From positions 1-62,980 of the forward strand of contig CBFHAJ010000001.1 in assembly GCA_965653495.1 (NCBI GenBank): 62,980 nucleotides of DNA. Reading direction: 5' to 3'. This document shows positions 1 through 62,980 of the stretch, piece after piece (positions within the stretch are counted from its first letter, which is position 1; every line of letters starts with the position of its first letter). The notes beneath the pieces were generated by a model. The model saw nothing but the letters and a program-made list of their open reading frames with translations, did no database searches and was not told where the DNA came from. Source of the stretch: an uncultured bacterium (GTDB lineage Bacteria > Gemmatimonadota > Gemmatimonadetes > Gemmatimonadales > GWC2-71-9). The translations under genes were made by a program, and so were the position numbers.

Positions 1-265
1 CGATCCGATCGCGCTCGGCCTGCGTCAGCCCAGCGGTGACGAACTGGCTGAGCGACTTGCGGTCGGCAGCGAGCACACCCAGGGCCGCATAGCGCGCGCC
101 CACGACGTCGCGGGCCGAATCCGCGACCTGTTGCAGCACGCGGTCGAGCGAATGCTCGGTGAAGATCTTGACTCCCGCCGACAACAGCGCCTCGAACCGG
201 CGCCGCACGCGCGCTCCCTCGGTGCTCTCCCCGCGGGAACGTACGGAAATCCGCTTACGAGGCAC
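1..265 (-). CDS. GAF-domain sensor protein, N-terminal fragment (gene continues past the left edge of the window)
   Basis: Manual minus-strand translation from GTG at 263-265 gives VPRKRISVRS..SLDRVLQQVADSARDVVGARYAALGVLAADRKSLSQFVTAGLTQAERDRI. This is the typical start of a GAF domain as in DevS/DosT-like sensor kinases. It is absent from the ORF track because it runs off the window. Confidence 0.5.
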   Translation of the reverse strand, partial: MPRKRISVRSRGESTEGARVRRRFEALLSAGVKIFTEHSLDRVLQQVADSARDVVGARYAALGVLAADRKSLSQFVTAGLTQAERDRI

Positions 266-360
266 GCCGCACCCTGCCCTTGAGACTGCTAGAAATATGA
301 AGACCACACCTGATAGCGCCACCGCGTGTAGGCCGGAGGTCGGGTGGCGATCGGGGCTGG

Positions 361-762
361 CTACACTTTCGCCGTCGCCACGGCGGCTACGATGTCGGTT
401 TGCGAGATCACCCCCACGAGGGTGCTGTGCTCCTCGACGAACAATCGCTGCACTTCGAGGTAAGCCATCTCGCGGGCTGCATCCCGCACATCGGCGTCGG
501 GCGCGATCGTCTCCGGCCACGGGGCCATGATCTCCTGGACCATGGTCTCCTCGAACAGCTGGTCGCGAGCCCGCGGGCTCCGCAGCCCGCTTTCCGCCTT
601 CAGAACCTCGCGGGTGGATAGCACGCCCACCGCGCGACCAAAGCGGTCGAGCACCGGCAGCGCCGACACGCCGGCCGCGCTGAGGGCCGTGACGGCGTCG
701 GCGACCGTCGTGTCGGCCGCGATGGTCTTCAGCGTGGTCTGCATCAGCTCGGCGACTCTCAC
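361..762 (-). CDS. CBS-pair domain protein
   Basis: Track ORF 361..801. Two CBS motifs are present (..AVTALSAAGVSALPVLD.., ..EVQRLFVEEHSTLVGVISQTDIV). I prefer the GTG at 762, which forms a GTGA overlap with the stop of the upstream radical-SAM gene; ATG at 801 is the alternative. Confidence 0.8.
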   Translation of the reverse strand: MRVAELMQTTLKTIAADTTVADAVTALSAAGVSALPVLDRFGRAVGVLSTREVLKAESGLRSPRARDQLFEETMVQEIMAPWPETIAPDADVRDAAREMAYLEVQRLFVEEHSTLVGVISQTDIVAAVATAKV

Positions 763-1808
763 GGTGACCTCCGCGCTGGCGATCGCGGCGTGTACGCGCA
801 CAGGGGGTCCTCGGCGAACGGATCGCCGGTCGCGGCGTAGGCGCGGGCCCGTGACCCGCCGCAGTAGGCGTGAAACTCACAGCGCCCGCACCGCCCGCCA
901 AACAGCTCGGGCTGGCGCAACCGGCGGAACAGGGGAGCGTCGCGGTACAGTGTCACGACGTCGCTGGTACGGACGTTCCCGGCCGACACGGGCAGGAAGC
1001 CCGAAGAGTTGATGTCGCCCGTGTGCGAAATGAACATGACGCCGTTGCCGTCCCGGATGCCGGCGGCGTGCCCGCGCGCAGGAGCCCGGCGGCGCTGCAG
1101 CATCACCCGCCGCAGGTGCGGCGCCTCCGTCGTGGTCACGACCGGAGAGCCCCCGCGTCTCGACAGATCCACCAGCCAGTGCATCACGTCTTCCGCTGCA
1201 GTGGGCGAAATGTCTTCCAACACTGCTCCACGCCCGGTCGGGACCAGGAAGAACAGGCTCCACCGCGCCGCACCCAGCCGACCGGCCAAGAGGTAGATCG
1301 CCGGGAGGTCGTCCAGCGTTTCCTTCGCTACCAGCGTGTTGATCTGGAAGGGGAGCTCCGCGGCGCGCGCCGCTTGAGCGGCATCGAGGGTCCGCTGGAA
1401 CGTGCCGGCGATGCCGCGCAACGCGTCGTGCCGCTCCGGCGTCGCACCGTCAAGCGACAGCGAGATCGCCTCCACGCCGAACTGCTTGAATCGCCGGATG
1501 TCTTCCCCGCACAACAACGGCGTGGCGCTGGGGGCGACCGACACGCCGAAGCCGAGCGTCCGCGCGGCGACGATGAGCGTCCACAGGTCGGGTCGCTTCA
1601 GGGGGTCGCCACCGGTGAGCACAACGTGCGGCTTGGGATCGCCGAATGTCGCCAACTGCTCGAGCAGGCGGAGGCTCTCGGTGGCCGTCAGCTCGTCGGG
1701 ATGCCGCCGCTGGACCGCCGCAGCGCGGCAGTGCCGGCACGCGAGGTCGCAGGCGCGCGTCAGCTCCCAGTACACGCGCAGCGGCGCCCGGTCGAATACC
1801 AGAGTCAT
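759..1808 (-). CDS. Radical SAM / SPASM-domain enzyme (NirJ/AhbD-like family)
   Basis: N-terminal CDLACRHC (CxxxCxxC) cluster motif. C-terminal Cys-rich SPASM-like segment GGRCGRCEFHAYCGGSRARAY..DPLCAY. 349 aa. Confidence 0.85.
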   Translation of the reverse strand: MTLVFDRAPLRVYWELTRACDLACRHCRAAAVQRRHPDELTATESLRLLEQLATFGDPKPHVVLTGGDPLKRPDLWTLIVAARTLGFGVSVAPSATPLLCGEDIRRFKQFGVEAISLSLDGATPERHDALRGIAGTFQRTLDAAQAARAAELPFQINTLVAKETLDDLPAIYLLAGRLGAARWSLFFLVPTGRGAVLEDISPTAAEDVMHWLVDLSRRGGSPVVTTTEAPHLRRVMLQRRRAPARGHAAGIRDGNGVMFISHTGDINSSGFLPVSAGNVRTSDVVTLYRDAPLFRRLRQPELFGGRCGRCEFHAYCGGSRARAYAATGDPFAEDPLCAYTPRSPARRSP

Positions 1809-1962
1809 GGCCCCAATAAGGCCTCCGGTGCATGAAGGCGTCTGGAAGGCGGATTCAGGAGACCTTCACGCTCGCCCGCAGCGATACTCTCACCGCTCAT
1901 ACACAGTGGTTTCAGGGCCGGGCGGCTCTATTTCCTGCGTACCGTCACAAGTGGGAGATCAA

Positions 1963-2340
1963 ATGAGCACCAAGGAACTGGTTGATGCGGCGGTCGAGCA
2001 CATCTACACCCGTGCCGGCGTGAAGACGGTGTACGGCGAGCCGGTCGTGGTCGACGGCAAGACGATCATTCCGGTCGCGAAGGTAGCCTACGGCTTCGGC
2101 GGAGGCGCTGGCTCTAAGAAGGCGCCGGCGAGTGCGGCCGGCAAAGAGGCGCCGGCCAAGACGGGGGAAGGCGCGGGTGGCGGGGTCGCCGCCAAGCCCG
2201 TCGGCGTCGTGGAGGTCACGGACGAGGAGACGAAGTTCGTCGCCTTCGGGCAGACCAAGAAGCTCGCCTGGGCCGCGGCCGTCGGCTCGGCCGTCGGCGT
2301 CCTGCTCGGCCTGCTGCTCGGCGGGCGCCGCAAGAATTGA
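1963..2340 (+). CDS. YtfJ/GerW-family protein
   Basis: In-frame ATG at 1963 inside track ORF 1402..2340. Sequence GEPVVVDGKTIIPVAKVAYGFGGGAGS followed by a Gly/Ala-rich linker and a C-terminal hydrophobic helix, as in YtfJ/GerW proteins. Confidence 0.75.
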   Translation: MSTKELVDAAVEHIYTRAGVKTVYGEPVVVDGKTIIPVAKVAYGFGGGAGSKKAPASAAGKEAPAKTGEGAGGGVAAKPVGVVEVTDEETKFVAFGQTKKLAWAAAVGSAVGVLLGLLLGGRRKN

Positions 2341-2349
2341 AGCTTCGCC

Positions 2350-2790
2350 CTAGTCGTCCCGCGACTTGGGATGGCTCAGCGAGTACACGTACGCCGCGAC
2401 GGCGCGCACCTGCTCCGGCGAGAGGTTCGCGCCACCCATCGGCGGCATCGGCGCCGGCGATTCCTTGGGAGTCGGAACCCCCTTCTGCACGAGGCCCACG
2501 ATGAACGCGTAGCTGCCGTCGCCGTTGAGCCACTTCACATCGGTCAAGTCGGGGGCGAGCCCGGCGGTCCCTTTCGCGTCCTGACCGTGGCACACGGCGC
2601 ATGTACCGCCCGCGATCTTTCCGTGGAACACGCTGTCGCCCAGGGCGATCATCGCTGGCGTGATGGAGTCCGCGCCCGGCGCGGCAGCTGGTTTCGCTGG
2701 CTTCGCGGGCGCCTGCGCTGCGGCGGTCGCTGCCACCACCGCGAGCAGCAGCCCGCTCAAGACGGCTCCACGGCCACCGATCGTCGTCAT
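2350..2790 (-). CDS. Periplasmic monoheme c-type cytochrome
   Basis: Trimmed from track ORF 2350..2916 to the ATG at 2790, which is preceded by AAGGAG. Signal peptide MTTIGGRGAVLSGLLLAVVAATAAAQA, a single CAVCHG heme motif and a distal Met region (PMPPMGG). Confidence 0.85.
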   Translation of the reverse strand: MTTIGGRGAVLSGLLLAVVAATAAAQAPAKPAKPAAAPGADSITPAMIALGDSVFHGKIAGGTCAVCHGQDAKGTAGLAPDLTDVKWLNGDGSYAFIVGLVQKGVPTPKESPAPMPPMGGANLSPEQVRAVAAYVYSLSHPKSRDD

Positions 2791-2809
2791 CACGAGATCT
2801 CCTTCGCCC

Positions 2810-4192
2810 TTAAAACACCAACCACGCGAGCAGGTAGAGGGTGTTGTTGTCCGATGCGTTGCGCCCGGAGCCGTCATAGTTGCTGGTGGCGCCGTTGAAC
2901 TTCGTGTACACAACATACTGCGCCGTGAGCCGGGTGTTGAGCCACGGCAGGAAGTCGAGCTCGGCGATCAGGCCGTTCGAGTTCGGGCTGCCGAGCCGGC
3001 TGCCACTCACGGGACCCGGGGCGTATCGGAGCGTGTCCGCCCCACCGGTGGTCGCGAAGTAGGCGAGGGTGGCGCCCACGCGGCCCGCCGTGTAGTACGA
3101 CCCGTCGACCTTGAAGGTCTTCAGCGTGTTGCTTGCATTCGCGACCTTGGCGCTGTCGAAGGATGCCGTGAGCGTCTGCTGCTCATGGATCCAGGTGGCG
3201 TGCGCCGTGGCGTTGCCGCCGCTAATCCGGCGCTCGTATTGCGCGTCCACACCGACATCCGTGTAGCGATCGGTGGGACCGGCCACTCCCGTCGGGAAGA
3301 GCCGGGTGGACATGCCGTAGGTGCCAAGCTCGAAGTACTGCCCGCGCCAGCCGTGCTGCAAGGCGAACCGCCAGTAAGGCGCGACGCCCTTGAGGGTGTT
3401 CGCCGACAACGCGTCGGGCGGGTGCGAGCCACCCTGAAAGGCCGAGCGGTAGGCGGAGACTTCTCCGTAGATGCGGTTATCCCACAGTGCGTACGCGCCG
3501 AGGCCCGCGCTTTGCTGGGCCAGTCCGCCGTCGATCAAGGTGGCGGCCGCCGGAGCGGGTGCGACCGCGGACGACGCCCAGGGAAAGCCCCACGCAGGCG
3601 TGCTGTTCCAGACGTCTTGTACGGTCGGGTTGTTGTTGAGCGACAGGCCGTAGATCAGCTCCTTGGCAGCGAGTTTACCGTGGTTCGCATAGCGGACGTC
3701 GAAGTTGTCGATCCCGAACGATCCGTCCGGTCCGCTGTAGGTGAACTGCAGGAAGGTCCCCAGCCGCGGCGTGATCTCTTCGCCGAGGAACAGGCTCAGC
3801 TGATCGGGAAGCTCGACGTCGGTATTTTGCGTGCCCGGCTGGGCCGTCTTCGTGCGCGTGACCGACGTCATAACCATGGCGGAAACAGGCGGGATCAGGT
3901 CGATCTTGAGCGAGCGCTTGACCGTGTCGCCCGCTTCCACCACCTGCAGACCGGTGAGGGTGTACCCGTTGAGCTTGAAGCGCCGCCCGAACGGCGTGAG
4001 CTGCGGGAACGTGGTATGACACACGTTGCACGCGAGGCCCGTCTGGCGCGTGAAGCTGGGGATCACCTCGCGGTGAATCGTGTGGACGTTGACCACGAGT
4101 CCTTTCGCCGCGCGCGCGTCGTTCCGCGCGAGCATCGCGGTTCCCGCGAGCGCCACGATCGTGATCAGCCACGGCACCATTCTCGTCGTCAT
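2810..4192 (-). CDS. Fused monoheme cytochrome c - outer-membrane beta-barrel protein (Cyc2/Cyt572-like architecture)
   Basis: 460 aa. Signal peptide, the only two Cys in the protein form CNVCH at aa 55-59, then about 400 aa of alternating beta-strand-like sequence ending ..NNTLYLLAWLVF (terminal aromatic residue typical of OMP barrels). Confidence 0.8.
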   Translation of the reverse strand: MTTRMVPWLITIVALAGTAMLARNDARAAKGLVVNVHTIHREVIPSFTRQTGLACNVCHTTFPQLTPFGRRFKLNGYTLTGLQVVEAGDTVKRSLKIDLIPPVSAMVMTSVTRTKTAQPGTQNTDVELPDQLSLFLGEEITPRLGTFLQFTYSGPDGSFGIDNFDVRYANHGKLAAKELIYGLSLNNNPTVQDVWNSTPAWGFPWASSAVAPAPAAATLIDGGLAQQSAGLGAYALWDNRIYGEVSAYRSAFQGGSHPPDALSANTLKGVAPYWRFALQHGWRGQYFELGTYGMSTRLFPTGVAGPTDRYTDVGVDAQYERRISGGNATAHATWIHEQQTLTASFDSAKVANASNTLKTFKVDGSYYTAGRVGATLAYFATTGGADTLRYAPGPVSGSRLGSPNSNGLIAELDFLPWLNTRLTAQYVVYTKFNGATSNYDGSGRNASDNNTLYLLAWLVF

Positions 4193-4429
4193 TGCTCCTC
4201 CCAGCGGAGTTCGGGCGGTTAAGACTCCGCTGATGTTAGAGTGAACTTCATGAAGACAGAGCCGGGCGATGCTGAAGAAACCTTCAGGAATGGCGCCGGG
4301 GCCGGGCCATGCTGGTCTAGCCCCTTCGTCGTGATAAGAGATCCCTCGTGAGCGCCTCAGCGTTTCTTCACGCTCGGCCTGCGATCATGTGCGAAGCAGG
4401 TCGGTACGGACCTCGGGCCAGGAGGACTT

Positions 4430-5350
4430 ATGGCGTGGAAACCCATCGTAGTCGGTATGGACGCCTCTCCCGAGGCGGCCGGTGCAGCGGCGCTAGCGGG
4501 CCGGATCGCTGCAGAAGCTCATACCAGCTGCTACCTGGTCCATGCGGCACATGACCTGTGGGGATCGCTCCAGCCGGATGAGGGTGGGGAGGAGCTGCAG
4601 CGCGCGGTGATCGACGCCGCGCGCGTCCGCATCGGCGCCGTTCTGCAAGACGTAATCCCGCCCGAGCTGATCGGCACACTCGCCATTCGCTCGGGACGCG
4701 CGGCGACGCTGTTGTGTCAGGCGGTCACTGATCTGGGAGCGGAACTGGTGGTGCTCGGCGGGAAGCACCATTCGGCCCTCGGGCGCTGGCTCGGCGGCAG
4801 CACGAGCTTAAACGTGGTCCGCACGACTCATGTGCCGCTGCTCGTCACGGTGGGATCGCCCTTAGCGATTCGTCGGGTGCTGGTCGCGGTGGACGGCTCC
4901 CGCGCAGCCCCACCGACGCTGCAAGCAGCCGAGCGTCTCGCCGCTACGCTCGGTGCCGAGCTGCGCGCGCTCAGCGTCATCGAACCGCTGCCGGTCATCC
5001 CCGAGGTGACGCCGCCCTACGAGACCGCGGGCTATTACGCGCTCGCTCGGGAACAGCTCCAGCGCGACGTATGGAGCCAGATTCGCACGCCCGGCGTCGA
5101 GCCGATCATTCGCTACGGCCAGGCGGTCGAGGAGATCGCGCGAGCGGCAACCGAATGGCACGCGGACGTGCTCGTGGTGGGCTCGCACGGCCGGGGTTGG
5201 GCCGAACGGATGCTCGTGGGGAGCGTGACCGAGCGGCTCCTGAACCAGCTGCCGACCTCGGTGCTGGTGGTGCCCACGGCGATCGCCGTCGCGGAAGAGG
5301 ATGAAGCTGAAAGGGCAGAAGTAGCGCGGCCGGCGGTGGCGATCGCCTGA
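4430..5350 (+). CDS. Universal stress protein, tandem USP domains
   Basis: 306 aa. Two repeats of the USP pattern (..IVVGMDASPEA.. / ..VLVAVDGSRAA.. and ..LVVLGGKHHSALGRWLGGS.. / ..VLVVGSHGRGWAERMLVGSV..). Confidence 0.85.
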   Translation: MAWKPIVVGMDASPEAAGAAALAGRIAAEAHTSCYLVHAAHDLWGSLQPDEGGEELQRAVIDAARVRIGAVLQDVIPPELIGTLAIRSGRAATLLCQAVTDLGAELVVLGGKHHSALGRWLGGSTSLNVVRTTHVPLLVTVGSPLAIRRVLVAVDGSRAAPPTLQAAERLAATLGAELRALSVIEPLPVIPEVTPPYETAGYYALAREQLQRDVWSQIRTPGVEPIIRYGQAVEEIARAATEWHADVLVVGSHGRGWAERMLVGSVTERLLNQLPTSVLVVPTAIAVAEEDEAERAEVARPAVAIA

Positions 5351-5374
5351 CGGCACTTCGGGAGAGAGGGCTCC

Positions 5375-5974
5375 ATGGCCTGCTCAATGAGTCCCAACCA
5401 AGAGTCGCAAGATTGGACGCGGTCGAGCTTGGCCCCGGCAATCCTTGCATGCGCGACGCTCTTAACCGTCTCAACGGCTCTGCCCAGTTCGGCCCCGTCC
5501 CAGGACTCGCTGCTGCAGCGTGCTCAGCTTCCGAGCGCACAGTCAATCCTCGACCGCCTGCAGGTGGCAACGCTGGTCTTCCGAGGCGCAGTAACCGACG
5601 TTCGATCGATCGAAGCGAGCGGCGAACCGACGAGGAACCGTCGTTTGACCGAACACGACCCGGAGTGGCACCTCGCCGTCGTCCGTGTCGTCACGCCGTT
5701 ACGAGGCTGCACGGCCGGAGACTCGGTCAGCATCATCTTTGCGGGCTCGCGAGACATCGCTTGGTTCAAAGCTCCGAAACTGAAACCAGGGCAGGATGCA
5801 GTCTTTCTTGCCCATCCTCCGAGCAGCCATGAGGGCCAGATCGGTCGTTCAACGGGGCTGGGCGCATTTCTGGACAAAGGGCCGCTCTATCTGGTCACTG
5901 AGCCCTACGACGTGATGCAGCCGAGTGATGAACCTCGGGTTCGCCGCTTGCTGTCGAAGGCGAAGGAGAGATAA
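5375..5974 (+). CDS. Hypothetical secreted protein
   Basis: 199-aa ORF with an N-terminal hydrophobic segment (LAPAILACATLLTV). No recognisable motif. Third-codon positions look less GC-rich than in the flanks. Confidence 0.5.
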   Translation: MACSMSPNQESQDWTRSSLAPAILACATLLTVSTALPSSAPSQDSLLQRAQLPSAQSILDRLQVATLVFRGAVTDVRSIEASGEPTRNRRLTEHDPEWHLAVVRVVTPLRGCTAGDSVSIIFAGSRDIAWFKAPKLKPGQDAVFLAHPPSSHEGQIGRSTGLGAFLDKGPLYLVTEPYDVMQPSDEPRVRRLLSKAKER

Positions 5975-6137
5975 CCCGGAATGGGGAGGGCACCGTAGTG
6001 GGAATCCGCCGTCCGGCGCGGGTCGTGCGATGGGCGTCCCGGTCGGTCGGCCCTCCTTGTGCTGCTCGCCGCGCCAGGTGGCGCGTCCTTCGGCGCTGCG
6101 GGGCTCGTGGCGAATGCTGCTACCGTAGCGGTGCAAT

Positions 6138-7229
6138 TCAGGGCTCATAGAGCCACGCGCGACTTACACCTGACCCCCCTGGATTCGCGTAGCCGCCAGC
6201 GAGCAAGACCCTGCCGTCAGTCAGAATTGTCGCGGTCGAAAAGAGAAATCCATCGAGCTTTGCCCCTCCAACGAGGCGGAATGAGCTCGATTCGAGATCG
6301 TAGACCTCCGGTCGTTGCGCGCCGCCGGCGATAAGAACGTTTCCGTTCTTCAGCGCAACCACCGCCTTCCCCAACTTGAAGCGTTGGGTCTTCATCTCCG
6401 GACCCGCTGCGAATTTGCCGAGTCGCGGATCATAGATCTCGGTGCTCGTGACGCGCGGGCCGCGCGGGCCGCCTATCTGTCCACCTGCAACAAGCACACG
6501 ACCATCCGGCAGCAAGGCGGCGCCGAACTTGGCGCGGCGAAGGGTCAGGCCGCCTGTCTGCGTGAAGCGCTGGGTTGACGGGTCGTACACATCGACCACT
6601 GCCGAACCAATCACTAATACACGTCCATCCTTGAGCAACACTGCCTGGGTTGGATCAGGTATATCTGTGACGCCAGCCGGTACGAAGCTCCCGCGCCCAA
6701 CGGCGTATAACTCGGCGGTCGCGAAGCCATTCGCGGACGGCTCGGACCCGCCCACGAACAGAATGTCCCCGTTCGCCAAGCGTACGATGCGAGCGTCCGC
6801 TCTTGGGGTGGTCATGTGGCCCGCACGGGCGAACGTTCCGGTGACCGGATCGTACAGCTCAGCGGCATCCGTATAACACGGCTGATCGCAGCCGGTTGAG
6901 CCACCCGTCACGAGCACCTTGCCGCTCGGGAGCGCCTCGGCCATCACCCCCCACCCATGAGCCGATTGCGGCTCCCCGGTTGGCTTGAACTCGCCAGCGG
7001 TAGGGTCAAAGACTTCGGCGCTTGATTGCATCACTCCGTTGCGCGCGATTCCGCCAACGACCAGGACGCGCCCGTCGGGGAGCAAGGCCGCCGCATGATC
7101 GAAGCGGCTTGAACTCATGTTTCCGGTAGAGACGAGGCGCCCAGCGTCGGAATCGTGCGATCGCGCACGTCCTGCTGTTCTTCCGGTCATTGCCGAGATA
7201 AGCGCCAGCGCCGCGCAGGCTCGTCTCAT
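6138..7229 (-). CDS. Kelch-repeat beta-propeller protein, secreted
   Basis: Trimmed from track ORF 6138..7316 to Met30 (MRRACAALALISAM.. signal). Six or more repeats of the ..DGRVLVxGG.. / ..AELYDP.. Kelch pattern. Confidence 0.8.
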   Translation of the reverse strand: MRRACAALALISAMTGRTAGRARSHDSDAGRLVSTGNMSSSRFDHAAALLPDGRVLVVGGIARNGVMQSSAEVFDPTAGEFKPTGEPQSAHGWGVMAEALPSGKVLVTGGSTGCDQPCYTDAAELYDPVTGTFARAGHMTTPRADARIVRLANGDILFVGGSEPSANGFATAELYAVGRGSFVPAGVTDIPDPTQAVLLKDGRVLVIGSAVVDVYDPSTQRFTQTGGLTLRRAKFGAALLPDGRVLVAGGQIGGPRGPRVTSTEIYDPRLGKFAAGPEMKTQRFKLGKAVVALKNGNVLIAGGAQRPEVYDLESSSFRLVGGAKLDGFLFSTATILTDGRVLLAGGYANPGGSGVSRAWLYEP

Positions 7230-7438
7230 CGTCCCTCCAGGTCTTCGGGCCTTGGCTCTTTGGACGCGATCATTGCTCCCGTATGATGCGTTTCCCTGCC
7301 CTCCGGTTTGAATCAATTTTCCTAGGGTAGTCCTATTACTGATTCAACACGAGGCGGTGCACCAAGGCGAGTGGGCGTTCAAACGGTCAAACACCCCGGC
7401 AAACGCGCTCGGAGAATTGCCGCGCGACGCATTGCTCA

Positions 7439-7612
7439 CTGCTGACGAAGGTAGCCGACTGGCTCAAGGTCGCACGCCGCCAAGTACAGAGGCTGCGAAT
7501 CCCATGGATCGATCTCGGCCGGAAGACGCCGCGCTACCAGGTCAAGGACGTGATGGCGTGGCTCGAGGCTCGCCGCCGCGACACTGAATGGCCGCGGCCT
7601 TCGAGTACCTGA
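7439..7612 (+). pseudogene. Excisionase/AlpA-family HTH remnant with no canonical start codon
   Basis: Manual translation of the frame ending at TGA 7610-7612 gives ..LLTKVADWLKVARRQVQRLRIPWIDLGRKTPRYQVKDVMAWLEARRRD. This matches the excisionase-type HTH_17 pattern. The frame is open from 7343, but the only candidate start is CTG at 7439/7442. Confidence 0.5.
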
Positions 7613-7738
7613 GCCATAAGCCGCCTCTGCCACGACGGCAAGAGGCCCTTCGCCCCCTTTGCTCCCCTTTCCTTCGGTTTTCTCCGCTTCTACCTTTCGG
7701 GCCGTGCGCTGCCGGGACTGACTACGGATCAAGAGGCT

Positions 7739-7765
7739 GGGGGTTCGAGTCCTCCTGGGCGCACC
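7739..7765 (+). other. Orphan tRNA 3' fragment (T-arm plus acceptor 3' strand plus CC); probable old att-site remnant
   Basis: GGGGG-TTCGAGT-CCTCC-TGGGCGC-A-CC. There is no matching 5' acceptor strand (GCGCCCA) or D/anticodon arm in the preceding 100 nt. The sequence differs from both intact tRNAs in the window. Confidence 0.55.
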
Positions 7766-7770
7766 TGCTA

Positions 7771-7841
7771 GACGGGTAGAGAATAGATTGCGAGACGGGT
7801 AGAGCCGCAGCATGAGGATCACCCCTACCCGTCTACCCGTC
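7771..7841. repeat. Four copies of a 9-mer GACGGGTAG (two direct, two inverted) immediately upstream of tRNA-Pro
   Basis: GACGGGTAGAG at 7771-7781 and 7794-7804. The reverse complement CTACCCGTC occurs at 7825-7833 and 7833-7841. Confidence 0.8.
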
Positions 7842-7865
7842 TCTCCGTTTGTCCGCCTAGGTTTT

Positions 7866-7940
7866 CGGGGCGTAGCGCAGCCCGGTTAGCGCGCCTGGTT
7901 CGGGACCAGGAGGTCGGTGGTTCAAATCCACTCGCCCCGA
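7866..7940 (+). tRNA. tRNA-Pro (anticodon CGG)
   Basis: Folded by hand: acceptor CGGGGCG/CGCCCCG, D-arm GCGC/GCGC, anticodon stem CCTGG/CCAGG with loop TTCGGGA, T-arm GGTGG-TTCAAAT-CCACT, discriminator A. 75 nt, no encoded CCA. Confidence 0.9.
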
Positions 7941-7942
7941 CT
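7910..7942 (+). repeat. Left copy of the 33-nt direct repeat (3' end of tRNA-Pro); att-like
   Basis: GAGGTCGGTGGTTCAAATCCACTCGCCCCGACT matches 18519-18551 at 31 of 33 positions. Both differences lie in the T-loop. Confidence 0.85.
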
Positions 7943-8232
7943 AAGTAGCACAGGACCTTAGTCTTACGACTGTCGTCCTCCCGAGTCCTGCCGTGACTGC
8001 TGTGGTTACGCGGATGACCAATCCGCCGCCCGATGTTCCTAGAGACTGTTGCTGCGATGAGCTCAAACACGCGGCCCTGCCTGCCCACGGCGGTCAGCCT
8101 CCAACTCCTCTGGGGGCCTGGCTTGTGCCAGCCACCTGCCGTCGAGGCTGAACGCAATATCCGCCCCCTCTTCCGCGTCCGGCCAGTGTGCTAACCGCGC
8201 TCCCTTGTGCCGGGTCGCAACACGAAAAAGAC

Positions 8233-9081
8233 CTACCGCCCCGCCTGAACCGCCGCTCGATATCTCGCGGGCGTGGTCCCCACGATTCGATGGAAGGCCC
8301 TCGTGAGGTGACTCTGGTCGCAAAACCCGACCTCCGCGGCAACCTCGGCGAGGGAACGCTGGGTCTGGGCGATGAGGCGGGTGGCATGCTCGACGCGAAC
8401 ACGAGCGACGTACTCCGCAACCGCGAACCCGTGGCGCGCCCGGAACGTTCGGGCGATGTGGATTGGATGTACCCCCACGAGCGGGGCGAGGGCGGCGAGC
8501 GACGGTGGCGCGCGGAACTCGTCGCGGAGGATGTCCTCGATGACGGTGAGCCAGCGCGGCGCGGCATGCGCCGTCAGCGCGGACACCTCACGCTGGAGCA
8601 TGCCAAGCAGCTCCAGCATCAAGCCTTCGATGAGGATAGCGGACGCTTGGTCCTGGCGGCGACTCTCATCGCGGATGCGCATCGCCGCCCAGGGCACGAT
8701 CCCCGTCGTGAAGACGCGTGGCTCCTGGAGCACACGAGTCATCTCGCCGACGCGATCGAGCCATCCCTCGCCCAGCTCGATCGCGAACACGCGACCGCCA
8801 TGCTCGGTAAATCGGTCCCAGTGCACTTCGCCCGCCGGGTGATAGATCACCGTTCGGGTGGAGCAGTGCCGCGTCCCGCCCTCGTAGCCTTCGTTCCACC
8901 GACCCTCAAGGACCAGGCAGAGATACGGAGAGGAGTGCGCGTGCGGCGGCGTCATCTCCCCACCCGGGTGTACCTTCTCGGTCAGCAACAGTCCCGCCAC
9001 TTCGTTCGCGCGCACCCTGCGGCCGTAGTAGGTGCCCCGGGGCAGCACGACGCTCCATCGCTGATGCTCACGAGCGATCAT
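8233..9081 (-). CDS. AraC-family transcriptional regulator (cupin sensor plus HTH)
   Basis: 282 aa. C-terminal AraC signature ..LAALAPLVGVHPIHIARTFRARHGFAVAEYV..AEVGFCDQSHLTRAFHRIVGTTPARYR. Confidence 0.85.
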   Translation of the reverse strand: MIAREHQRWSVVLPRGTYYGRRVRANEVAGLLLTEKVHPGGEMTPPHAHSSPYLCLVLEGRWNEGYEGGTRHCSTRTVIYHPAGEVHWDRFTEHGGRVFAIELGEGWLDRVGEMTRVLQEPRVFTTGIVPWAAMRIRDESRRQDQASAILIEGLMLELLGMLQREVSALTAHAAPRWLTVIEDILRDEFRAPPSLAALAPLVGVHPIHIARTFRARHGFAVAEYVARVRVEHATRLIAQTQRSLAEVAAEVGFCDQSHLTRAFHRIVGTTPARYRAAVQAGR

Positions 9082-9155
9082 GAATTCACTTTAACGGAAA
9101 AGAGGTTTGGGAGGTACAAGACGCTCCGCAGGGGCCGGTATATACTGGTCCTCTC

Positions 9156-11111
9156 ATGGCATCCCGACGGGCGTGGTCGCTGGTCTTGGCGCTGTGCCTC
9201 CAGGTGGCGGCGGGCCTTGCGGCGCAGAACGCCTTCCTGACACCGCCCGACAACCTGGTCGGCGATGGCATTCCCCCGATCCCCAGCGCACTCAAGACTC
9301 AGGTTGAGCCCTACACCCGCGCGCGCGCCGCCGAGTTATTGAGTTGGCATCCCGTCACGCGCGAGATGCTCATTGCGACGGGGTTCGCGAACGTCCCCCA
9401 GGTCTATCTCGTCGAGATGCCGGGCGGCGCGCGCCGGCAGCTGACGTTTTTCGAGGATCGTCCGACGAGGGGCGTCTCGTACCAGCCCACCACGGGCGCC
9501 TATTTCCTCTTTCTAAAAGACAGCGGCGGCAACGGGAACACGCAGATCTACCGCTACGATTTCGCCGACGCGAAAATCACGCTACTGACCGATGGTCGGT
9601 CGCGCAACAGCGCGGGGGTGTGGGCGCACGGCGGTGACCGGATTGCCTACACCTCCACCCGACGCACCGGCCGAGACGCGGATCTGTACGTCGTGAATGC
9701 ATTAGATGCGCAGAGCACGCGGATGGTTGCGGCCCTCGAGGGCGGCGGATGGTACGCGCTCGACTGGTCACCCGACGACCGCAGCATCTTGATGCAGGAA
9801 GGCCGGTCGATCAACGAGAGCTATCTCTGGCGCGTCGACGTGCAAAGCGGCGCGCGTACGCCGCTGACCACCACGAGTGACTCAGCCACCGCGTATGAGG
9901 CAGCGCGCTTCACGCGTGACGGACGCGGCCTCTTTGTTCTCACCGATCGGGGAGCGGAGTTCAAACGCCTCGCCGTGCTCGACCTGCGCACGAATCACCT
10001 CCGGTTCGTCACCGCCGGCATTCCCTGGGACGTCGCTGAATACGACATCACGGCCGATGGCAAGACGGCTGCGGTGGTGACCAACGAGAACGGTCTTTTC
10101 GTTCTGCATCTAATCGACACCGCGACTGGGAAGGAGCGCAGCAATTCCGGTCGTCGCGCGCCGCTCATCGGGGTGACCGAAGTGCGCTGGCACCCGAGCG
10201 GACGGTGGCTGGGGTTCGACATGACCTCCGCCCGCGCGAACACGGACGCGTATTCGTTGGACGTGGCGACGGGCAAGCTTGAGCGGTGGACGTTCAGCGA
10301 GCTGGGAGGCATCGCCACCAACCAGTGGGTCGAGCCAGAACTGATCAAATGGAAGGGCGCCGACGAACGGGAAATGTCCGGATTCCTGTACCGGCCGCCG
10401 GCACGATTCACGGGCAAACGGCCGGTGATCATCGATATCCACGGGGGACCCGAGGAACAGTTTCAGCCCTGGTTCATGGGAAGCGACAACTATCTGCTGA
10501 ATGAGTTGGGAATCGCGCTGGTGCATCCCAATATTCGCGGCTCTTCAGGCTTCGGGAAAACGTTCCTGAAGCTCGACAACGGTGTGCTGCGGGAGAACGC
10601 GTACCAGGATATCGGCGCGCTGCTCGACTGGATCGCCGCTCGCCCCGACCTCGACGCCGCGCGGGTGATGGTGACCGGCGCGAGCTATGGGGGCCACATG
10701 ACGCTCGTCACCGCTGCACGCTATGCTGAGCGCATTCGGTGCGCGGTCGACATCTTCGGCCCGTCCAATCTCGTCACGTTCCTCGAGCACACGGCCGAGT
10801 ATCGGCGCGATCAGCGGCGGGCGGAGTATGGGGATGAGCGCGACTCGGTGGTCCGCGCGTTCATGGAGCGCACCGCACCGCTGAACAACGCCTCCAAGAT
10901 CACGAAGCCCCTGTTCGTCGTGCAGGGCGCCAACGATCCGATTGTGCCTCCGAGCGAATCGGAGCAGATGATTCGGGCAGTGCGGGCGAATGGCGTGCCG
11001 GTGTGGTATTTGCTAGCGAAGAATGAAGGGCACGGCTTCACGAACAACGCGGACCGCGATTATCAGTTTTACGCAACCGTCTTATTCATCAAGACTTATC
11101 TTTTGAACTGA
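9156..11111 (+). CDS. S9-family serine peptidase (prolyl oligopeptidase/acylaminoacyl peptidase type) with N-terminal beta-propeller
   Basis: 651 aa. Signal peptide, TolB-like propeller repeats (..DWSPDDRSIL.., ..RWHPSGRWLGF..), nucleophile elbow GASYGGHMT, and distal D/H region (..VQGANDPIVP.., ..NEGHGF). Confidence 0.9.
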   Translation: MASRRAWSLVLALCLQVAAGLAAQNAFLTPPDNLVGDGIPPIPSALKTQVEPYTRARAAELLSWHPVTREMLIATGFANVPQVYLVEMPGGARRQLTFFEDRPTRGVSYQPTTGAYFLFLKDSGGNGNTQIYRYDFADAKITLLTDGRSRNSAGVWAHGGDRIAYTSTRRTGRDADLYVVNALDAQSTRMVAALEGGGWYALDWSPDDRSILMQEGRSINESYLWRVDVQSGARTPLTTTSDSATAYEAARFTRDGRGLFVLTDRGAEFKRLAVLDLRTNHLRFVTAGIPWDVAEYDITADGKTAAVVTNENGLFVLHLIDTATGKERSNSGRRAPLIGVTEVRWHPSGRWLGFDMTSARANTDAYSLDVATGKLERWTFSELGGIATNQWVEPELIKWKGADEREMSGFLYRPPARFTGKRPVIIDIHGGPEEQFQPWFMGSDNYLLNELGIALVHPNIRGSSGFGKTFLKLDNGVLRENAYQDIGALLDWIAARPDLDAARVMVTGASYGGHMTLVTAARYAERIRCAVDIFGPSNLVTFLEHTAEYRRDQRRAEYGDERDSVVRAFMERTAPLNNASKITKPLFVVQGANDPIVPPSESEQMIRAVRANGVPVWYLLAKNEGHGFTNNADRDYQFYATVLFIKTYLLN

Positions 11112-11213
11112 CCCTGGTCCCTGGATGGGCCGGGATGTCCCGCGGCCCCAATACAAACTGCGAATTCCAAGTACGGGGCCTGGTTCCAAGTGCCAGTGTT
11201 TCCTAGCGCCCTC

Positions 11214-11358
11214 GAGCGCTTTGCCGGAGCGTTTGCCTTTGTGGAATTCCGTCGAGGGCTAAGGCTTGCTCCGGAGTTGGCAAGCTCAACGGCAGCCCGA
11301 CGCCGGCGTCGCGCGCCAGTGACCGAAGTCTTCTTGTTGCCACTTCGGCTGCCACTTC
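11214..11358. repeat. Copy B of a roughly 140-bp dispersed repeat (partner at 18280-18415)
   Basis: Shared blocks: GAGCGCTTTGCCGGA(G/C)CGTTTGCCTTT, GCT(A/T)AGGCTTGC and CGCCAGT(G/A)ACC..TTCTTCTTGTTGCCACTTCGG(C/T)TGCCACTTC. On the minus strand both copies encode KWQPKWQQE(D/E)xGxWRA(T/S)P(A/S)SG. Confidence 0.8.
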
Positions 11359-11541
11359 TGCGGTCCTTTCGCTGCGATCAAGACGCCCAGTGCCTCGTTC
11401 AGCCGCCGCGGTCCCTCGCGTTCGTAGCCAGCCGTCGGCGCAGGCATGCCCTTCAGCACCGCCACGATCCGCCCGAGTCCCTCCTGAGGGGCGCACTGCA
11501 AGTCCCCGGCGTCGTTCCACCTTTCGCTCTTACCGCCCTCC
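11286..11541 (-). pseudogene. Possible C-terminal remnant of a tyrosine recombinase (very degenerate)
   Basis: The minus frame reads ..AGDLQCAPQEGLGR..TAGYEREGPRRLNEALGVLIAAKGPQKWQPKWQQ... This loosely resembles the ..AGVDL..QELLGH..T.RYAHL....L.EAV..L tail, plus the tandem-tripeptide ending common in integrases. It is truncated by the 3' end of the MHYT gene. Confidence 0.25.
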
Positions 11542-12891
11542 TCACGTCTGCTCCAGCGCTCCGCCCCATTGCAAGCGCGCGCACTCGGGGCAGATGCCGT
11601 GGCTGAACTCGACCTGGCTGTGACTCCGGACATACGACTCGAACTGCTCCCAGCTGCCTAGGTCCGTCAGGACGCGCTTGCAGTTGGCGCAGATTCGGAT
11701 CAGTCCCTGGAGCGTCTTGACCTCGAGAAGCGCAGTTTGCAGCTCGCGTAGCAAGGTCTCCTTAACCTCTTCTGCCCGCTTCCGGTCGGTGATGTCGATC
11801 CAGACGCCAACGGCTGCGCCGGGTGCCGCGTTCGGCTCCTGGATGAGCCGCAACTCGTCTCGGATCCAGCGATAGGTCCCGTCACCGTGACGGAACCGAT
11901 ACTCGCACGTGAATTGTCCCGAGGCGACGAGAGCGGCCCCGCTTGCTAGAGCGCTCTCCCGGTCGTCGGGGTGGAGGTGCTCGGTCCACCACGATAGCCC
12001 CAGGGCGGTTGCAGCGTCGTAACCCATGACTCGTTGGATGTTGTCGCTGACCCAGTCGGGCGTGAATCGTCCGTTGTCGACGTGGACGGCGTAGAGGATG
12101 GCGTTGCTCGAGGCCAACAGCCGCTGGAGCCGCGCCTGCGCGATCCGCACCTGGCGTTCCCCGTGCCGCGCCACGACTGACGTCAGCACCGCAAGGCCGA
12201 GCACGATCACGGTGGTGCCCGCGACGCCGACCGCGCTGAGCGCGGAGGCGGGGACGCTGCTATCCGGCGCGCCCCCGGGCCCGCTCAGGAAGGTCGCCGC
12301 CGCCATCCCGGTGTAGTGCATGCTCGGAATGGCAAGGCCCATCAATACCGCGCTCCCGACCTTCCTCCAGTTCCACGTCTCTGCCTTCTCGCGACCATAA
12401 TAGAACGCGAACCAGAGCGCCGCAGCGGAGACGCCAATCGCGATAACGACCGAGAGGACGACGAGCCACCAGTTCCAGCGCACCGTCCCGGGAAGGCGCA
12501 TCGCCGCCATTCCGGTATAGTGCATGGTGGCGATCCCGGCGCCCATGACAACGCTGCCCGCGGCGGTCCGCATCGCCGTCAACTCTTCGCGACTGGCGAC
12601 GTAGAGGGCGACCGCGGACGCCAGCACCGCTGCGAGGAGCGATTGCGCGACCGTTGGCACATGGTAGAGCACGGGAACGGGCAGTCGGAAGGCGAGCATT
12701 CCGGTGTAATGCATCGACCAAATGCCAAGACCCATCGCGCACGCCCCGCCCGCGACCCAAGCCGCCTGTCCACGACCCCGTGCGGCTGTCACCTGGCCTG
12801 CCAGGTCCAGGGCCGCGCCGGCGGCGAGGATTGCGATGACCACCGACAGCGCGACGAGTCGGAGGTCGTAGCTGCCAGCGATCGGCGTCAC
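11542..12891 (-). CDS. MHYT-domain membrane sensor fused to a PAS domain and a C-terminal Cys/His (CxxC..HGICPxC) module
   Basis: 449 aa. Three MHYTGM motifs lie in transmembrane helices. A PAS core follows (..ILYAVHVDNGRFTPDWVSDNIQRVMGYD..). The C-terminus is ..IRICANCKRVLTDLGSWEQFESYVRSHSQVEFSHGICPECARL. The start forms a GTGA overlap with the upstream kinase. Confidence 0.85.
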   Translation of the reverse strand: MTPIAGSYDLRLVALSVVIAILAAGAALDLAGQVTAARGRGQAAWVAGGACAMGLGIWSMHYTGMLAFRLPVPVLYHVPTVAQSLLAAVLASAVALYVASREELTAMRTAAGSVVMGAGIATMHYTGMAAMRLPGTVRWNWWLVVLSVVIAIGVSAAALWFAFYYGREKAETWNWRKVGSAVLMGLAIPSMHYTGMAAATFLSGPGGAPDSSVPASALSAVGVAGTTVIVLGLAVLTSVVARHGERQVRIAQARLQRLLASSNAILYAVHVDNGRFTPDWVSDNIQRVMGYDAATALGLSWWTEHLHPDDRESALASGAALVASGQFTCEYRFRHGDGTYRWIRDELRLIQEPNAAPGAAVGVWIDITDRKRAEEVKETLLRELQTALLEVKTLQGLIRICANCKRVLTDLGSWEQFESYVRSHSQVEFSHGICPECARLQWGGALEQT

Positions 12892-14813
12892 TTCGCGTCG
12901 AGCACGTCGCGCACCTTGCGCGCGAGCGCGGCCGGGGTGAAGGGCTTCTGGAGGAAGTTCAGTCCCGGCTCGAGCATCCCGTGGTGCACGATGGCGTCGT
13001 CCGTGTACCCCGAGACGTAGAGCACCTTCGTGGCAGGACGCGTCAGCGCGAGCCGCCGCGCCAGGTCGCGGCCACTCGCCCCGGGCATCACGACATCGGA
13101 CACGAGCAGGTGAATCGACTCTGCGTGCGCGGCAGCCAGTGCGAGCGCCTGCGTCGCGTCTTCGGCCTCGAGCACGGTGTAGCCGAGCTTCTCGAGGAGC
13201 GCCTTCGCGAGCGGCCGGAGTATCGCGTCGTCCTCGGCGAGGAGGATCGTCTCCGTGCCTGTCACCGCCTCCGCCTCGCGTGGTGGCGCCACGCGCTCAG
13301 CGGGCGCGTCGACCCGTGGCAGATAGATCTTGAACGTCGTGCCCCGGCCAGGCTCCGAGTACACCCAGATGTAACCGCCCGACTGCTTCACGATGCCGTA
13401 TACCGTCGAGAGCCCGAGGCCGGTCCCGCGACCCTTCTCCTTGGTGGTAAAGAACGGCTCGAAGATCCGGGCCTTGGTCTCGGGCGTCATGCCGCTGCCG
13501 GTGTCGCTCACTGCGAGCATCACGTAGCGGCCGGGAGTCACCGGCTGGTGCAGCTCGGCGTACTGCTCGGTCAGGTCCGCGTTCGCGGTCTCGACGATGA
13601 GCTTGCCCCCTGTCGGCATGGCGTCGCGTGCGTTGACCACGAGGTTCATGATCACCTGCTGGAACTGTCCTGGGTCGGTGCGCACATTGCCAGTTTCGAC
13701 AGCCAGATTGAGACGCACCTCCACGTCTTCGCCGAGCAGTCGTCGCAGCATCTTGTCGACCTCTTCGACCAGATCGTTCAGGCTCAGGACGATGGGTTCG
13801 AGCACCTGCTGGCGGCTGAAGGCGAGCAGCTGCCTGGTGAGCGAGGACGCGCGTTGGGCAGCCTTGCGAATCTCTTCGAGGTCCTGCCGCGCCGGGCTGG
13901 CGGCTGGCAGTTCCTCCAGCATCAGGTCGGCGTACCCGAAGATGGCGGTCAGCACGTTGTTGAAGTCATGCGCCACGCCACCAGCCAAACGGCCGATGGC
14001 CTCCACCTTCTGCGACTGGCGGAGCTGCTCTTCCAACTCGCGACGCTCCGTGATGTCGCGATAGTTGGCGACGATCGCTCGCACGCCGGGCTCGGAGAGC
14101 AGGTTTGTGAACGTGCTCTCGCAGAGTCGCCATGACCCGTCTTGGTGCCGTACTCGCGCCTCGAGCCCGACCTTGCGCGCTTCGGAGCGCAGTCCCTTCA
14201 CGAACTGAGGTTGGACCTGCGCCAGATCGTCCGGGTGGAGGAGGTCGAGGGCGTTTCGTCCCACCAGCTCCGTGGGGTCGTAGCCGAGGATCGCGGCGGT
14301 CGCGGGGCTGGCGTACGTTATGCTGCCGTCCGACCTGAACAGGGCGATCCCATCCGCGCTGTTCTCGATCAGCGCACGGAAACGCTGCTCGCGCTCCGCC
14401 AGCGCTTCCTCCGCCGCTTTGCGCTCGATCGCATAACGCAGGACACGCGCCAGGAGGTGCCCCTCAATCCGCCCCTTTACGACGTAGTCCTGCGCACCCG
14501 AACGCACGGCCTCGAGTGCCACGCGCTCGTCGTCGAGGCCGGAGATGATGACGATGGGCTCGTGTGGCAGCCTGCGTCGCGCCCGCACGAACGTGTCGAG
14601 CCCGTTGCTATCGGGGAGCCCCAGGTCCAGTAGCACGACGTCCACAGCGGCGTGGTCGACGCGATCCAGGGCGACCTCAAGGCGATCGACACGCTCGAGG
14701 TCGAACGCAACCGCCTGCACCTCGCGAAGCAGCTCGAAGATGAGCCGCGCATCGCCCGGATTGTCTTCCACGAGCAGCACTCTGATCGGGCGCACGCCGG
14801 CCGAGGCGGTCAC
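12888..14813 (-). CDS. Hybrid sensor histidine kinase (REC-PAS-HisKA-HATPase-REC)
   Basis: 641 aa. N-terminal REC ([16 protein letters not shown]), a PAS domain, H-box GGVAHDFNNVLTAI, N/G boxes (NLVVNARDAMP, DTGSGM, GTGLGLS) and a C-terminal REC (ILLAEDD..VSDVVMPG). Confidence 0.9.
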   Translation of the reverse strand: MTASAGVRPIRVLLVEDNPGDARLIFELLREVQAVAFDLERVDRLEVALDRVDHAAVDVVLLDLGLPDSNGLDTFVRARRRLPHEPIVIISGLDDERVALEAVRSGAQDYVVKGRIEGHLLARVLRYAIERKAAEEALAEREQRFRALIENSADGIALFRSDGSITYASPATAAILGYDPTELVGRNALDLLHPDDLAQVQPQFVKGLRSEARKVGLEARVRHQDGSWRLCESTFTNLLSEPGVRAIVANYRDITERRELEEQLRQSQKVEAIGRLAGGVAHDFNNVLTAIFGYADLMLEELPAASPARQDLEEIRKAAQRASSLTRQLLAFSRQQVLEPIVLSLNDLVEEVDKMLRRLLGEDVEVRLNLAVETGNVRTDPGQFQQVIMNLVVNARDAMPTGGKLIVETANADLTEQYAELHQPVTPGRYVMLAVSDTGSGMTPETKARIFEPFFTTKEKGRGTGLGLSTVYGIVKQSGGYIWVYSEPGRGTTFKIYLPRVDAPAERVAPPREAEAVTGTETILLAEDDAILRPLAKALLEKLGYTVLEAEDATQALALAAAHAESIHLLVSDVVMPGASGRDLARRLALTRPATKVLYVSGYTDDAIVHHGMLEPGLNFLQKPFTPAALARKVRDVLDAK

Positions 14814-15250
14814 GGCAGTCTCACGATTTGCAGCCAGAATTGCTCGATCGAGTTGACTGCCTCGACGAACTGCTCCAGGCCGATTGGTTTCGTGACGTAG
14901 GCGTTGGCGTGCAGCCGGTAGCTCTGCTGCACGTCGCGTTGCTCCCGCGAACCGCTGACCACGACGACCGGGATGTGCCGGAGCTGGGGGTCGGCCTTGA
15001 TGTCGGCCAGCACCTGCCGGCCGTCCTTCCCCGGAAGGTTCAGGTCGAGGAGGATCAGGTCCGGAAGGCGAGCGTCGGCAAAATGACCTTCCCGCCGCAA
15101 GTACGCGAGCACGTCTGTGCCGCTCGTCAGGACGCGCACGCGATTACGCACTTTGGCGCGTTCGAGCGCGCGGGTCGTGAGGGCCGCGTCGTCGGGACTG
15201 TCCTCGACCAGCAAGACGTCGATCGGCATGCCGCTCAAGGCCCCACTCAT
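14810..15250 (-). CDS. Single-domain response regulator (REC only)
   Basis: Trimmed from track ORF 14810..15280 to the ATG at 15250, which forms an ATGA overlap with the upstream REC gene. Motifs: [29 protein letters not shown]. Confidence 0.85.
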
Positions 15251-15690
15251 ATCCGTGACAGCTTCACGATCTCGAGCCAAAAGTGCTCGATCGACCCTAC
15301 CACCTTGAGAAACTGCTCCAGATCCACCGGCTTGGTGACGTACGCATTGGCCCGCAGGCGATAGCTCTCGGCGATGTCCTTCTCGGCCTGCGACGTCGTC
15401 AGAATGACCACCGGGATGTGCTTGAGGCCGTCGTCGTTCTTGATCTCGTCCAGCACCTCCCGCCCATCCTTTTTGGGGAGGTTCAGATCCAAGAGGATGA
15501 GGTCAGGCGTGGGAACGGAGGCGTACTTGCCCTGCCGCCGGAGAAAGGCCATTGCTTCGACACCATCGAGTGCCACGTGCAGGTTGTTCCGCACCTTCGC
15601 GTCGCGCAGGGCCTCACGCGTCAGGCGGGCGTCACCGGGATTGTCCTCGACGAGCAGGATCTCGATCGGTACGAGCGTGGGGGCGGTCAT
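15247..15690 (-). CDS. Single-domain response regulator (REC only)
   Basis: 147 aa. Motifs: [29 protein letters not shown]. The start lies 2 nt after the stop of the upstream kinase. Confidence 0.9.
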
Positions 15691-15692
15691 TC

Positions 15693-18095
15693 TCAGGCCT
15701 CCGTGCCGGCCGGGAGCGTGAAGGAGAACGTGGAGCCCTGCCCAGGTGATGACTCGACCCAGATGCGGCCGCCATGCCGCTCCACGATCTTCTTCGCGAT
15801 CGCCAGCCCGATCCCCGTGCCCGGGTAGTCTTCCTTCCCGTGAAGCCGCTGGAAAATGATGAAGATCCGGTCGAAGTACTGCGGATCGATCCCGATTCCG
15901 TTATCGCGGACGCCGAACACCCACTCACGGTCGCGTCGCTGCGCAGAGATCTGAACTTGCGGGCGACCGGGACCGCGGAATTTGAGCGCGTTGGAGACGA
16001 GATTAAGAAACAAGTGCTCGAGCTGGCCAGCATCACCAGAGACCATCGGTAGCCCGTCGCGAGTCACGGTCGCACCCGTCTCCTCAATCGTGAGCTTCAA
16101 GTGCGCGAGGGCATGGTCAACCACGGCGCCCACGTCGGTCGGGGCGAATGCGGCACCGCGCGTCCCGACCCGGGAGAACGCCAACAAGTCCTCGATGAGG
16201 CGCTGCATCCGGAGCGCGCCGTCGAGTGCGTACCCGATGAACTCGTCAGCGTCGGCATCGAGCTTCCCCTTGTAGCGCTTTCCCAGGAGCTGCACATAGC
16301 TGCCCACCATGCGGAGCGGCTCCTGGAGGTCGTGTGACGCCACGTACGCGAAGCGCTCCAGCTCTTCGTTCGAGCGACGCAGCTCCTGCTCGGCGCGCTT
16401 GCGCTCGGTGATGTCGACGACCGAGGCGAGGACGAACAGCCCCTCGTCCGTCTCAAGCGGGTTGAGCCCGATCTCGACGGGGACTTCGCGGCCGTCCTTG
16501 CGGACGCCGAAGAGATCGCGACCGGCCCCCATCGCCCGGGTCTGCGGGCTGCCGAAAAACGCCTCCCGATACCCGGGGTGCCGTTCCCGGAGCCGTGCGG
16601 GCACGAGCACTTCGATCGGTCGACCCAGGAGTTCCTCGCGCGGATACCCAAAGAGCCGCTCGATCTCCCGGTTCACGAGGACGATCTTCCCCTCGCGGTC
16701 GATCATGAGCATGCCGTTCGGGGACGACTCGACCGCGGCCCGGAAGCGCGCCTCTGCTCGCCTTCGGGCACTGATATCGACGACGGACGCGAGGACGAAC
16801 ATGCCTTCGTCGGTCGCGAGGGGATTCAGACCGATCTCGACGGGGACCTCGCGGCCGTCTTTGCGCCGGCCGAATAGTTCGCGCCCCGCCCCCATCGCCC
16901 GAGCTTCCGGACTGGAGAGGAACCCGGAGCGCAATTCCGGGTGTCGGGCTCGTGTCCCTTGCGGGACGAGCGTCTCGATCGCACGTCCGAGGAGCTCATC
17001 GCGAGAGTAGCCGAACAGCCGCTCGATCTCGCGGTTCACGAGGACGATCGTCCCCTCGCGATCGACCATGACCATGCCGCTCGGGGACGACTCCACCGCC
17101 GCTTCGAACCGCTCCTGGGCGCGCTTACGCTCGGCCAGGTCCCGCGCTCGACCGGCCATCTCCGCCTCAAGTCGCTGCCGTGACTGATGCGTGAGGCCCC
17201 ACGCCCCCACGCCACCCGCCGCCACGAGCGCCAACGCGATGATGCTGACGCCCGCGAGGAAGCTCGTTGCGGGAGCCAGCACACGCTCGCGGGACAACTC
17301 TACCAGAAGAATCCAGGGAGTCCCCGCGATTGGGGTTGCTCGGGCGATGTACATCGTGCCGCTGTGGGCATAGTCGACGATGTCGCGCTGGGTATGCAGG
17401 TCGACGGGCGGGGGCGCGACCGGACCGGACAGGTCAGTCCACACATCGCCTCGTTCATTCCCGATACGCAGACCCGCATCGGGCCCGATGATCTCGGTGA
17501 GCTGCCGAGTCGCCTCCGGCTGTGCGTGTACCCGTCGCCAGTTGACCACGTAGCCGGCCGGTGGGCCGCCGCTCGAGACGGTCGCGATCACCGGAAACAC
17601 CACAGTGTCTCCGATCTGGCGTAGGTCACCGAACGCACGGCCGCCCCCTGTCGCCGCGGACGCCATAAGCCGCCGCGTCGCGCTTGTATCCCCGACGGGT
17701 AAGGCCCACCCCGTGGTCAGCAGGCGGTCGCCCGCAGAACGCCACAGTTCGACCGCTGCGTTGAGTGAGTCGCGTGTTCTCAAGGCTTGCAGGGCCCGCA
17801 CCGCCGCCGTTCGACTCGCTGGGCTGGGGCGAACGCTTGCGAGATAGGTCCGAATCGCTGGATCGCTAGCGACCTGTCGCACCTCGCCGAATCGCTGTGG
17901 CGCTCCGGCGGTCAGGCTCGCTTCGAGCTGCTTCGTCACGCGCTGCAGGTGCTCGCGGGCGGCACTGAGTAGGACGCTTCGAACCTTCGCGTAGGCGAGC
18001 CAGGAGAACGCGCCGATGGCAACCACGAGCAGGCCGCTCATGAGCAACGGGAGTCGGAGCTCGAGCGGCTTGGTGGCGAGCCGGAGGCGCATCAT
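15693..18095 (-). CDS. Membrane sensor histidine kinase (TM-periplasmic domain-TM, two tandem PAS domains, HisKA, HATPase)
   Basis: 800 aa. Two hydrophobic helices flank a roughly 240-aa extracytoplasmic region. Two PAS units of about 121 aa are near-duplicates. H-box [14 protein letters not shown]; G boxes DNGIGI and GTGIGLAI. Confidence 0.9.
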
Positions 18096-18279
18096 ACGAC
18101 CTGCCCCTCGACTGTGCCGGGGAGTTTCTGAAGGTTGGTCACAAAGGCCTTCACCGGCTGCCGCTCGAGCGGCGTGTCCTCGGCTACGAACACATGAGTG
18201 ATCTATAGTTGCTTACCTGTGGCGTCGGCGCTATATGATCCCGAAAGAATCCCGAACCACGTTGCCCCGGCGCACCTTG

Positions 18280-18415
18280 GAGCGCTTTGCCGGACCGTTT
18301 GCCTTTCGGGATCTCGGTCCGAGATGCTTAGGCTTGCGAGCGCGACGAGAGCCCGGAGCTGGGGCTCGCACGCCAGTAACCAGGTTCTTCTTGTTGCCAC
18401 TTCGGTTGCCACTTC
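18280..18415. repeat. Copy C of the roughly 140-bp dispersed repeat (partner at 11214-11358)
   Basis: See copy B. This copy lies about 100 nt from the displaced tRNA-Pro 3' fragment. Confidence 0.8.
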
Positions 18416-18518
18416 CCCTGCGAATCGGCGTATATTCCGCCCGCGGCTCCCCGAAAATCGACCGTCGGGACGCGCAAATTTCCCTACGGGCTGCTAGTCG
18501 TTACAATCCTTGGACGGC

Positions 18519-18551
18519 GAGGTCGGTGGTTTCAATCCACTCGCCCCGACT
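18519..18551 (+). repeat. Right copy of the 33-nt direct repeat (displaced 3' fragment of tRNA-Pro); att-like
   Basis: GAGGTCGGTGGTTTCAATCCACTCGCCCCGACT. There is no tRNA 5' half upstream of it. Confidence 0.85.
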
Positions 18552-18560
18552 GAAACGTTT

Positions 18561-19328
18561 GTGACTGCTCTGCTGTCGTGGCGCGCCGCGCCCCCGCGGC
18601 CGCTCCTTCCGCCCGGAGAGACCCACTGCTTCGCCTTCACGCTCGATCCGCCGTCGGCTCGCGTCGCGGCGCTGGAGCGGCTGCTCTCCCCCGACGAGCG
18701 GGAGCGCGCCGGGCGATTCCATCACGAGCGGGACCGTCGCCGCTACGGCGTCGGCAGGGGGCAGCTGCGGACCATTCTCGCTCGGGTTCTCGAGAGCGAA
18801 GCCGGCGCCCTAAGCTTCCGCTACGGGACTAACGGCAAACCGGCATTGCAGGGCCCGAGCGAACACGAGCGACTCAGATTCAACCTGTCCCGCTCGCACG
18901 AGCTCGGCGTGCTCGTGATTCAGTGGGACGAAGAGGTCGGAGTCGACGTGGAGCACGTGCGCCCGTTTCCCGACGCACTCGACATCGCCAAGCGGTTCTT
19001 TGCCCCCGAGGAGTACACGGCGCTGCGCGCTCTCCCCGCCACGTCGTTGGACGCCGGGTTCGTCAGCTACTGGACTCGGAAGGAAGCGGTGGTGAAGTCG
19101 CTGGGCCTGGGGCTCGCCCATCCCATGGGCGGCTTCGTGCTGGCGCGATCCGTGAGCGCCGCGGGCGAGCGGGTCGTAATCCCGGATGCAGGTGCGACGC
19201 GAAGCAGTTGGGTCGTCCCGCTGCCAGCTCCAGCAGGGGACTACGTCGCCGCGGTCGCGACGACGTGCCAGCCCGGGCCGCTCTTGTGCTGGGCCTGGGG
19301 TGACGCGACGAGCACGACGCCGGAGTAG
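18561..19328 (+). CDS. Sfp-type 4'-phosphopantetheinyl transferase
   Basis: Motifs ..ERERAGRFHHERDRRRY.., GVDVEHV and WTRKEAVVKSLG. I chose the in-frame GTG at 18561 because the track start (TTG 18510) would read through the tRNA fragment. Confidence 0.8.
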   Translation: MTALLSWRAAPPRPLLPPGETHCFAFTLDPPSARVAALERLLSPDERERAGRFHHERDRRRYGVGRGQLRTILARVLESEAGALSFRYGTNGKPALQGPSEHERLRFNLSRSHELGVLVIQWDEEVGVDVEHVRPFPDALDIAKRFFAPEEYTALRALPATSLDAGFVSYWTRKEAVVKSLGLGLAHPMGGFVLARSVSAAGERVVIPDAGATRSSWVVPLPAPAGDYVAAVATTCQPGPLLCWAWGDATSTTPE

Positions 19329-19371
19329 TGGAGTACCGTGCCGGGTAGGACCCGGCTAGCTTGGTGGTTGC

Positions 19372-19445
19372 GCGCCAGTAGCTCAGCTGGATAGAGCGTC
19401 GGCCTCCGGAGCCGAAGGTCCCGCGTTCGAATCGCGGCTGGCGCA
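19372..19445 (+). tRNA. tRNA-Arg (anticodon CCG)
   Basis: Folded by hand: acceptor GCGCCAG/CTGGCGC, D-arm GCTC-AGCTGGATA-GAGC, anticodon stem TCGGC/GCCGA with loop CTCCGGA, T-arm CCGCG-TTCGAAT-CGCGG, discriminator A. 74 nt. Confidence 0.9.
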
Positions 19446-19471
19446 TGACGTTACGAAAACGGATGTGCCAT

Positions 19472-19957
19472 TCAACACTGCGGGCGTCGCGAAGGGGGCC
19501 TCGGCATTGCCCCTGGCGCCGCGGCCACCAGTTGGAGGCCGAGGACCCGCCGCTGCTGGACGATTTGACGCACGGCGGCCGTGCCCTTTCGCGCCGGGTC
19601 ATACCGCCATTGCACGACCGTAAGGAGAACGGCGTCGGCGAAGATGCGGTTGTTCGTATACACGATGTGCGCCGTCCCAGACTCCGGCACGCCACTCGTA
19701 TCGACCACCACCTCGATCACCGCTGAGTAGCAGGCAAAACCGCCGGCGGGCAGTTCGCGTGGCTCAAAGTCTGGCAGGACTTGCGGATTGCGCAGGTGCG
19801 CACGCCGATCCACGGCACAGTCGCGATAGATCGATCCGCCGGCGAGATACACGGAATCCGCTTGTCGCAATGGGCATGCAGGCTGTCGCGCTTGGGTCGT
19901 CGCCCCGGCGCAGGCGGCGACTACGGCGACCAGAGCGATGACTGGCCGTGCCAACAT
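19472..19957 (-). CDS. Lipoprotein, possibly with a TonB-C-like fold
   Basis: Trimmed from track ORF 19472..20008 to MLARPVIALVAVVAACAG (lipobox-like). The C-terminal ..VIEVVVDTSGVPESGTAHIVYTNNRIFADAVLLTVVQWRYDPA.. resembles TonB C-terminal domains. Confidence 0.55.
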   Translation of the reverse strand: MLARPVIALVAVVAACAGATTQARQPACPLRQADSVYLAGGSIYRDCAVDRRAHLRNPQVLPDFEPRELPAGGFACYSAVIEVVVDTSGVPESGTAHIVYTNNRIFADAVLLTVVQWRYDPARKGTAAVRQIVQQRRVLGLQLVAAAPGAMPRPPSRRPQC

Positions 19958-19996
19958 GGGGCTGCTCCTGTGAAGGCGCCCAGGTGATGCGGGACC

Positions 19997-20029
19997 GCGA
20001 CAGGCCACCTGCGATCTGTGGCCTGTCGC
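19997..20029 (-). terminator. 12-bp GC-rich hairpin downstream of the DUF1080-like gene
   Basis: GCGACAGGCCAC-(9 nt)-GTGGCCTGTCGC, 39 nt after the stop at 20068. No clear U-tract. Confidence 0.4.
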
Positions 20030-20067
20030 AAGTCCAGTGCCGATTGTCGTGGTGTGGGAGCGGGCCT

Positions 20068-21072
20068 CTACGGCACCCGCGTCGCGGTCCAGCGGCCATC
20101 GGCAACGCCCTCAACCTTCATCCGGCCGCCCGCAGCATCGCCATCGATCCACCCGGCAAGTAGCGCTGGAGCGGTGCCGGGATCTTCAGGGCCCTGCTTG
20201 GGCAGTTCCGCGTCGAACCGGCACTCGACATAGCCATCGCGCCACGTTCCGGTAACGGGGCGAGCCTTGCCGAGGGCACCGGACCAGGTCCCAGTCAGCT
20301 TGCTGCTATCGCGCGTGAGCTGCAGCGTACCCTCGAACGGCCCGGCGTCGCTCGCAAACTTCACCTGCCACGTGCCGCTCGCGTCCGCCCCGTTCTTCAC
20401 GGGCAGCGGGGTCGACGGGGTGATACGGACGTTCGAGAAATACGCCTCCTCGCCCTGGTACCCCCACAGGGCGACGCCACCGCGCAAGTCCTGGCCCTTG
20501 AGGCCGTCCACCACCAGGCTGGGATTCGCTGCTCCGTTGAGATACAGCTTGGCGGTGCGGCCCTTCACCTCGATCTTGACTTTCGTCCACATCTCCGGCT
20601 GCAGTTCCGCATAGGTCTCGTACACCGACGGCCACGTGCGCCGCAGCTTGTACCACCCGAAGTCCGGCTCGGAGCTGTATTGCACCGAATGATTCCGCAT
20701 CGCCTGGTCATCGGCGTGGGCGTTCCCCGGCCGCAGATAGAACAGCTCGTACCGCGATGCGTCCGGCTGCGCCCGGAACGCGATGCCGACAAAACCAGGC
20801 ATCCTCACCCCTGGCGGCGTGGTGATCTTCAGAGCGATGTCAGCTTCGATCACACCATCCTGAAAATCGCTGCCCTTGAGCAGCGCGAAGCCATCCTTCT
20901 CCGTGTCCTTGGTGAGTCGCACGGCCTTGCGGCCCTTGTATTGAACGGGGTCGGCCTTGAGGTTCAGCAGGACGAGATCTTTCGTGTCGCTGAGGGCAAA
21001 CGTCTGAGCCTCAGACGTAGCCGGACTGAAGACGGTCCAGACCAGCAGGATCGCGAACGCGACTCGAGACAT
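20068..21072 (-). CDS. Secreted concanavalin/LamG-like (DUF1080-type) domain protein
   Basis: Trimmed from the 609-aa track ORF to the ATG at 21072, which follows a GGAGG RBS. Signal peptide MSRVAFAILLVWTVFSPATSEAQ. The lectin-fold call is tentative (..GRTAKLYLNGAANPSLVV..GGVALWGYQGEEAYFSNVRI). Confidence 0.65.
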   Translation of the reverse strand: MSRVAFAILLVWTVFSPATSEAQTFALSDTKDLVLLNLKADPVQYKGRKAVRLTKDTEKDGFALLKGSDFQDGVIEADIALKITTPPGVRMPGFVGIAFRAQPDASRYELFYLRPGNAHADDQAMRNHSVQYSSEPDFGWYKLRRTWPSVYETYAELQPEMWTKVKIEVKGRTAKLYLNGAANPSLVVDGLKGQDLRGGVALWGYQGEEAYFSNVRITPSTPLPVKNGADASGTWQVKFASDAGPFEGTLQLTRDSSKLTGTWSGALGKARPVTGTWRDGYVECRFDAELPKQGPEDPGTAPALLAGWIDGDAAGGRMKVEGVADGRWTATRVP

Positions 21073-21155
21073 AGTTTTCTGACCTCCGAGCGGGGGGACG
21101 GGGAGCTGGCAAACTGAATCGGTACGCGTTTCAGTCGCTTCGCGTTTCCAGTCCA

Positions 21156-22643
21156 TCAGTCCCTGACAGGCACCGCCTTCATGAGCCGGGCCAGGGCGGT
21201 CTTCAACCCTTCGCTCGCCGCCGCCTCTCCCCGAGAATGCCCCAGCCGGACCACGACCAGCTGGTGCGACGGGATCATCAGTGTGTATTGGCCGCCGGCC
21301 CCGGCCATGTAGTAGGCGCTCCGCTCCACAGGGAACACGCTGTCGCCGTTGATCCAGAAGAACCCGCCGTACACCGGCCGATGGTCGGCGGCCCAAGCCG
21401 GCGCCAGGGTACTCACGAATTGGACGAACCCCTGCGGCAGAATCCGCTCGCCGTGCCACACGCCATCCTGCAGGTAGAGATCCCCCAGCCGTGCCCAGTC
21501 CCGAGCCGAGCCCAGCTCGTAGCCCTGCGTCAGAAAGTCCCCGTAGGGATCGGTCTCCATCACCATTGATCGGATGCCGATGCGGTCGAACAAGGCTCGG
21601 CGCGGAAACGCGAGGTACTGCTCCCCGCGTTTTTCCACGGCCAGGCGGATGAGATAGTTGACCAGCACCGGATCGGTGTTGCGGTACCGGCCCACGGTGC
21701 CGGGGGGCCACTCGAGCGGGCGCGTGGCAGCATAGTGAAAGGCGTTCACGCTGCCCGTGTACAGGTACAGATGATCGGGATACGGACCCGACGGATCGAA
21801 GTCGGGGTCGAGCGGGGAGCGGATCCGGATGCCGCTCGACATCTGCAGCAGGTCGGCGATGCGGATCTTGGCGCGCGGGTCCCCTCGGCCCCGCCACTCG
21901 GGAATAGGGGCTGGCTGCTCGAGCGTGTAGACGCCCTGCTTGATGAGAATGCCCATGAGCGTGGCCGTGAGACTCTTCCCCATCGACCAGCTCTCGAGCG
22001 GCGTGTGCGGCGTGATACCGGAGCCGTAACGCTCACCAATTATGCGTCCTCTCCACGTCACCACGAACGCGGCGGTCATCGCTGCGGCAGGTTGAAAGGC
22101 CGCATCGACGGCCGATCGGACTGCCGCGGTGTCGACGGAAGCTGGCAGCGGATCGCTGGGCAGCACGTCGCCCATTGGCCACGGCTGGGTTGCAGGATCG
22201 GGCAGGCGACTCGTCACGTGCACGGGCTTGAATCCGAGGGACGGCTTTCCGGTCGGGAGGGTCACGCACCCTTGGTCTCCGACGTACTTGGCCGTGCGCT
22301 GCACTCCGTTCGGGAGCGTCACGTGCACGACCTTGCCGGCACGATCGATCTCGGGCTTGCCGAGCTTGGCCCGCGCCTCGGCAGGCGCCGTGAAGAAGCC
22401 GACATTTTGGGCCGCGAAGGCAGGGTCGAGGCCCGTGATGAACACCGCCGAGCACATGATCTGGGCGAACCCGGCCGCCTCGTGTTCGAGGGGGTCTCCA
22501 GGGGGCGGCTCGTACGGAGTGTTGAGCTCGAGCGACCTGGCGCGGGCGATCAGCGAGTCCCGCTGCGCATGCGAGTCCTGCGCAACAACGGGCGCGGGCA
22601 CGCCGGTGAGCGAGAGCAAAGCTGCTGAAAGAAGCGCGCGCAT
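21156..22643 (-). CDS. Beta-lactamase-family serine hydrolase
   Basis: 495 aa. Signal peptide and an SxxK motif (WSMGKSLTATLMG), with overall class C/esterase-like length. Confidence 0.8.
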   Translation of the reverse strand: MRALLSAALLSLTGVPAPVVAQDSHAQRDSLIARARSLELNTPYEPPPGDPLEHEAAGFAQIMCSAVFITGLDPAFAAQNVGFFTAPAEARAKLGKPEIDRAGKVVHVTLPNGVQRTAKYVGDQGCVTLPTGKPSLGFKPVHVTSRLPDPATQPWPMGDVLPSDPLPASVDTAAVRSAVDAAFQPAAAMTAAFVVTWRGRIIGERYGSGITPHTPLESWSMGKSLTATLMGILIKQGVYTLEQPAPIPEWRGRGDPRAKIRIADLLQMSSGIRIRSPLDPDFDPSGPYPDHLYLYTGSVNAFHYAATRPLEWPPGTVGRYRNTDPVLVNYLIRLAVEKRGEQYLAFPRRALFDRIGIRSMVMETDPYGDFLTQGYELGSARDWARLGDLYLQDGVWHGERILPQGFVQFVSTLAPAWAADHRPVYGGFFWINGDSVFPVERSAYYMAGAGGQYTLMIPSHQLVVVRLGHSRGEAAASEGLKTALARLMKAVPVRD

Positions 22644-22652
22644 CTGTAGATC

Positions 22653-23051
22653 TTACTTTGCCACTGGCTGCGCGAACAGGACCGTATGCCCACCCGGCTC
22701 TAACACGCCAACCTCCTCCATCCCGTAGGATGTACGCCGCCGCTCCACGGCACGGGGCAGTCCCGCGAGCTGAGCCTCGATAGCCGCGATATCGGAAACC
22801 TCCAGAAAGAGGCCGACCGATGCACCCCGGGACCGCGGCACCTTGCGGCCGAGATCCTTGTCGACGCTGGCCCAGGTCTGGTACATCAGCTCGGCGCTAT
22901 CTTTGGCGAGGATCACGAAACCGAGGCGGTCCCCTTCGGGCACCGCCACGACCTGCGTCCAGCCGAGGCGCTTGACCCAGAACTCGAGGCAGGGCTCGAT
23001 CGCTTCTACCATGAGGACGGGCGTGAGCTTCTTCGTGATGGCAGTCGGCAT
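22653..23051 (-). CDS. VOC/glyoxalase-bleomycin-resistance-fold protein
   Basis: Trimmed from the 388-aa track ORF to the ATG at 23051. 132 aa: ..VLMVEAIEPCLEFWVKRLGW..GFVILAKDSAELMYQ..VGLFLEVSDI..GHTVLFAQ. Confidence 0.65.
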   Translation of the reverse strand: MPTAITKKLTPVLMVEAIEPCLEFWVKRLGWTQVVAVPEGDRLGFVILAKDSAELMYQTWASVDKDLGRKVPRSRGASVGLFLEVSDIAAIEAQLAGLPRAVERRRTSYGMEEVGVLEPGGHTVLFAQPVAK

Positions 23052-23078
23052 ACGGTGTGACTCCGGTCGAGGTGATGG

Positions 23079-23912
23079 ATGGAGAATGTAGCCGACCACG
23101 CGGATGGCGTCTTGGAAAAATGGAATATCCCGCCGGGCTACGCCGAGCACGCGCCGCCGGCTGAGCTGGCCAGCCGTGTGGCGTGCTTTTGGACCCGGCG
23201 CGCGGCGCACCCGCACGTCCGGTCCCCGGGGCTCCGCGTGCTCCCCGACGGCTGCGTCGACTTCATCGTGACGTTCGGGCGCGCGGGGTCTATCGCGGTC
23301 GGGGCGATGACCAAACCGCTCGTCGTGCGCGCCGGCCCGCGGCTTTCCATCGGGGTGCGGTTTCGTCCCGGCCAGGGCTTCGCGGCCTTCGGCATTCCCG
23401 CGGCCGCGGCGACCGATGCGCTCCTGGAGCTGAGCGACGTCGAGCCGGAGTCGCGGACCCTTCAGGACCGCCTGGTGCGGCTCGAGAGTGACCGAGAGAG
23501 ACTCACCCACTTCATCGCGTTCGTGCGCCGGCGGCTCGCTCGGGCACCGGACGTCCCGGCGAGCGTGCGGGCCGCGGTGCACCGGATCGAGCGCGCGGCC
23601 GGGAATGTGCGCGTCGCGGACCTGCCCGCAGATACCGGCGTGACGCGCCAGCAGCTGGCGCGCCAGTTCGCGATGCACGTCGGGGTGTCGCCCAAAGTGC
23701 TGGCGCGCATCATGCGAGCGCGCGCCGTGCTGGCGCGCGCCGACGCCGCGCGTGCGGCCTATCCTCGACTCAACTGGAGCGCGATCGCCCTCGACCTCGG
23801 GTACTACGACCAGCCGCACCTGATCGACGACTTCAAGGCGCTGACGGGCGTGACCCCCGGCGAATGGTTGGGACAGCGCTCGTCCGGTCCTGGCCGGGTC
23901 ACAGCGACTTGA
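23079..23912 (+). CDS. AraC-family transcriptional regulator
   Basis: 277 aa. C-terminal ..VADLPADTGVTRQQLARQFAMHVGVSPKVLARIMR..LDLGYYDQPHLIDDFKALTGVTPGEW. The exact start is uncertain; only 27 nt separate it from the divergent VOC gene. Confidence 0.8.
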   Translation: MENVADHADGVLEKWNIPPGYAEHAPPAELASRVACFWTRRAAHPHVRSPGLRVLPDGCVDFIVTFGRAGSIAVGAMTKPLVVRAGPRLSIGVRFRPGQGFAAFGIPAAAATDALLELSDVEPESRTLQDRLVRLESDRERLTHFIAFVRRRLARAPDVPASVRAAVHRIERAAGNVRVADLPADTGVTRQQLARQFAMHVGVSPKVLARIMRARAVLARADAARAAYPRLNWSAIALDLGYYDQPHLIDDFKALTGVTPGEWLGQRSSGPGRVTAT

Positions 23913-25257
23913 GGAACTCGATGATCGCCTGCTTATCCCGCTCGCTCAGGCGCACGAACTGATTGGTCACGCCGTTCGCCTCTCCCCGATGCCGGACGAT
24001 GGCGTCGCGCAACGTGAGCGAAGCGGCGTCGTGCATCAGGCGGGGGCGCAACCGCACGCCCCACAGCGGAGCCGTCCGCATCTTGTTCTGGGTGCTGCCG
24101 AAGGCGGCGCGGGAGAAGTCCCTCCACGGGACCTGCGTAGAACGCCGACCGTAGTGCTCCTGCATCGTCATGACGATGCCGTCACCGGTGCCCACGTCGT
24201 GCAGCAGAAAGTCTCCGAACGGGTGGAACGTTTTCGCGCCGAGCGCGGGCGGAATGGTGTCCACGCCGCCGTTGATCGTGGTGCCGGCCGGCGCCGTGAC
24301 CAGGGCGCGCACATGGCACGTCGCGCACCCCACCGAATCGAACAGGGCCGATCCGCGCTTCGCCTGGGGACTCTTCGCGAGGATCGTGTCGCGCGCGGGG
24401 GCCTTGGTGGCCCGCATGAACCGGGCGAAGCGATCGATGTCGGCCAGGCCGGTCGAGTCGTTCTGGTTGTTGGGCTCGTCCGCGGTGTTGCAAATGGTGG
24501 TCACCTCGTCGGGAAAGAGCCGGCTGGTGATGCCCATCTCGTTGAGGTAGGCGTCTCCGGAAAAAGAAAGCAGGCTCGCCTGCTGGTTCTTCCAGCCGAA
24601 GCGACCGACGCGCGTCGTGCCCGGGGCCTCGAGCACTGGAACCCGCAGGACCTGACCACAGATCTTGCCGTGGGTGCGGCGGCACTGTTCGCGACCGATC
24701 CGCTCGAGCGTCGTGTCGTCCACGGCCTCCACGAATCCGTCGCCCAGCAGGTTGAGCGAGAGGCGCGTGGTACGAATCTTCTCCGAGTCGGGAACGCGCT
24801 CCTGGATCTCGGAGTCCGGGAACTGCGCGTTGGGGCAGATGGCGCGGTCGTTGATCAGGGTGCGGCCGGAGATCACGGTCGTGCCGCGGCCGATGGGAAT
24901 GTCGGGGTTCTCGAATCTTCCGTCGCGGCCCCGATGCCCCACACGCAGCTCCGTCACCTGACTGGCGCCGCCTGACGTCGGGTTCTGGTGGCATTCGCGG
25001 CAGGACTGCGCGTTGTAAAGTGGCCCTAACCCGTCGGCGATCTCTTCGACCTCGTCGAACGCTTCCCGATCGGTGCTGTGGATCGAGTCCGTCACCGCGC
25101 CGTTGCTCAAGTTATCGAAGCCGGTGCGGGCGTCGGGCCCTCCCGGATCGGGCGGCTGATGGGGCGGCGGTGCGGGAGGCTGCTGCTGGCAGGCGGCGAC
25201 GAGCGACACGAGCAGCGCGAGGCACATGACACGATGGGACCGGGAAGCGGCGGCCAT
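23899..25257 (-). CDS. Di-haem cytochrome c oxidoreductase/peroxidase-like protein (DUF1111 type), lipoprotein
   Basis: Trimmed from the 782-aa track ORF to the ATG at 25257. Lipobox-like ..LALLVSLVAAC. Two CxxCH motifs (CRECHQ, CATCHV). ..GPLYNAQSCRECH.. is typical of this family. Confidence 0.8.
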   Translation of the reverse strand: MAAASRSHRVMCLALLVSLVAACQQQPPAPPPHQPPDPGGPDARTGFDNLSNGAVTDSIHSTDREAFDEVEEIADGLGPLYNAQSCRECHQNPTSGGASQVTELRVGHRGRDGRFENPDIPIGRGTTVISGRTLINDRAICPNAQFPDSEIQERVPDSEKIRTTRLSLNLLGDGFVEAVDDTTLERIGREQCRRTHGKICGQVLRVPVLEAPGTTRVGRFGWKNQQASLLSFSGDAYLNEMGITSRLFPDEVTTICNTADEPNNQNDSTGLADIDRFARFMRATKAPARDTILAKSPQAKRGSALFDSVGCATCHVRALVTAPAGTTINGGVDTIPPALGAKTFHPFGDFLLHDVGTGDGIVMTMQEHYGRRSTQVPWRDFSRAAFGSTQNKMRTAPLWGVRLRPRLMHDAASLTLRDAIVRHRGEANGVTNQFVRLSERDKQAIIEFLKSL

Positions 25258-25362
25258 GCGAACGCTCCGGTGATGAGGGGATGATTGGGAGCCGTTGCAC
25301 GATAACGACTCGGCAGGGCCGTTGCACAGCCGCGAGTGGAGGTCATCTTTCTCGCCCTGCAC

Positions 25363-27588
25363 ATGCACCGTCCGGTTGGGGTGATCGTCGCGCTGGCCAT
25401 CGCGGGTCTCCTCACCAGAACCGCGGCGGCCCAGCAGTCGAGCGCGACCATTCGCGCCGCACCCTTGCGCTCGGCGGTCACGCTCGACGGCACGCTCGAC
25501 GAGCCGGCCTGGGCCTCGGCTGACTCGATCAGCGAGTTCCACCAGCGCGAGCCGCTGGCCGGCGCGCCCGCCACCGAGCGCACCGTCGTCAGGGTGGCGC
25601 ACGACGCAGACGCGCTGTACATCGCGGTGCGCTGCGGCGACTCGAGTGTACCGCAGGTGCGCGCCAGCCAGCTGCGGCGCGACGCGGATTTGTCGAGCGA
25701 CGACCACGTCATCCTCCTGATCGACAGCTTCAACGACCGGCGCGGGGCCTTCGTGTTCGCCACCAATCCGAATGGCGCGATGTGGGACGCGCAGTTCGCC
25801 GGCGTGGACGAGCTGAACGAGAACTGGAACGGCGTGTGGGACGTCGCCGTCGCGCGCGACAGCGCCGGCTGGACCGCAGAGTTCCGCATCCCGTTCCGCG
25901 CCCTGCGGTTTCGCCCGGGGGAGGCCGGCGACGTGACGTTCGGATTCAACGTCGGACGCTTCATCCGCCGCAAGAACGAAGAGGACCTGTGGCGCTCCTA
26001 CGGGCGGGCCCAGGGGCTCTACCTGCTGAGCAACGAAGGGACGATCACCGGCCTCGGCGACCTGCACCGTCCCCACGACCTCGAGCTGTATCCCTACGCC
26101 CTCGGCCGGGCGGTGGAAACCGAACACGACAGCCTGGGCGCTCCAACGACCGGCGGCTTTCTGGGCGGCAAGACCGGCGTCGACGCCAAGCTCGCCGTTT
26201 CGCCGACGCTCACGGCGGACCTCACCGTGGGTACGGACTTCGCGCAAGTCGAGGCCGACCAGCAGGTCATCAACCTGACCAGCTTCCCCATCTTTTTCCC
26301 CGAGAAGCGCGAGTTCTTTCTCGAATCAAGCGGGCTGTTCGACCTCGGGACCCCGGGTAAGGTACAGCTGTTCTACTCGCGCCGGGTCGGACTCGACACC
26401 AACGGGGTGCCCGTGCCGATCGACGTCGGCGGGCGGGTGTACGGACGACTCGGGGGAGGGCCCTGGAAGCTCGGCATTCTCGACACGCAGACAGGAGGGA
26501 CCGACCCGGGCAACGACGCCGTCGTGCGTGTCCAGCATGACCTGTTTGACCGCTCATACCTCGGCGCGATCGCGACCCTCCACGCCCGACCCAACGGTCA
26601 GGGTGTCGAGCGAGCGGGCGGACTCGACATCGACCTACCGCTGATCGTCCACGGAGCGAACCTGGAGCCCAAGCTGTGGATCGCTGGCAGCCAGACTCCC
26701 GGACTGCCCGGCACGGCGCTCGCGTGGCGGCTGTCGACGGACAACCCGAACGACCTGTTCGACAACTTCGTGTCGCTCTACTTCGTCGACTCGAGCTTTG
26801 CCCCGCCGCTCGGCTTCGTGCGCCGGACGGGGATCTGGGAGACCACTGGTCATGTCGACTTCATGCCTCGACCAGGAGTGCTGGGCATCCGTCAGCTCGA
26901 CTTTACTTTCCCCATCCCCAGCTGGGACGTCATCGCGAGGCAGACCGGCTCGCCGCTCGTGAGCGCGGACTGGCAGAACGCCTGGTTCGAATGGCGCATG
27001 CTCGGCGGCGACCGCCAGAACGGCGATCACTTCGAGGTCAACTTCCAACGCCTCATGGATGCGCCGAGCGACACGTTCACGATCTTCCCCGGGGTGGTGA
27101 TTCAGCCTGGGCGGTATTGGTGGTCGCGCTACGAGCTGCAGTATCTGACGAGCCCGGGCCGCCCCGTGAGCCTCGCGGCGTTCGTGAACTGGGGGCAGTT
27201 CTATGGCGGGCACAGCACCGACCTCGAGCTCAGCGCGGTGTGGCGTGGGAGTGGACATGCGATCGTGAGTAGCAGCCTGACACGGACCAGCGCGCGGCTC
27301 CCCGTCGGAACGTTCACGGCGACGCTGTCGGTGAACCGGCTGGAGTACGACTTCACCACCCGAGCGAGCCTGCTCGCGTTCGTGCAGTATGACAACGAGG
27401 GCCAGCGCGTCGACTTCAACGTGCGGCTGCACTGGATCCCGCTGATCGGCGACGACGTCTACCTCGTGTGGAACTCGGGCTTCACCACCGACCCGCTGTC
27501 GCCGTTCCGGTTTCCGGACACGCGGGCTCTGGCCAGGCCACTCAACGGCGCGGTCATTCTCAAGGTGGTGCACCGTCTCACGCCCTGA
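25363..27588 (+). CDS. CBM9-like / DUF5916-type large secreted or outer-membrane protein
   Basis: Signal peptide MHRPVGVIVALAIAGLLTRTAAAQ, then ..TLDGTLDEPAWASADSISEFHQREP..ALYIAVRC.. and a long beta-rich C-terminal region. The start at Met10 of the track ORF is my choice. Confidence 0.7.
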   Translation: MHRPVGVIVALAIAGLLTRTAAAQQSSATIRAAPLRSAVTLDGTLDEPAWASADSISEFHQREPLAGAPATERTVVRVAHDADALYIAVRCGDSSVPQVRASQLRRDADLSSDDHVILLIDSFNDRRGAFVFATNPNGAMWDAQFAGVDELNENWNGVWDVAVARDSAGWTAEFRIPFRALRFRPGEAGDVTFGFNVGRFIRRKNEEDLWRSYGRAQGLYLLSNEGTITGLGDLHRPHDLELYPYALGRAVETEHDSLGAPTTGGFLGGKTGVDAKLAVSPTLTADLTVGTDFAQVEADQQVINLTSFPIFFPEKREFFLESSGLFDLGTPGKVQLFYSRRVGLDTNGVPVPIDVGGRVYGRLGGGPWKLGILDTQTGGTDPGNDAVVRVQHDLFDRSYLGAIATLHARPNGQGVERAGGLDIDLPLIVHGANLEPKLWIAGSQTPGLPGTALAWRLSTDNPNDLFDNFVSLYFVDSSFAPPLGFVRRTGIWETTGHVDFMPRPGVLGIRQLDFTFPIPSWDVIARQTGSPLVSADWQNAWFEWRMLGGDRQNGDHFEVNFQRLMDAPSDTFTIFPGVVIQPGRYWWSRYELQYLTSPGRPVSLAAFVNWGQFYGGHSTDLELSAVWRGSGHAIVSSSLTRTSARLPVGTFTATLSVNRLEYDFTTRASLLAFVQYDNEGQRVDFNVRLHWIPLIGDDVYLVWNSGFTTDPLSPFRFPDTRALARPLNGAVILKVVHRLTP

Positions 27589-27600
27589 ACGCCGGCTCAC

Positions 27601-28809
27601 ATGCTGACGCCTGACGGCCGGCTGCTGTTCGCCACCCGCTCCACGCGGTTGTTCGCGTATGGCGCGCTGTCGGTCGTGCTGGTGTTCTATCTGACGAGCC
27701 TGGGGCTGAGCGCAGCTCAGACGGGTCTGCTGCTCACGCTCACGCTCGCCGGGGACACCGTAGTCTCGCTCTGGCTCACTACACGAGCGGATCGTCTCGG
27801 CCGGCGGCGCATGCTGCTCGTGGGCGCCGCGCTCATGGCCGCCGCCGGCGTGGCCTTCGCCTGGACCAGGAGTTTCCCGCTCCTGGTCGTGGCCGGCACG
27901 ATCGGGGTGATCAGCCCCAGCGGCAATGAGGTGGGGCCGTTCCTCTCCATCGAGCAGGCGGCGCTCTCGGAAGTCGTCCCGGATGGGAGGCGCACCGCCG
28001 CGTTCGCCTGGTATACGCTCGCGGGATCGTTCGCGACCGCCTTGGGAGCGCTCGCGGGGGGGATGCTGTCGCATTCGCTGCAACGGGTGCCCGTGACGCC
28101 CGTGCAGAGTTACCGTGCAGTAGTCGTGCTCTACGCCGCGCTGGGCCTGGTGCTGGCGGTGTTGTTCGGGCGGCTCTCATCGAGGGTCGAAGTCAAGGCG
28201 CCCACGCCGCAGGCACCGTTCGGGATCACCCGGTCACGCAATGTCGTCCTCAAGCTCGCGGGCCTGTTCTCAGTCGACGCCTTTGCGGGCGGCTTTGTGG
28301 TGCAGAGCTTCGCGGCCTACTGGTTCTACCTGCGGTTCGGTGTCGATCCTGCGGCGCTGGGCGCGATCTTCTTTGGGGCAAACCTGTTCGCGGGCGTCTC
28401 CGCCTTGCTCGCGTCACGGCTCGCGGCGCGCTACGGCCTCGTGAACACGATGGTGTTCACGCATCTGCCGTCCAACGTGCTGCTGATCCTTGTGCCACTG
28501 ATGCCGACGCTCTCGTTAGCGGTGCTCGTGTTGCTGCTGCGCTTCAGCATCAGTCAAATGGATGTGCCTACGCGGCAATCGTACACGATGGCGGTGGTCC
28601 GCCCGGAGGAGCGGTCCGCCGCAGCGGGAATCACGGGCGTGGCCCGCACCACCGGGGCGGCGATCGCCCCCGCGCTGGCAGGCTGGATGTACGCCCGGCC
28701 GTCGCTCGTGAACCTGCCGTTCTTCATCGCGGGGGCGCTGAAGATCGTGTACGACCTGCTGCTGTATCGTGGGTTTGTGAGACTGCGGCCGCCTGAGGAA
28801 GCGAAGTAG
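27601..28809 (+). CDS. MFS transporter
   Basis: 402 aa, about 12 hydrophobic segments, and a motif-A-like sequence (TTRADRLGRRRML). Confidence 0.85.
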   Translation: MLTPDGRLLFATRSTRLFAYGALSVVLVFYLTSLGLSAAQTGLLLTLTLAGDTVVSLWLTTRADRLGRRRMLLVGAALMAAAGVAFAWTRSFPLLVVAGTIGVISPSGNEVGPFLSIEQAALSEVVPDGRRTAAFAWYTLAGSFATALGALAGGMLSHSLQRVPVTPVQSYRAVVVLYAALGLVLAVLFGRLSSRVEVKAPTPQAPFGITRSRNVVLKLAGLFSVDAFAGGFVVQSFAAYWFYLRFGVDPAALGAIFFGANLFAGVSALLASRLAARYGLVNTMVFTHLPSNVLLILVPLMPTLSLAVLVLLLRFSISQMDVPTRQSYTMAVVRPEERSAAAGITGVARTTGAAIAPALAGWMYARPSLVNLPFFIAGALKIVYDLLLYRGFVRLRPPEEAK

Positions 28810-30214
28810 CCAGCGTCCCGGTCGTCCCGAAGCCCTTCCGCGTCATTTCGCCCCACTCGCGCCGCTGCCGCACCACCGACCAGAACGCCTTGAGGCGCCA
28901 CCACACGGTACGTTGGCGGTACCCGAACGTCTCGACCAGCGCGTCACTCAACAACAGCACCAGGTCGCTGACCCGGCGGTAGCGGCGGAAGCTGACTTCC
29001 TCCAGCACGATCGCCCACAGGGAGAGCAGCATCCCGTACCCCCACGCCACGAACAGAAACAGCAGGGCGAACTGGACGTCGAGCATGTGCAGCGCGAGCC
29101 CGGCGATCGTCGTGATGTAGCCCACCACTTCGATCACCGGCGCCAGCATCTCACCGAATGTGAAGAACGGCATCGCGATGACGCCGACGCGTCCGTACCG
29201 CGGGTTGAACAACATGCTCTTGTACAGCCACATGGCCACGATCAGCCCACGATGCCAGCGCTCCCGCTGCCGCGCGAGCACGCGGCCCGATTCGGGGACC
29301 TCAGTCCACGCCACCGGATCGGGAACGAACGGAATTTCGTAGCGAATCTTGCGCTGGCGCAGGTAGCGGTGCAGCCGGACGACGAGATCCAGATCCTCGA
29401 CGATGCTCGAGGCCCGGTACCCCCCGATCGCGCTCACGTATTCCTTGTTGAACAGCCCGAACGCTCCGGAGATGATGAGGCTGCCACCCAGCTTGTTCCA
29501 CCCCAGGCGTCCGAACAGGAACGCGCGCAGATACTCGACCACCTGGACGCCGGGGAGCAAGCGCCGCGGCACACGCGCGTCGACGATCCGGCCGTCTTTC
29601 ACGGTGCAACCATTCGCGACGCGCACCGTGCCGCCCACCGCCGCCACGCGGCGCCCCATGAGGAACGGCCGGGTGAGCCGCAGCAGCGCGTCGGACTCGA
29701 TCAGCGTGTCCGCATCCACGGCGATCACGTAGGGGAACCGGCTGGCGTTGATGCCGGCGTTGAGCGAGTCGGCCTTGCCGCCGTTCTCCTTGTCGATCAC
29801 CAGCAGCCGGGTGCGGGAGCGGGAGCGATACACCGCGCGCACCGGCTTGGTAGGGATCGTGTCCGCGTAGGTGCGCGGCACCTCGTAGAGATCGAACGCC
29901 TGCCGCAGCCGGTCCATTGTGTCGTCCTTCGAGCCGTCGTTCATCACGATGACCTCGAAGCTGCGGTACTCGAGGGTGAGGATGGCGGTGATGCTCGCCT
30001 CGATGGTCGCGCTCTCGTTGTACGCGGGGGCGAGGATCGAGACCGGTGGCAGGGCGTCGCTCCCCAAGATGCGCTGGAAGTCCTCGTTCTCCGCGAGGCG
30101 CGTCTGCTCCCAGATCTCCGGGATCGACAGCACCAGCAGCAGTGCATAGAACGAGTTGAGGGCGACGAAGTACACCAGGATGACGACGCCGCCGACGTGG
30201 ATGAAGGTGCTCAC
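28724..30214 (-). CDS. Processive family-2 glycosyltransferase (PgaC/IcaA/NfrB-like polysaccharide synthase)
   Basis: Trimmed from the 811-aa track ORF to the GTG at 30214, which forms a GTGA overlap with the HEAT gene. Motifs: ..SILAPAYNES.., MNDGSKDDT, AVDADT, GAFGLFNKE and RQRERWHRG (the QxxRW processivity motif), with TM helices on both sides. Confidence 0.85.
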   Translation of the reverse strand: MSTFIHVGGVVILVYFVALNSFYALLLVLSIPEIWEQTRLAENEDFQRILGSDALPPVSILAPAYNESATIEASITAILTLEYRSFEVIVMNDGSKDDTMDRLRQAFDLYEVPRTYADTIPTKPVRAVYRSRSRTRLLVIDKENGGKADSLNAGINASRFPYVIAVDADTLIESDALLRLTRPFLMGRRVAAVGGTVRVANGCTVKDGRIVDARVPRRLLPGVQVVEYLRAFLFGRLGWNKLGGSLIISGAFGLFNKEYVSAIGGYRASSIVEDLDLVVRLHRYLRQRKIRYEIPFVPDPVAWTEVPESGRVLARQRERWHRGLIVAMWLYKSMLFNPRYGRVGVIAMPFFTFGEMLAPVIEVVGYITTIAGLALHMLDVQFALLFLFVAWGYGMLLSLWAIVLEEVSFRRYRRVSDLVLLLSDALVETFGYRQRTVWWRLKAFWSVVRQRREWGEMTRKGFGTTGTLATSLPQAAAVSQTHDTAAGRTRSSAPPR

Positions 30215-31272
30215 GCGGCGTACTCGGCCAGGGCCTGGGGCGACAGGCCGAGGATGAGGCGCGCCATGTCGCGCGCCCCAGCGTCTCCACCCACTTCGGC
30301 CGCCAGCAGCGCGTTGCGACCCGCGGCCCCGAACCGGGTGAGCGCCAGCCCGCCGCGCAGCCGCACCCACCATTCCGGGTCGCGCAGCGCGTCGCGCACG
30401 GCGGGCAGGGAGCCCGGGTCGGCGATCATCCCGAGTGAGCGGACGGCCTGCGCGCGGGCCGGCCACGCCTGGTCCTGCGCGAGCAGCGTGAGGGCGGCGA
30501 CCGACTCGGCGTGCGGGAAGCGGCCGAGTCCCCGGGCGACCTGCGTCCGGACCTCCGCATCGGGGTGCGTGGCGAGCGTGGTGAACGGCTGGCGCAGCGC
30601 GGGCTCCTGGAGCCGCCCTGCAAACTCGATGATGCGGGGCAGCCTGGGATCGTCGAGCCGGCGAAACAGCTGCTGCAGATGGCGCAGCACGGCCGGCCGC
30701 GCGTTCTTGAGCACGCTGGCGTAGTAGGCCTGGACCGTGGGGCCGAGGAAAGGGAGCCGGTCCAGGGCCGCGGTCACGAGCAGCGGGCTCGGCAGCCGCT
30801 CGAGCGTGGTCGCGGCGGCGAGCTGCACGGCGGAGTGCGAATCGTTCAGCAGGCGCAACAAGCGGCCGATGTCGTATTGCGTAGCGGCCACCGAAAGAAA
30901 GCGCGCGCACTCGAGCCGCTTCCACCATCGGGCGGAGCTCGAGTTGGAGCGGACGATGCGGGCCCACCACTGCGTCTCGAGCCCCCGCGCCAGCTCGTCC
31001 CAACGCTGGCCCGTGATGCGCGTGGACCACGTCACCAATCCGTCGATGGCGAGCGAGACCGGCAGGCGGCCGAGCGCCCGCAACACTTCCTCGGGACGGA
31101 CTTGCCCGAGGGTCCAGCGCTGCATGACGCCGTCGAGGGCGGTCCGGCGCGGGCGCCACTTGGCGCTGCGCCGCAGGCGGATCCAGCGGTTCAGGATGAT
31201 CAGGACAATGAGCGCGGCGAGCAGCACGCCCTGCACCACGGCGACGACGACGAGCAGCTGGTGGCTCTTCAC
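30211..31272 (-). CDS. Membrane-anchored HEAT-repeat protein
   Basis: 353 aa. N-terminal TM helix (LLVVVAVVQGVLLAALIVLIIL), then PBS-lyase/HEAT-like repeats (..HPDAEVRTQVARGLGRF.., ..DPEWWVRLRGGLALTRFG..). It has GTGA overlaps at both ends. Confidence 0.75.
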   Translation of the reverse strand: MKSHQLLVVVAVVQGVLLAALIVLIILNRWIRLRRSAKWRPRRTALDGVMQRWTLGQVRPEEVLRALGRLPVSLAIDGLVTWSTRITGQRWDELARGLETQWWARIVRSNSSSARWWKRLECARFLSVAATQYDIGRLLRLLNDSHSAVQLAAATTLERLPSPLLVTAALDRLPFLGPTVQAYYASVLKNARPAVLRHLQQLFRRLDDPRLPRIIEFAGRLQEPALRQPFTTLATHPDAEVRTQVARGLGRFPHAESVAALTLLAQDQAWPARAQAVRSLGMIADPGSLPAVRDALRDPEWWVRLRGGLALTRFGAAGRNALLAAEVGGDAGARDMARLILGLSPQALAEYAA

Positions 31273-32030
31273 CGCGCCACCCAGCGTTTGATCTTCTCCA
31301 GCGCGACCCGCAGACTGATCGGCTTCACGAGATAGTCGAGCGCCCCGGCCTCGAGACCGCGGAGCTGCTCCTCCTCAGTGCCGCGTGACGCGGTGAACAC
31401 GACCCGATACGTAGCCGGGCGCTCCCGCTCGAGCGCGTCGAACATCGAGTAGCCGTCGAGCCCGGGCAAATCGACCGCCAGGAGGAGCAGCGGGTGCGTG
31501 CCCTGCACGTCGAGATCGAGCAACGCCTGCAATGCCTCGCGCCCGTTGCGATAGGTCGCGAAGCGGTAGCCGTGCGCGTTCAGGCCATACTCCAACAGCT
31601 CGGCGAGAGACGGGTCGTCTTCGACGAAGATCACTTCGGGCACTGTGCGCTCGGCCGTGGGTAGGGGGGGCGGGTGAGCCGCCCGCGCAACGGCGGGCGG
31701 GACTTCCACTCCGAGCATCTCGGCGAGCCGGGCGACGAACCAGTGCGCGATCGAGCCGCGATCCACCTCGCGGTCACCGGGTCGGGCGATCCAGTCGTTG
31801 ACGGTCGCCTCCATGCCGGCCGCAAGGCGCGATGCCTCGGCGAACCGGTGGGAGCCGCCGAATCCGCGGATCGAGCGGATCTCGCGCCCCAGGGCGCCGA
31901 GCGCGTTGGGGTCGTCGCCGGCGGCAGTGAGCCGATCGGCGAGCGTGACGAGCACGCCCAGCTGCGCCCGCATCCGCTCGAGAAACTCCGCGAGCGACCC
32001 CGGAGGCAGCTCGGAGGGCGTCGCGGTCAC
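31269..32030 (-). CDS. Response regulator with an N-terminal Hpt-like four-helix domain lacking the phosphorylatable His
   Basis: Trimmed to the GTG at 32030 (GTGA overlap). REC motifs: VIFVEDDPS..LLLAVDLPGLDG..YLVKP. The N-terminal ..LGREIRSIRGFGGSHRFAEASRLAAGME.. aligns with the Hpt HxxKG region but has Arg at the His position. Confidence 0.75.
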   Translation of the reverse strand: MTATPSELPPGSLAEFLERMRAQLGVLVTLADRLTAAGDDPNALGALGREIRSIRGFGGSHRFAEASRLAAGMEATVNDWIARPGDREVDRGSIAHWFVARLAEMLGVEVPPAVARAAHPPPLPTAERTVPEVIFVEDDPSLAELLEYGLNAHGYRFATYRNGREALQALLDLDVQGTHPLLLLAVDLPGLDGYSMFDALERERPATYRVVFTASRGTEEEQLRGLEAGALDYLVKPISLRVALEKIKRWVAR

Positions 32031-33517
32031 AGGCCCTGAGTGAACCGCAGGCCGAGGGAGCGGTACCGGAACGGTCCGGGACGCGGGCCTGCCGCCGCGG
32101 TCGCCGCCGCGCTGTTGGTGATCGCGCCGACCAGCGCGAGCTCGTTGTGGTCGCCCCACCCGCGCGAGACCGTCATGCCGATGTGCCACTCGGTCTGATG
32201 CGGCGCGCCCACGGCGATCTGCTGTGAGCCCACGCCCCCCTCGCCGCGCACGCCCCACCGCTCCCGCTGCACCGCGTAGACCGCGCGCCCCTCGATCACG
32301 GTGAAGCGGTCCGGGGCGAAGTAGCCGTTGGGCGCGCTGGTCCGGAAGCCCATGATCCGGGCCGACGGTCCCGCCTGCAGGCCCGCGGCCAGCGGCGCGA
32401 GCACGGTCAGTGTCGCCGAGTAGCGCCGATTGCGGCTCGTGTCCGAGATCCAGGCGCCCCCCGCGCCGCCCGAGATCGACCAGCCGGCGGTGGGAGAGAC
32501 GTCGACGGTCAAGTCCACGGCGTCGATCATGAACCCGCTGGCGATCAACGGCGCGGTCTCGTCGAAGGCGCTGCGGTTATAGTCGACGCTCAGCGTCGCG
32601 TAGCGCGCCGGCCGGACGCCGATGCCCAGCTCCGCCGTGAGCGGCGTGTGCGAAGGGCCCACCTCGGGCTCGAGCCGCCGCACGCCCAGCCCGGCGTGGA
32701 CGAGCGCGTCGCCGAGTGCGGCGCTCACGGACCCGCCCGCACCAAGGCTCGTCCCTCCGATTCCCTGGAGCGTTGCGCGGCGCCAGCCCGCATGCAGCGC
32801 GCCGCGGCCGTCCTCACCGAACGAGGTGCTGAGCGTCGCTTCCTGCGCGACGACGTCGTTGTGATCCGAATCGCCCGCGCCGTCCACCGTGGTCTCGACC
32901 TCGGGACGGAGCGCCGCCCGCAGCGCCCGCTCCAGGTCGAGGGCCGCGCTATCGCCCGGCGCGAGAGCGCGCGCCCGGGCGACGTACGTCTGAGCGAGGA
33001 TGGGATGGCCCTGCCAGTATAGGATCTGCGCCAAGCCGAGCAGCAGCTCGGGATCGTCGGGCGCAGTGTCGAGCGCGGCGCGCCACAGGCGCTCGGAGCG
33101 ACGCAGGTCTCCGCTCCAGGCGACGACGCGCGCCCGGCCCGCGAGGGCGTCAGGCCGCCGCGGCGACCGCGCCAGCACGGTGTCGTACAGCGCTTCGGCC
33201 GCGTGCCTGCGCCCCGCCCAGGATAGGGCGGCAGCCTGACCGACCATCACGTCCTCGTCGCGCGGCGCCAGCCGACGTGCCCGCGCGAACCGCTCGAGCG
33301 AGCGGGTGAGCTCGCCGCCCCAGCTGTCGAGGATGGCGAGCCGGTACCACGCCTGCACGTTGAGGGAATCGGTCGCGAGCACGCGGGCATAGGCGGCGCG
33401 CGCCGCGCCGTAGTCCCCGCGGCGGAACGCCTCGTCGGCGGCGGGCAGCTGCGCCGCCAGGAGCCGCGCCAGCGCGCCCGACAAGAGGGCCAGCACGCTG
33501 AGGCTGGGTATCCGCAC
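32027..33517 (-). CDS. Outer-membrane TPR plus beta-barrel protein (PgaA/NfrA/YaiO-like polysaccharide export porin)
   Basis: 496 aa. Signal peptide, about 200 aa of TPR-like repeats (..GDYGAARAAYARVLATD.., ..GRRHAAEALYDTVLARSP..), then a Gly/Ser/aromatic-rich beta region ending ..YRSLGLRFTQGL. Confidence 0.7.
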   Translation of the reverse strand: MRIPSLSVLALLSGALARLLAAQLPAADEAFRRGDYGAARAAYARVLATDSLNVQAWYRLAILDSWGGELTRSLERFARARRLAPRDEDVMVGQAAALSWAGRRHAAEALYDTVLARSPRRPDALAGRARVVAWSGDLRRSERLWRAALDTAPDDPELLLGLAQILYWQGHPILAQTYVARARALAPGDSAALDLERALRAALRPEVETTVDGAGDSDHNDVVAQEATLSTSFGEDGRGALHAGWRRATLQGIGGTSLGAGGSVSAALGDALVHAGLGVRRLEPEVGPSHTPLTAELGIGVRPARYATLSVDYNRSAFDETAPLIASGFMIDAVDLTVDVSPTAGWSISGGAGGAWISDTSRNRRYSATLTVLAPLAAGLQAGPSARIMGFRTSAPNGYFAPDRFTVIEGRAVYAVQRERWGVRGEGGVGSQQIAVGAPHQTEWHIGMTVSRGWGDHNELALVGAITNSAAATAAAGPRPGPFRYRSLGLRFTQGL

Positions 33518-33565
33518 GCACTACAGTAGGAATCACCCGCCCTCCGGCGCAAATTTCGAGCGCGG

Positions 33566-34918
33566 ATGCGACATCCTCGCTTCTGGGCGGCTCGCCGCCT
33601 AGCTCCCGTGCTGTGGAGCCTGTTCCTGTTTGCGCCCCCCCTCCTCCTCCCCCTGGCCGCCCAGGGAGACGGGGCGGCCGGGGGGGGGGGAGCCGCCGAG
33701 CGCTGGATCGTGCGGCAGGTCACCCCCAACCGCACGGTGCCCTTCCCCGAGGCCACCCGCCGCGGGCTCGTCCTCAGCTACGGCCTGTCGCCCCGTACGT
33801 CCCCGCACCTGTTCCACCGCTCGGCGACGTACGACGACGCCCTCGCGGCGCTGGTGTTTCTCGTCATGCGCGACCCCGATCGGGCGGCGTTCACGCTCCA
33901 CGCGTTGGCGCGCCTGGTGCGGGCCGACGGCAGCCTCTGGTTCAGCTACAACACCATCAACGAGTGGCCCAGTGAGGGCGACCATGAAAGCGCGCTGGTG
34001 CGCGCGGGAACGGTCAGCTGGGTCGGCTACGCGTTCGCGTTCTACCTGGCGCGTGTGCCGGCGCGGGGCGGCGAGGCGGATGCCCGCGAGCGCGCGTTGT
34101 TTCTCGAAACCGCTCGCCGGCTCGCCGGCTACGTCGTCTCGCTCCAGGTGCGCGACTCGAACGACCTCCGCGACGGTCTGGTGCGCCTCGGGTACGGCAC
34201 AATCAATCTGCGCTACGACTCCGTGACCAAGCACGTCGTCGAGCAATACGTGGACGCCCCCGCTCAGGGGATCAGCACGGAGAACAACATCGCCACCTGG
34301 TTCTTCCTGCGGTTGCTGGCGGTGGTGTCGGGCGAGACGCGCTGGAGCGACGCGGCCGACCGGATCGGGCAGGGGCTGATGCGCTCGTGGAGCGATCGTC
34401 TCGACCAGTTCACCGAAGGCTTCGAGAGCGGCGGCGCGCGCGACACGGCTCGGGCGCTGGACTGCGCGTCGCTGGGCGTGCTGTTCCTCGTGAGTCGCGG
34501 CGAGACCGCGAAGGCGAGCGGGGCGCTCGCCGCGATCGAGCGAGTGTATCGGAGCCGTGGCAGCGGTACGACCGGATATCGGCCCTACAGCGACCGGCCG
34601 ATCTATGACGACAGCGCGGTCGGTCAGTTCTATTTCCCGCGCGATCCCACCAAACAATGGCGCGAGCTGCCCCTGGTCTGGTCGGAAGGGTCGCTCCAGG
34701 TCGCGCTGGCCGCCCTCCGCGCCGGGCGCACCGCTCGCGCTCAGCAAGTGGTCCGCGGCCTGCGACCATTGCAGGACCAAAGCGGCGGCGTGCGCTACGC
34801 CACTGTCGACGTGCCGTTCCTCATGACCAATGCTCCCAGCATCGCGGGAACCGCATGGCTGATCCTGGTGACGCGGGCGCTCGCGGGCGACTCGCTGGCC
34901 CAGGCCATATGGCGCTGA
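33566..34918 (+). CDS. Secreted (alpha/alpha)6-barrel-like protein, putative polysaccharide hydrolase
   Basis: 450 aa. Signal peptide, then repeated helix-hairpin signatures with conserved aromatics (..TYDDALAALVFL.., ..GTVSWVGYAFAFY.., ..ENNIATWFFL.., ..SLGVLFLV.., ..GTAWLIL). The function is tentative. Confidence 0.6.
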   Translation: MRHPRFWAARRLAPVLWSLFLFAPPLLLPLAAQGDGAAGGGGAAERWIVRQVTPNRTVPFPEATRRGLVLSYGLSPRTSPHLFHRSATYDDALAALVFLVMRDPDRAAFTLHALARLVRADGSLWFSYNTINEWPSEGDHESALVRAGTVSWVGYAFAFYLARVPARGGEADARERALFLETARRLAGYVVSLQVRDSNDLRDGLVRLGYGTINLRYDSVTKHVVEQYVDAPAQGISTENNIATWFFLRLLAVVSGETRWSDAADRIGQGLMRSWSDRLDQFTEGFESGGARDTARALDCASLGVLFLVSRGETAKASGALAAIERVYRSRGSGTTGYRPYSDRPIYDDSAVGQFYFPRDPTKQWRELPLVWSEGSLQVALAALRAGRTARAQQVVRGLRPLQDQSGGVRYATVDVPFLMTNAPSIAGTAWLILVTRALAGDSLAQAIWR

Positions 34919-36690
34919 GCCCGTGGCTCGCCGCGGTTGCGCTGCTGGCACCTGGCCAGCAGCCCTCGCACACAGCCTGGGGGGTGGCGGTGCTGGAGGC
35001 CGGCACCAGCCGGGACGCCCGCCAGGAGCAGCTCGCGGTGCGCGACTGTTTCGAGCTGATGGGGATTCCGTACGAGGCCACGCGCAGCGTGGAGCAGGCG
35101 GTGCGCCGGCCGCTCGTGGTGGTCAGTGGCATTCTCACGAACAACCTGTTCACCGCGGGCGAGCGGGAAGCGCTGTACGCCTACGTGGAGCGCGGCGGGG
35201 TCGTGCTCGCTACCCAGGTACAAGGGGGCAGCTTCTTCACGCTGTTCGGTATCAGCGGCGCGGCCACCAGCCGGACGAACTTCAGGGTCAACTTCGGCTC
35301 CGCGAGCGACCCCGTCCTGCGGTATGTGAATCGATCGGAAGAGCGCACGATCTCTCTGGGAGACCCGGCGCTGTATCGCGAGACCGTCTGGTCCACCGAA
35401 TACGCGGCCGCTCCCGGAGCCGCCGTGCTCGCCCAATACCCGAACGGCACTGCTGCCGTTACGGTCAACGCGTATGGTCGCGGGTACGCGTATGCGTTGG
35501 GTCTGGGCTTCAAGGAGACGACGCTCATCCCCCAGCTAGCCCGCAGCTTTGAGGCCGCGCGCCACTGGATCAACTGGTTCGAGCCCTCGGGCGACGTGTT
35601 CCGGCTCATGCTGCGCGCCTTGTACGAGAACACCGTCCACCCGTTCGTCCTCGTCCACACGGTCCCCCAGGGCAAGCGGACAGGCCTGTGCCTCTCGCAC
35701 GACGTCGACGCGGTGGAATCGTTCCGGAACTCGGTGGTGTTCGCGCGCATGGAGAACGGGCTGGGCGTGCGCAGCACGTTCTTCGTGACGACCAAGTACT
35801 TCACCGACTCGACCGACATCGGCTACTACTCGCCCGACCGCGTCTCCTTCATCCGCGCGCTGCGGGCGCAAGGATTTGAAGTCGGATCGCACTCGGTCAG
35901 CCATTCCCTGACGTTCGAGGATTTCCCGCCGGGGTCCCCGCGGGTGGACCTGGCGGACTACGATCCGGCCCGGCCGACCATCTACGGTGAAGTGCGGGTC
36001 TCGAAGCAGCTGCTCGATCGCGACCTGCACCAGCGAACGGTGGGGTTCCGCTCCGGTTATCTGCGCTTTCCCGACGAGCTGCTCGAGGTGCTGGAGCAGT
36101 CCGACTATCTGTTCGATTCCAGCGTGTCGGCCCAGTGGGTGCTCACCAACTACCCGTTCTTCGGATTTCGGCGGCGCGCGCTCGGCAGCCCGCGCTCGCG
36201 CATCGTGGAAGTGCCCGTCACGCTGGACGATTCGCGCGGCGAGCTGCGGACGCGCGAGTTCCTGACGGCGAACTCGGAAGACGAAGCCCTCCACACGTGG
36301 CTCGATGTGATCCGGGCCAACGGGGAGAACAACGCGATCTCGTGTCTCCTGATTCACCCCACCGACACGACGTTCAAGCTCGCGACCGAACGCCGCCTGA
36401 TCCAGGCCGTGCGCGGAGACTCGACCTGGATCGGCGCAGTGGGTGAGCTCGCGGCGTTCTGGCGCGGTCGCGCCCGCCTGCGTCCCGTCGTGCGGCTGGA
36501 TGCGGACGGCCGACCCATAATCGTGCTCGCGAACCTGAAACGGGCCGGCGTACCCGCAGCGCAGTCGTTGGTAGTCGAGACACCGGCTGCAAAACCGGTC
36601 CCGCGAGTGGTCGATGCCGCGGGGAAAGCGGTCACTGTCCGCGCGCGTGCCAGCGGCGACAGAACGGTCCTCCGGCTCGCCCCGTTTTAG
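34909..36690 (+). CDS. Polysaccharide deacetylase (CE4/NodB-like) with an N-terminal accessory domain
   Basis: In-frame ATG at 34909 overlaps the upstream stop by 10 nt. Motifs: ..CLSHDVDAVES.., ..GFEVGSHSVSHS.., ..LLIHP.. The N-terminal roughly 250 aa resemble a class-I glutamine-amidotransferase-like/beta-galactosidase-trimerisation-type fold (weak call). Confidence 0.7.
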   Translation: MALSPWLAAVALLAPGQQPSHTAWGVAVLEAGTSRDARQEQLAVRDCFELMGIPYEATRSVEQAVRRPLVVVSGILTNNLFTAGEREALYAYVERGGVVLATQVQGGSFFTLFGISGAATSRTNFRVNFGSASDPVLRYVNRSEERTISLGDPALYRETVWSTEYAAAPGAAVLAQYPNGTAAVTVNAYGRGYAYALGLGFKETTLIPQLARSFEAARHWINWFEPSGDVFRLMLRALYENTVHPFVLVHTVPQGKRTGLCLSHDVDAVESFRNSVVFARMENGLGVRSTFFVTTKYFTDSTDIGYYSPDRVSFIRALRAQGFEVGSHSVSHSLTFEDFPPGSPRVDLADYDPARPTIYGEVRVSKQLLDRDLHQRTVGFRSGYLRFPDELLEVLEQSDYLFDSSVSAQWVLTNYPFFGFRRRALGSPRSRIVEVPVTLDDSRGELRTREFLTANSEDEALHTWLDVIRANGENNAISCLLIHPTDTTFKLATERRLIQAVRGDSTWIGAVGELAAFWRGRARLRPVVRLDADGRPIIVLANLKRAGVPAAQSLVVETPAAKPVPRVVDAAGKAVTVRARASGDRTVLRLAPF

Positions 36691-37328
36691 GGGATCCCGA
36701 TCAGCTTGTGAGTTTGCAGACTGAGGCGCCAGCGCGGGTGCGCGAGGCAGTAGCGGATGGCCTGAGCCGTGTTGGCTTCGCGATCGGGGCCGTCCATCGG
36801 CTGCAAGAAGAAGTGCTTGAACGCGAGCGTCTCGAACCGCTCGGGCTCCGCTCCCGGCTGCGGGAATACCAGCTTCAGCTCATCGCCTGACCGCAGCACC
36901 AGGTCGGCGCGCGCCTTGGGGCTGACACACGTCCAGTCGACTCCAGCGGGCGGGACGATGGTGCCGTTCGTCTCGACCGCCACCGCGAACCCGGCCTCGT
37001 GCAGGGCCGCGATGAGCGGCGGGTCGAGCTGCAGCAGCGGCTCGCCGCCCGTGCAGACGACGAACGGTTGCGCGGTGCCGACGCGAGCGGCGGGCCACGC
37101 CGCCGCGACCGCGCGCGTCAGCGCCGGCGCGGAGTCGAACTTGCCGCCCCCCGGACCGTCCGTCCCCACGAAGTCGGTATCACAGAAGTCACACGTCGCG
37201 GTGACGCGATCGGCCTCGCGCCCCGACCACAGGTTGCAGCCGGAAAATCGCAGGAACACGGCCGGCCGCCCCGTGTTGGCCCCCTCACCTTGCAGCGTGT
37301 AGTAGATCTCCTTGACCGCGTAGCTCAC
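36687..37328 (-). CDS. queE: 7-carboxy-7-deazaguanine synthase
   Basis: Trimmed from the 337-aa track ORF to the GTG at 37328 (GTGA overlap with queC). Sequence: ..[36 protein letters not shown].. and ..FLQPMDG... Confidence 0.85.
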
Positions 37329-38059
37329 GACGCCACTTCCTTGCCCTGTTGGTAGCGGATCGGATCGCGCGCACCCGCCTCCGCGAACCCCTTGCGCCGC
37401 AAGATGCAGGCGTCGCAGCGCCCGCACGCGGCGCCGTCCGGCGCAGGATCGTAGCAGCTCGTAGTGAGGCCATAATCGACGCCCAGCGCGAGGCCGGTCT
37501 CGATGATCTCTTTCTTGGTGAGCCGGATCAGCGGCGTGTGAATCGTGAAACCCGCTCCGTCTTCGACACCCGCCCGGGTCGCGAGCGTGGCCAGCTGCTG
37601 AAACGCCGCGATGTACTCCGGCCGGCAGTCGGGGTAGCCGCTGTAGTCGAGGGCGTTCACCCCAATGAAGATATCCCTGGCGCCAAGCACCTCGGCCCAC
37701 GCAAGCGCGAACGACAGGAAGATGGTGTTGCGTGCCGGCACGTACGTGACGGGGATGGCGCCCGCACCCATCGCGTCCGGCGCGCGATCCTTGGGTACCG
37801 CGATGTCGTCCGTCAGCGCCGAGCCGCCGAACTGCCGCAGGTCCAGCTCGATGACCTCGTGCCGCGTCACGCCGCGCGCCTGGGCGACGCGGCGAGCCGC
37901 GGCGACCTCGAGCAGGTGACGCTGTCCGTACGCGAAGGTCAACGCGTAGATTTGGAACCGTTGGCGCTGCGCCAGCGCGAGCGTCGTGGTCGAATCGACG
38001 CCCCCGCTCAACAGCACCACCGCCTTCGCACCCTCACGTGACTGCGTGACCATTCGCAT
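37325..38059 (-). CDS. queC: 7-cyano-7-deazaguanine synthase
   Basis: [10 protein letters not shown]-loop. C-terminal Zn-binding cysteines ..[16 protein letters not shown]... 244 aa. Confidence 0.9.
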
Positions 38060-38091
38060 TTCCTAAGCTACAGGAGTAAAGGAGCCACGCG

Positions 38092-38490
38092 ATGCTGCCC
38101 CGCACCGGACCCCTCCCCCGCCCCGCCAACCCCGCGGAGGCACGCGAGCATCTCAAGGCCGAGGCGTTTCCCGCTCCCGATGTCCAAACCATCACCCTCA
38201 CGGCCACCGAGTTCACGTCCATTTGTCCCCGCACCGGCCAGCCCGACTTCGGCAGTGTGGTGATCGAGTATACGCCGGGGGAGCGCTGCCTCGAGTCGAA
38301 GGCCTTGAAGGTGTATCTGTGGTCGTTCCGTGAGGAAGGCGCCTTCTGCGAGAGCCTGGCCGCCCGCATCGCCGACGACATCGTCTACGCCATCCGGCCC
38401 AAGACGCTGCGCGTGCAGGTCAACCAGAACGTCCGGGGCGGCATCGCGCTGTTCGCGGTGGCGCAGCGGGGGGCTGCCCCGAGCGACTAA
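38092..38490 (+). CDS. queF: NADPH-dependent 7-cyano-7-deazaguanine reductase (type I)
   Basis: 132 aa. ..EFTSICPRTGQPDFGSVVIEY..CLESKALKVYLWSFR.. (catalytic Cys and the QueF motif). Confidence 0.9.
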   Translation: MLPRTGPLPRPANPAEAREHLKAEAFPAPDVQTITLTATEFTSICPRTGQPDFGSVVIEYTPGERCLESKALKVYLWSFREEGAFCESLAARIADDIVYAIRPKTLRVQVNQNVRGGIALFAVAQRGAAPSD

Positions 38491-39140
38491 AAGCCCAGCG
38501 CCAGACCGACCCGCGCCGTGGTCTCCTGAATCGGCGCCTCGAGCTCCTGTACCGCTGTGCCGCCGGGTTTGGTCTTACGGTTCATGCGATTGAAGGCGTA
38601 CGCCGCCGTGCCGTGCAGCCGCCCCGCCAGCCGAACGTCGAGCCCCAGCCCCAGGTCGAGCGACACCGTCGCCTGGCCTCCCCCTGAGAATTTCGGGGCC
38701 GCGAGATAATCGGCGCGGAACGACACGGTCGCGCCGGGCCCGAGGTCATAGAACGAGCGCGCGCCCACGCGCACGGCGCCCACCGCCTGGGCGTCGAATT
38801 CGGGATCGACGCTGCGGTGCAGCACCCCCACCTCGATGCTGGCGTACGAGGCCACGTCATAGGCGAGCCAGGCGTCGACTTGCGTGGCCGTGAACCCCTG
38901 CGAAGCGGTGCTGCCACTGGACGGATCGAAGCTGAAGCGCACCACGCTCGCCTCCGCCGACAGCCGGTCACGCCGGGCCGTGGCCGCCGCGCCGAATCCC
39001 GTGCCGTTGTAGCGCAAGCCGGAGGCGACTTCACGATAGTCGCTGAGCACCACTTGTGGCCCGATCGTCAGGTGCTGACCGAATGCAGCCGGCGTCACTG
39101 CGGCCAACAGGCCGAGCGCGCCGATCGCCGCGCGCCTCAT
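38487..39140 (-). CDS. Small outer-membrane beta-barrel protein
   Basis: 217 aa. Signal peptide MRRAAIGALGLLAAVTPAAFG, an alternating hydrophobic pattern and a terminal ..GLALGF. The start forms an ATGA overlap with the upstream gene. Confidence 0.75.
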   Translation of the reverse strand: MRRAAIGALGLLAAVTPAAFGQHLTIGPQVVLSDYREVASGLRYNGTGFGAAATARRDRLSAEASVVRFSFDPSSGSTASQGFTATQVDAWLAYDVASYASIEVGVLHRSVDPEFDAQAVGAVRVGARSFYDLGPGATVSFRADYLAAPKFSGGGQATVSLDLGLGLDVRLAGRLHGTAAYAFNRMNRKTKPGGTAVQELEAPIQETTARVGLALGF

Positions 39141-40189
39141 CGGTCACTTCCCCCGCTCGGTGGTTTGGGCAGCGGCACCACCGTCACCTGCACCTGCTGG
39201 CGACGGGCGACGTTCTCCCTGGCGATCTCCTGATTGCGTCGAGCGATCTGATCGCGCAGCAGCCGATTGTAGAGGATGTTAGCCTGCGCCGGTCGCGCCG
39301 CCGGCTTGCGCAGCATCATCACGAATCCTGTGACGAGCGCGGCACCGCCCACGATGCCCAGCTCCCGCTTCGAGCTCGATCCCAGGCTCGAGTTCTCGAG
39401 CCCCAGGGTGCCGACGAGCGCGCCCCCCGTATAAAGGAAAGCGAGCCCCACAGGCCGCCAGCTCTGGGGCGGAATCTCGGTCTCGGGAAGGAACTGGTAA
39501 CCTGGCAGGCTCGCAATCGATGGCAGCGTATCGACGGCGCCGTGGCTCACGCGGATCGGCTGCGACGCCGAGAAGGTGTTCTGGCCGAGACGCGCGTCCA
39601 CGACCACGGTGTACGTCCCAGCGGGCACCGGATCGCCGTTGGCGAGCCGGGCGGGCCACCGCAGGTTCACCTGCCCGTTCCACGCGCCCGAGTCGATCAC
39701 GAAGGTGCTCGGTCCTCCGAACGCTCGCACCGCCACCCGGGCCGGCTGCGTGACCGTGAATCGGATCGGCACCGTTCCCCCCCCCGGTCCCTGGCCGCCC
39801 ACGAAGGTTGCGCTGTCCACGCGCAGCTGCCGCACCAGCAGGACCTGTCGCAGCGCCACGTCGAAGGCGCTGTACGCCTTGGGAGAAACGCGGTTGGGAT
39901 CGAGCTGGCGCTCCGGATCGATGAGGACCAGCTGCTTGAACGCGTCCACCGCTTTGAGAATCGAATCCATCGCGCCGTAGGTGAACCCCAGCAGCTCGTA
40001 GGCGCGGGCGCGCTCGCCGCCGCTGAGCCGCTCGCGCAGCGCCGCTTGCGCCAGCGACAGAACCTGGCGGTACTCGAGGTTGTCGTACGCCTGTTGCGCG
40101 CGCCGTAGGGTGGAGTTGGGCGCGGCCTGCGCGAGTACAGAAGCCGGGATGGCGAGCAGTGCCATTGTGAGAAGACAGCGGCGGCTCAT
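39137..40189 (-). CDS. Secreted/membrane protein with an N-terminal TPR-like region, an Ig/FlgD-like domain and C-terminal TM segments
   Basis: Trimmed from track ORF 39137..40297 to the ATG at 40189 (signal MSRRCLLTMALLAIPASVLA). Motifs: ..PVPAGTYTVVVDA.. and hydrophobic ..GLAFLYTGGALVGTLGL.., ..IVGGAALVTGFVMML... Confidence 0.65.
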   Translation of the reverse strand: MSRRCLLTMALLAIPASVLAQAAPNSTLRRAQQAYDNLEYRQVLSLAQAALRERLSGGERARAYELLGFTYGAMDSILKAVDAFKQLVLIDPERQLDPNRVSPKAYSAFDVALRQVLLVRQLRVDSATFVGGQGPGGGTVPIRFTVTQPARVAVRAFGGPSTFVIDSGAWNGQVNLRWPARLANGDPVPAGTYTVVVDARLGQNTFSASQPIRVSHGAVDTLPSIASLPGYQFLPETEIPPQSWRPVGLAFLYTGGALVGTLGLENSSLGSSSKRELGIVGGAALVTGFVMMLRKPAARPAQANILYNRLLRDQIARRNQEIARENVARRQQVQVTVVPLPKPPSGGSDR

Positions 40190-40193
40190 GCGC

Positions 40194-41708
40194 TCACTCC
40201 GGGAGCAGGGTGTACCGCTTGCGCACGGTGTTGTTCGCGTCCACCTGCACGCTCTCCGTAACGGTCTTGAAGCCCGCGTGCTCGATGCGGATCGCATGGC
40301 GGCCCGGCTTCACGGTGTATTCCACGAGCGGCGTCTGCCCGACGTCGACGCCGTCCACGTACACCTCGCCGAACGGATCGGCGGCGATCGTGAGGAATCC
40401 CTGCGCCGCCGCGGGCAGGGGCGACGGAGCCGCTTCCCGTGCACGGGCCTGCGGTGGGGGCTTGGCCGGCTGGACGGGCACGCGGACGGTGTCCTGAATG
40501 CGGACCGTGTCGACGACGGGGGGAGCGGCCTCTGGGGGTACCGCTCCCCGCTCCCCGCTCCTGCTTCCCAGCAAGACGTACCCCGCCACACCGCCCGCAG
40601 CGACCACCAGTGTACCGAGGACCACCCCCACCCGCGACTTGCGGCGCGGGAGCGGCGTCGTCGGCGCGCCCGCTCCCGTAATCTGGGTGGGTGCGTCGGC
40701 CACGCTCATCGTCCGCGGTCGCGCCGGGCCGCGGGCCTTTGCCGGTGAAGCCACGGGCTGCTCCGGCCACACGCCGGTCGCGAAGTCCTCCATGGTCGGG
40801 AAGCGCAGCTCCGGATCCTTGGAGAGCGCGCGCGAAATGGCGGCCGTGAGCGCGCCGGGAATGCCGGGGCGCTTGGTGCTGACGAGCGGTGGCTCCTCGT
40901 AGATGTGCTTGTAAATGATCGTGTGCACCGAGTCGCCGCCGAACGGCAGCTCGGCGGTGATCATGCGATACCCGACGATGCCCAGCGAGTACTGATCGGC
41001 GCGGCCGTCCACCGGCGTGCCCTTTCCCTGCTCTGGAGCCATGTAATGCGGCGTGCCGATGATCATCCCCGTCGCCGTGAACCCGGTGGCCGCCTGGAGC
41101 GCCTTCGAGATGCCGAAATCGGTGAGCATCACACGGCCATCGTGGTCGAACATGATGTTGGCGGGCTTCACGTCGCGGTGCACGACGCCGCGCTGATGGG
41201 CGTGCCCCAGCGCGCAGGCCGCCTCCCACAGGATCCGCTGGATCTCGGGCACCGGCAGTGGCTCCTGCTTCTCGAGCAGATCCTCCAGCGAGGTGCCCGA
41301 GATGTACTTCATCACGAAATAGTTCAGGCCGCCTTCACTCTCCACCCGATAGATCGGGATGATGTTGGGGTGGTCGAGCTTGGCGGCGGTCTTGGCTTCC
41401 TGCTGGAAGCGCCGCACCACCTGCTCGTCCTGAGCCACGTCGGGCGGCAGCACTTTGATCGCCACCTCGCGCTCGAGCGTGAGATCGTGCGCGAGAAACA
41501 CCGCACCCATGCCGCCCTTGCCGACCAGCCGCTCGAGCCGGTACTTGCCCTCGACGGCGCGCTGCAGCCGCTGTTGCATCACGTCGATGCTGCTCGTGCT
41601 GGTCGCGCCTCCTCCACCCGACACATCGGCGCCACACGCCGAGCAGAACCGGCTGTTCTCCGGAACGGGCGTGTGGCAGCGATGGCAGGCGACCGCGCCG
41701 TTGCTCAT
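40194..41708 (-). CDS. Ser/Thr protein kinase with an N-terminal zinc ribbon and a C-terminal PEGA domain
   Basis: Trimmed to the ATG at 41708 (ATGA overlap). Zinc ribbon CHRCHTPVPENSRFCSACG. Hanks motifs GKGGMGAVFLA, AIKVL, HRDVKPANIM, DFGISK and APEQ. A TM helix (VVLGTLVVAAGGVAGYVLL) is followed by PEGA-like ..GFLTIAADPFGEVYVDGVDVGQTPL..GRHAIRIEHAGF... Confidence 0.9.
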   Translation of the reverse strand: MSNGAVACHRCHTPVPENSRFCSACGADVSGGGGATSTSSIDVMQQRLQRAVEGKYRLERLVGKGGMGAVFLAHDLTLEREVAIKVLPPDVAQDEQVVRRFQQEAKTAAKLDHPNIIPIYRVESEGGLNYFVMKYISGTSLEDLLEKQEPLPVPEIQRILWEAACALGHAHQRGVVHRDVKPANIMFDHDGRVMLTDFGISKALQAATGFTATGMIIGTPHYMAPEQGKGTPVDGRADQYSLGIVGYRMITAELPFGGDSVHTIIYKHIYEEPPLVSTKRPGIPGALTAAISRALSKDPELRFPTMEDFATGVWPEQPVASPAKARGPARPRTMSVADAPTQITGAGAPTTPLPRRKSRVGVVLGTLVVAAGGVAGYVLLGSRSGERGAVPPEAAPPVVDTVRIQDTVRVPVQPAKPPPQARAREAAPSPLPAAAQGFLTIAADPFGEVYVDGVDVGQTPLVEYTVKPGRHAIRIEHAGFKTVTESVQVDANNTVRKRYTLLPE

Positions 41709-43336
41709 CGCCGCCCGGGGGTGGGGAGAGACCGGCGCGACACCAGCGCACGGCGCTGCACGAGCGACCGGGCCACGGATGCCGGGGGCGCCGGGAAACC
41801 GGTGTTGCAGGGACCACCGCCGAGCAGCGTGTTGGTCGTGCCGACGCACACCTCATACGTGGTGGCCACGCCCGCGAAGTCCACAATGACCAGGTAATAG
41901 TCGCCGGTGGCCAGGTTGGCCGTGCGATTCACGTCGGAGCCCGCCGTGGTATCGGCCACCAGCACCTGCAGCGCCGTATCTCCCGACTGTGGCACCTTCA
42001 TGACGTACAGGTCGAGATCCTTGAGCGAATCGGGGTGGACGCCGGTGAACGCTTGCAGCCGGAACTGCGCCGTCGTGCCCAGTCCCCCGTTGGTGTAGTG
42101 GAACCGGATCCAGTCGACGTCGTGCGGGTTTTCGATCGCGAGGGTGTCGCGGAACGGGGCCGGCTCGGTGTCGCGCACGTCGGCCGCGTTGCAGGAGTTG
42201 TCGTCCTCATGCGCGTCGGCGGGGAGCTCGCTCTGATAGCCGGCGATCACGCCCACACCGTACCGCCCCGGGGTCGTGTAGATGGCGATCGCGTCGAGCG
42301 CGCCCGCGGGGGCGTTCTTGAACGCGACGAGCGTCGAATCGCCCACTGCCTCCGGCGGCGCGAAGCCGAGGCCGTGACAGGCGTGGGACGACGGGCCGAA
42401 GGTCCACGCGTCCCGGCCCAGGAAGTAATTCTGCGTGGCACCGTTCCAACCCAGCGAGTCGGTGAGAAACGTGACGAACGTACCAGCGATCTGCGGCGCC
42501 GTCAGAACGATGGTCAGGTTGCGCGTTTCCGCCTGGGTGAAGTGGTACCAGTCGACCCCCGTCTTCTCCCCCCGCTTGAGGCGCTCGAACGCGAGCGCCG
42601 GATTGAAGAACAACAGCGCCGGCAGCGCCGCGAAGGGCGGTGCCGCGTCCAGGTCGATGGGGTGCGGGATCGTATCGTCGGGCTCGTACAGGTCACGCTC
42701 GATCACCTTGGTCGTATCGCCGTGCACGAAGCCGAACACGCCGTTGCCGTTGTAGATGCCGATGATGGCCAGCGAATCGGTGCGGGCCGGGAACGGCACC
42801 CAGTAGCTGCGGCGCTGCGTGCCCTCGGCGTACGTCGTGTCCTCGACCTTATTGGGAATGAGCCCGGCGCTGTCCAGGCTCGCCACCACGATCGAGTCGA
42901 CGCCGACCCCATAGACCTTGAGGAACTCGCCGTAGCGAACGGTCTTGGGGCGCACACTGTCGACCTCGATGGGGGCCGAGACCCGGACCGTGTCGGATGC
43001 CGCGCGCTGCCCCGCGTCGAAGTTCAGGGCGGCGGCGGTGACGATCGCCGTGCCGGACGCGATCCCGACGATGCGGCCCGCCTTGTCGACCGTGGCGACA
43101 TTGCCGTTGCTGGTCGACCAGTGAAACACGACGTTGGGGATCAGCGCCGAGTCACCCGGGCCCCGAATCTGCCAGGCGTGCGCGGCGGCCACCGTATCGT
43201 GGCCGCTGAACAGGATGTGGACCGGGGTGAGGCTCACGTGTACCGCGGCATCGTGCTCGGTGGGATAGACGCAGGTCGCGGCCGTCACCCAGCAGAGGAG
43301 CAGCGCTCCCGTGGTGCGGCCGCGCCCGTGTCGCAT
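41705..43336 (-). CDS. Surface lipoprotein with a Big_2 Ig-like domain and two pre-peptidase-C-terminal (PPC)-like domains
   Basis: 543 aa. ..SNGNVATVDKAGRIVGIASGTAIVTAAA.. (Big_2). ..DVDWYHF.. and ..DVDWIRFHY.. together with ..DLDLYV.. (PPC-like). Confidence 0.7.
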   Translation of the reverse strand: MRHGRGRTTGALLLCWVTAATCVYPTEHDAAVHVSLTPVHILFSGHDTVAAAHAWQIRGPGDSALIPNVVFHWSTSNGNVATVDKAGRIVGIASGTAIVTAAALNFDAGQRAASDTVRVSAPIEVDSVRPKTVRYGEFLKVYGVGVDSIVVASLDSAGLIPNKVEDTTYAEGTQRRSYWVPFPARTDSLAIIGIYNGNGVFGFVHGDTTKVIERDLYEPDDTIPHPIDLDAAPPFAALPALLFFNPALAFERLKRGEKTGVDWYHFTQAETRNLTIVLTAPQIAGTFVTFLTDSLGWNGATQNYFLGRDAWTFGPSSHACHGLGFAPPEAVGDSTLVAFKNAPAGALDAIAIYTTPGRYGVGVIAGYQSELPADAHEDDNSCNAADVRDTEPAPFRDTLAIENPHDVDWIRFHYTNGGLGTTAQFRLQAFTGVHPDSLKDLDLYVMKVPQSGDTALQVLVADTTAGSDVNRTANLATGDYYLVIVDFAGVATTYEVCVGTTNTLLGGGPCNTGFPAPPASVARSLVQRRALVSRRSLPTPGRR

Positions 43337-43361
43337 GCGCCAATCTAATAAACGCCGCCTG

Positions 43362-44681
43362 CTAGAGCCGCCCCCGGCGCTTCAATTCGAGATACTGCGC
43401 CACGACGGCCTCGGCGGCGCGCTGCGGCGGCACGTCGAGCACCAGCACGCCGGCCCGCCGCACGTGTCCCAGCGCCTCGTCGCGCGCGCGCAGCAGCTCT
43501 TCGGCCGCGGCCTTGCGAAACGCGTCGTGCGCCGCCGCGGGCCGCAGCGCCGCGACGGCATCGAGCTCCGGATTCTTGAGAGTCACGGCGAGCGGCAGAT
43601 GGCGGGGACGCAGGGTTGCGACGTTCGCGACCAGCGCGTCCGAGGCGAAGCGGTCGATCACGTCGGTGAACAGGACCGTGAGGGCGCGCTTGCGGTTGCG
43701 CGCGGCGAGGTAGCGGAACGCGCCGGGGTAGTCGGGCTCGACGAGCTTTGGTTCCACCACCGCGAGCACGTCGAGCACCCGCTTGAGCCCCGCCCGGCCG
43801 CGCTGCGGGGCGACGAAATGCTGCACGCCGTCCGCGAACGCCATCACGCCCACGTTGTCGTCGTGCTGTGTCGCGGCGTACGCGAGCTCGAGCGCGGCCC
43901 GCACCACGTAATCGAGCCGCGACACACCGGCGATCTCGGCAGTGAGCAGGCGCCCGGTGTCGAGCACCAGCAGCACGTGCTGGCGGCGCTCGGCCTCGTA
44001 CTGGCGCGTGATCACCTTGCCCCGGCGCGCCGTCGCTTTCCAGTCGATGTGGCGCAGGTCGTCGCCGGGCACCCAGTCGCGCAGCGATTCGAACAGGCGT
44101 CCCTCGCCCAGCCGGCGCAGCGGCGTGATCCCTTGCTCGCGGCGCCGCTGCGCGCGCGCCACCGACGCCTGCAGCCGCACGGTGACCAGCGGCGGATACA
44201 CCGCGGCATCCCACGGCAGATCGATGCGCTGGCGCCGCAGGCCCAGCCCGAACGGGCCGATCGAATCGACCACGAATCCCCCACCGCGCTCCCGGCCGCG
44301 GCGCGCGGGTCGCACGGGCACGGTCTCGCGTCGCGCCCCACGCGCGGGCACCGCGACGCGCCGTACCGGCTGCGCACCACCCAACACGTCGGGCCGTACT
44401 TCCCGCACGCGGAGCCGGGCGGCGCGGCGGGTGCGGTTCGTCCAGCGGTACGACACCTCACCCGCGTGACCGACGGAAAACGCCGGAGCCGCGTCGCGCA
44501 GCACGTGCACGCCGTTCGGGCTCGGGCGGGGGGCGAGCGTCGCGTCGAGCCACACGGCCAGGACGAGTGCCAGGTCGGCGACCATCATCGCGTCGAGGCC
44601 CCAGGGAACCCACAGCGCCGCGAGCCCGAGCAGCGCCAGGCCCGCCCCGACCCAGAGCGCTGCCCGCGTGCACAGGATCAC
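43362..44681 (-). CDS. DUF58-family protein (MoxR partner, VWA-like)
   Basis: Trimmed from the 794-aa track ORF to the GTG at 44681 (GTGA overlap with the MoxR stop). Two N-terminal TM helices. ..GEGRLFESLRDWVPGDDLRHIDWKATARRGKVITRQYE..VLLVLD... Confidence 0.8.
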   Translation of the reverse strand: MILCTRAALWVGAGLALLGLAALWVPWGLDAMMVADLALVLAVWLDATLAPRPSPNGVHVLRDAAPAFSVGHAGEVSYRWTNRTRRAARLRVREVRPDVLGGAQPVRRVAVPARGARRETVPVRPARRGRERGGGFVVDSIGPFGLGLRRQRIDLPWDAAVYPPLVTVRLQASVARAQRRREQGITPLRRLGEGRLFESLRDWVPGDDLRHIDWKATARRGKVITRQYEAERRQHVLLVLDTGRLLTAEIAGVSRLDYVVRAALELAYAATQHDDNVGVMAFADGVQHFVAPQRGRAGLKRVLDVLAVVEPKLVEPDYPGAFRYLAARNRKRALTVLFTDVIDRFASDALVANVATLRPRHLPLAVTLKNPELDAVAALRPAAAHDAFRKAAAEELLRARDEALGHVRRAGVLVLDVPPQRAAEAVVAQYLELKRRGRL

Positions 44682-45634
44682 GTCGTGGGAACTTCTGTCT
44701 TGTCGAGGATCGCCTTGAGTGCCGCGTCGGCGGTGACACCCTCGAGCTCCAGCTCCGGCGCCACGGTCACCCGGTGGCGCAGCACCGCCGGCGCGAGCCC
44801 CTTCACGTCGTCGGGGATGACATAGTCGCGGCCGTCGAGCAGCGCGGCGGCGCGAGCGGCCTTGAGGAGCGCCACGCCGGCCCGCGGGCTCGCGCCCAGC
44901 GTGAGCGACGCCGCCGCGCGCGTGGCGCGCACGACACCTGTGATGTACGCGGTGACCTGAGGCTCGACCCGCACCGCGTCGACCGCGGCGCGCAGCCGCT
45001 CCAATCCCGCCGCGTCGGTCACCGGCGCCACGCCGTACGTCGCCGGCCGGTCGGCCTCGAAGCCCTCGACGGTGCGGGTGAGAATCCCCTGCTCCTGCGT
45101 CGCGTCGGGATAGCCGATCAGCACCTTGGTCATGAAGCGGTCGAGCTCCGCTTCCGGCAGGGGGTACGTGCCCTCGAACTCGACCGGGTTCTGGGTGGCG
45201 AACACGGTGAATGTCGCCGACAGGGGATGCCCGGTGCCGTCCACCGTGACCGTTCGCTCCTGCATCGCCTCCAGCAGGGCCGCCTGCGTCTTGGCGGGCG
45301 CGCGGTTGATCTCGTCCGCGAGCACCAGATCGGCGAAGATCGGGCCCGGACGGAACGTGAACTCGCGGGCGCCGGTCAACAGCGTGACGCCCGTGATGTC
45401 GGCGGGCATCAGGTCGGGCGTGAACTGAATACGCTGGAACCTGACGTCCAGCGCCAGAGAGAGGGTGCGCACCAACAGCGTCTTCGCGGTGCCCGGCACG
45501 CCTTCGAGCAGCACGTGACCGCGGGCCAGCAGGCACACCAGCACTTCGCGGGTGGCCGCCGTCTGCCCCAGAATCACGCGATCGAGCGCCTCTAAGATGC
45601 GGCGCGCGTCGTCCGCGGGCGAAGCTCCTCCCAC
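44678..45634 (-). CDS. MoxR-family AAA+ ATPase
   Basis: Trimmed to the in-frame GTG at 45634. Walker A GVPGTAKT, Walker B LADEINRA, ..VFATQNPVEFEGTYPLPEAELDRF.., 318 aa. Confidence 0.9.
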   Translation of the reverse strand: MGGASPADDARRILEALDRVILGQTAATREVLVCLLARGHVLLEGVPGTAKTLLVRTLSLALDVRFQRIQFTPDLMPADITGVTLLTGAREFTFRPGPIFADLVLADEINRAPAKTQAALLEAMQERTVTVDGTGHPLSATFTVFATQNPVEFEGTYPLPEAELDRFMTKVLIGYPDATQEQGILTRTVEGFEADRPATYGVAPVTDAAGLERLRAAVDAVRVEPQVTAYITGVVRATRAAASLTLGASPRAGVALLKAARAAALLDGRDYVIPDDVKGLAPAVLRHRVTVAPELELEGVTADAALKAILDKTEVPTT

Positions 45635-46827
45635 ACATCCTCCACCGCTTGGGCGGCCGCGAGCGCGCGCTCGGGACCGCCGGGTTCGCTGATGGTACGT
45701 TGCAGTCGCCGCGCGGCGTCGCGGCCGCGGGGCGTCGGCAGGGCAAGCTCGAGCGCGGCCAGCCACGAGCGCCGTTCGTCCGGCCGCATCACCCCCGCGC
45801 GGCCCAACCGCCGCCGCAAGCCGCTGACCGTGAGCTCGATCGATGTGTCGACGCCGGCCGCGCCCTCGAGGCCAGCGGCCAGGCCCTCCAGGTGCTCGAG
45901 CGGTGAGCGTCGGCGTCGCTCGATGGCGGGCAGCGCCGGACCGAACCGCACCGCGGCCACCACGAAGGCCACGCACACCACACCGACCAGCTGCAGCAGC
46001 GCCCACCCGAGCGGTGAGCCTTGCAGCCACGTCATGAGGGCCGCGGTCACCGAGCTTTCTTCCGCGAACCCCTGGTGGTATTCGTCCCACGCCACCGGTC
46101 CCGGGCGAGTGGGCGTGAGCAGCGGGACGACGAAGGCAGGTACGTCCGTCCACCGCCAGGTGCGATTGCGGAAATAGTCGGCGTCGGCGACGAGCGTCAC
46201 GCGCCCACCCCCCCGATAGCCGAAGCGCAGCGCGACCGGTCGGCCATCCCGGAGGCGGAGCAAGGTGTCGTGCGCGACCGGCACGAGCATTTCACAATCG
46301 TCGAATTCGGCGTCACTGTCCCGGGCCCGCCGCCCACCCTCGTCGACACTTCCCCGTGGGCGGAGGTAATCCCCCACGGGCGGCAGGTCCAGGCCCGATG
46401 GCGACCGCACCGGGAGCGTGTCCACCCGCATCAGGCGTGTCCCATTGGCGGTCCTCCATCCCACACACCGCGTAACGCCGCCCCCGGATCCCGCCACGAC
46501 GACCGCTCCGCCCGCGCGTACAAAGCGGACCACCTGCGCGAGTTCGGCGGGCTCGAGAGCGATCGGGGGGTTGAGCACCACGAGGACGGCTGCGCGAGGG
46601 CCGGTGGTGCGGTTCAAGTCGAACAGCGGCTCTTGTACGCGCTCGACCATGACGCCGAGGCGCGCCAGCACGTCGTACACGGCCTTGCTACCGCCCGGCC
46701 CGCCATGGAACGTCGAAGCGCGTGGGTCGAACGGCGACTCCTGCTCCGGCGCCACCCCGAATAGGAGCACGATACCGATGGTCACGGCGAGCAGCGCGCC
46801 GATCAGCAGCTCAACGCGGCGTGACAT
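45592..46827 (-). CDS. DUF4350-like membrane-anchored protein
   Basis: Trimmed to MSRRVELLIGALLAVTIGIVLLF. A second TM helix lies near ..LLQLVGVVCVAFVVAAV... Both the position and the architecture match the DUF4350 members found in MoxR operons. Confidence 0.65.
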   Translation of the reverse strand: MSRRVELLIGALLAVTIGIVLLFGVAPEQESPFDPRASTFHGGPGGSKAVYDVLARLGVMVERVQEPLFDLNRTTGPRAAVLVVLNPPIALEPAELAQVVRFVRAGGAVVVAGSGGGVTRCVGWRTANGTRLMRVDTLPVRSPSGLDLPPVGDYLRPRGSVDEGGRRARDSDAEFDDCEMLVPVAHDTLLRLRDGRPVALRFGYRGGGRVTLVADADYFRNRTWRWTDVPAFVVPLLTPTRPGPVAWDEYHQGFAEESSVTAALMTWLQGSPLGWALLQLVGVVCVAFVVAAVRFGPALPAIERRRRSPLEHLEGLAAGLEGAAGVDTSIELTVSGLRRRLGRAGVMRPDERRSWLAALELALPTPRGRDAARRLQRTISEPGGPERALAAAQAVEDVWEELRPRTTRAAS

Positions 46828-47443
46828 GCTGCTCGACACGCGCGGCCAGCAGGCCGAAGTCCTGGTATCCCTGCGCGTCGCACGGCACCGCCGCAAACAC
46901 GTGGCGGTAGAGCGTTACGACGAGCGCGCGCAGTCCGTCCTGCCCTTCGGCGTCCACCCTGGCTTCGCCCAGGTACTCGGCCGGCGTCTTGGCGGGGTGG
47001 AACGACACGGCCCGGCGCGCGTCGAGCCGCAGCAGCAGCGCGGCGAAGCGGTGCGCGAGCGCTTCGGCGTAGCGCCCGGCGGTCGCGAGTCGCGCGGCCT
47101 GGTCGAGGTGCGCACCCACCTCATCCACCGGACGATCCGTCGCGAGGGGGGCGGATTCCGTGGAGAGCATCGGGCGCAGGATGCGAACCGCGATGTAGCC
47201 CAGATGAACCAGGATCGCGACCAGCAGCACGATCGCCGCGGTGAGCAGCACGGCGTATTGAGCGGGATGTCTGCTGTGCAGGGCGTTGAGCCAGTCGAGG
47301 AAACTGAACCATTGCATCCCGAGCCACCGCAGCAGCACCCGCGAATCTTCCCACCGGTACTCTGGCCGCGCGAAGACCTCCGCGACCGCCCGGCGCAGCG
47401 AGTCAGGCGGCACCGCGCCGCCCTGGCCGGCGAGTGCAATCAC
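46811..47443 (-). CDS. DUF4129-like protein
   Basis: Trimmed to the GTG at 47443 (GTGA overlap). One TM helix (..AVLLTAAIVLLVAILVHLGYIAV..) and a C-terminal ..KTPAEYLGEA..LYRHVFA.. pattern. Confidence 0.6.
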   Translation of the reverse strand: MIALAGQGGAVPPDSLRRAVAEVFARPEYRWEDSRVLLRWLGMQWFSFLDWLNALHSRHPAQYAVLLTAAIVLLVAILVHLGYIAVRILRPMLSTESAPLATDRPVDEVGAHLDQAARLATAGRYAEALAHRFAALLLRLDARRAVSFHPAKTPAEYLGEARVDAEGQDGLRALVVTLYRHVFAAVPCDAQGYQDFGLLAARVEQHVTPR

Positions 47444-48348
47444 GCGGTACCCAGCCGCTGACTCAAGACCTGAAGGTCGAACCCTTCGCGCCGGACGCGG
47501 AGATCGTAGTAGAGGAGGGTGAGACACGACACGAAGAGCGGCCCGGACACGATCGGCAGAAACAATTGCAACGCCCCGACCACCCGACCCAACGCCGGCC
47601 ACGTCCCCTGCAGGACGACCGCCACCACAAAGACGACGAAATACGGAATGACATAGAAGACGACGCCACTCACCAGGCCTGTCCAGAAGACTTTCAGCTT
47701 CCGCTCCCGCGTGAGCGCCCAGGAACGCGCGAACGCGGCGAACACGCCCACCCCATCTTCGAGCGTCACCGCCTGAGCCGTCACGCCGTAGCCGCAAATG
47801 ACGTACACCAGGAACCAGCAGGCGCCGACCAAGCCCGCGAGCGTCCCCAACACGGCAACGCCCTTGCCAATGAACCCAGCGATGGTCGCGACGATGACGA
47901 CGGCGATGATACCGCCGATCCAGACCAGTGCGAGGAGCACGCCCTTGCACAACGCGACTCCCACCAGTGGGAGCATCTTCGAAACGCCCAAGGACACGGC
48001 GTCACCCAGCTGTGGACGCTGTCCCAAGTAGGTATCGGAGATGATGCGCATCGCCCCGGCCGCGAGGAAATAGCTCGCAACGTAGAAGAGCACCACGCCC
48101 AGCGCGATGAGGCCGAAGTATGGCACCACCGGTTGCCACGCGTCGAGGCTCGGCTGCCGCCCGGCGCGCATCTGCTCCGCCAACGGCAGAAACGCCTGGT
48201 TCATCCGACCGGCGATGAGCGCGAAAAAGATCAGCGGTGCCGCGAGGGCCACGATCCCCAATGCCGTGAACAACCCGACGTTGCGACGGTAAATCGTCAG
48301 CGCGCCGTCGAGAATCTCGCCCAGCTGCATCGGCTTGATATCGGTCAT
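47440..48348 (-). CDS. Polytopic membrane protein (first gene of the MoxR operon)
   Basis: Trimmed from the 470-aa track ORF to the ATG at 48348. 302 aa with about 6 TM helices. N-terminal ..LGEILDGALTIYRRN.. and C-terminal ..LLYYDLRVRREGFDL.. resemble the membrane domain found in GlpQ-associated/DUF-type proteins. Confidence 0.7.
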   Translation of the reverse strand: MTDIKPMQLGEILDGALTIYRRNVGLFTALGIVALAAPLIFFALIAGRMNQAFLPLAEQMRAGRQPSLDAWQPVVPYFGLIALGVVLFYVASYFLAAGAMRIISDTYLGQRPQLGDAVSLGVSKMLPLVGVALCKGVLLALVWIGGIIAVVIVATIAGFIGKGVAVLGTLAGLVGACWFLVYVICGYGVTAQAVTLEDGVGVFAAFARSWALTRERKLKVFWTGLVSGVVFYVIPYFVVFVVAVVLQGTWPALGRVVGALQLFLPIVSGPLFVSCLTLLYYDLRVRREGFDLQVLSQRLGTA

Positions 48349-48387
48349 GCGCTCGCCCCTGTCCGGGTTGGTGAGTAAGATGAGGGG

Positions 48388-50208
48388 GTGACCGTTCCTG
48401 CGCGAGACCGCACAGCGCCGCCCGACCTCCGCGCGCAGGTGGGCGTGGAGACGCCGGAACACGTCGAGCTCCACTTTGAGTTGGCAGGAGTGGGCTCGCG
48501 TGCAGCGGCGGCGCTGCTCGATACGGCGCTGGTCGTGGGAGCGATGTTCGTGATCGCCCTCGTAGCGGGAGGGCTCGGCGAGTCCCGCGGGGCGTTGGGA
48601 AACTGGGCCCTGGCCTTGCTCATCCTCCTCTACGTCTTCTCCTTCTTCGGCTACTTCGCACTGTTCGAAGCGCTGAACGGAGGACGGACGCCCGGCAAGA
48701 CGGCGCTCGGCATCCGGGTGGTCATGGAGACTGGTCATGCGGTCACCGCCACGGCAGCCGTCGCCCGCAACCTGGTTCGGTTGCTGGATTGTTTCTTTCC
48801 GTTCCTGCCAATCCTCCCCGGCTTCCTCATGGTGCTGCTGCACCGCCGCCACCAGCGGCCGGGCGACTTGGTGGCCGGCACCCTCGTCGTCCGCGACCGG
48901 CCCACCGATTGGAGCCTCGGGAAAGGAACTGCCACGGCCGGGGAGGCGCTGGAAGCCGGTCCCCCGGAACTCTCGGATGCCGAATTCCGCGTGCTGGACG
49001 AGTTCCTGGCGCGAGAGGGGGAGCTCGACGCCCTGGTCTCAGCGCGGCTGACCACCGATTTGGCCCGCCGCTTCCAGGGGCGGGTCCCGCGCCGGGCCGC
49101 CGACGCGAGCGAGTATCTCCGCGTGCTGCACGGCGACGAGCAGCAGAAGCGGCGCGGCCGGTTTGCGACGCGCGCGCAGGCGGGCGCGATCGGACGAACC
49201 ACCAGGACGGCGGAACGGTTCGTGGCGCACAAGCGAGACACCTGGGAGGCGTTCCGAGCCGCGGCGACGCGCGTGGAGCGCGCGGGAGTAGGGGCGCTTC
49301 CGCCCGGTGAGATCCCCGCGTTCGCCGGGAAGTACCGCGAGGTGGCCGCCGACCTCGCCCGCGCGCGGACGTACGCGGTCGATCCCCGTGTGCTCGAGTA
49401 CCTCGAACGCGTCGTGAGTGCGGGGCACAACGCCCTGTACCGCTCGCGCGGGCGTCGGCGAGCGCCAGTCGGACGCTACCTGCTACGGGACTTTCCGGCG
49501 GCGGTGGTGCAGTCGTGGCGGCACGTCGCGGCGGCGTTCGCCCTGTTCATGATCCCGGCGATGATCGGGTACGCCGCGATCCGGGGTCATCCAGATCAGG
49601 CCGCCAAGTGGTTACCTCCCGTGTTCGTGAGCCGCGCCGAGCAGGCGGCCGAACGCCAGGCGCGCGGCGTCGGGTACGCCCAATCGCGCCAGGAAGAGCT
49701 CCCTGTCATCTCGTCGGCCATCATCAGCAACAACGTGCTGATCGCCTTCTGGGCCTTTGCGGGGGGCATCGTCCTGGGGCTGCCGACCGTCTGGGTGCTC
49801 GTCAAGAACGGTCTGCTGCTCGGCCTGGGCTTTGGGCTGTTCGTCAACTATCACGCCGGCGGCTACCTCGCGACCTTCGTGGCAGGTCACGGGATCCTCG
49901 AGCTGACGGCGATCTTCATCGCCGGGGGCGCGGGCTTGCGCATTGCGGGCGCGCTCGTGGTACCGGGCGACCGGCTGCGCCGCGATGCGCTCGTGCTCGA
50001 AGGGCGCATCGCCGGGCGCATGATCGGAGCCGTCGTGGTGTTGCTCACGATCGCCGGCACCATCGAAGGCCTGCTGTCGGCGAGCGATGCTCCGGCTCCC
50101 TGGAAGCTGGCGACGAGCGGTGCGAGCGCGGTGTTGCTCGTCCTCTATCTCACGAGCGGGTGGACATATCTGAAGCGTAATCCGGTATCCGTCATCCGTG
50201 GTCCGTAA
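48388..50208 (+). CDS. Fusion protein: N-terminal RDD domain plus C-terminal SpoIIM-like (DUF95) membrane domain
   Basis: 606 aa. The RDD part is ..RAAAALLDTALVV..GRTPGKTALGIRVV..PGDLVAGTLVV... The linker is about 180 aa. The SpoIIM-like part is ..NNVLIAFWAFAGGIVLGLPTVWVLVKNGLLLG..GHGILELTAIFIAGGAGL... Confidence 0.8.
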   Translation: MTVPARDRTAPPDLRAQVGVETPEHVELHFELAGVGSRAAAALLDTALVVGAMFVIALVAGGLGESRGALGNWALALLILLYVFSFFGYFALFEALNGGRTPGKTALGIRVVMETGHAVTATAAVARNLVRLLDCFFPFLPILPGFLMVLLHRRHQRPGDLVAGTLVVRDRPTDWSLGKGTATAGEALEAGPPELSDAEFRVLDEFLAREGELDALVSARLTTDLARRFQGRVPRRAADASEYLRVLHGDEQQKRRGRFATRAQAGAIGRTTRTAERFVAHKRDTWEAFRAAATRVERAGVGALPPGEIPAFAGKYREVAADLARARTYAVDPRVLEYLERVVSAGHNALYRSRGRRRAPVGRYLLRDFPAAVVQSWRHVAAAFALFMIPAMIGYAAIRGHPDQAAKWLPPVFVSRAEQAAERQARGVGYAQSRQEELPVISSAIISNNVLIAFWAFAGGIVLGLPTVWVLVKNGLLLGLGFGLFVNYHAGGYLATFVAGHGILELTAIFIAGGAGLRIAGALVVPGDRLRRDALVLEGRIAGRMIGAVVVLLTIAGTIEGLLSASDAPAPWKLATSGASAVLLVLYLTSGWTYLKRNPVSVIRGP

Positions 50209-50245
50209 CTGCGTCTACAGGAAAACGGTTGACGGATGACGGATA
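50186..50245. terminator. Hairpin between convergent genes, 14-bp perfect stem built from TCCGT(C/G)(A/G) tandem units
   Basis: TATCCGTCATCCGT (50186-50199) pairs with ACGGATGACGGATA (50232-50245). The left arm is the last codons of the RDD-SpoIIM gene (stop at 50206-50208). Confidence 0.5.
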
Positions 50246-50313
50246 ACGCCCGCACCGGCCGCCACCATTGCGCGGGTGGGCAGTATCGAGCACGGTGCCG
50301 CCGGCTCACCGAA

Positions 50314-50505
50314 TCACTTGTCCAGCGCTTCCAGAATCCCGCGCATCTTGCGCGCTAGTGCCTCGATCTGCTTCAGGCCGCCGACCGTTTCGGCATCGAG
50401 TTTGTCGGCGCCGAGCAGCAGCAGCTGGGTCTCGGCCAGGATGGCCGCGAGCGGGTTGGACAGATCGTGCCGCAGCTTCCGGATAGGGTCCTTCAGGTCG
50501 GCCAT
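50314..50505 (-). CDS. Free-standing histidine-kinase DHp (HisKA) mini-protein, 63 aa
   Basis: MADLKDPIRKLRHDLSNPLAAILAETQLLLLG..LKQIEALARKMRGILEAL. This is an H-box plus a two-helix hairpin only, with no sensor or ATPase domain. The ATG directly abuts the stop of the upstream ORF. Confidence 0.7.
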   Translation of the reverse strand: MADLKDPIRKLRHDLSNPLAAILAETQLLLLGADKLDAETVGGLKQIEALARKMRGILEALDK

Positions 50506-50787
50506 CTAGAGCAGCGAGCGATACAGGTCGCGCAGGTGATGATCGCGCAGGTCGCGCACCGACTGCCACAGGTCGGGCTCCGAGGTGGCGCAGAAGATCT
50601 CCGCCGTGGAGCGCTCAGCCTCCGTGTCGGCTGCCCCGAACAGAACCCGGCCCCGCCAGATCCCGTCCTCGGAGCGGCGTACCTGGAGACGAATGGGGAT
50701 GAGTTGTCCGTCGAATCGAATGGGGGGGAGATCGTGAACGACTGCGTCGCCTGCGTCCGATGGGTAGCGTGCCGGCTGTGCGGGCAT
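50506..50787 (-). CDS. Hypothetical 93-aa protein, translationally linked to the DHp mini-protein
   Basis: Trimmed from the 466-aa track ORF to the ATG at 50787. ..IRFDGQLIPIRLQVRRSEDGIWRGRVLFGAADTEAERSTAEIFCATSEPDLWQSVRDLRDHHLRDLYRSLL. No motif recognised. Confidence 0.55.
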   Translation of the reverse strand: MPAQPARYPSDAGDAVVHDLPPIRFDGQLIPIRLQVRRSEDGIWRGRVLFGAADTEAERSTAEIFCATSEPDLWQSVRDLRDHHLRDLYRSLL

Positions 50788-50859
50788 GCGGCGCCCTAGG
50801 GCTGGTTTGGGTAAAGATATAAGGGCTGGGGACTTGCGCAATACTGAAAGGCGGTGGAG

Positions 50860-50923
50860 GACGGTGGAAGGCGGTGGAGGTGGATGGCGAGGCAGGACCA
50901 AACCTCCACCGCCCTCCACCGTC
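50860..50923. repeat. 22-bp-arm palindrome built from GGTGGA(G/A)G tandem units at the 3' end of the M50 protease gene
   Basis: GACGGTGGAAGGCGGTGGAGGT (50860-50881) versus ACCTCCACCGCCCTCCACCGTC (50902-50923), 21 of 22 complementary. An extra unpaired unit sits at 50849-50859. The right arm contains the M50 stop codon. Confidence 0.75.
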
Positions 50924-52040
50924 AGATTCTGAAGGGAACGGGCGCAAACGTCGCCAGAAACAGCCCCAGTGCCGCCCAGGCGACGGCCCGGCGCGACCGG
51001 GGCAGCGGCCGCTGCGCGTCGAGCACCGCTGGATGGCTGAGGCGCCCGCGCGACAAGAGCAGCACGAGGAACCCCCACAGGTACCAGCCCCACCACCAGT
51101 GACCCAAGACGATCACCAGGCACCAGAAGAACACGGCGATGCGCTGGTGCCAGCGCGGCAGGGCGGCGTACAGAATGTGTCCGCCGTCGAGCTGGGAAAT
51201 GGGCAGCAGGTTCAGCATCGTCACGAGCATGCCCACCCATCCCGCGAACGCGAGCGGATGCACACTCACGGCCGCCGGGTGACCGAGCAGCAGCCGACGC
51301 AACAGCAGCGACACCAGCGAATCGCCCAGCGGAATCTGCGGGCCGCCGGCGAAATACACCGCCAGCCCCTGCGCGCCCTCCTGGAGACCTACAGGGTGGC
51401 TCAGCAGCAAGCCGACCGCGAGCACCGGCAGCGCGACGACGAATCCCGCGATCGGCCCGGCGACGCCCACATCGAACAACTGCCGCCGATCGGAGAGCAC
51501 CGTGCGCAGGCGAATGAAGGCGCCCATGGTACCGATGAACGTCGGGAACATCGGCACCGGGATGAAGTACGGCGGCGACACGTCGAGCTGATAACGCCGC
51601 GCGACCACGTAGTGACCCAGCTCGTGGCACACCAGGATGGCGAGCAGTGGCACCGAGAAGCTGAGGCCCGTCGCCCAGGCGGCGAGAAAGCCCGGATAGC
51701 CGGGGTAGCCACTCGTGAAGAACACGAACCAGCCCGTGTAGGGGATGCCGTTCGCGAGCACGGCACCGGCGAAGGTGATCGTGTAGAACGTGGCGAGAAA
51801 CAGGGCCACATGCAGGCCCCAGCGCTCGCGCCGGCGGCGCAGCGGCCGGGTGAGGATCAGGTGCTGACCCTCGCGCTCCTCCGACCAGTAGTAGGTGCCG
51901 GGCCATTGCGCCAGCGCGGCAGCGAGCGCCGGCGACGCGCCGCCGGGCCCGGCGTGCAGCGGATGTACAAGCGCGTCAATCACTTCGCGGTCTGGCAACG
52001 AGATGGTGCGCCACGCCAACAGAAACGCGGTCAGGTTCAC
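50922..52040 (-). CDS. M50-family (site-2 protease-like) membrane metalloprotease
   Basis: HELGHY zinc motif, a downstream ..NLLPISQLDGGHI.. motif and multiple TM helices. The start at GTG 52040 is my choice, because the longer track ORF would run into rho. Confidence 0.8.
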   Translation of the reverse strand: MNLTAFLLAWRTISLPDREVIDALVHPLHAGPGGASPALAAALAQWPGTYYWSEEREGQHLILTRPLRRRRERWGLHVALFLATFYTITFAGAVLANGIPYTGWFVFFTSGYPGYPGFLAAWATGLSFSVPLLAILVCHELGHYVVARRYQLDVSPPYFIPVPMFPTFIGTMGAFIRLRTVLSDRRQLFDVGVAGPIAGFVVALPVLAVGLLLSHPVGLQEGAQGLAVYFAGGPQIPLGDSLVSLLLRRLLLGHPAAVSVHPLAFAGWVGMLVTMLNLLPISQLDGGHILYAALPRWHQRIAVFFWCLVIVLGHWWWGWYLWGFLVLLLSRGRLSHPAVLDAQRPLPRSRRAVAWAALGLFLATFAPVPFRI

Positions 52041-52049
52041 GGCGCGCTC

Positions 52050-52078
52050 TTGACTCGGGCTCGCGGGGCGCCTACTAT
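52050..52078 (+). promoter_or_regulatory. Sigma70-like promoter candidate for rho (TTGACT-N17-TACTAT)
   Basis: TTGACT at 52050-52055, a 17-nt spacer and TACTAT at 52073-52078. This leaves a leader of about 95 nt before the rho ATG at 52180. Confidence 0.45.
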
Positions 52079-52179
52079 AACTCGTCCGCACTCCTTCGAA
52101 TTTCCAGATTCCATTTTCAAGACCGCGTTCACTCCCCACCCCGGGGTTTAGCCCGCCGTAGCACGGAGCAAGAACACAC

Positions 52180-53439
52180 GTGGATATCGCTGAATTGAAG
52201 AGGAAGTCCGTCGCGGAACTGCACGCGATGGCCGAAACCCTGAACATCACCAACTACTCAGGGCTCCGCAAGCAGGATCTGATTTTCCGCATCGAGCAGT
52301 CGCTGCTCGACTCCGACACGGTGCTCCGGGGCGAAGGCGTCCTGGAAATCCTGCCGGAAGGCTACGGATTCCTCCGCAGCCCCGACTGGAACTATCTCTA
52401 CGGCCCCGACGACATCTACGTCTCGCCCAGCCAGATCAAACGGTTCGATCTGCGCACCGGGGATACCATCATGGGACAGGTCCGGCCGCCCAAGGAAGGG
52501 GAGCGCTATCTCGCGCTGCTCAAGGTTGAGACGGTCAACGGCGAGGAGCCGGAGAAGGCCAAGCACCGGGTCGCGTTCGACAACCTGCGGCCCCGCTACC
52601 CGGAGCAGCGCATCAAGCTGGAGCGCAAGGACGCGGACCTGTCGATGCGCGTGATGGACATTCTGAGCCCCATCGGCAAAGGACAGCGCGGCCTCATCGT
52701 GTCGCCGCCCAAAGCCGGTAAGACCATCCTGATGCAGAAGCTGGCCAATTCCATCATCGAGAATCATCCCGAGATCTACCTCATCGTGCTGCTGATCGAC
52801 GAGCGGCCCGAAGAGGTGACCGACATGGAGGAGAACGTCAAAGGCGCCAACGTCGAGGTGATCTCCTCCACGTTCGACGAGCCGGCCGACCGGCACGTGC
52901 AGGTCGCCGACATGGTCATTGAAAAAGCCAAGCGCTTGGTCGAGCACGGCAAGGACGTCGTGATTCTGCTCGATTCCATCACGCGCCTGGGCCGCGCCCA
53001 CAACGTCGTGGTGCCGCACTCGGGCAAGATCCTGTCGGGCGGTGTGGATGCCAACGCGCTGCAGAAGCCCAAGCGCTTCTTCGGCGCCGCGCGTAACATC
53101 GAGGGCGGCGGCTCCCTCACGATTCTGGCGACCGCGCTGATCGATACCGGCTCGCGCATGGACGAGGTCATCTTCGAGGAGTTCAAGGGCACCGGGAACT
53201 CGGAAGTAATTCTCGACCGCCGCATCGCCGAACGGCGCACGTTCCCGGCGATCGATGTGCAGCGCACCAGCACCCGCAAGGAGGAGCTGCTCCTCACCAA
53301 GGACGAGCTCAACAAGGTCTACCTGCTGCGCAACTTCCTCGCCGATATGCCGCCGGTCGAGGGCATCGAGTTCCTGCTCGAGCGGCTCAAGCGCACCAAG
53401 ACCAACAACGAGTTTTTCGCCACGATGGCGCAGGGGTGA
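52180..53439 (+). CDS. rho: Transcription termination factor Rho
   Basis: 419 aa. ..[31 protein letters not shown].., Walker A PPKAGKT, ..[10 protein letters not shown].. and ..[31 protein letters not shown]... Confidence 0.97.
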
Positions 53440-53873
53440 CGGAACGCGGGCGATTGCTCGGCGTCGATTGGGGCGAACGCCGCATCGGCCTCGCCCTGTC
53501 CGACGAGACGCAGACCCTCGCCAAGCCGCTCGCGACCCTCACCCGCCGCGCCGGCAAACGCTTCCCGATGCGCCAGCTCCTCACCCTGCTGGAACGTCAC
53601 GCCGTGACCGGCATCGTGGTCGGCCTGCCGCTCGACCAGGAGGGGGGCGAGGGCGAGGCGGCCTGCTCCGCCCGCACCCTCGCCGCCGCGCTCGAGCGCC
53701 ACTCGGGCACGCCGGTCGCCTTGTGGGACGAGCGGCTCACGACGGCCCGCGCCCTGCAAACCGTGCGTGAGCTGGGCGGGACGACGAGGGGCCGGAAGGA
53801 CGACGTGGACGCGCTGGCGGCGACGGTCTTGCTGCAACACTATCTCGACGCGAGGCGGGGAACAGCCACATGA
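53436..53873 (+). CDS. ruvX: Holliday-junction resolvase-like nuclease RuvX/YqgF
   Basis: ..[17 protein letters not shown].. and ..DERLTT... 145 aa. GTGA overlap with rho. Confidence 0.9.
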
Positions 53874-54931
53874 GCGTGCGGAGTGTGGAGTGCGGAGTGC
53901 GGAGTGGACGAGCGACCTCTCGTTCTCAACTCCGCACTCCGCGTTCCGCACTCCGCACTCTGCTCATCGCCGCCCTGGCAGCCTGCAGCGGCTCCGATGG
54001 CCCCAGAGTCACCGTCACTATCCCTGCGGGCGCCACGCTCGACGCCGCCATCGACTCGCTCGCCGCCAGCCGGGTGATCGATCATCCCGGCACGTTCCGC
54101 CTCTATGCGAAGCTGCGGGGGCTGGGTGGATCGCTGAAGAGCGGCGTGTACCTGCTGCATCAGGACGAAGCCTGGTCGGAAGTCGTGGCCGCCCTCGAGC
54201 GGGGCCGGGGCGTGGAGCAACGCTTCACGGTGCGGGAAGGCCTGCGCCTTTCCGAGATCGCCGAGATCGCCCAGCGCGCGCTCGGCATCCCGCGCGACTC
54301 GCTGCTCGATGCGGCGCAGGATTCCGCGCTGCTCGCTGGATTAGGCCTTCCCCCGACCACGCCCAGCGCCGAGGGGTACCTGTTCCCCACGACGTACCTG
54401 TTGCCGCTGCACATCGGGGCGCACGAGCTGGTGCACGTGATGACGCATCAGTTCGTGGAGCAATGGAGCCCGGAGTGGCAGGCTCGACTCGATTCACTCA
54501 ACTTCTCGCGCCACCAGCTGGTCACGCTCGCGTCGATCGTCGAGGCCGAGGCGCGCTACGACCCCGATCGACCGTTCATCTCCGCCGTGTATCACAACCG
54601 CCTGAAGCGCGGCATGCGGCTCGAGGCCGACCCGACCGTGAGCTACGCCTACGGCCGGCGACTCAAGCGCGTGTACGAGAAGAACCTCGCCGTGCGGTCG
54701 GCCTACAACACGTATCTGCATTCCGGGCTGCCCCCGGGCCCGATCGGCCAGCCGGGGCGCGCCAGTCTCGCGGCCGCGCTCTACCCGGCCGACGTGCCGT
54801 TTCTGTACTTTGTGGCCCAGCCTGACGGCAAGCACATTTTCTCCACCACGTTCGCCGAGCACGAAGCGGCGATCGCGCGCGTCAAGCAACTGCGGCGCGC
54901 AGCGCGCGCGTCGCGGCCTCCGGGTCGGTAG
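53870..54931 (+). CDS. mltG: Endolytic murein transglycosylase MltG (YceG-like)
   Basis: ..EGYLFPTTY.., ..LASIVEAEA.., ..VYHNRLKRGMRLEADPTV.Y.. and ..YNTYLHSGLPPGPIGQPG... ATGA overlap with ruvX. The N-terminal 30 codons are occupied by a palindromic element. Confidence 0.9.
   Translation: MSVRSVECGVRSGRATSRSQLRTPRSALRTLLIAALAACSGSDGPRVTVTIPAGATLDAAIDSLAASRVIDHPGTFRLYAKLRGLGGSLKSGVYLLHQDEAWSEVVAALERGRGVEQRFTVREGLRLSEIAEIAQRALGIPRDSLLDAAQDSALLAGLGLPPTTPSAEGYLFPTTYLLPLHIGAHELVHVMTHQFVEQWSPEWQARLDSLNFSRHQLVTLASIVEAEARYDPDRPFISAVYHNRLKRGMRLEADPTVSYAYGRRLKRVYEKNLAVRSAYNTYLHSGLPPGPIGQPGRASLAAALYPADVPFLYFVAQPDGKHIFSTTFAEHEAAIARVKQLRRAARASRPPGR
53876..53958. repeat. 30-nt-arm imperfect palindrome built from GTGCGGA heptamer units, in frame inside the 5' end of mltG
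   Basis: GTGCGGAGTGTGGAGTGCGGAGTGCGGAGT (53876-53905) versus ACTCCGCACTCCGCGTTCCGCACTCCGCAC (53929-53958), 27 of 30 complementary, with a 23-nt spacer. Confidence 0.85.
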
Positions 54932-55511
54932 CGCTCCAAATTGCCCCGATCACGGCCACCCCGGCGGCGCCGGCGCGCATCACCGCCGCGGCATTCGCGG
55001 TCGTGATCCCGCCGATCGCGATCACCGGCATGCCTGGCGGGGCCAGCGCCGCCAGGCGCGTGAAGCCCTCGGCGCCGAGCGGCGCGCCGGCATCGGCCTT
55101 ATTGCCGGTCGCGAAACACGGCCCCACACTCCAGTAGTCCGCAGGCCAGGCCGACACGCGCTGCGCCTCCGCCGGCGTGCCGACGGAAATGCCGAGCAGA
55201 AACGCGGGAGCCGCAGGGACGAAGTCACGGATGCGGTCGAGCGGCAGGTCCTCCTGTCCCAGGTGCGCGCCGGCGGCACCAGCGGCAAGGGCCACATCGA
55301 CCCGGTCGTTCACCATCACCGGGATGGCGAGCGCCGCCACCAGCGTCCGGGCGAGGGCCGCGGCATCGCGCGCCGGAGCGTCCTTCAGGCGTACCTGGAT
55401 CATGGTCGCGCCGCCGGCTTCGGCCCGCCGGCAGGCGGTCACGATATCGCGCCCCTTGAGGAGCGCGGCGTCCGTGAGCACCATCAAGCGCAACCGATCG
55501 GCGAGCGTCAT
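54882..55511 (-). CDS. thiE: Thiamine-phosphate synthase
   Basis: Trimmed from the 298-aa track ORF to the ATG at 55511. ..LMVLTD.., ..GGATMIQVRLKD.., ..VNDRVDVALA..GAHLGQED.. and ..VIAIGGI... Confidence 0.85.
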   Translation of the reverse strand: MTLADRLRLMVLTDAALLKGRDIVTACRRAEAGGATMIQVRLKDAPARDAAALARTLVAALAIPVMVNDRVDVALAAGAAGAHLGQEDLPLDRIRDFVPAAPAFLLGISVGTPAEAQRVSAWPADYWSVGPCFATGNKADAGAPLGAEGFTRLAALAPPGMPVIAIGGITTANAAAVMRAGAAGVAVIGAIWSATDPEAATRALRAAVA

Positions 55512-55884
55512 GACCAAGATCCTGCGGGGACTGCGCGGTGCCACCACCGCGACGGCCAACACGCGCGATGCGATCCTCAGCGCGACGGCGGAGCTGCTGC
55601 GCGCGCTGCAGGAGGCGAACGGCTTCCGGCCCGAAGAGGTCGAGAGCGCCATCTTCACGTCGTCGCCCGACCTCACCGCCGAATACCCGGCGCGCGCCGC
55701 GCGCTCCCTCGGCTGGACCGAGGTGCCGCTGCTGGGCGCCGCGGAAGTGGCCGTGCCCGACGGCTTACCGCTCTGCATCCGCGTGCTGCTGCACTTCTAC
55801 ACGGCCAAGCCGCAGCGCGAACTGAAACATATGTACCTGCGCGGCGCGGCGAAGCTGCGGCCGGATCGCGGCGGTGGCACGTGA
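55510..55884 (+). CDS. aroH: AroH-type chorismate mutase
   Basis: In-frame ATG at 55510. MTKILRGLRGATTATANTRDAILSATAELL..EEVESAIFTSSPDLTAEYPA..GWTEVPLLGAAEVAVPDGLPLCIRVLLHF. 124 aa. Confidence 0.85.
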   Translation: MTKILRGLRGATTATANTRDAILSATAELLRALQEANGFRPEEVESAIFTSSPDLTAEYPARAARSLGWTEVPLLGAAEVAVPDGLPLCIRVLLHFYTAKPQRELKHMYLRGAAKLRPDRGGGT

Positions 55885-57056
55885 CGACGCTGACCGCGTC
55901 CCGCACGGTCGTGGTGTCGGCGAAGGGCGCCGCGCGCTGGCAGGCCGGCCATCCCTGGATCTATCGCACGGACGTGTACGACGAGCCACGCGACGCGCCG
56001 GGGATCGTGACCGTGACGGAGCGCCGCGGCCGCCACCTCGGCCAGGCGCTGTACTCGCCGAAATCCGAGATCCGGCTGCGGCTCCTGACGCGCGGCCGCG
56101 AGCCGATCGACGCCAGCTGGTGGCACGAACGCATGGAGCGGGCGGCAGCGCTGCGCCGGGGGGTGCAGGCCACCGCCTATCGGGTAGTGCACGCCGAAGG
56201 CGACGGCCTTCCCTCTCTGGTGGTGGACCGCTACGGCCCCTACGTCGTCGCCCAGTTGCTCTCCGCCGGGCTCGAGCAGGCGCGCAACGACGCGGTGGCG
56301 GGAATCACTGCGGCGCTAGCGCCCGAGGGCATCCTGCTGCGCAACGACTCCGCCATCCGGCGTCACGAAGGCCTCCCGCTCGAGGTCGTCGCGGCGGCCG
56401 GAGCGGTGCCGGCGACGGTGGAGGTCGAGGAGCACGGCATCCGCTACCTGGCCGCACCGCACGATGGTCAAAAGACCGGCGCGTTCCTGGATCAGCGCGA
56501 GAATCGCGTGCTGGTGAGCGAGCACGCTGGCCCGGGCCGGGCGCTCGACCTGTTCACCTACCACGGCTCGTTCGCGCTGCACCTCGCTCGGCGGAGTGCC
56601 GAGGTCGTGGCCGTCGACTCGAGTGCCGAGGCGCTCGCGCGCGGGCGCGAAAATGCCGCGCTCAACGGGTTCGCGAACATCACGTGGCGCGAGGCCAATG
56701 CGTTTGATCTGTTGCGCGAGCTCGAGCGCCGCGAGGAGCGGTTCGACACCGTGGTCCTCGACCCGCCGGCGTTCGCCAAGTCGAAGCAGAGCGTCGACCG
56801 CGCGCTCGCGGGCTACAAGGAGATCAACCTCCGCGCCATGCGGCTCCTCACGAGCGGCGGAGTGTTGTTCACCTGCTCCTGCTCCTACCACGTGAGCCGG
56901 GCGGTCTTCCTCGACATGGTGGCGGATGCCGCGCGGGACTCGGGGGCCCGTCTGCAGATCATGGCCGTCACCGGAGCCGGCAGCGACCATCCGGAGCTGG
57001 TGAACGTTCCCGAGACGGGTTACCTCAAAGGGGTCCTGCTTCGAGCGGTGGACTAG
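55881..57056 (+). CDS. Class I SAM-dependent rRNA methyltransferase (RlmI/PUA-domain type)
   Basis: Trimmed from the 748-aa track ORF to the GTG at 55881 (GTGA overlap with aroH). ..GHPWIYRTDV.., ..GDGLPSLVVDRYG.., ..QKTGAFLDQREN.., ..VLDPPAFAKS.. and ..FTCSCSYH... Confidence 0.85.
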   Translation: MTTLTASRTVVVSAKGAARWQAGHPWIYRTDVYDEPRDAPGIVTVTERRGRHLGQALYSPKSEIRLRLLTRGREPIDASWWHERMERAAALRRGVQATAYRVVHAEGDGLPSLVVDRYGPYVVAQLLSAGLEQARNDAVAGITAALAPEGILLRNDSAIRRHEGLPLEVVAAAGAVPATVEVEEHGIRYLAAPHDGQKTGAFLDQRENRVLVSEHAGPGRALDLFTYHGSFALHLARRSAEVVAVDSSAEALARGRENAALNGFANITWREANAFDLLRELERREERFDTVVLDPPAFAKSKQSVDRALAGYKEINLRAMRLLTSGGVLFTCSCSYHVSRAVFLDMVADAARDSGARLQIMAVTGAGSDHPELVNVPETGYLKGVLLRAVD

Positions 57057-57106
57057 TCTTCACCGTTGACTATTGTGCAGCCCCTTACAACCTTGCACTC
57101 CTGTCC

Positions 57107-57961
57107 ATGCCGGCGTCCGCCCTGGTCCGCCGAGTTTTTATCGGCCTCCTCGTCGCCAACCTGGCGGTCGTGGGGATCAAGCTGGCCGTCGGGATCGAGT
57201 CCGGGTCCCTGGCGGTGCTCGGCGGCGCGGTGGATTCCTGCGTGGACGCGCTGAACAATGTGCTCGCGCTGATCGTCGTGCGCGTCGCGGCCAAGGAGCC
57301 GGATGAGGACCACCCGTACGGGCACGGCAAGTTCGAGACGCTGGGCGCGCTCGCGATCGTGGGATTCCTGTCGATCACCTGCTTCGAGCTGATACGGGGG
57401 GCGATCAATCACCTCGTGAGCGGCACGCATCGCATCGACGTCACCGACTTTCAGTTCGCGCTCCTGGTCCTTACTCTGGGCGTGAACGTCCTGGTCACCT
57501 GGTACGAGCAACGTCGCGGCACCGAGCTCGGTAGCGAGCTGCTGGTGGCCGACGCGGCGCACACCCGCGCCGATGTGTTCATCACGGTCGGCGTGCTCAT
57601 CGGCATTCTGCTGACCCGCCAGGGGTGGTGGTGGGCCGACCCGGCGGTGGCCATCGTGGTCGCTCTGGCGATCGTGCTCGTCGCGTATCGCATCGTGGCG
57701 CGCACCGTGCCGGTGCTGGTGGACGAGCGGGCCATCCCGCCGGGGGACATCCGGGGCGCAGCCCAGGCAGTGCCCGGCGTGAAGAGCGCGTACGGCATCC
57801 GCTCCCGCGGACCCTCCGATCTGCGCTACGCCGAGTTGACGGTGTGCGTGGATCGCCACGCCGACGTCGAATCGGCTCACGCCATCGCGGATCAGGTCGA
57901 GGAGCGTCTCAAGCGCGACTTGCGGCTGCACGAAGTCACCGTGCACGTGGAGCCATGCTGA
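57107..57961 (+). CDS. Cation diffusion facilitator (CDF) family metal efflux transporter
   Basis: 284 aa. ..SGSLAVLGGAVDSCVDALNN.., ..DEDHPYGHGKFE.., ..ADAAHTRADV.. and a C-terminal cytoplasmic domain. Confidence 0.9.
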   Translation: MPASALVRRVFIGLLVANLAVVGIKLAVGIESGSLAVLGGAVDSCVDALNNVLALIVVRVAAKEPDEDHPYGHGKFETLGALAIVGFLSITCFELIRGAINHLVSGTHRIDVTDFQFALLVLTLGVNVLVTWYEQRRGTELGSELLVADAAHTRADVFITVGVLIGILLTRQGWWWADPAVAIVVALAIVLVAYRIVARTVPVLVDERAIPPGDIRGAAQAVPGVKSAYGIRSRGPSDLRYAELTVCVDRHADVESAHAIADQVEERLKRDLRLHEVTVHVEPC

Positions 57962-58809
57962 ACCTCTCGGGGAACCATCCGTCCCGCACGACGCGGCGGC
58001 CGCCGCGCTCGCTCAGGCAGGAGTACCACGAATTCCTGCTGCAGCGCATCGAGGAGTACAAGAACGCGCTGACGCGCGAGCAGCTGCTCGAGATCGGCGA
58101 CGAGGCCGTGCGCGAGCTGGAAACGAGCGCCGCGGGGCAGTATCTGCTGACGGAGGTGCTGCTGCTCGAGCACGTGGACCGCATCATCACGCGGCGCCTG
58201 CGCCTGCCCTCTTTCCCCCGCTGGCGCCAGAAGCACCGCGCGCTGCGCGCCGCTCAACGGGTGCCCACGCATTGGGGCCTCGAGCCGGGTCCGCTGGTGA
58301 GCTCGGTGCGCCGCCTCGAGCCCGGCGACCTGGGCGTCGTGATCGGCGCGGCGGGCCAACCGCTCGCCGCGGCGCTGTTCATCGCCGCGCACGACGCCGA
58401 GGTGTTCCTGCTCGACCAGGACCTGGCGGCCGTCGAGGGAGCCGAGAGCCGCGCCGTGACGGAGCAGCTGGCCGGCCGGTTCCAGGCACTCGTCGTGACG
58501 TTCGGCGCCTGGTTCCCCGACGTGTCGCCCAGCATCGTGGTGATCGACCCCGCGGTCCTCGCGAGCGCGCGCCCGCGGGACCGCACCAGCCTGCTGTCGG
58601 ACCTCCAGGCCCGGACCCGCCCCGGCGGCGTTCACGTGATCATGCCGAGCCCTTCGACGAGCGAAGTCATTCCGCTCGCGTCCGAGGCGCTGCAGGGCCA
58701 ATACGCCGGCTGGGAGATCGTGCGGCGCCGCCGGTCCAAAGCCGGCGCCGGCTTCATCGCCACCAAACCGGAGCGTCAGCTGGACACAGCTCTGAACGTG
58801 TCGGAGTAA
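57955..58809 (+). CDS. Hypothetical protein (weak Rossmann/methyltransferase-like C-terminal half)
   Basis: In-frame ATG at 57955 overlaps the CDF stop by 7 nt. 284 aa. ..GDLGVVIGAAGQPLAAALFIAAHDAEVFLLDQD... Confidence 0.55.
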   Translation: MLNLSGNHPSRTTRRPPRSLRQEYHEFLLQRIEEYKNALTREQLLEIGDEAVRELETSAAGQYLLTEVLLLEHVDRIITRRLRLPSFPRWRQKHRALRAAQRVPTHWGLEPGPLVSSVRRLEPGDLGVVIGAAGQPLAAALFIAAHDAEVFLLDQDLAAVEGAESRAVTEQLAGRFQALVVTFGAWFPDVSPSIVVIDPAVLASARPRDRTSLLSDLQARTRPGGVHVIMPSPSTSEVIPLASEALQGQYAGWEIVRRRRSKAGAGFIATKPERQLDTALNVSE

Positions 58810-58829
58810 CCGCCCCCCTCCCGGCCCAT

Positions 58830-58921
58830 CACGTTACACGTTGCACGACAACACGTTGCACGACGCGATCGGTGGCAAGCCGTTTGCCTCGGGCAACCGG
58901 TAACCTGCAACGTGGAACGTG
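58830..58921. promoter_or_regulatory. Array of five CACGTT/AACGTG hexamers, including a 14-nt direct repeat ACACGTTGCACGAC x2
   Basis: CACGTT at 58830, 58837 and 58852. AACGTG at 58909 and 58916. The 14-mers lie at 58836-58849 and 58851-58864. Confidence 0.6.
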
Positions 58922-58925
58922 CGGC

Positions 58926-59093
58926 ATGACCAGCCTTCCCCTCGTCCTCGACGACAACGAGCCCATCGGCATCATTCTGCGGGCGGGCCGCAAGATGCTC
59001 CGCCCCGCGAAAATCTGGGCATACTGCTGGTTCACAGACGAGGGTGAGGCGGGCGACCACACGCACCTGCATCTCCCCGAGCACACCGAGTAA
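58926..59093 (+). CDS. Hypothetical 55-aa protein upstream of the formate-dehydrogenase-like gene
   Basis: ATG at 58926: MTSLPLVLDDNEPIGIILRAGRKMLRPAKIWAYCWFTDEGEAGDHTHLHLPEHTE. No motif recognised. Coding status is uncertain. Confidence 0.35.
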   Translation: MTSLPLVLDDNEPIGIILRAGRKMLRPAKIWAYCWFTDEGEAGDHTHLHLPEHTE

Positions 59094-59107
59094 CAGCTAA
59101 CAGCAAC

Positions 59108-59202
59108 AGACGGCAAGACGCCAAGCGGTTGACAGTCGCCAGGAGCTAGTCAAGCAACAACTTGCACCCGGCGACTAACAACCACTTGGCGTCTTGGCGT
59201 CT
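59108..59202. repeat. 33-nt-arm imperfect palindrome (GACGCCAA tandem units) forming the leader of the formate-dehydrogenase-like gene
   Basis: AGACGGCAAGACGCCAAGCGGTTGACAGTCGCC (59108-59140) versus GGCGACTAACAACCACTTGGCGTCTTGGCGTCT (59170-59202), 29 of 33 complementary, with a 29-nt loop. It ends 19 nt before the ATG at 59222. Confidence 0.8.
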
Positions 59203-59221
59203 GGCAGGTAATCTGTGAACT

Positions 59222-62176
59222 ATGGCCTCGCTGACTATCAACGGCCGTAGCATCACCGCCGATCCCGATCAAACGATCCTCGACGCCGCCCGCGCGGCCG
59301 GGATCGCCGACATCCCCACGCTGTGCTGGTACCCGAAACTGCCGATCGTCGGGAACTGCCGCATTTGCCTCGTCTCGGTCGAGGGCCAGCCGAAACTGCT
59401 CCCGGCGTGCGCCACCAAGGTGGCCGACGGGATGGTGGTGCAGACCGAGTCGCACGCGGCGGTCGAGAACCGCAAGGGCGTGCTGCGACTGCTGCTGGAG
59501 CGCTATCCAGGGGATCACCTGCGCAATGGCGGCCGGGCGACGCCACGCAACGAGTTCGAGCGATACGTAGTGCGCTACGGGGTCGTCCCCACGGGGGTGG
59601 GCGACCGCGATCTGGCGCTGCGCCACGGCGACGAGCGGCCGGGCGATCCCATGATCCGCCACGACATGAGCACCTGCATCCTGTGTACGCGCTGCGTGCG
59701 CGCGTGCGAGGACATCCAGGTGGTCGGCGTGCTGGACGTGGCGCAGCGCGGCGAGCACGCCGAGATCATCGTCGGCGCCGACGGCGATCCCGACAAGGCC
59801 GGCTGCACGTGGTGCGGGGAGTGCGTCCGCGTGTGCCCCACGGGCGCAATCTTCGAGGTGATGCCCCAGGAGCGGTTCGCGCCGGAGCAGATCCTCCACC
59901 CCGACAAGACCATCCGCTCGGTTTGCCCGTACTGCGGCGTCGGCTGTCAGGTGGACCTGCACGTGGCCGACAGCAAGGTCATCCGGGTCACGTCTCCCGA
60001 CATCGAGCTGAACACGCCGAACCAGGGCTCCACCTGCGTGAAGGGCCGGTTCGGCTACGATTTTCCCCAACATCGCGATCGCCTCACCAAGCCGCTGATC
60101 CGCCGGGGCTGGATCAAGGATGGCGACCGCTGGGCGTGGCGCGGTCCCACCGGACCGACGCGCCGCGGCGGCCCCTGGCAGACGATCGAGGGCGAGGGCC
60201 AGCGGCCCAAGCCCGCCGGACCGCCCCGCGCCGTCGGCAAGGCCGTGCGCGACCTGCCGCTGCTCGAGCGGCTCGACATGGACATCCGCGATCGGGTGGC
60301 CACGCCGCCCGCGTGGTACGAGCCGTTCCGGGAAGCCACTTGGGAAGAGGCGCTGGAGCTCACCAGCCAGGAGCTGCTGCGGATCAAGCGGGAGCGCGGC
60401 GGCGATGCGCTGGCGTGCTTCTCATCGGCGAAGTGCTCCAACGAAGAGAACTACCTCATCATGCGGATGTTCCGCGCCGGGCTCGGCACCAACAACATCG
60501 ACCACTGCACGCGGCTGTGTCACTCGACGTCGGTCGCGGCGATGCAGCGGGCGCTGAACACCTCGGCCGCCTCGGGCTCGATGCGCGAGGTGGAGCACGC
60601 GACCGACGTCATTTTCATCGCGGGCGCGAACACCACCGAGTCGCACCCCGTGTTCGGGGCGGCGATCAAGCGGGCGCACGAGCGTGGCGCCACCCTCATA
60701 GTGGCGGATCCGCGCCGCACCGAGCTCGCGGGGCGGGCCGACCTGCACCTGCAGATGCTGCCCGGCACCGACGTGGCGCTGTTCAACGCGATGCTCAACC
60801 ACATCATCGCGCAGGGGCTCGAGAACAAGCCATTCATCGCCGCGCGCATGCACGACTTCGACAAGGTGCGCCGGTCGGTCCAGGCCATGACGCCGGAGGT
60901 CGCCTCCAAGATCACCGGTGTCCCGGCCGACGCCATTCGGCATGCGGCCGAGGTGTACGCGCACGGGCCGAACACCAGCACGTTGTGGGCGATGGGCCTC
61001 ACCCAGCACGCCAACGGCACCGACCTCGTCACCGCGCTCCTCAACCTGATGCTCGCCTGTGGCATGATCGGACGCTGGGGCGCAGCCATGATGCCGGTCC
61101 GCGGCCAGAACAACGTGCAGGGCGCCTCCGATGTCGGCGCGATCCCGTTCGTGTACACGGACTACCGGTCCGTCAAAGACCTCGCGATCCGCGCGGAGTA
61201 CGCCACGGCATGGGGCGTGCCCCCTGAGTCCCTCTCCCTCAGGGAGGGGCTCATGGTGACGGAGATCGTCAAAGAAGAGAGCGGCGTGCGCGGCATGTAC
61301 ATCATGGGCGAGAATCCGATCATTTCGGACCCCGACATCGCGCATGCCGAGCACTGGTTCCAGGAGCTCGAGTTCCTGGTGGTGCACGACCTGTTTCTCA
61401 CCGAGACCGCCCGCTACGCCGACGTGGTCCTCCCGGGGTCGAGCTTCGCCGAGAAGACCGGAACGTTCGTGAACACGGAGCGCCGCATTCAGCTCGCCCA
61501 CCAGGCGGTCGCGCTGCCCGGGGACGCGCGCGGCGACCTCAACATTCTCATCGATCTCTCGCGCCGGCTCGGTCTGCCGACCCCGTTCACGACCGCCGAA
61601 GACGTAGCGCGCGAAGTCTACCAGGTGACGCCCTCGTGGCGCGGGGTGACCTACCAGCGGCTCGAGGGCGCCGGCCTGCAGTATCCCGTGCCCACGCTCG
61701 ACTCCCCCGGTACATCGTTCCTGTTCGACGAGCACTTCCCGACCGCCGATGGCAAGGGCGTGTTCGTGCCGGTGGAGTACGCGCCTCCCGTTGAGCTGCC
61801 CGACGAGGAGTTTCCGTTCGTCATGAACACCGGGCGCCAGCTGTACCACTGGCACACGGGGACCATGACCCGCCGCGCCTCGGGCCTCGATCAGCGCGAG
61901 CCCACGCCGGTCGTGGAGATCCATCCCGCCGACGCGGCGCAGCTCGGGCTCGAAGACGGGGATCTGGTGCGGCTTACCTCGCGGCGCAACTCGATGGTGA
62001 GCTCGTGTCGCATCTCGGAGCGCGTGGCCCGGGGCCAGGTGTTCGTGCCGTTTCATTTCCGCGAGGCGGCCGCGAACCTGCTCACCAATCCGGTGCTCGA
62101 TCCGTACGCGAAAATGGCGGAGCTCAAGTGTTGCGCCGTGCGTGTTGAGCCGGCGATGGTAGGAGTGAGGGACTAG
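59222..62176 (+). CDS. Molybdopterin-dependent formate dehydrogenase alpha-like subunit with a fused N-terminal 2Fe-2S/4Fe-4S module (Cys type)
   Basis: 984 aa. 2Fe-2S region (..CWYPKLPIVGNCRICLV..PACAT..), ferredoxin-type 4Fe-4S motifs (CILCTRCVRAC, CTWCGECVRVCP), MopB 4Fe-4S (CPYCGVGC..C), active-site ..IDHCTRLCHSTSVAAM.. (Cys at the Sec/Cys position) and a C-terminal ..HTGTMTRR.. / ..E.K.CAVRVE.. region. Confidence 0.9.
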   Translation: MASLTINGRSITADPDQTILDAARAAGIADIPTLCWYPKLPIVGNCRICLVSVEGQPKLLPACATKVADGMVVQTESHAAVENRKGVLRLLLERYPGDHLRNGGRATPRNEFERYVVRYGVVPTGVGDRDLALRHGDERPGDPMIRHDMSTCILCTRCVRACEDIQVVGVLDVAQRGEHAEIIVGADGDPDKAGCTWCGECVRVCPTGAIFEVMPQERFAPEQILHPDKTIRSVCPYCGVGCQVDLHVADSKVIRVTSPDIELNTPNQGSTCVKGRFGYDFPQHRDRLTKPLIRRGWIKDGDRWAWRGPTGPTRRGGPWQTIEGEGQRPKPAGPPRAVGKAVRDLPLLERLDMDIRDRVATPPAWYEPFREATWEEALELTSQELLRIKRERGGDALACFSSAKCSNEENYLIMRMFRAGLGTNNIDHCTRLCHSTSVAAMQRALNTSAASGSMREVEHATDVIFIAGANTTESHPVFGAAIKRAHERGATLIVADPRRTELAGRADLHLQMLPGTDVALFNAMLNHIIAQGLENKPFIAARMHDFDKVRRSVQAMTPEVASKITGVPADAIRHAAEVYAHGPNTSTLWAMGLTQHANGTDLVTALLNLMLACGMIGRWGAAMMPVRGQNNVQGASDVGAIPFVYTDYRSVKDLAIRAEYATAWGVPPESLSLREGLMVTEIVKEESGVRGMYIMGENPIISDPDIAHAEHWFQELEFLVVHDLFLTETARYADVVLPGSSFAEKTGTFVNTERRIQLAHQAVALPGDARGDLNILIDLSRRLGLPTPFTTAEDVAREVYQVTPSWRGVTYQRLEGAGLQYPVPTLDSPGTSFLFDEHFPTADGKGVFVPVEYAPPVELPDEEFPFVMNTGRQLYHWHTGTMTRRASGLDQREPTPVVEIHPADAAQLGLEDGDLVRLTSRRNSMVSSCRISERVARGQVFVPFHFREAAANLLTNPVLDPYAKMAELKCCAVRVEPAMVGVRD

Positions 62177-62192
62177 GGGCCCGTAGCCCCCA

Positions 62193-62980
62193 ATGGACCT
62201 CGGTCTCGCGGGCCGCGTCGCGCTGGTGTGCGGCAGCACCAAGGGGCTGGGACGCGCCGTCGCGAAGCTGTTGGCCCAGGAAGGCGCCCGGGTGGCGGTC
62301 AATGGACGCCATGAAGGCGCCGTCGAGCGCGCGGCCGAGCAGCTGACGGCGGAGACCGGCCAGCGCGTGACGCCGTGCGTCGCCGACGTCGGCGTGCCGG
62401 CCCAGGCCGAAGCGCTGGTGGAGCGCGTGCACCATGAGCTCGGCCGGCTGGACGTGCTGTTCTGCAACGCCAGCGGGCCGCCCGCCGCCCCGTTCAGCCA
62501 TCAGTCCGGCGACGCGTTCCAGCGCGCCGTGGAGTTGAATCTCCTTTCCGCGGTGCACCTCTGCCGGGCCGCGGTCCCCATCATGCGCAAGCTTCAATGG
62601 GGCCGGATCATCTGCCTCGCGTCGGTCGCCGCCAAGCAGCCGCTGCCCGGGCTGATCCTGTCGACCACGGCGCGCGCGGGGGTGCTCGGGTTCGCCAAGG
62701 CGCTGGCCGACGAGGTCGCGGCCGAGGGCATCACCGTCAACGTGGTGTGTCCCGGATTCATCAGCACCGAGCGGATCACCGAGCTCACCGACACGCGCGC
62801 CAAGCGCGAGCAGCGGGCGTCTCAGGAAGTGATGCGTGAGATGGTGTCCGGCATCCCGCTCGGCCGCATGGGTCGCACCGATGAGCTCGCGGCCGCGGTC
62901 GCGTTCCTCGCGTCGGAGCGGGCCAGTTATATTACCGGCGCCGCGCTCCAGGTGGACGGAGGGTTCACGCGGTCCATCTT
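62193..62980 (+). CDS. SDR-family oxidoreductase (FabG-like), 3'-truncated by the window edge
   Basis: Manual translation from the ATG at 62193: MDLGLAGRVALVCGSTKGLGRAVAKLLAQEGARV.. (TGxxxGxG variant), ..NASGPP.., ..LASVAAKQP..TARAGVLGFAKAL.. and ..ASYITGAALQVDGG... It is not in the ORF track because it has no stop in the window. Confidence 0.85.
   Translation, partial: MDLGLAGRVALVCGSTKGLGRAVAKLLAQEGARVAVNGRHEGAVERAAEQLTAETGQRVTPCVADVGVPAQAEALVERVHHELGRLDVLFCNASGPPAAPFSHQSGDAFQRAVELNLLSAVHLCRAAVPIMRKLQWGRIICLASVAAKQPLPGLILSTTARAGVLGFAKALADEVAAEGITVNVVCPGFISTERITELTDTRAKREQRASQEVMREMVSGIPLGRMGRTDELAAAVAFLASERASYITGAALQVDGGFTRSI

Follow-up and report, generated by a model that had tools for sequence, protein, structure and literature searches.

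Organization of the locus

Two adjacent genes on the reverse strand make up the locus. They lie within the window, the whole 62,980-nucleotide stretch of DNA that was analysed, which comes from an uncultured soil member of the Gemmatimonadales. The first, a cyc2-like gene (2810..4192), encodes a monohaem cytochrome c fused to a predicted 16-strand outer-membrane porin, as judged from its open reading frame, its homology and the barrel of an AF2 model. The reading frame opens with ATG, specifies 460 aa and closes with a TAA stop codon at 2810–2812. A strong Shine-Dalgarno sequence, GGGAGGAG (4195..4202, reverse strand), ends 2 nt ahead of the start codon, and GGAGGAGC is kept in related loci L026, L027 and L042. 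The GC3 of the gene is 0.87. Homologues of the protein number in the thousands, and an exact look-up found no identical copy on record in the assembly collection. A scan of positions 1800–4700 found no promoter or terminator, which is uninformative, as the promoters of Gemmatimonadota may depart from the sigma-70 consensus.

The N-terminus of the Cyc2-like protein (about aa 1–28; 4109..4192, reverse strand) resembles a signal peptide. A charged residue is followed by the hydrophobic stretch PWLITIVALAGTAML and then by ARNDARA, so that a charged n-region, then a hydrophobic core of 15 residues and finally a c-region rich in Ala can be read from the sequence. AF2 models aa 5–29 as a helix, with a low-pLDDT segment between it and the folded part of the protein. 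Most homologues have an A-x-A site immediately ahead of the VPSFARQTG motif. The protein would thus be a candidate for export by the Sec pathway. At the opposite end it terminates in ...LLAWLVF, and a terminal F is found in 205 of 270 homologues.

The second gene (2350..2790, reverse strand) encodes a monohaem class-I cytochrome c of 146 aa (Pfam Cytochrom_C, 3.5e-10, above the cut-off; Cytochrome_CBB3, 1.1e-09). It comprises a signal peptide, an Ala/Pro/Lys-rich linker, a haem motif, CAVCH, at aa 64–68 (nt 2587–2601), and a Met-ligand region, PMPPMGG. Only 19 nt (2791..2809) separate the two genes, and this spacer holds a Shine-Dalgarno sequence, AAGGAG, at 2799–2804, ahead of the cytochrome ATG at 2790. 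Such an arrangement implies that the genes are co-transcribed as a putative operon. The preliminary description of this DNA had reported the larger reading frame with its signal peptide, its single pair of cysteines and its C-terminus, as well as the small cytochrome 19 nt downstream; every detail that could be checked proved correct.

The haem motif and the Cyc2 signature

The only two cysteines of the 460-aa protein, C55 and C58, belong to a haem-binding motif, CNVCH, at aa 55–59 (4016..4030, reverse strand). The motif lies within a short cytochrome domain, aa 44–80 (3953..4063, reverse strand), which reads IPSFTRQTG-LA-CNVCH-TTF-PQL-TPFGRRFKLNGY and in which conservation within the family is highest. 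The CxxCH, on whose conservation the preliminary description had made its interpretation depend, is retained without exception. Exactly one is present in all 248 of the 248 homologues that reach the N-terminus. A further 22 homologues have none; nearly all are fragments visibly truncated at the N-terminus, and one of them, P0199, breaks off within the Cyc2 signature. In a 128-sequence alignment of homologues reaching down to 34% identity, C55, C58, H59, L65, G69 and F72 are invariant, and P45, R49, Q50, T51, G52, P63, R70, K73 and Y77 are conserved in at least 90%. A motif present once in every N-terminally complete homologue, with C55, C58 and H59 invariant, is not a chance occurrence.

The same data dispose of the simplest alternative, that the gene encodes an ordinary porin with a fortuitous CxxCH or is an artefact of a high-GC reading frame. 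Many spurious long reading frames do overlap cyc2 on the opposite strand, and the protein has no Pfam, NCBIfam or PDB sequence match. The third-position composition, the Shine-Dalgarno sequence, the abundance of homologues, the confident AF2 model and the invariance of the CxxCH with its flanking signature all argue against it. This alternative is already refuted by the invariant motif together with the BLASTP match to rus-operon Cyc2 described below, and its probability is negligible.

The published Cyc2 consensus is AXPXFAR[Q/K][T/Y]...CXXCH...PXL (PMC8406198). The corresponding residues here are V-I-P-S-F-T-R-Q-T, followed by GLA and the first C, with P, F, R, Q, T and the spacing as in Cyc2 of rus operons (ALPSFARQTGWSC). 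The PXL element stands 4 residues after the CXXCH, in CNVCH-TTF-PQL, and is well conserved (P63 in 125 of 128 sequences, L65 in 128 of 128). The consensus of the window family is AVPSFARQTG. The position after F is variable: it is Thr in the window protein, and in the alignment A occurs 88 times, S 26 times and T 10 times. The literal filter PXFAR[Q/K][T/Y], applied for the 2021 Cyc2 tree, would skip the window protein, and with it the majority of its near relatives (S 104, A 67, T 23). As most of this soil Gemmatimonadales clade carries FSRQT or FTRQT rather than FARQT, earlier motif-filtered censuses of Cyc2 would have under-counted it. No second conserved His is present in the 128-sequence alignment. 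The best candidate for a conserved Met serving as distal haem ligand is Met106, at 78%; this residue is absent from Acidithiobacillus Cyc2.

The predicted outer-membrane barrel

The remainder of the protein, aa 103–460 (2813..3886, reverse strand), is predicted to form a porin barrel of 16 transmembrane beta-strands ending in a C-terminal Phe. The AF2 model of the 460-aa protein (pLDDT 91.5, pTM 0.86) places 16 long strands in the region of aa 103–459, every one with a block-mean pLDDT above 90. Charged residues conserved in this part of the protein include R167, D193, R275 and D316. DSSP places the first eight at aa 103–114, 124–141, 144–153, 158–174, 177–186, 228–237, 241–250 and 271–282, and the second eight at 285–301, 308–323, 326–340, 354–367, 372–383, 405–417, 420–432 and 451–459. 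Foldseek matches the model to OmpT, OmpU, OmpF, OprP and AlgE at E about 1e-8, and the best PDB structures are porins of 16–18 strands, including OprP (2o4v). OprP 2o4v is among the templates reported for Cyc2, and 16 strands are predicted for all Cyc2 (PMC8406198). At 460 aa, where at least 365 are required, and with a 16-strand barrel following the haem domain in the model, the protein has the dimensions of the family. The barrel anticipated in the preliminary description is thus borne out by structure prediction.

Sequence databases are less helpful. Scans of the 460-aa protein against Pfam and NCBIfam gave no match. Pfam likewise finds nothing in Acidithiobacillus Cyc2, so that this null result is uninformative: a bona fide member of the family also lacks a match. 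PDB sequence searches, with the single sequence and with a profile, returned only insignificant matches to multihaem cytochromes, confined to the CxxCH region.

Relationship to known electron conduits

For comparison with characterized proteins, rus operons were fetched with 10-kb flanks by means of a rusticyanin query verified against the PDB. Six Cyc2 proteins of rus operons were obtained, from A. ferrianus, A. ferrivorans, A. ferruginosus and three bins labelled 'Proteobacteria bacterium'. The rusticyanins of two of these loci, L006 and L007, are 100% and 96% identical, respectively, to PDB rusticyanin. The loci are true rus operons: by Pfam, a third one (L009) carries genes for a dihaem cytochrome c, COX2, COX1 and rusticyanin. 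In L007, from an Acidithiobacillus-type metagenome bin, cyc2 is the first gene. BLASTP aligns aa 44–460 of the window protein with the L007 Cyc2 at 33% identity over 455 columns (E 1e-65), well within the blastp cut-off of 1e-5 in the pipeline of the family's authors. By hhalign, the family profile matches the profile of the six rus-operon sequences with a probability of 100% (E 3.3e-91, 439 columns). An HMM of the window family scores the six Acidithiobacillus-type proteins at 340–405 bits. On these alignments, membership of the window protein in the Cyc2 family, as first proposed from its architecture, is essentially certain.

The correspondence extends over the full mature protein. A signal peptide, a single CxxCH and the series FxRQTG-xx-CxxCH-xxx-PQL-TP-GR-FKL-G[YF], identically spaced, are common to the window protein and Acidithiobacillus Cyc2. 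The two are collinear through the entire barrel and share an aromatic C-terminus. Barrel blocks held in common are NNxPT..D.WN.TP.W..P, APY.R.A.QH.W, E.G.YGM, W..EQQ, SP...........LPW.NTR....Y..Y.KF.G and NTL.LLAW. In both loci a gene for a c-type cytochrome follows about 11–19 nt after cyc2. The differences are also plain. Identity is only 33%, the Ala of the signature is Thr in the window protein, and the latter has about 16 extra residues between signal peptide and motif and is shorter overall (460 aa versus 484–516 aa). The downstream cytochrome is a monohaem protein of 146 aa, whereas the Cyc1 of Acidithiobacillus is dihaem and of 229 aa; the former resembles one haem domain of Cyc1 weakly (26% identity, E 2e-4), and by this comparison the partner is not an orthologue of Cyc1. 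Unlike in the rus operon (cyc2-cyc1-orf-coxBACD-rus), no cox genes or rusticyanin follow cyc2 here, and no COX1, COX2 or cupredoxin was detected in the 37 open reading frames of the window that were scanned. The hosts differ too: an acidophilic proteobacterium in the one case and a neutrophilic-soil member of the Gemmatimonadales in the other.

Other systems share parts of this design. Cyc2 of Mariprofundus ferrooxydans PV-1 and of further neutrophilic iron oxidizers, which make up Cluster 1, has the same published architecture and consensus, with one haem, a 16-strand porin and OprP/OprO-like matches. Published identities across clusters are only 17–23% (PMC8406198), and the window protein is therefore probably outside Cluster 1. 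The pattern of identities suggests instead that it belongs to the A. ferrooxidans cluster (the text of PMC8406198 calls it Cluster 2). Cyt572 of Leptospirillum, likened here by description, is a fused cytochrome-porin of the same published family (Cluster 3) that oxidizes Fe(II); its haem is unusual and its branch long (PMC8406198). The MtrAB, MtoAB and PioAB systems follow a shared logic, in which a haem protein held within a barrel of the outer membrane carries electrons across that membrane, to periplasmic cytochromes or away from them. In these systems, however, the cytochrome is a separate decahaem protein and the barrel has 26 strands, whereas the window protein has one fused haem, 16 predicted strands and no Pfam match, MtrB/PioB included.

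Conservation of the operon and its neighbourhood

Association with the small cytochrome is a stable property of close relatives. In 21 of 21 loci the gene immediately after cyc2 encodes an orthologue of the cytochrome c (70–88% identity), these loci being relatives at 72% identity or more with enough downstream sequence, a few of which were fetched twice (L001 and L034 are the same contig). The synteny on which the preliminary description proposed that its two-gene unit be judged is therefore present in every one of these close relatives. Relatives at 64% identity or less mostly have no adjacent cytochrome. Some relatives carry a second cyc2 after the cytochrome, in the order cyc2A-cytc-cyc2B, and both copies are haem-bearing. 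One locus, L041, at first seemed to have a cytochrome upstream of cyc2; this was rejected, as the cytochrome is the second gene of a cyc2A-cytc-cyc2B array.

The partner is kept across neighbourhoods that otherwise differ. In the window, a convergent YtfJ/GerW gene follows the cytochrome c gene. A redox- or hypoxia-related setting had been described around the operon. The radical-SAM/SPASM gene (759–1808), the CBS pair (361–801) and the tandem USP genes (4430–5350) on which this rested were all found. A GAF sensor was not: no GAF domain was detected at E<=1e-4 in the 37 open reading frames scanned, the sensors near cyc2 being MHYT-PAS and PAS histidine kinases, and the setting as a whole is not consistently conserved beside cyc2 in relatives. 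A functional link with the rSAM/SPASM (AhbD-like) and CBS genes was rejected because they lie past the convergent gene and were undetected beside the cyc2 of relatives, many of whose loci are too short. No terminal oxidase, rusticyanin or bc1/ACIII was found in the 37 reading frames scanned across the 63-kb window or beside the relatives' cyc2, and in neither were carbon-fixation genes linked to the operon.

These neighbourhoods bear on whether the haem relays electrons at all. The protein might instead be a haem-carrying porin that acts as a redox or gas sensor or as a channel for haem or iron uptake, or one in which haem is a structural cofactor, with the cytochrome c unrelated. The nearest neighbours of cyc2 in the closest relatives, a USP stress protein and YtfJ/GerW, are not respiratory, and a distal haem ligand is not obviously conserved. 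Such a role is nevertheless improbable. Electrons being handed from one protein to the other is the reading favoured by the close and conserved pairing with a gene for a periplasmic electron carrier, by the cyc2-cytc-cyc2 variants, and by the relationship of the porin to a protein whose electron transfer is proven.

Proposed function

The operon probably encodes an outer-membrane conduit of the Cyc2 family and its cognate periplasmic cytochrome c carrier, with Fe2+ as the most probable donor, a reading held with moderate confidence. The steps would be as follows. (i) Sec would export the two proteins, and CNVCH and CAVCH would receive their haem in the periplasm. (ii) The barrel would be inserted by BAM, for which a C-terminal aromatic Phe is the usual signal. 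(iii) The small haem domain would sit beside or within the barrel's opening on the periplasmic side. (iv) A soluble extracellular reductant may enter the pore and reduce the haem; by analogy with three characterized Cyc2 proteins, this is most probably Fe2+. (v) The electron would move on to the periplasmic cytochrome c of the same operon and, by way of this carrier, reach a terminal oxidase or an enzyme of denitrification presumably encoded elsewhere in the genome.

The identity of the donor is the step at which a different account has to be weighed. The same proteins could serve another purpose: electron exchange with Mn(II), reduced humics, quinones or mineral surfaces, an outward electron sink, or oxidation of Fe(II) for detoxification rather than energy conservation in an otherwise heterotrophic soil bacterium. 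Homologues of Cyc2 occur widely among organisms with no known iron oxidation, and the authors of the family allow for extra functions (PMC8406198). In one survey, new Cyc2-like sequences came mostly from putative heterotrophs, Gemmatimonadota included. 'Tenderia electrophaga', which is cathode-associated, also has a homologue, and a paper on the Mn-oxidizing 'Ca. Manganitrophaceae' discusses Cyc2. The operon is unlinked to oxidase or carbon-fixation genes. Against this, all three family members tested biochemically, A. ferrooxidans Cyc2, Leptospirillum Cyt572 and Mariprofundus ferrooxydans PV-1 Cyc2, oxidize Fe(II) in vitro (PMC8406198). The closest characterized relative found is an Acidithiobacillus iron oxidase, at 33% identity, which is no lower than the 27–30% that this oxidase shares with members of its own cluster. 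One haem within a narrow pore of 16 strands is, moreover, thought to suit a small soluble donor rather than solids (PMC8406198). Another purpose is thus somewhat unlikely. Fe(II) oxidation by the window Cyc2, argued by analogy, is plausible but unproven in view of the warning in the Cyc2 literature on function outside known iron-oxidizer clades: Keffer et al. regard function as uncertain for homologues far from characterized ones and additional functions of Cyc2 as possible (PMC8406198).

Implications

The locus does not represent a new kind of system, as the family, the architecture and the presence in the phylum are all published. MAGs of Gemmatimonadota are already reported to contain homologues of Cyc2 (PMC9769843, PMC11316326), and those of soil Gemmatimonadetes to contain Acidithiobacillus-like iron-oxidation clusters (bioRxiv 10.1101/2020.03.01.968255). 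The earlier suggestion that the trait is unexpected in this lineage was therefore overstated. Among genetic markers of microbial iron oxidation none is used more widely than Cyc2, whose meaning outside known iron oxidizers is unsettled. The present locus offers a clear example from soil Gemmatimonadales, and one that is unusually well conserved. The identity of its Cyc2 to the Acidithiobacillus oxidase, 33%, is comparatively high, and the periplasmic cytochrome inherited together with it provides the following step of a possible route for electrons. The confident barrel, this identity and the co-inherited partner make it a practical candidate for expression, for Fe(II) assays and for the reading of soil metatranscriptomes. 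Tentatively, a widespread clade of soil Gemmatimonadales may carry cyc2-cytc, in some cases cyc2-cytc-cyc2, as a module for Fe(II) oxidation or electron uptake at neutral pH. If so, an abundant and nominally heterotrophic soil phylum would be an unrecognized player in iron cycling.

Gene anatomy and upstream region

The cyc2 gene (2810..4192, minus strand) encodes a protein of 460 residues. A strong ribosome-binding site, GGGAGGAG (4195-4202, minus strand), lies 5' of its ATG start, and the stop codon is read at 2810-2812 (minus strand). Its GC3 of 0.87 is typical of real genes at the window's GC content of 67%. The protein starts with a stretch resembling a Sec signal peptide and has ...LLAWLVF at its C-terminus. 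The only cysteines, C55 and C58, both fall within a CNVCH motif at residues 55-59.

Upstream of cyc2, the intergenic region that it shares with the divergently oriented USP gene holds two palindromes some 30 nt apart, CTTCATGAAG (4246-4255) and TGAAG-N4-CTTCA (4273-4286). CTTCATGAAG, which is unchanged upstream of cyc2 in the related loci L026, L027 and L042 despite diverged flanks, may be the operator of some regulator. The 5' leader also contains a 7-bp hairpin, GCGGAGT-N13-ACTCCGC (4204-4230, minus strand), adjoining the cyc2 Shine-Dalgarno sequence. The hairpin is nearly kept in L026 (a 92% relative; one 3'-arm change) and absent in L027 and L042.

Membership of the Cyc2 family

No Pfam or NCBIfam model matches the window protein, and a sequence search of solved structures returned no relative. 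Its sequence family is large, with at least 7,914 homologues in a 90%-clustered database; the matching 50%-identity clusters number 2,898 at E<=1e-3 and 470 at E<=1e-30. Exactly one CxxCH is present in each of the 248 homologues that reach the N-terminus, from 270 sequences retrieved; the other 22 lack it, and nearly all of these are fragments visibly cut short at the N-terminus, one of which (P0199) ends within the signature. In a 128-sequence alignment extending down to 34% identity, C55, C58 and H59 are invariant, so that the CNVCH motif of the preliminary description is a conserved haem site. Further invariants are L65, G69 and F72 and, in the barrel, R167, D193, R275, G290 and D316. The family consensus at the haem site is AVPSFARQTGxxCxxCHTxFPxLTPFGRxFKLxGY.

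By the definition of Keffer et al. 2021 (PMC8406198), a Cyc2 protein has a signal peptide, one CXXCH, no fewer than 365 residues, a 16-strand porin, the motif AXPXFAR[Q/K][T/Y] just upstream of CXXCH, termed unique to Cyc2 by the authors, and PXL four residues downstream. In the window protein the corresponding stretch is V-I-P-S-F-T-R-Q-T-GLA-CNVCH-TTF-PQL, which departs from this consensus only twice: the first Ala is Val, and the Ala after Phe is Thr.

For direct comparison, a rusticyanin sequence matched residue for residue to PDB 1CUR was used as query for 20 Acidithiobacillus-type loci (10-kb flanks), six of which contain the whole rus operon. Locus L009 encodes, in order, a 485-residue CxxCH protein, a 229-residue dihaem cytochrome c, an ORF, COX2, COX1, an ORF and rusticyanin; this is the classical rus gene order, which identifies the first gene as Cyc2. 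The window protein is 33% identical to the rus-operon Cyc2 of L007 by BLASTP (455 columns, residues 44-460 against 32-484, E 1e-65). Aligned by hhalign, its family and the six rus-operon Cyc2 proteins match with 100% probability (E 3.3e-91, 439 columns), and an HMM built from the 128-sequence alignment scores the six at 340-405 bits. The likeness to Cyc2 proposed in the preliminary description is thereby borne out at profile level. Published identities of A. ferrooxidans Cyc2 are 18-23% to other clusters and 27-30% to its own cluster-mates. Against these values, 33% indicates a full-length member of the Cyc2 family, an assignment that is close to certain. The protein probably falls in the A. 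ferrooxidans cluster, as judged by the identity pattern.

Predicted fold and haem ligation

AlphaFold2, run on the 128-sequence alignment, gave a model with mean pLDDT 91.5 and pTM 0.86. A small helical haem-binding segment (residues 46-74; block pLDDT ~62-92) and a short hairpin precede 16 long beta-strands spanning residues 103-459 (block-mean pLDDT >90). Foldseek matches in the PDB are 16-18-strand porins (E ~1e-8, TM 0.4-0.6), including OmpT, OmpU, OmpF, Omp32, AlgE and OprP (2o4v), the last being among the templates reported for Cyc2 modelling (PMC8406198). The barrel of 16-18 strands expected beforehand is thus predicted, with 16. No second conserved His was found among the 128 aligned homologues. 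The candidate for the distal (sixth) haem ligand, which is not obvious, would be Met106, in a PLSAM-type motif (residues 102-106, nt 3875-3889) where barrel strand 1 begins; it is kept in 100 of 128 homologues (78%) and is missing from Acidithiobacillus Cyc2.

The partner cytochrome

A 19-nt spacer containing AAGGAG separates the cyc2 stop from the ATG (2790, minus strand) of a 146-residue cytochrome. This protein comprises a signal peptide, an Ala/Pro/Lys-rich linker, CAVCH (residues 64-68) and a PMPPMGG region, and matches Pfam Cytochrom_C above threshold (3.5e-10). Both ORFs, their signal peptides and haem motifs, and the 19-nt gap are all present as first described. Similarity to one Cyc1 haem domain is weak (26% identity, E 2e-4); the protein is a class-I cytochrome c, not a Cyc1 orthologue.

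Relative loci were gathered by exact-protein look-ups and a metagenome scan. A monohaem cytochrome c orthologue (70-88% identical) directly follows cyc2 in 21 of 21 loci with at least 72% cyc2 identity and enough downstream sequence, a count in which some contigs were fetched twice (L001 = L034), so that independent cases are somewhat fewer. The only exception to the pairing is L054, a contig that seems broken or chimeric. One cyc2 copy alone is present in the window and in the relatives nearest to it (83-92% identity). In the 72-78% clade the cytochrome is followed by a second haem-bearing paralogue, giving cyc2A-cytc-cyc2B arrays in L001 (paralogue at 7863-9164, plus strand), L002, L031 (2507-3913), L032 (2981-4387), L033 (3322-4728), L034 (6818-8146) and L040 (1704-2705). 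L041 is arranged likewise (2-1051 and 1562-2923), its second copy being 59% identical to the window protein. Both copies of the arrays carry IPSFSRQTGLRCxQCH. Further out, the adjacent cytochrome is absent in L003-L005 (64% identity) and in L045, L048, L049 and L053 (37-66%), and L044 (54%) has a different 283-residue CxxCH protein downstream of cyc2.

Genomic context and host

The genes around this pair differ from locus to locus; the surroundings in L001 and L003 are quite unlike. A USP gene occurs near cyc2 in L026-L029, directly adjoining it only in L026, which also has YtfJ. The rSAM/SPASM, CBS-pair and Kelch genes were not detected beside cyc2 in any relative locus, many of which are too short. 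Since the neighbours vary and the cytochrome is kept, the conserved functional unit is cyc2 plus cytochrome c; the pair proposed earlier stands, and the 'redox/hypoxia' neighbourhood does not.

In L003 a radical-SAM gene lies ~5 kb from cyc2. The window's rSAM/SPASM protein (361-1808, minus strand, including the CBS gene) belongs to family TIGR04053 (445.6 bits; next best, haem b synthase AhbD), and its gene and the CBS-pair gene downstream share 43 nt. A signalling run (11542-18095, minus strand) encodes an MHYT-PAS membrane sensor, a PAS-histidine kinase-receiver hybrid, two single-domain response regulators and a PAS-PAS histidine kinase; the GAF sensor mentioned earlier was not recovered there, no GAF domain being found at E<=1e-4. 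Pfam gave no match at E<=1e-4 for four consecutive ORFs of high GC3 (38487-44825; 217, 386, 543 and 504 residues).

The 37 window ORFs scanned include regulators, peptidases, PAS/MHYT sensor kinases, Rho, RuvX, QueC, a CDF transporter and a molybdopterin oxidoreductase. None is a terminal oxidase, cupredoxin or bc-type complex, so the downstream electron path, if any, is encoded elsewhere. The molybdopterin oxidoreductase (59222-62176, plus strand; 984 residues, N-terminal 2Fe-2S and 4Fe-4S domains) resembles NuoG or formate dehydrogenase alpha; away from the cyc2 locus, no other enzyme of clear redox function turned up in the window.

The window's Rho (52180-53439) shares 93-97% identity with Rho proteins from soil MAGs labelled Gemmatimonadales or Gemmatimonadetes, and named cytochrome-porin homologues are likewise from Gemmatimonadota. 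Two Rho matches (P0306, P0350; 94-96% identical) are labelled Anaeromyxobacteraceae and Candidatus Sulfotelmatobacter; their source contigs are probably mis-binned in public MAGs, because every other named match is from Gemmatimonadales or Gemmatimonadetes.

Proposed function and significance

Anatomy, homology and operon conservation are established for the cyc2-cytochrome unit. Its mechanism may be read from characterised family members, namely A. ferrooxidans Cyc2, Leptospirillum Cyt572 and M. ferrooxydans PV-1 Cyc2 (PMC8406198). (i) The Cyc2-type protein would be exported, given one c-type haem and placed in the outer membrane. (ii) Some small reductant in solution, most probably Fe2+, would enter the narrow 16-strand pore and reduce the haem. 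(iii) The electron would then go to the periplasmic cytochrome c encoded alongside, and from it to an oxidase or denitrification enzyme. By this analogy, cyc2 very probably encodes an electron conduit from outer membrane to periplasm; that its physiological donor would be Fe(II) is an even chance. The latter reading is weakened by the Cyc2 authors' warning that homologues remote from the characterised proteins are of uncertain function, other roles being possible (PMC8406198), by a later study that regards Cluster 3 matches as uncertain, and by the lack of an obvious distal haem ligand.

Cyc2 homologues have been reported from Gemmatimonadota MAGs of hydrothermal chimneys (PMC9769843) and marine sediment (PMC11316326), so describing the trait as unexpected in this lineage was an overstatement. 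According to a 2020 preprint, soil Gemmatimonadetes MAGs hold variants of the Acidithiobacillus system for iron oxidation that derive from lateral transfer (10.1101/2020.03.01.968255), and horizontal transfer is extensive in the Cyc2 tree (PMC12442345). The rus operon (cyc2-cyc1-orf-coxB-coxA-coxC-...-rus) is plasmid-borne in A. ferruginosus CF3 (L006; NZ_CP130948.1, pCF3-2, 51 kb; only cyc2 and rus confirmed) and A. ferrianus MG (L009; NZ_CP127524.1, p1MG, 62 kb; checked by Pfam), the latter species having a chromosomal rusticyanin besides (L020). This location fits a module moving between genomes.

The window cyc2 is correctly identified as an addition to a known family, and genes of this kind had already been noted in the phylum. 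Modestly new are the tightly conserved operon with a monohaem cytochrome, the cyc2-cytc-cyc2 variant and the FSRQT/FTRQT form of the signature. These forms dominate the clade (residue after F: S 104, A 67, T 23; 198 scored), and the literal PXFAR filter of the 2021 tree would have missed such proteins. That this operon makes soil Gemmatimonadales genuine Fe(II) oxidisers which have escaped notice is a tentative proposition, somewhat on the doubtful side; if true, it would be of moderate interest.

Follow-up and report, generated by a model that had tools for sequence, protein, structure and literature searches.

The known bacterial synthase-dependent polysaccharide systems (cellulose, alginate, PNAG, Pel, Nfr and Pss) are switched on post-translationally by c-di-GMP. 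In the cellulose system, TPR repeats and a β-barrel are united in BcsC, and the periplasmic hydrolase BcsZ, of family GH8, has an (α/α)6 fold. A deacetylase and a glycoside hydrolase are encoded together in the Pss and Pel loci; the Pel synthase, PelF, is a GT4 enzyme, and Pss has the BcsB-like PssD at the place taken by a HEAT-repeat subunit in the locus described here. To our knowledge, neither Pss nor Pel includes a receiver domain, and HEAT and receiver (REC) components are both absent from the Nfr system. As to the switch itself, the contact between PgaC and PgaD is stabilized by c-di-GMP (PMC7112194), and PssE, a degenerate-GGDEF c-di-GMP receptor, is placed directly upstream of its synthase (PMC4125290). 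In the NfrB-NfrA-YbcH system of the E. coli N4 receptor polysaccharide, the GT2 enzyme NfrB is paired with outer-membrane NfrA, and control is local, by a dedicated signaling protein (PMC8669469, PMC8669472). A single-domain response regulator was reported in Myxococcus to activate polysaccharide synthesis by binding a biosynthetic enzyme (PMC12802240).

The window analyzed here is the whole stretch of 62,980 nucleotides of DNA, which comes from a soil bacterium. The locus of interest has the following features:

28724..30214, minus strand: GT2, predicted processive synthase, 496 aa (Pfam GT2 families, AF2 model, Foldseek)
30211..31272, minus strand: membrane-anchored, cytoplasmic HEAT-repeat subunit, 353 aa (HEAT_2, TM prediction)
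31269..32030, minus strand: degenerate Hpt (residues ~1–120) followed by a receiver domain (~130–253) (Response_reg; Hpt below cut-off)
32027..33517, minus strand: secreted TPR protein (TPR part ~22–200) with a C-terminal, presumed outer-membrane β-barrel of ~290 aa (TPR Pfam matches)
33518..33565, no strand: divergent intergenic region of 48 nt between the TPR-OMP operon and the P5-CE4 pair (sequence)
33566..34918, plus strand: P5, secreted protein with a predicted (α/α)6 barrel, glycoside-hydrolase-like (AF2, Foldseek)
34909..36690, plus strand: P6, GH42M-like N-domain, CE4-type deacetylase and C-terminal β-rich domain (Pfam)

All six intervals translate as uninterrupted ORFs (496, 353, 253, 496, 450 and 593 aa in the order listed). 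Translation and a junction check reproduced exactly the layout given in an earlier note on this DNA: six genes, stop codon overlapping start codon as GTGA at each of the three minus-strand junctions, a 48-nt gap between the TPR-OMP and P5 genes, and a 10-nt overlap of P5 with the CE4 gene. In relatives the latter overlap is 4–10 nt, and in 77 of 78 loci the stop of the upstream ORF is at most a few bases away from the HEAT start, nearly always with the same 4-nt stop/start overlap; these shared junctions support the start codons chosen here. Neither a σ70-like promoter match nor an Rfam element was found in 33518..33565.

We consider it probable, at about 60%, that this is a synthase-dependent exopolysaccharide secretion system belonging to a widespread family, the core of which is a processive inner-membrane GT2 and a single-pass cytoplasmic HEAT subunit. 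The synthase-dependent assignment of the earlier note rested on four kinds of component, each of which has a counterpart here: the GT2 is predicted to be processive, the TPR protein is presumably located in the outer membrane, P6 is of the CE4 deacetylase type and P5 resembles a glycosidase.

The GT2 matches Pfam Glyco_tranf_2_3 and Glycos_transf_2 and carries the motifs D93, D167-A-D169, E273-D274 and Q316-R-E-R-W320; D93, D167, D169, D274, Q316, R317 and W320 are invariant among 50 family members. Its hydrophobic helices, one N-terminal and a C-terminal cluster, place a cytoplasmic GT-A domain between a single TM helix at the N-terminus and a TM bundle at the C-terminus, so that the topology and motifs of a processive synthase, claimed beforehand for this polytopic GT2, are found together. 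At the very C-terminus, ~32 residues are disordered and lack conservation, and here the gene overlaps a convergent MFS gene. The top Foldseek matches to the AF2 model (pLDDT 91) are the Chlorella virus hyaluronan synthase, HAS (TM 0.59/0.60), XlHAS1, ScChs1 and BcsA (4p00, 4hg6), the fold being closer to HAS and Chs than to BcsA. Modeling thus predicts a membrane-integrated processive synthase that shares its fold and catalytic motifs with the enzymes making hyaluronan, chitin, cellulose and PNAG. The presence of BcsA among these matches reflects that both are membrane-integrated processive GT2 synthases; the locus differs from that for cellulose in lacking a PilZ domain, BcsB and any GH8 sequence match.

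The closest sequence family of the GT2 in NCBIfam is PgaC_IcaA (TIGR03937), and the D, DxD, ED and QxxRW motifs are shared with the PgaABCD and IcaADBC synthases. However, only residues 133–346 align, at 132.3 bits, and the equivalog cut-off is 422.3 bits. The TPR protein likewise matches PgaA (TIGR03939) weakly and in its TPR region only (38.5 bits, cut-off 366.65), NCBIfam gave no PgaB-type match, and no ORF for a small PgaD/IcaD-type membrane partner lies between or beside the genes. A PgaABCD equivalog was accordingly rejected. What is shared with PgaABCD and IcaADBC is the general plan: a single-function inner-membrane partner adjoining the synthase, a presumed outer-membrane protein in the TPR-plus-porin style, a CE4-type deacetylase and a putative glycosidase-type activity. 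The partner there is the small PgaD or IcaD, whereas here it is the 353-aa HEAT protein, and the place of the c-di-GMP-stabilized PgaC-PgaD contact is taken by a receiver domain. The hydrolase of PgaB is its C-terminal domain; here a separate (α/α)6 protein is found, and the deacetylase has a GH42M-like N-domain instead. With the Nfr system the locus shares the pairing of a GT2 synthase with a presumed outer-membrane protein and, on the reading proposed here, a dedicated signaling protein acting locally, but NfrB has a C-terminal MshEN c-di-GMP-binding domain. As the earlier note had stated, PgaD is absent, and none of the six proteins matched PilZ, MshEN or GGDEF models in Pfam and NCBIfam.

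The HEAT protein (HEAT_2, 97.7 bits in Pfam) has a single strong N-terminal TM helix at residues 8–26, in agreement with its description as TM-anchored, as well as a conserved Arg-rich juxtamembrane segment and the signature S-x-R-W-W-K-R-L-E. Its 529 homologues are 63–90% identical to it, and its whole length is homologous to a HEAT protein of Binatia and to the N-terminal part of a HEAT-GT2-TPR fusion (P0263). The neighboring REC protein has a clear receiver domain (Response_reg, 61 bits in Pfam) with D138, D139, D187, T213 and K236 present and 100% conserved among 72 homologues, and no DNA-binding or enzymatic output domain. Its N-terminal half scores 17.3 bits for Hpt, below the Pfam cut-off of 24.6, and position 52, the phospho-His in 93% of the 72 homologues, is Arg; the term "pseudo-Hpt" was therefore aptly chosen for the window copy.

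The conserved unit is REC-HEAT-GT2, found in about 80 Gemmatimonadales species. Where the contig reaches far enough, all 82 Gemmatimonadales loci (80 from the genome scan plus L001 and L002) have the trio, except that REC is missing from L032. In these ~80 species a receiver protein without an output domain lies directly upstream of the HEAT gene with a stop/start overlap, and HEAT adjoins GT2. In other lineages the latter two are one chain: HEAT-GT2 fusions were found in P0339, P0322, P0402 and P0410, and P0408 is a HEAT-GT2-REC fusion. HEAT with GT2, often as a fusion, is also found beyond the order, in Binatia, Heliophilum and many metagenomes. In a survey of 21 metagenomic loci, HEAT was directly upstream of GT2 in 11, REC was upstream in 7 and a TPR-OMP was present in 7. 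The recurrence of the trio in ~80 species and the single-polypeptide fusions elsewhere indicate, by gene context, a functional link of both REC and HEAT with the synthase.

Is the receiver still in use in the window? The Hpt motif is substituted at 7 of 20 positions, including the phospho-His and three residues that are 90–98% conserved elsewhere, and L083, the closest of the relatives that share these accessory genes (HEAT 82%, TPR 89% and CE4 90% identical), has HEAT-GT2 without a REC gene, as does L032. REC is thus dispensable in at least some lineages, and one might suppose that the protein is a decaying remnant here and that the system is constitutive or controlled only transcriptionally. 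We find this improbable. The REC ORF is intact and overlapped at both ends, its receiver half is 76–85% identical to relatives and keeps the acceptor-site residues listed above, and REC is retained in the closest relatives, L084–L086, whose HEAT proteins are 90% identical.

A more serious rival comes from the regulators of distant relatives. Upstream of HEAT and GT2 outside the order there is usually a REC protein, often with a degenerate GGDEF domain: the order is REC-GGDEF*-REC, HEAT, GT2 and, further along, TPR-YaiO in L091 (Binatia), and GGDEF*-REC followed by a HEAT-GT2 fusion in L092 (Heliophilum), with the same pattern in L174. In Listeria Pss and Pseudomonas Pel, too, the synthase is preceded by a degenerate-GGDEF protein, although the window regulator, in contrast to theirs, has no GGDEF domain at all. 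The HEAT-GT2 synthase could then be gated by c-di-GMP, bound to HEAT, to the GT2 C-terminal tail or to the I-site of the relatives' degenerate GGDEF domains, with the receiver only tuning it; the window copy would be a stripped-down version whose sensor lies beyond current domain models. The upstream regulators of L091, L092, L094, L108 and L174 all have degenerate GGDEF domains of a distinctive xGPxF type, an architecture that is also that of the receptors PelD and PssE (for PssE, PMC4125290), and L091 keeps an exactly spaced RxxD I-site. In 60 of 61 Gemmatimonadales loci the gene upstream of the trio, in divergent orientation, encodes an HD_5/HD membrane protein, a REC-HD_5 protein is nearby in L174, and the conserved Arg-rich juxtamembrane segment of HEAT would also suit this explanation. 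Nevertheless we judge it unlikely, since, of the five degenerate GGDEF domains read, three (L092, L108 and L094) have no RxxD I-site, REC is a bare single domain in L100, L103 and L107, no GGDEF or HD_5 gene adjoins the window locus, its six proteins have no PilZ or MshEN match, and no c-di-GMP riboswitch was found.

The suggestion that phosphorylation replaces c-di-GMP in this locus thus survives in part. It is favored by the intact acceptor residues of the receiver and the conserved trio, but as originally worded it was too strong, in view of the degenerate GGDEF domains in upstream REC proteins of relatives (one with its I-site), the HD_5 neighbors in most Gemmatimonadales loci, the decayed Hpt and the loss of REC in two close relatives.

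The remaining three genes form a separate module. In the TPR protein, the TPR repeats expected by the earlier note were confirmed by Pfam; this part shares homology with the TPR-YaiO OMP of Binatia (hhalign probability 97.5%) and with OMP genes in other HEAT-GT2 loci. The C-terminal 290 aa had no match to Pfam, PDB-profile or YaiO models, and the β-barrel is presumed from a dominant period-2 hydrophobicity pattern and from the position in the locus. P5 had no sequence match in Pfam, NCBIfam or PDB. Its AF2 model (pLDDT 90) is an (α/α)6 barrel of the six-hairpin type, as had been foreseen for this secreted protein, with the best Foldseek matches to MmpH 7qsj (E 5e-11, TM 0.6/0.76), GH63 and GH94. 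Homologues with 52–67% identity occur in several phyla, and the carboxylates D90, E226, E239, D299 and E374 are invariant. The model points to a glycosidase-like protein, apparently of no described family, with putative glycosidase activity. P6 matches Polysacc_deac_1 above the cut-off (30.4 against 23.1 bits in Pfam), in line with the proposed CE4-type deacetylase, and its flavodoxin/GATase-like N-terminal domain matches Glyco_hydro_42M at 23–26 bits. Its homologues all share the motifs HDxD, HSxxH, R and LIHP, and a comparison of 7 homologues, one being the distant L103, showed no variation at H264, D265, D267, H328, H332, R381 and H483; judged by these residues, P6 appears to keep every CE4 metal and catalytic motif.

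Co-conservation of all six genes, the lack of which the earlier note had named as a refutation, was not borne out by the distribution survey: TPR-OMP, P5 and CE4 are usually elsewhere, and most trio loci lack them within 10 kb. Apart from the window, module and core are joined in only a few relatives, and REC has been lost from two of these. Two unrelated units might therefore simply be neighbors here, REC-HEAT-GT2 making a glycan that stays with the envelope or the cell (such as an oligosaccharide, or a polymer that is periplasmic or lipid-anchored) and TPR-OMP/P5-CE4 serving uptake or degradation of an external acetylated polysaccharide. They are apart in most genomes and lie on different contigs (L015 and L090) of the MAG SMAG_U13715. 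The P5-CE4 pair is found without a synthase nearby in other phyla (Aminicenantes and another lineage), with no GT2 within 10 kb in Aminicenantes, where it is beside a GH20 hexosaminidase, or in L089, and the 55–67% identity of P5 and CE4 across phyla suggests a mobile, self-contained pair. However, we regard such an accidental association as very unlikely, because core and module came together on at least three occasions, with a different gene order in each of the window, L083 and L032, and the TPR-OMP gene is stop/start-coupled into the synthase operon in both the window and L083. OMP genes with a homologous TPR part lie beside HEAT-GT2 in Binatia and 7 metagenomic loci, and the fusion P0263 joins the TPR directly to the synthase. 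In L103 the CE4 homologue adjoins the TPR-YaiO OMP, with REC, HEAT and GT2 in the same 9-kb cluster.

Returning to the secretion system, direct control of the synthase by the receiver via the HEAT adaptor is the best-supported mechanism. The receiver would dock on the HEAT scaffold, and the phosphorylation state of Asp187 would switch polymerization and translocation by the synthase on or off, so that control would be post-translational and not transcriptional. Since the phospho-His site of the Hpt has decayed in the window, the receiver would be fed by another kinase or Hpt, or would act unphosphorylated. This action, by a receiver without an output domain and post-translationally on an enzyme, is that of the Myxococcus regulator; the latter, however, belongs to a Wzx/Wzy pathway and targets the priming phosphoglycosyl transferase, whereas here a processive synthase would be reached through a HEAT adaptor. 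The CE4 partner suggests an acetylated amino-sugar polymer rather than a glucan, and N-acetylhexosamine is probably abundant in the growing chain. In the periplasm the TPR domain would guide this chain on its way across, and the presumed C-terminal barrel of the TPR-OMP would be its exit. Partial deacetylation would fall to the secreted CE4 enzyme, and trimming or clearance to P5, roles that would parallel those of PgaB or BcsZ/PssZ; a partially de-N-acetylated hexosamine polymer is a reasonable guess for the product.

A broader proposal can be put forward tentatively: HEAT-subunit synthases may be a distinct class spanning phyla (Gemmatimonadota, Binatia, Firmicutes and many uncultured lineages), in which a phosphorelay-fed receiver gates the synthase through the HEAT adaptor, and the xGPxF degenerate GGDEF and the Hpt are alternative input modules on the REC-HEAT-GT2 core. 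In our literature searches no published description of a HEAT-REC-GT2 system was found, nor any paper describing this exact gene set as a characterized operon.

In summary, a synthase family wired to HEAT and receiver proteins would add a second gating route for polymer secretion, and a phosphorylation-gated synthase, if true, would be the first described for an exopolysaccharide, as far as our searches show. The HEAT subunit, which currently has no functional annotation, would gain a function, and the natural HEAT-GT2 and HEAT-GT2-REC fusions are ready-made constructs for structural and biochemical work. Soil Gemmatimonadales, an abundant but barely cultured group, commonly have the HEAT-synthase family, which may thus shape soil aggregation and the biofilm matrix.

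When the six intervals proposed in the earlier note were translated, all six ORFs proved to be placed correctly, and the finer layout described there was also reproduced: GTGA overlaps are present at all three minus-strand junctions, the divergent genes are 48 nt apart, and the genes for P5, a secreted (α/α)6-barrel protein, and for the CE4-type deacetylase protein (P6) overlap by 10 nt. The genes are:

28724-30214, minus strand: GT2, 496 aa
30211-31272, minus strand: HEAT protein, 353 aa
31269-32030, minus strand: Hpt-like/REC protein, 253 aa
32027-33517, minus strand: TPR protein, 496 aa
33566-34918, plus strand: P5, 450 aa
34909-36690, plus strand: CE4 protein (P6), 593 aa

Longer alternative ORFs are available for the REC and CE4 genes; the shorter starts are favored because in relatives the upstream ORF stops at the HEAT start and CE4 overlaps P5 by 4-10 nt. 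The locus comes from a soil bacterium of the Gemmatimonadales that has not been cultured; its left boundary is a convergent MFS gene overlapping the final 86 nt of GT2 (28724-28809), its right boundary queE-queC-queF. GC content is 71-74% across the HEAT, REC and TPR genes (30001-34000), against 63-69% in the greater part of the window's first 30 kb. Immediately left of the MFS gene is a protein of 750 aa (25336-27588, plus strand) that contains CBM9-like and DUF5916 domains and is possibly carbohydrate-related. Promoter, terminator and Rfam scans detected no regulatory elements in the locus, and the sole Rfam matches in the window are two tRNA genes (7866-7940 and 19372-19445, plus strand).

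The GT2 protein matches Pfam GT2 families, and its top NCBIfam model is PgaC_IcaA (132 bits against a cut-off of 422). The protein has a single hydrophobic helix at the N-terminus, with others clustered at the C-terminus, and carries the motifs D93, DAD167-169, ED273-274 and QRERW316-320, whose residues are invariant across 50 family members sharing 38-56% identity. The AF2 model (pLDDT 91) is closest to membrane-integrated processive synthases, namely the hyaluronan synthases of Chlorella virus and Xenopus, yeast and oomycete chitin synthases, and BcsA. Motifs, helices and fold matches thus bear out the processive-synthase topology previously ascribed to this protein. Its tail (residues ~465-496), which lies inside the MFS overlap, is disordered in the model and unconserved, and the GT2 of relatives stops earlier.

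In the HEAT protein a strong TM helix (residues 8-26) is followed by an Arg-rich stretch and then by the HEAT repeats; a lookup with this protein for the context of the window contig returned no record. Its entire length can be aligned with a stand-alone HEAT gene found in a Binatia MAG and also with the N-terminal part of P0263, a fused GT2-family protein, and the alignment of the three covers the signature S-x-R-W-W-[KR]-R-L. An exhaustive GT2 search returned 1,449 clusters (50% identity) at E<1e-30, and many of the top matches are proteins of 950-1,400 aa that Pfam identifies as fusions: HEAT-GT2 (P0339, P0322 from Heliophilum fasciatum, P0402 and P0410), HEAT-GT2-TPR (P0263) and HEAT-GT2-REC (P0408). 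The REC, HEAT and GT2 genes of the window are coupled by stop/start overlaps, jointly conserved, and fused in other lineages. A chance gene order was considered and rejected given the conservation and the fusions.

Scanning the HEAT alignment against 185,579 species genomes gave 84 relatives, of which 80 loci were kept; 78 of these carry Gemmatimonadales or Gemmatimonadota MAG labels. The other two, L038 and L048, are very short trio contigs binned as Casimicrobiaceae and Vicinamibacterales, and they are probably mis-binned because their proteins are 61-62% identical to Gemmatimonadales ones. Co-conservation of all six genes, as the earlier note had it, did not survive this survey: the conserved core is the three-gene set REC-HEAT-GT2, found wherever the contig permits, except in L032, which is without REC. 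Identity is 71-83% for GT2, 50-81% for HEAT and 41-85% for REC. Most of these genomes place the trio in a neighborhood that is unlike that of the window and is itself conserved. It includes a small TPR protein and, in 60 of 61 loci, a divergent 308-aa membrane HD_5/HD protein of the HD-GYP-type family, about 1.1-2.9 kb upstream of HEAT, which is absent from the window. A YaiO-type β-barrel gene directly follows GT2 in 34 of 63 loci (for example 12471-13229 in L002, 252 aa); this barrel, taken with the separate upstream TPR protein, may correspond to the fused TPR-OMP in split form.

Homologues of the TPR-OMP occur within 10 kb of the trio in only ~10 loci, and P5 with CE4 only in L032 and, by a separate lookup, in L083. 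One MAG, SMAG_U13715, has the trio and the TPR-OMP↔P5-CE4 module on separate contigs. Since trio and accessory module are usually apart, the window represents two modules brought together. They are joined in at least three gene orders: OMP-REC-HEAT-GT2 / P5-CE4 in the window, the same order minus REC (OMP-HEAT-GT2 / P5-CE4) in L083, and OMP / P5-CE4-HEAT-GT2, also with no REC, in L032. The view that the accessory module is a chance neighbor of the trio is weakened by this repeated independent joining, by the P0263 fusion, and by the L103 cluster, in which a CE4 homologue (E 4e-66) adjoins a TPR-YaiO OMP alongside REC, HEAT and GT2.

Within the accessory module, the TPR protein has a signal-peptide-like N-terminus, clear TPR repeats and a 290-aa C-terminal domain with β-type hydrophobic periodicity. 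This domain had no match in Pfam at E≤1 or in a profile search of the PDB, and hhalign against 34 YaiO-like neighbors gave 0.7% probability; when OMP genes from other loci were searched with hmmsearch, the TPR part alone was matched. P5 had no family match in Pfam, NCBIfam or PDB sequence searches and was recognized by fold search only, its (α/α)6-barrel model (pLDDT 90) being nearest to the polysaccharide hydrolase MmpH and then to GH63/GH94 enzymes. P6 has a CE4 domain, whose Asp, His-His, Arg and His motifs are invariant, preceded by a GH42M-like N-domain; single-sequence and profile searches of the PDB with this protein returned nothing useful. The P5-CE4 pair also occurs in Aminicenantes (L087/L088) and another lineage (L089) at 55-67% identity with no synthase nearby, and in L087 it is near a GH20 hexosaminidase gene. 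With hits named Terriglobia and Gammaproteobacteria included, the pair is 50-67% identical over distant phyla and keeps a 4-nt overlap, a pattern of sequence conservation that points to a self-contained two-gene unit spread horizontally.

In relatives the N-terminal domain of the REC protein is an Hpt with the consensus AHKIRGSAGSFGF, its His being present in 93%. The window domain reads IRSIRGFGGSHRF and falls under the Pfam Hpt cut-off, in keeping with its earlier description as a pseudo-Hpt; the receiver keeps every phospho-acceptor residue. Three close relatives (L002, L009 and L017) carry, besides the REC gene that abuts HEAT, another Hpt-REC paralogue, which is complete and lies ~1.5 kb upstream of that gene; in the abutting copy the Hpt histidine is gone, as in the window. 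The dead Hpt site of the window and the loss of REC in two sister loci suggest that regulatory input is relaxing in the lineage that gained the accessory module. It is possible that REC is vestigial in the window genome, but this does not hold for the family as a whole. The window also has a phosphorelay cluster (11542-18095, minus strand):

within 11542-18095, minus strand: MHYT-PAS sensor
12888-14813, minus strand: hybrid histidine kinase REC-PAS-HisKA-HATPase-REC
within 11542-18095, minus strand: two single receivers
15693-18095, minus strand: PAS histidine kinase

Hybrid kinases normally need Hpt proteins as partners; apart from the degenerate domain of the EPS locus, nothing Hpt-like was seen in the window. 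The hybrid kinase at 12888-14813 is an obvious candidate for phosphorylating the receiver of the locus.

Outside Gemmatimonadales the upstream regulators differ. They are bare receivers in L100, L103 and L107, Hpt-REC-REC-GGDEF*-REC in L094 (GGDEF* being a degenerate GGDEF domain), and GGDEF*-REC in others; none of the regulators, in the window or elsewhere, carries a DNA-binding domain. The Gemmatimonadales Hpt-REC looks like an L094-type protein reduced to its two ends. In Binatia (L091) the order is REC-GGDEF*-REC, HEAT, GT2, an unknown gene and, farther on, a TPR-YaiO OMP; in Heliophilum (L092) GGDEF*-REC-DivIVA precedes HEAT-GT2, and in L174 ODP-GGDEF*-REC does so, with a REC-HD_5 protein close by. 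Among 21 metagenomic loci surveyed for the GT2 family, 11 have a HEAT gene directly upstream of GT2, seven a REC-containing gene upstream, and seven a TPR-OMP whose TPR domain is homologous. An unannotated protein of ~526 aa with no Pfam match lies beside GT2 in L091 (4433-6013, directly downstream) and L103 (6212-7879, divergent); absent from the window, it is a candidate for a further component of the system.

Could the HEAT-GT2 synthase instead be gated by c-di-GMP, with candidate ligand sites in the juxtamembrane segment of HEAT and the conserved C-terminal region of GT2? The recurrence of GGDEF* domains and HD_5 neighbors in relatives speaks for such control, which we nevertheless consider unlikely. 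Pfam and NCBIfam scans confirmed that the six proteins contain no PilZ, MshEN or PgaD element, and a correctly spaced RxxD I-site occurs in L091 only among the GGDEF domains read. The upstream GGDEF proteins were rejected as active cyclases, all five motifs read being degenerate (AGPSQF, EGPKF, GGPLF, NGPNF and WPGGRL). The domains directly upstream of HEAT/GT2 in L091, L092, L108 and L174 share xGPxF (the first four of these motifs), which, as a sequence pattern, suggests a dedicated non-catalytic subfamily.

Control by the receiver is the preferred reading. The HEAT protein would be an adaptor in the cytoplasm, anchored to the membrane and in contact with the synthase, and it would be the direct target of the receiver, whose phosphorylation at D187, the acceptor Asp, would gate polymerization and translocation. 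Such a mode of action has a precedent in Myxococcus, where a single-domain receiver activates a polysaccharide enzyme by direct binding (PMC12802240). By analogy with PgaA and BcsC, the polymer would be exported via the TPR/barrel protein, and deacetylation by CE4 and trimming by P5 may take place in the periplasm, as with PgaB and BcsZ. The best guess for the product is an N-acetylhexosamine polymer, because every one of the closest synthases in profile or fold comparisons (PgaC, NodC, chitin synthases and HAS) transfers GlcNAc and a CE4 is attached.

The window system operates like the synthase-dependent PNAG, Pel and Pss machines, but none of the Pga equivalog tests recognizes it. No description of it was found in the literature searched on HEAT, synthase-dependent systems, Gemmatimonas EPS and YaiO/YaiP, and the HEAT subunit and the receiver-type regulator belong to no system found there. 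The natural fusions render the proposed mechanism directly testable.
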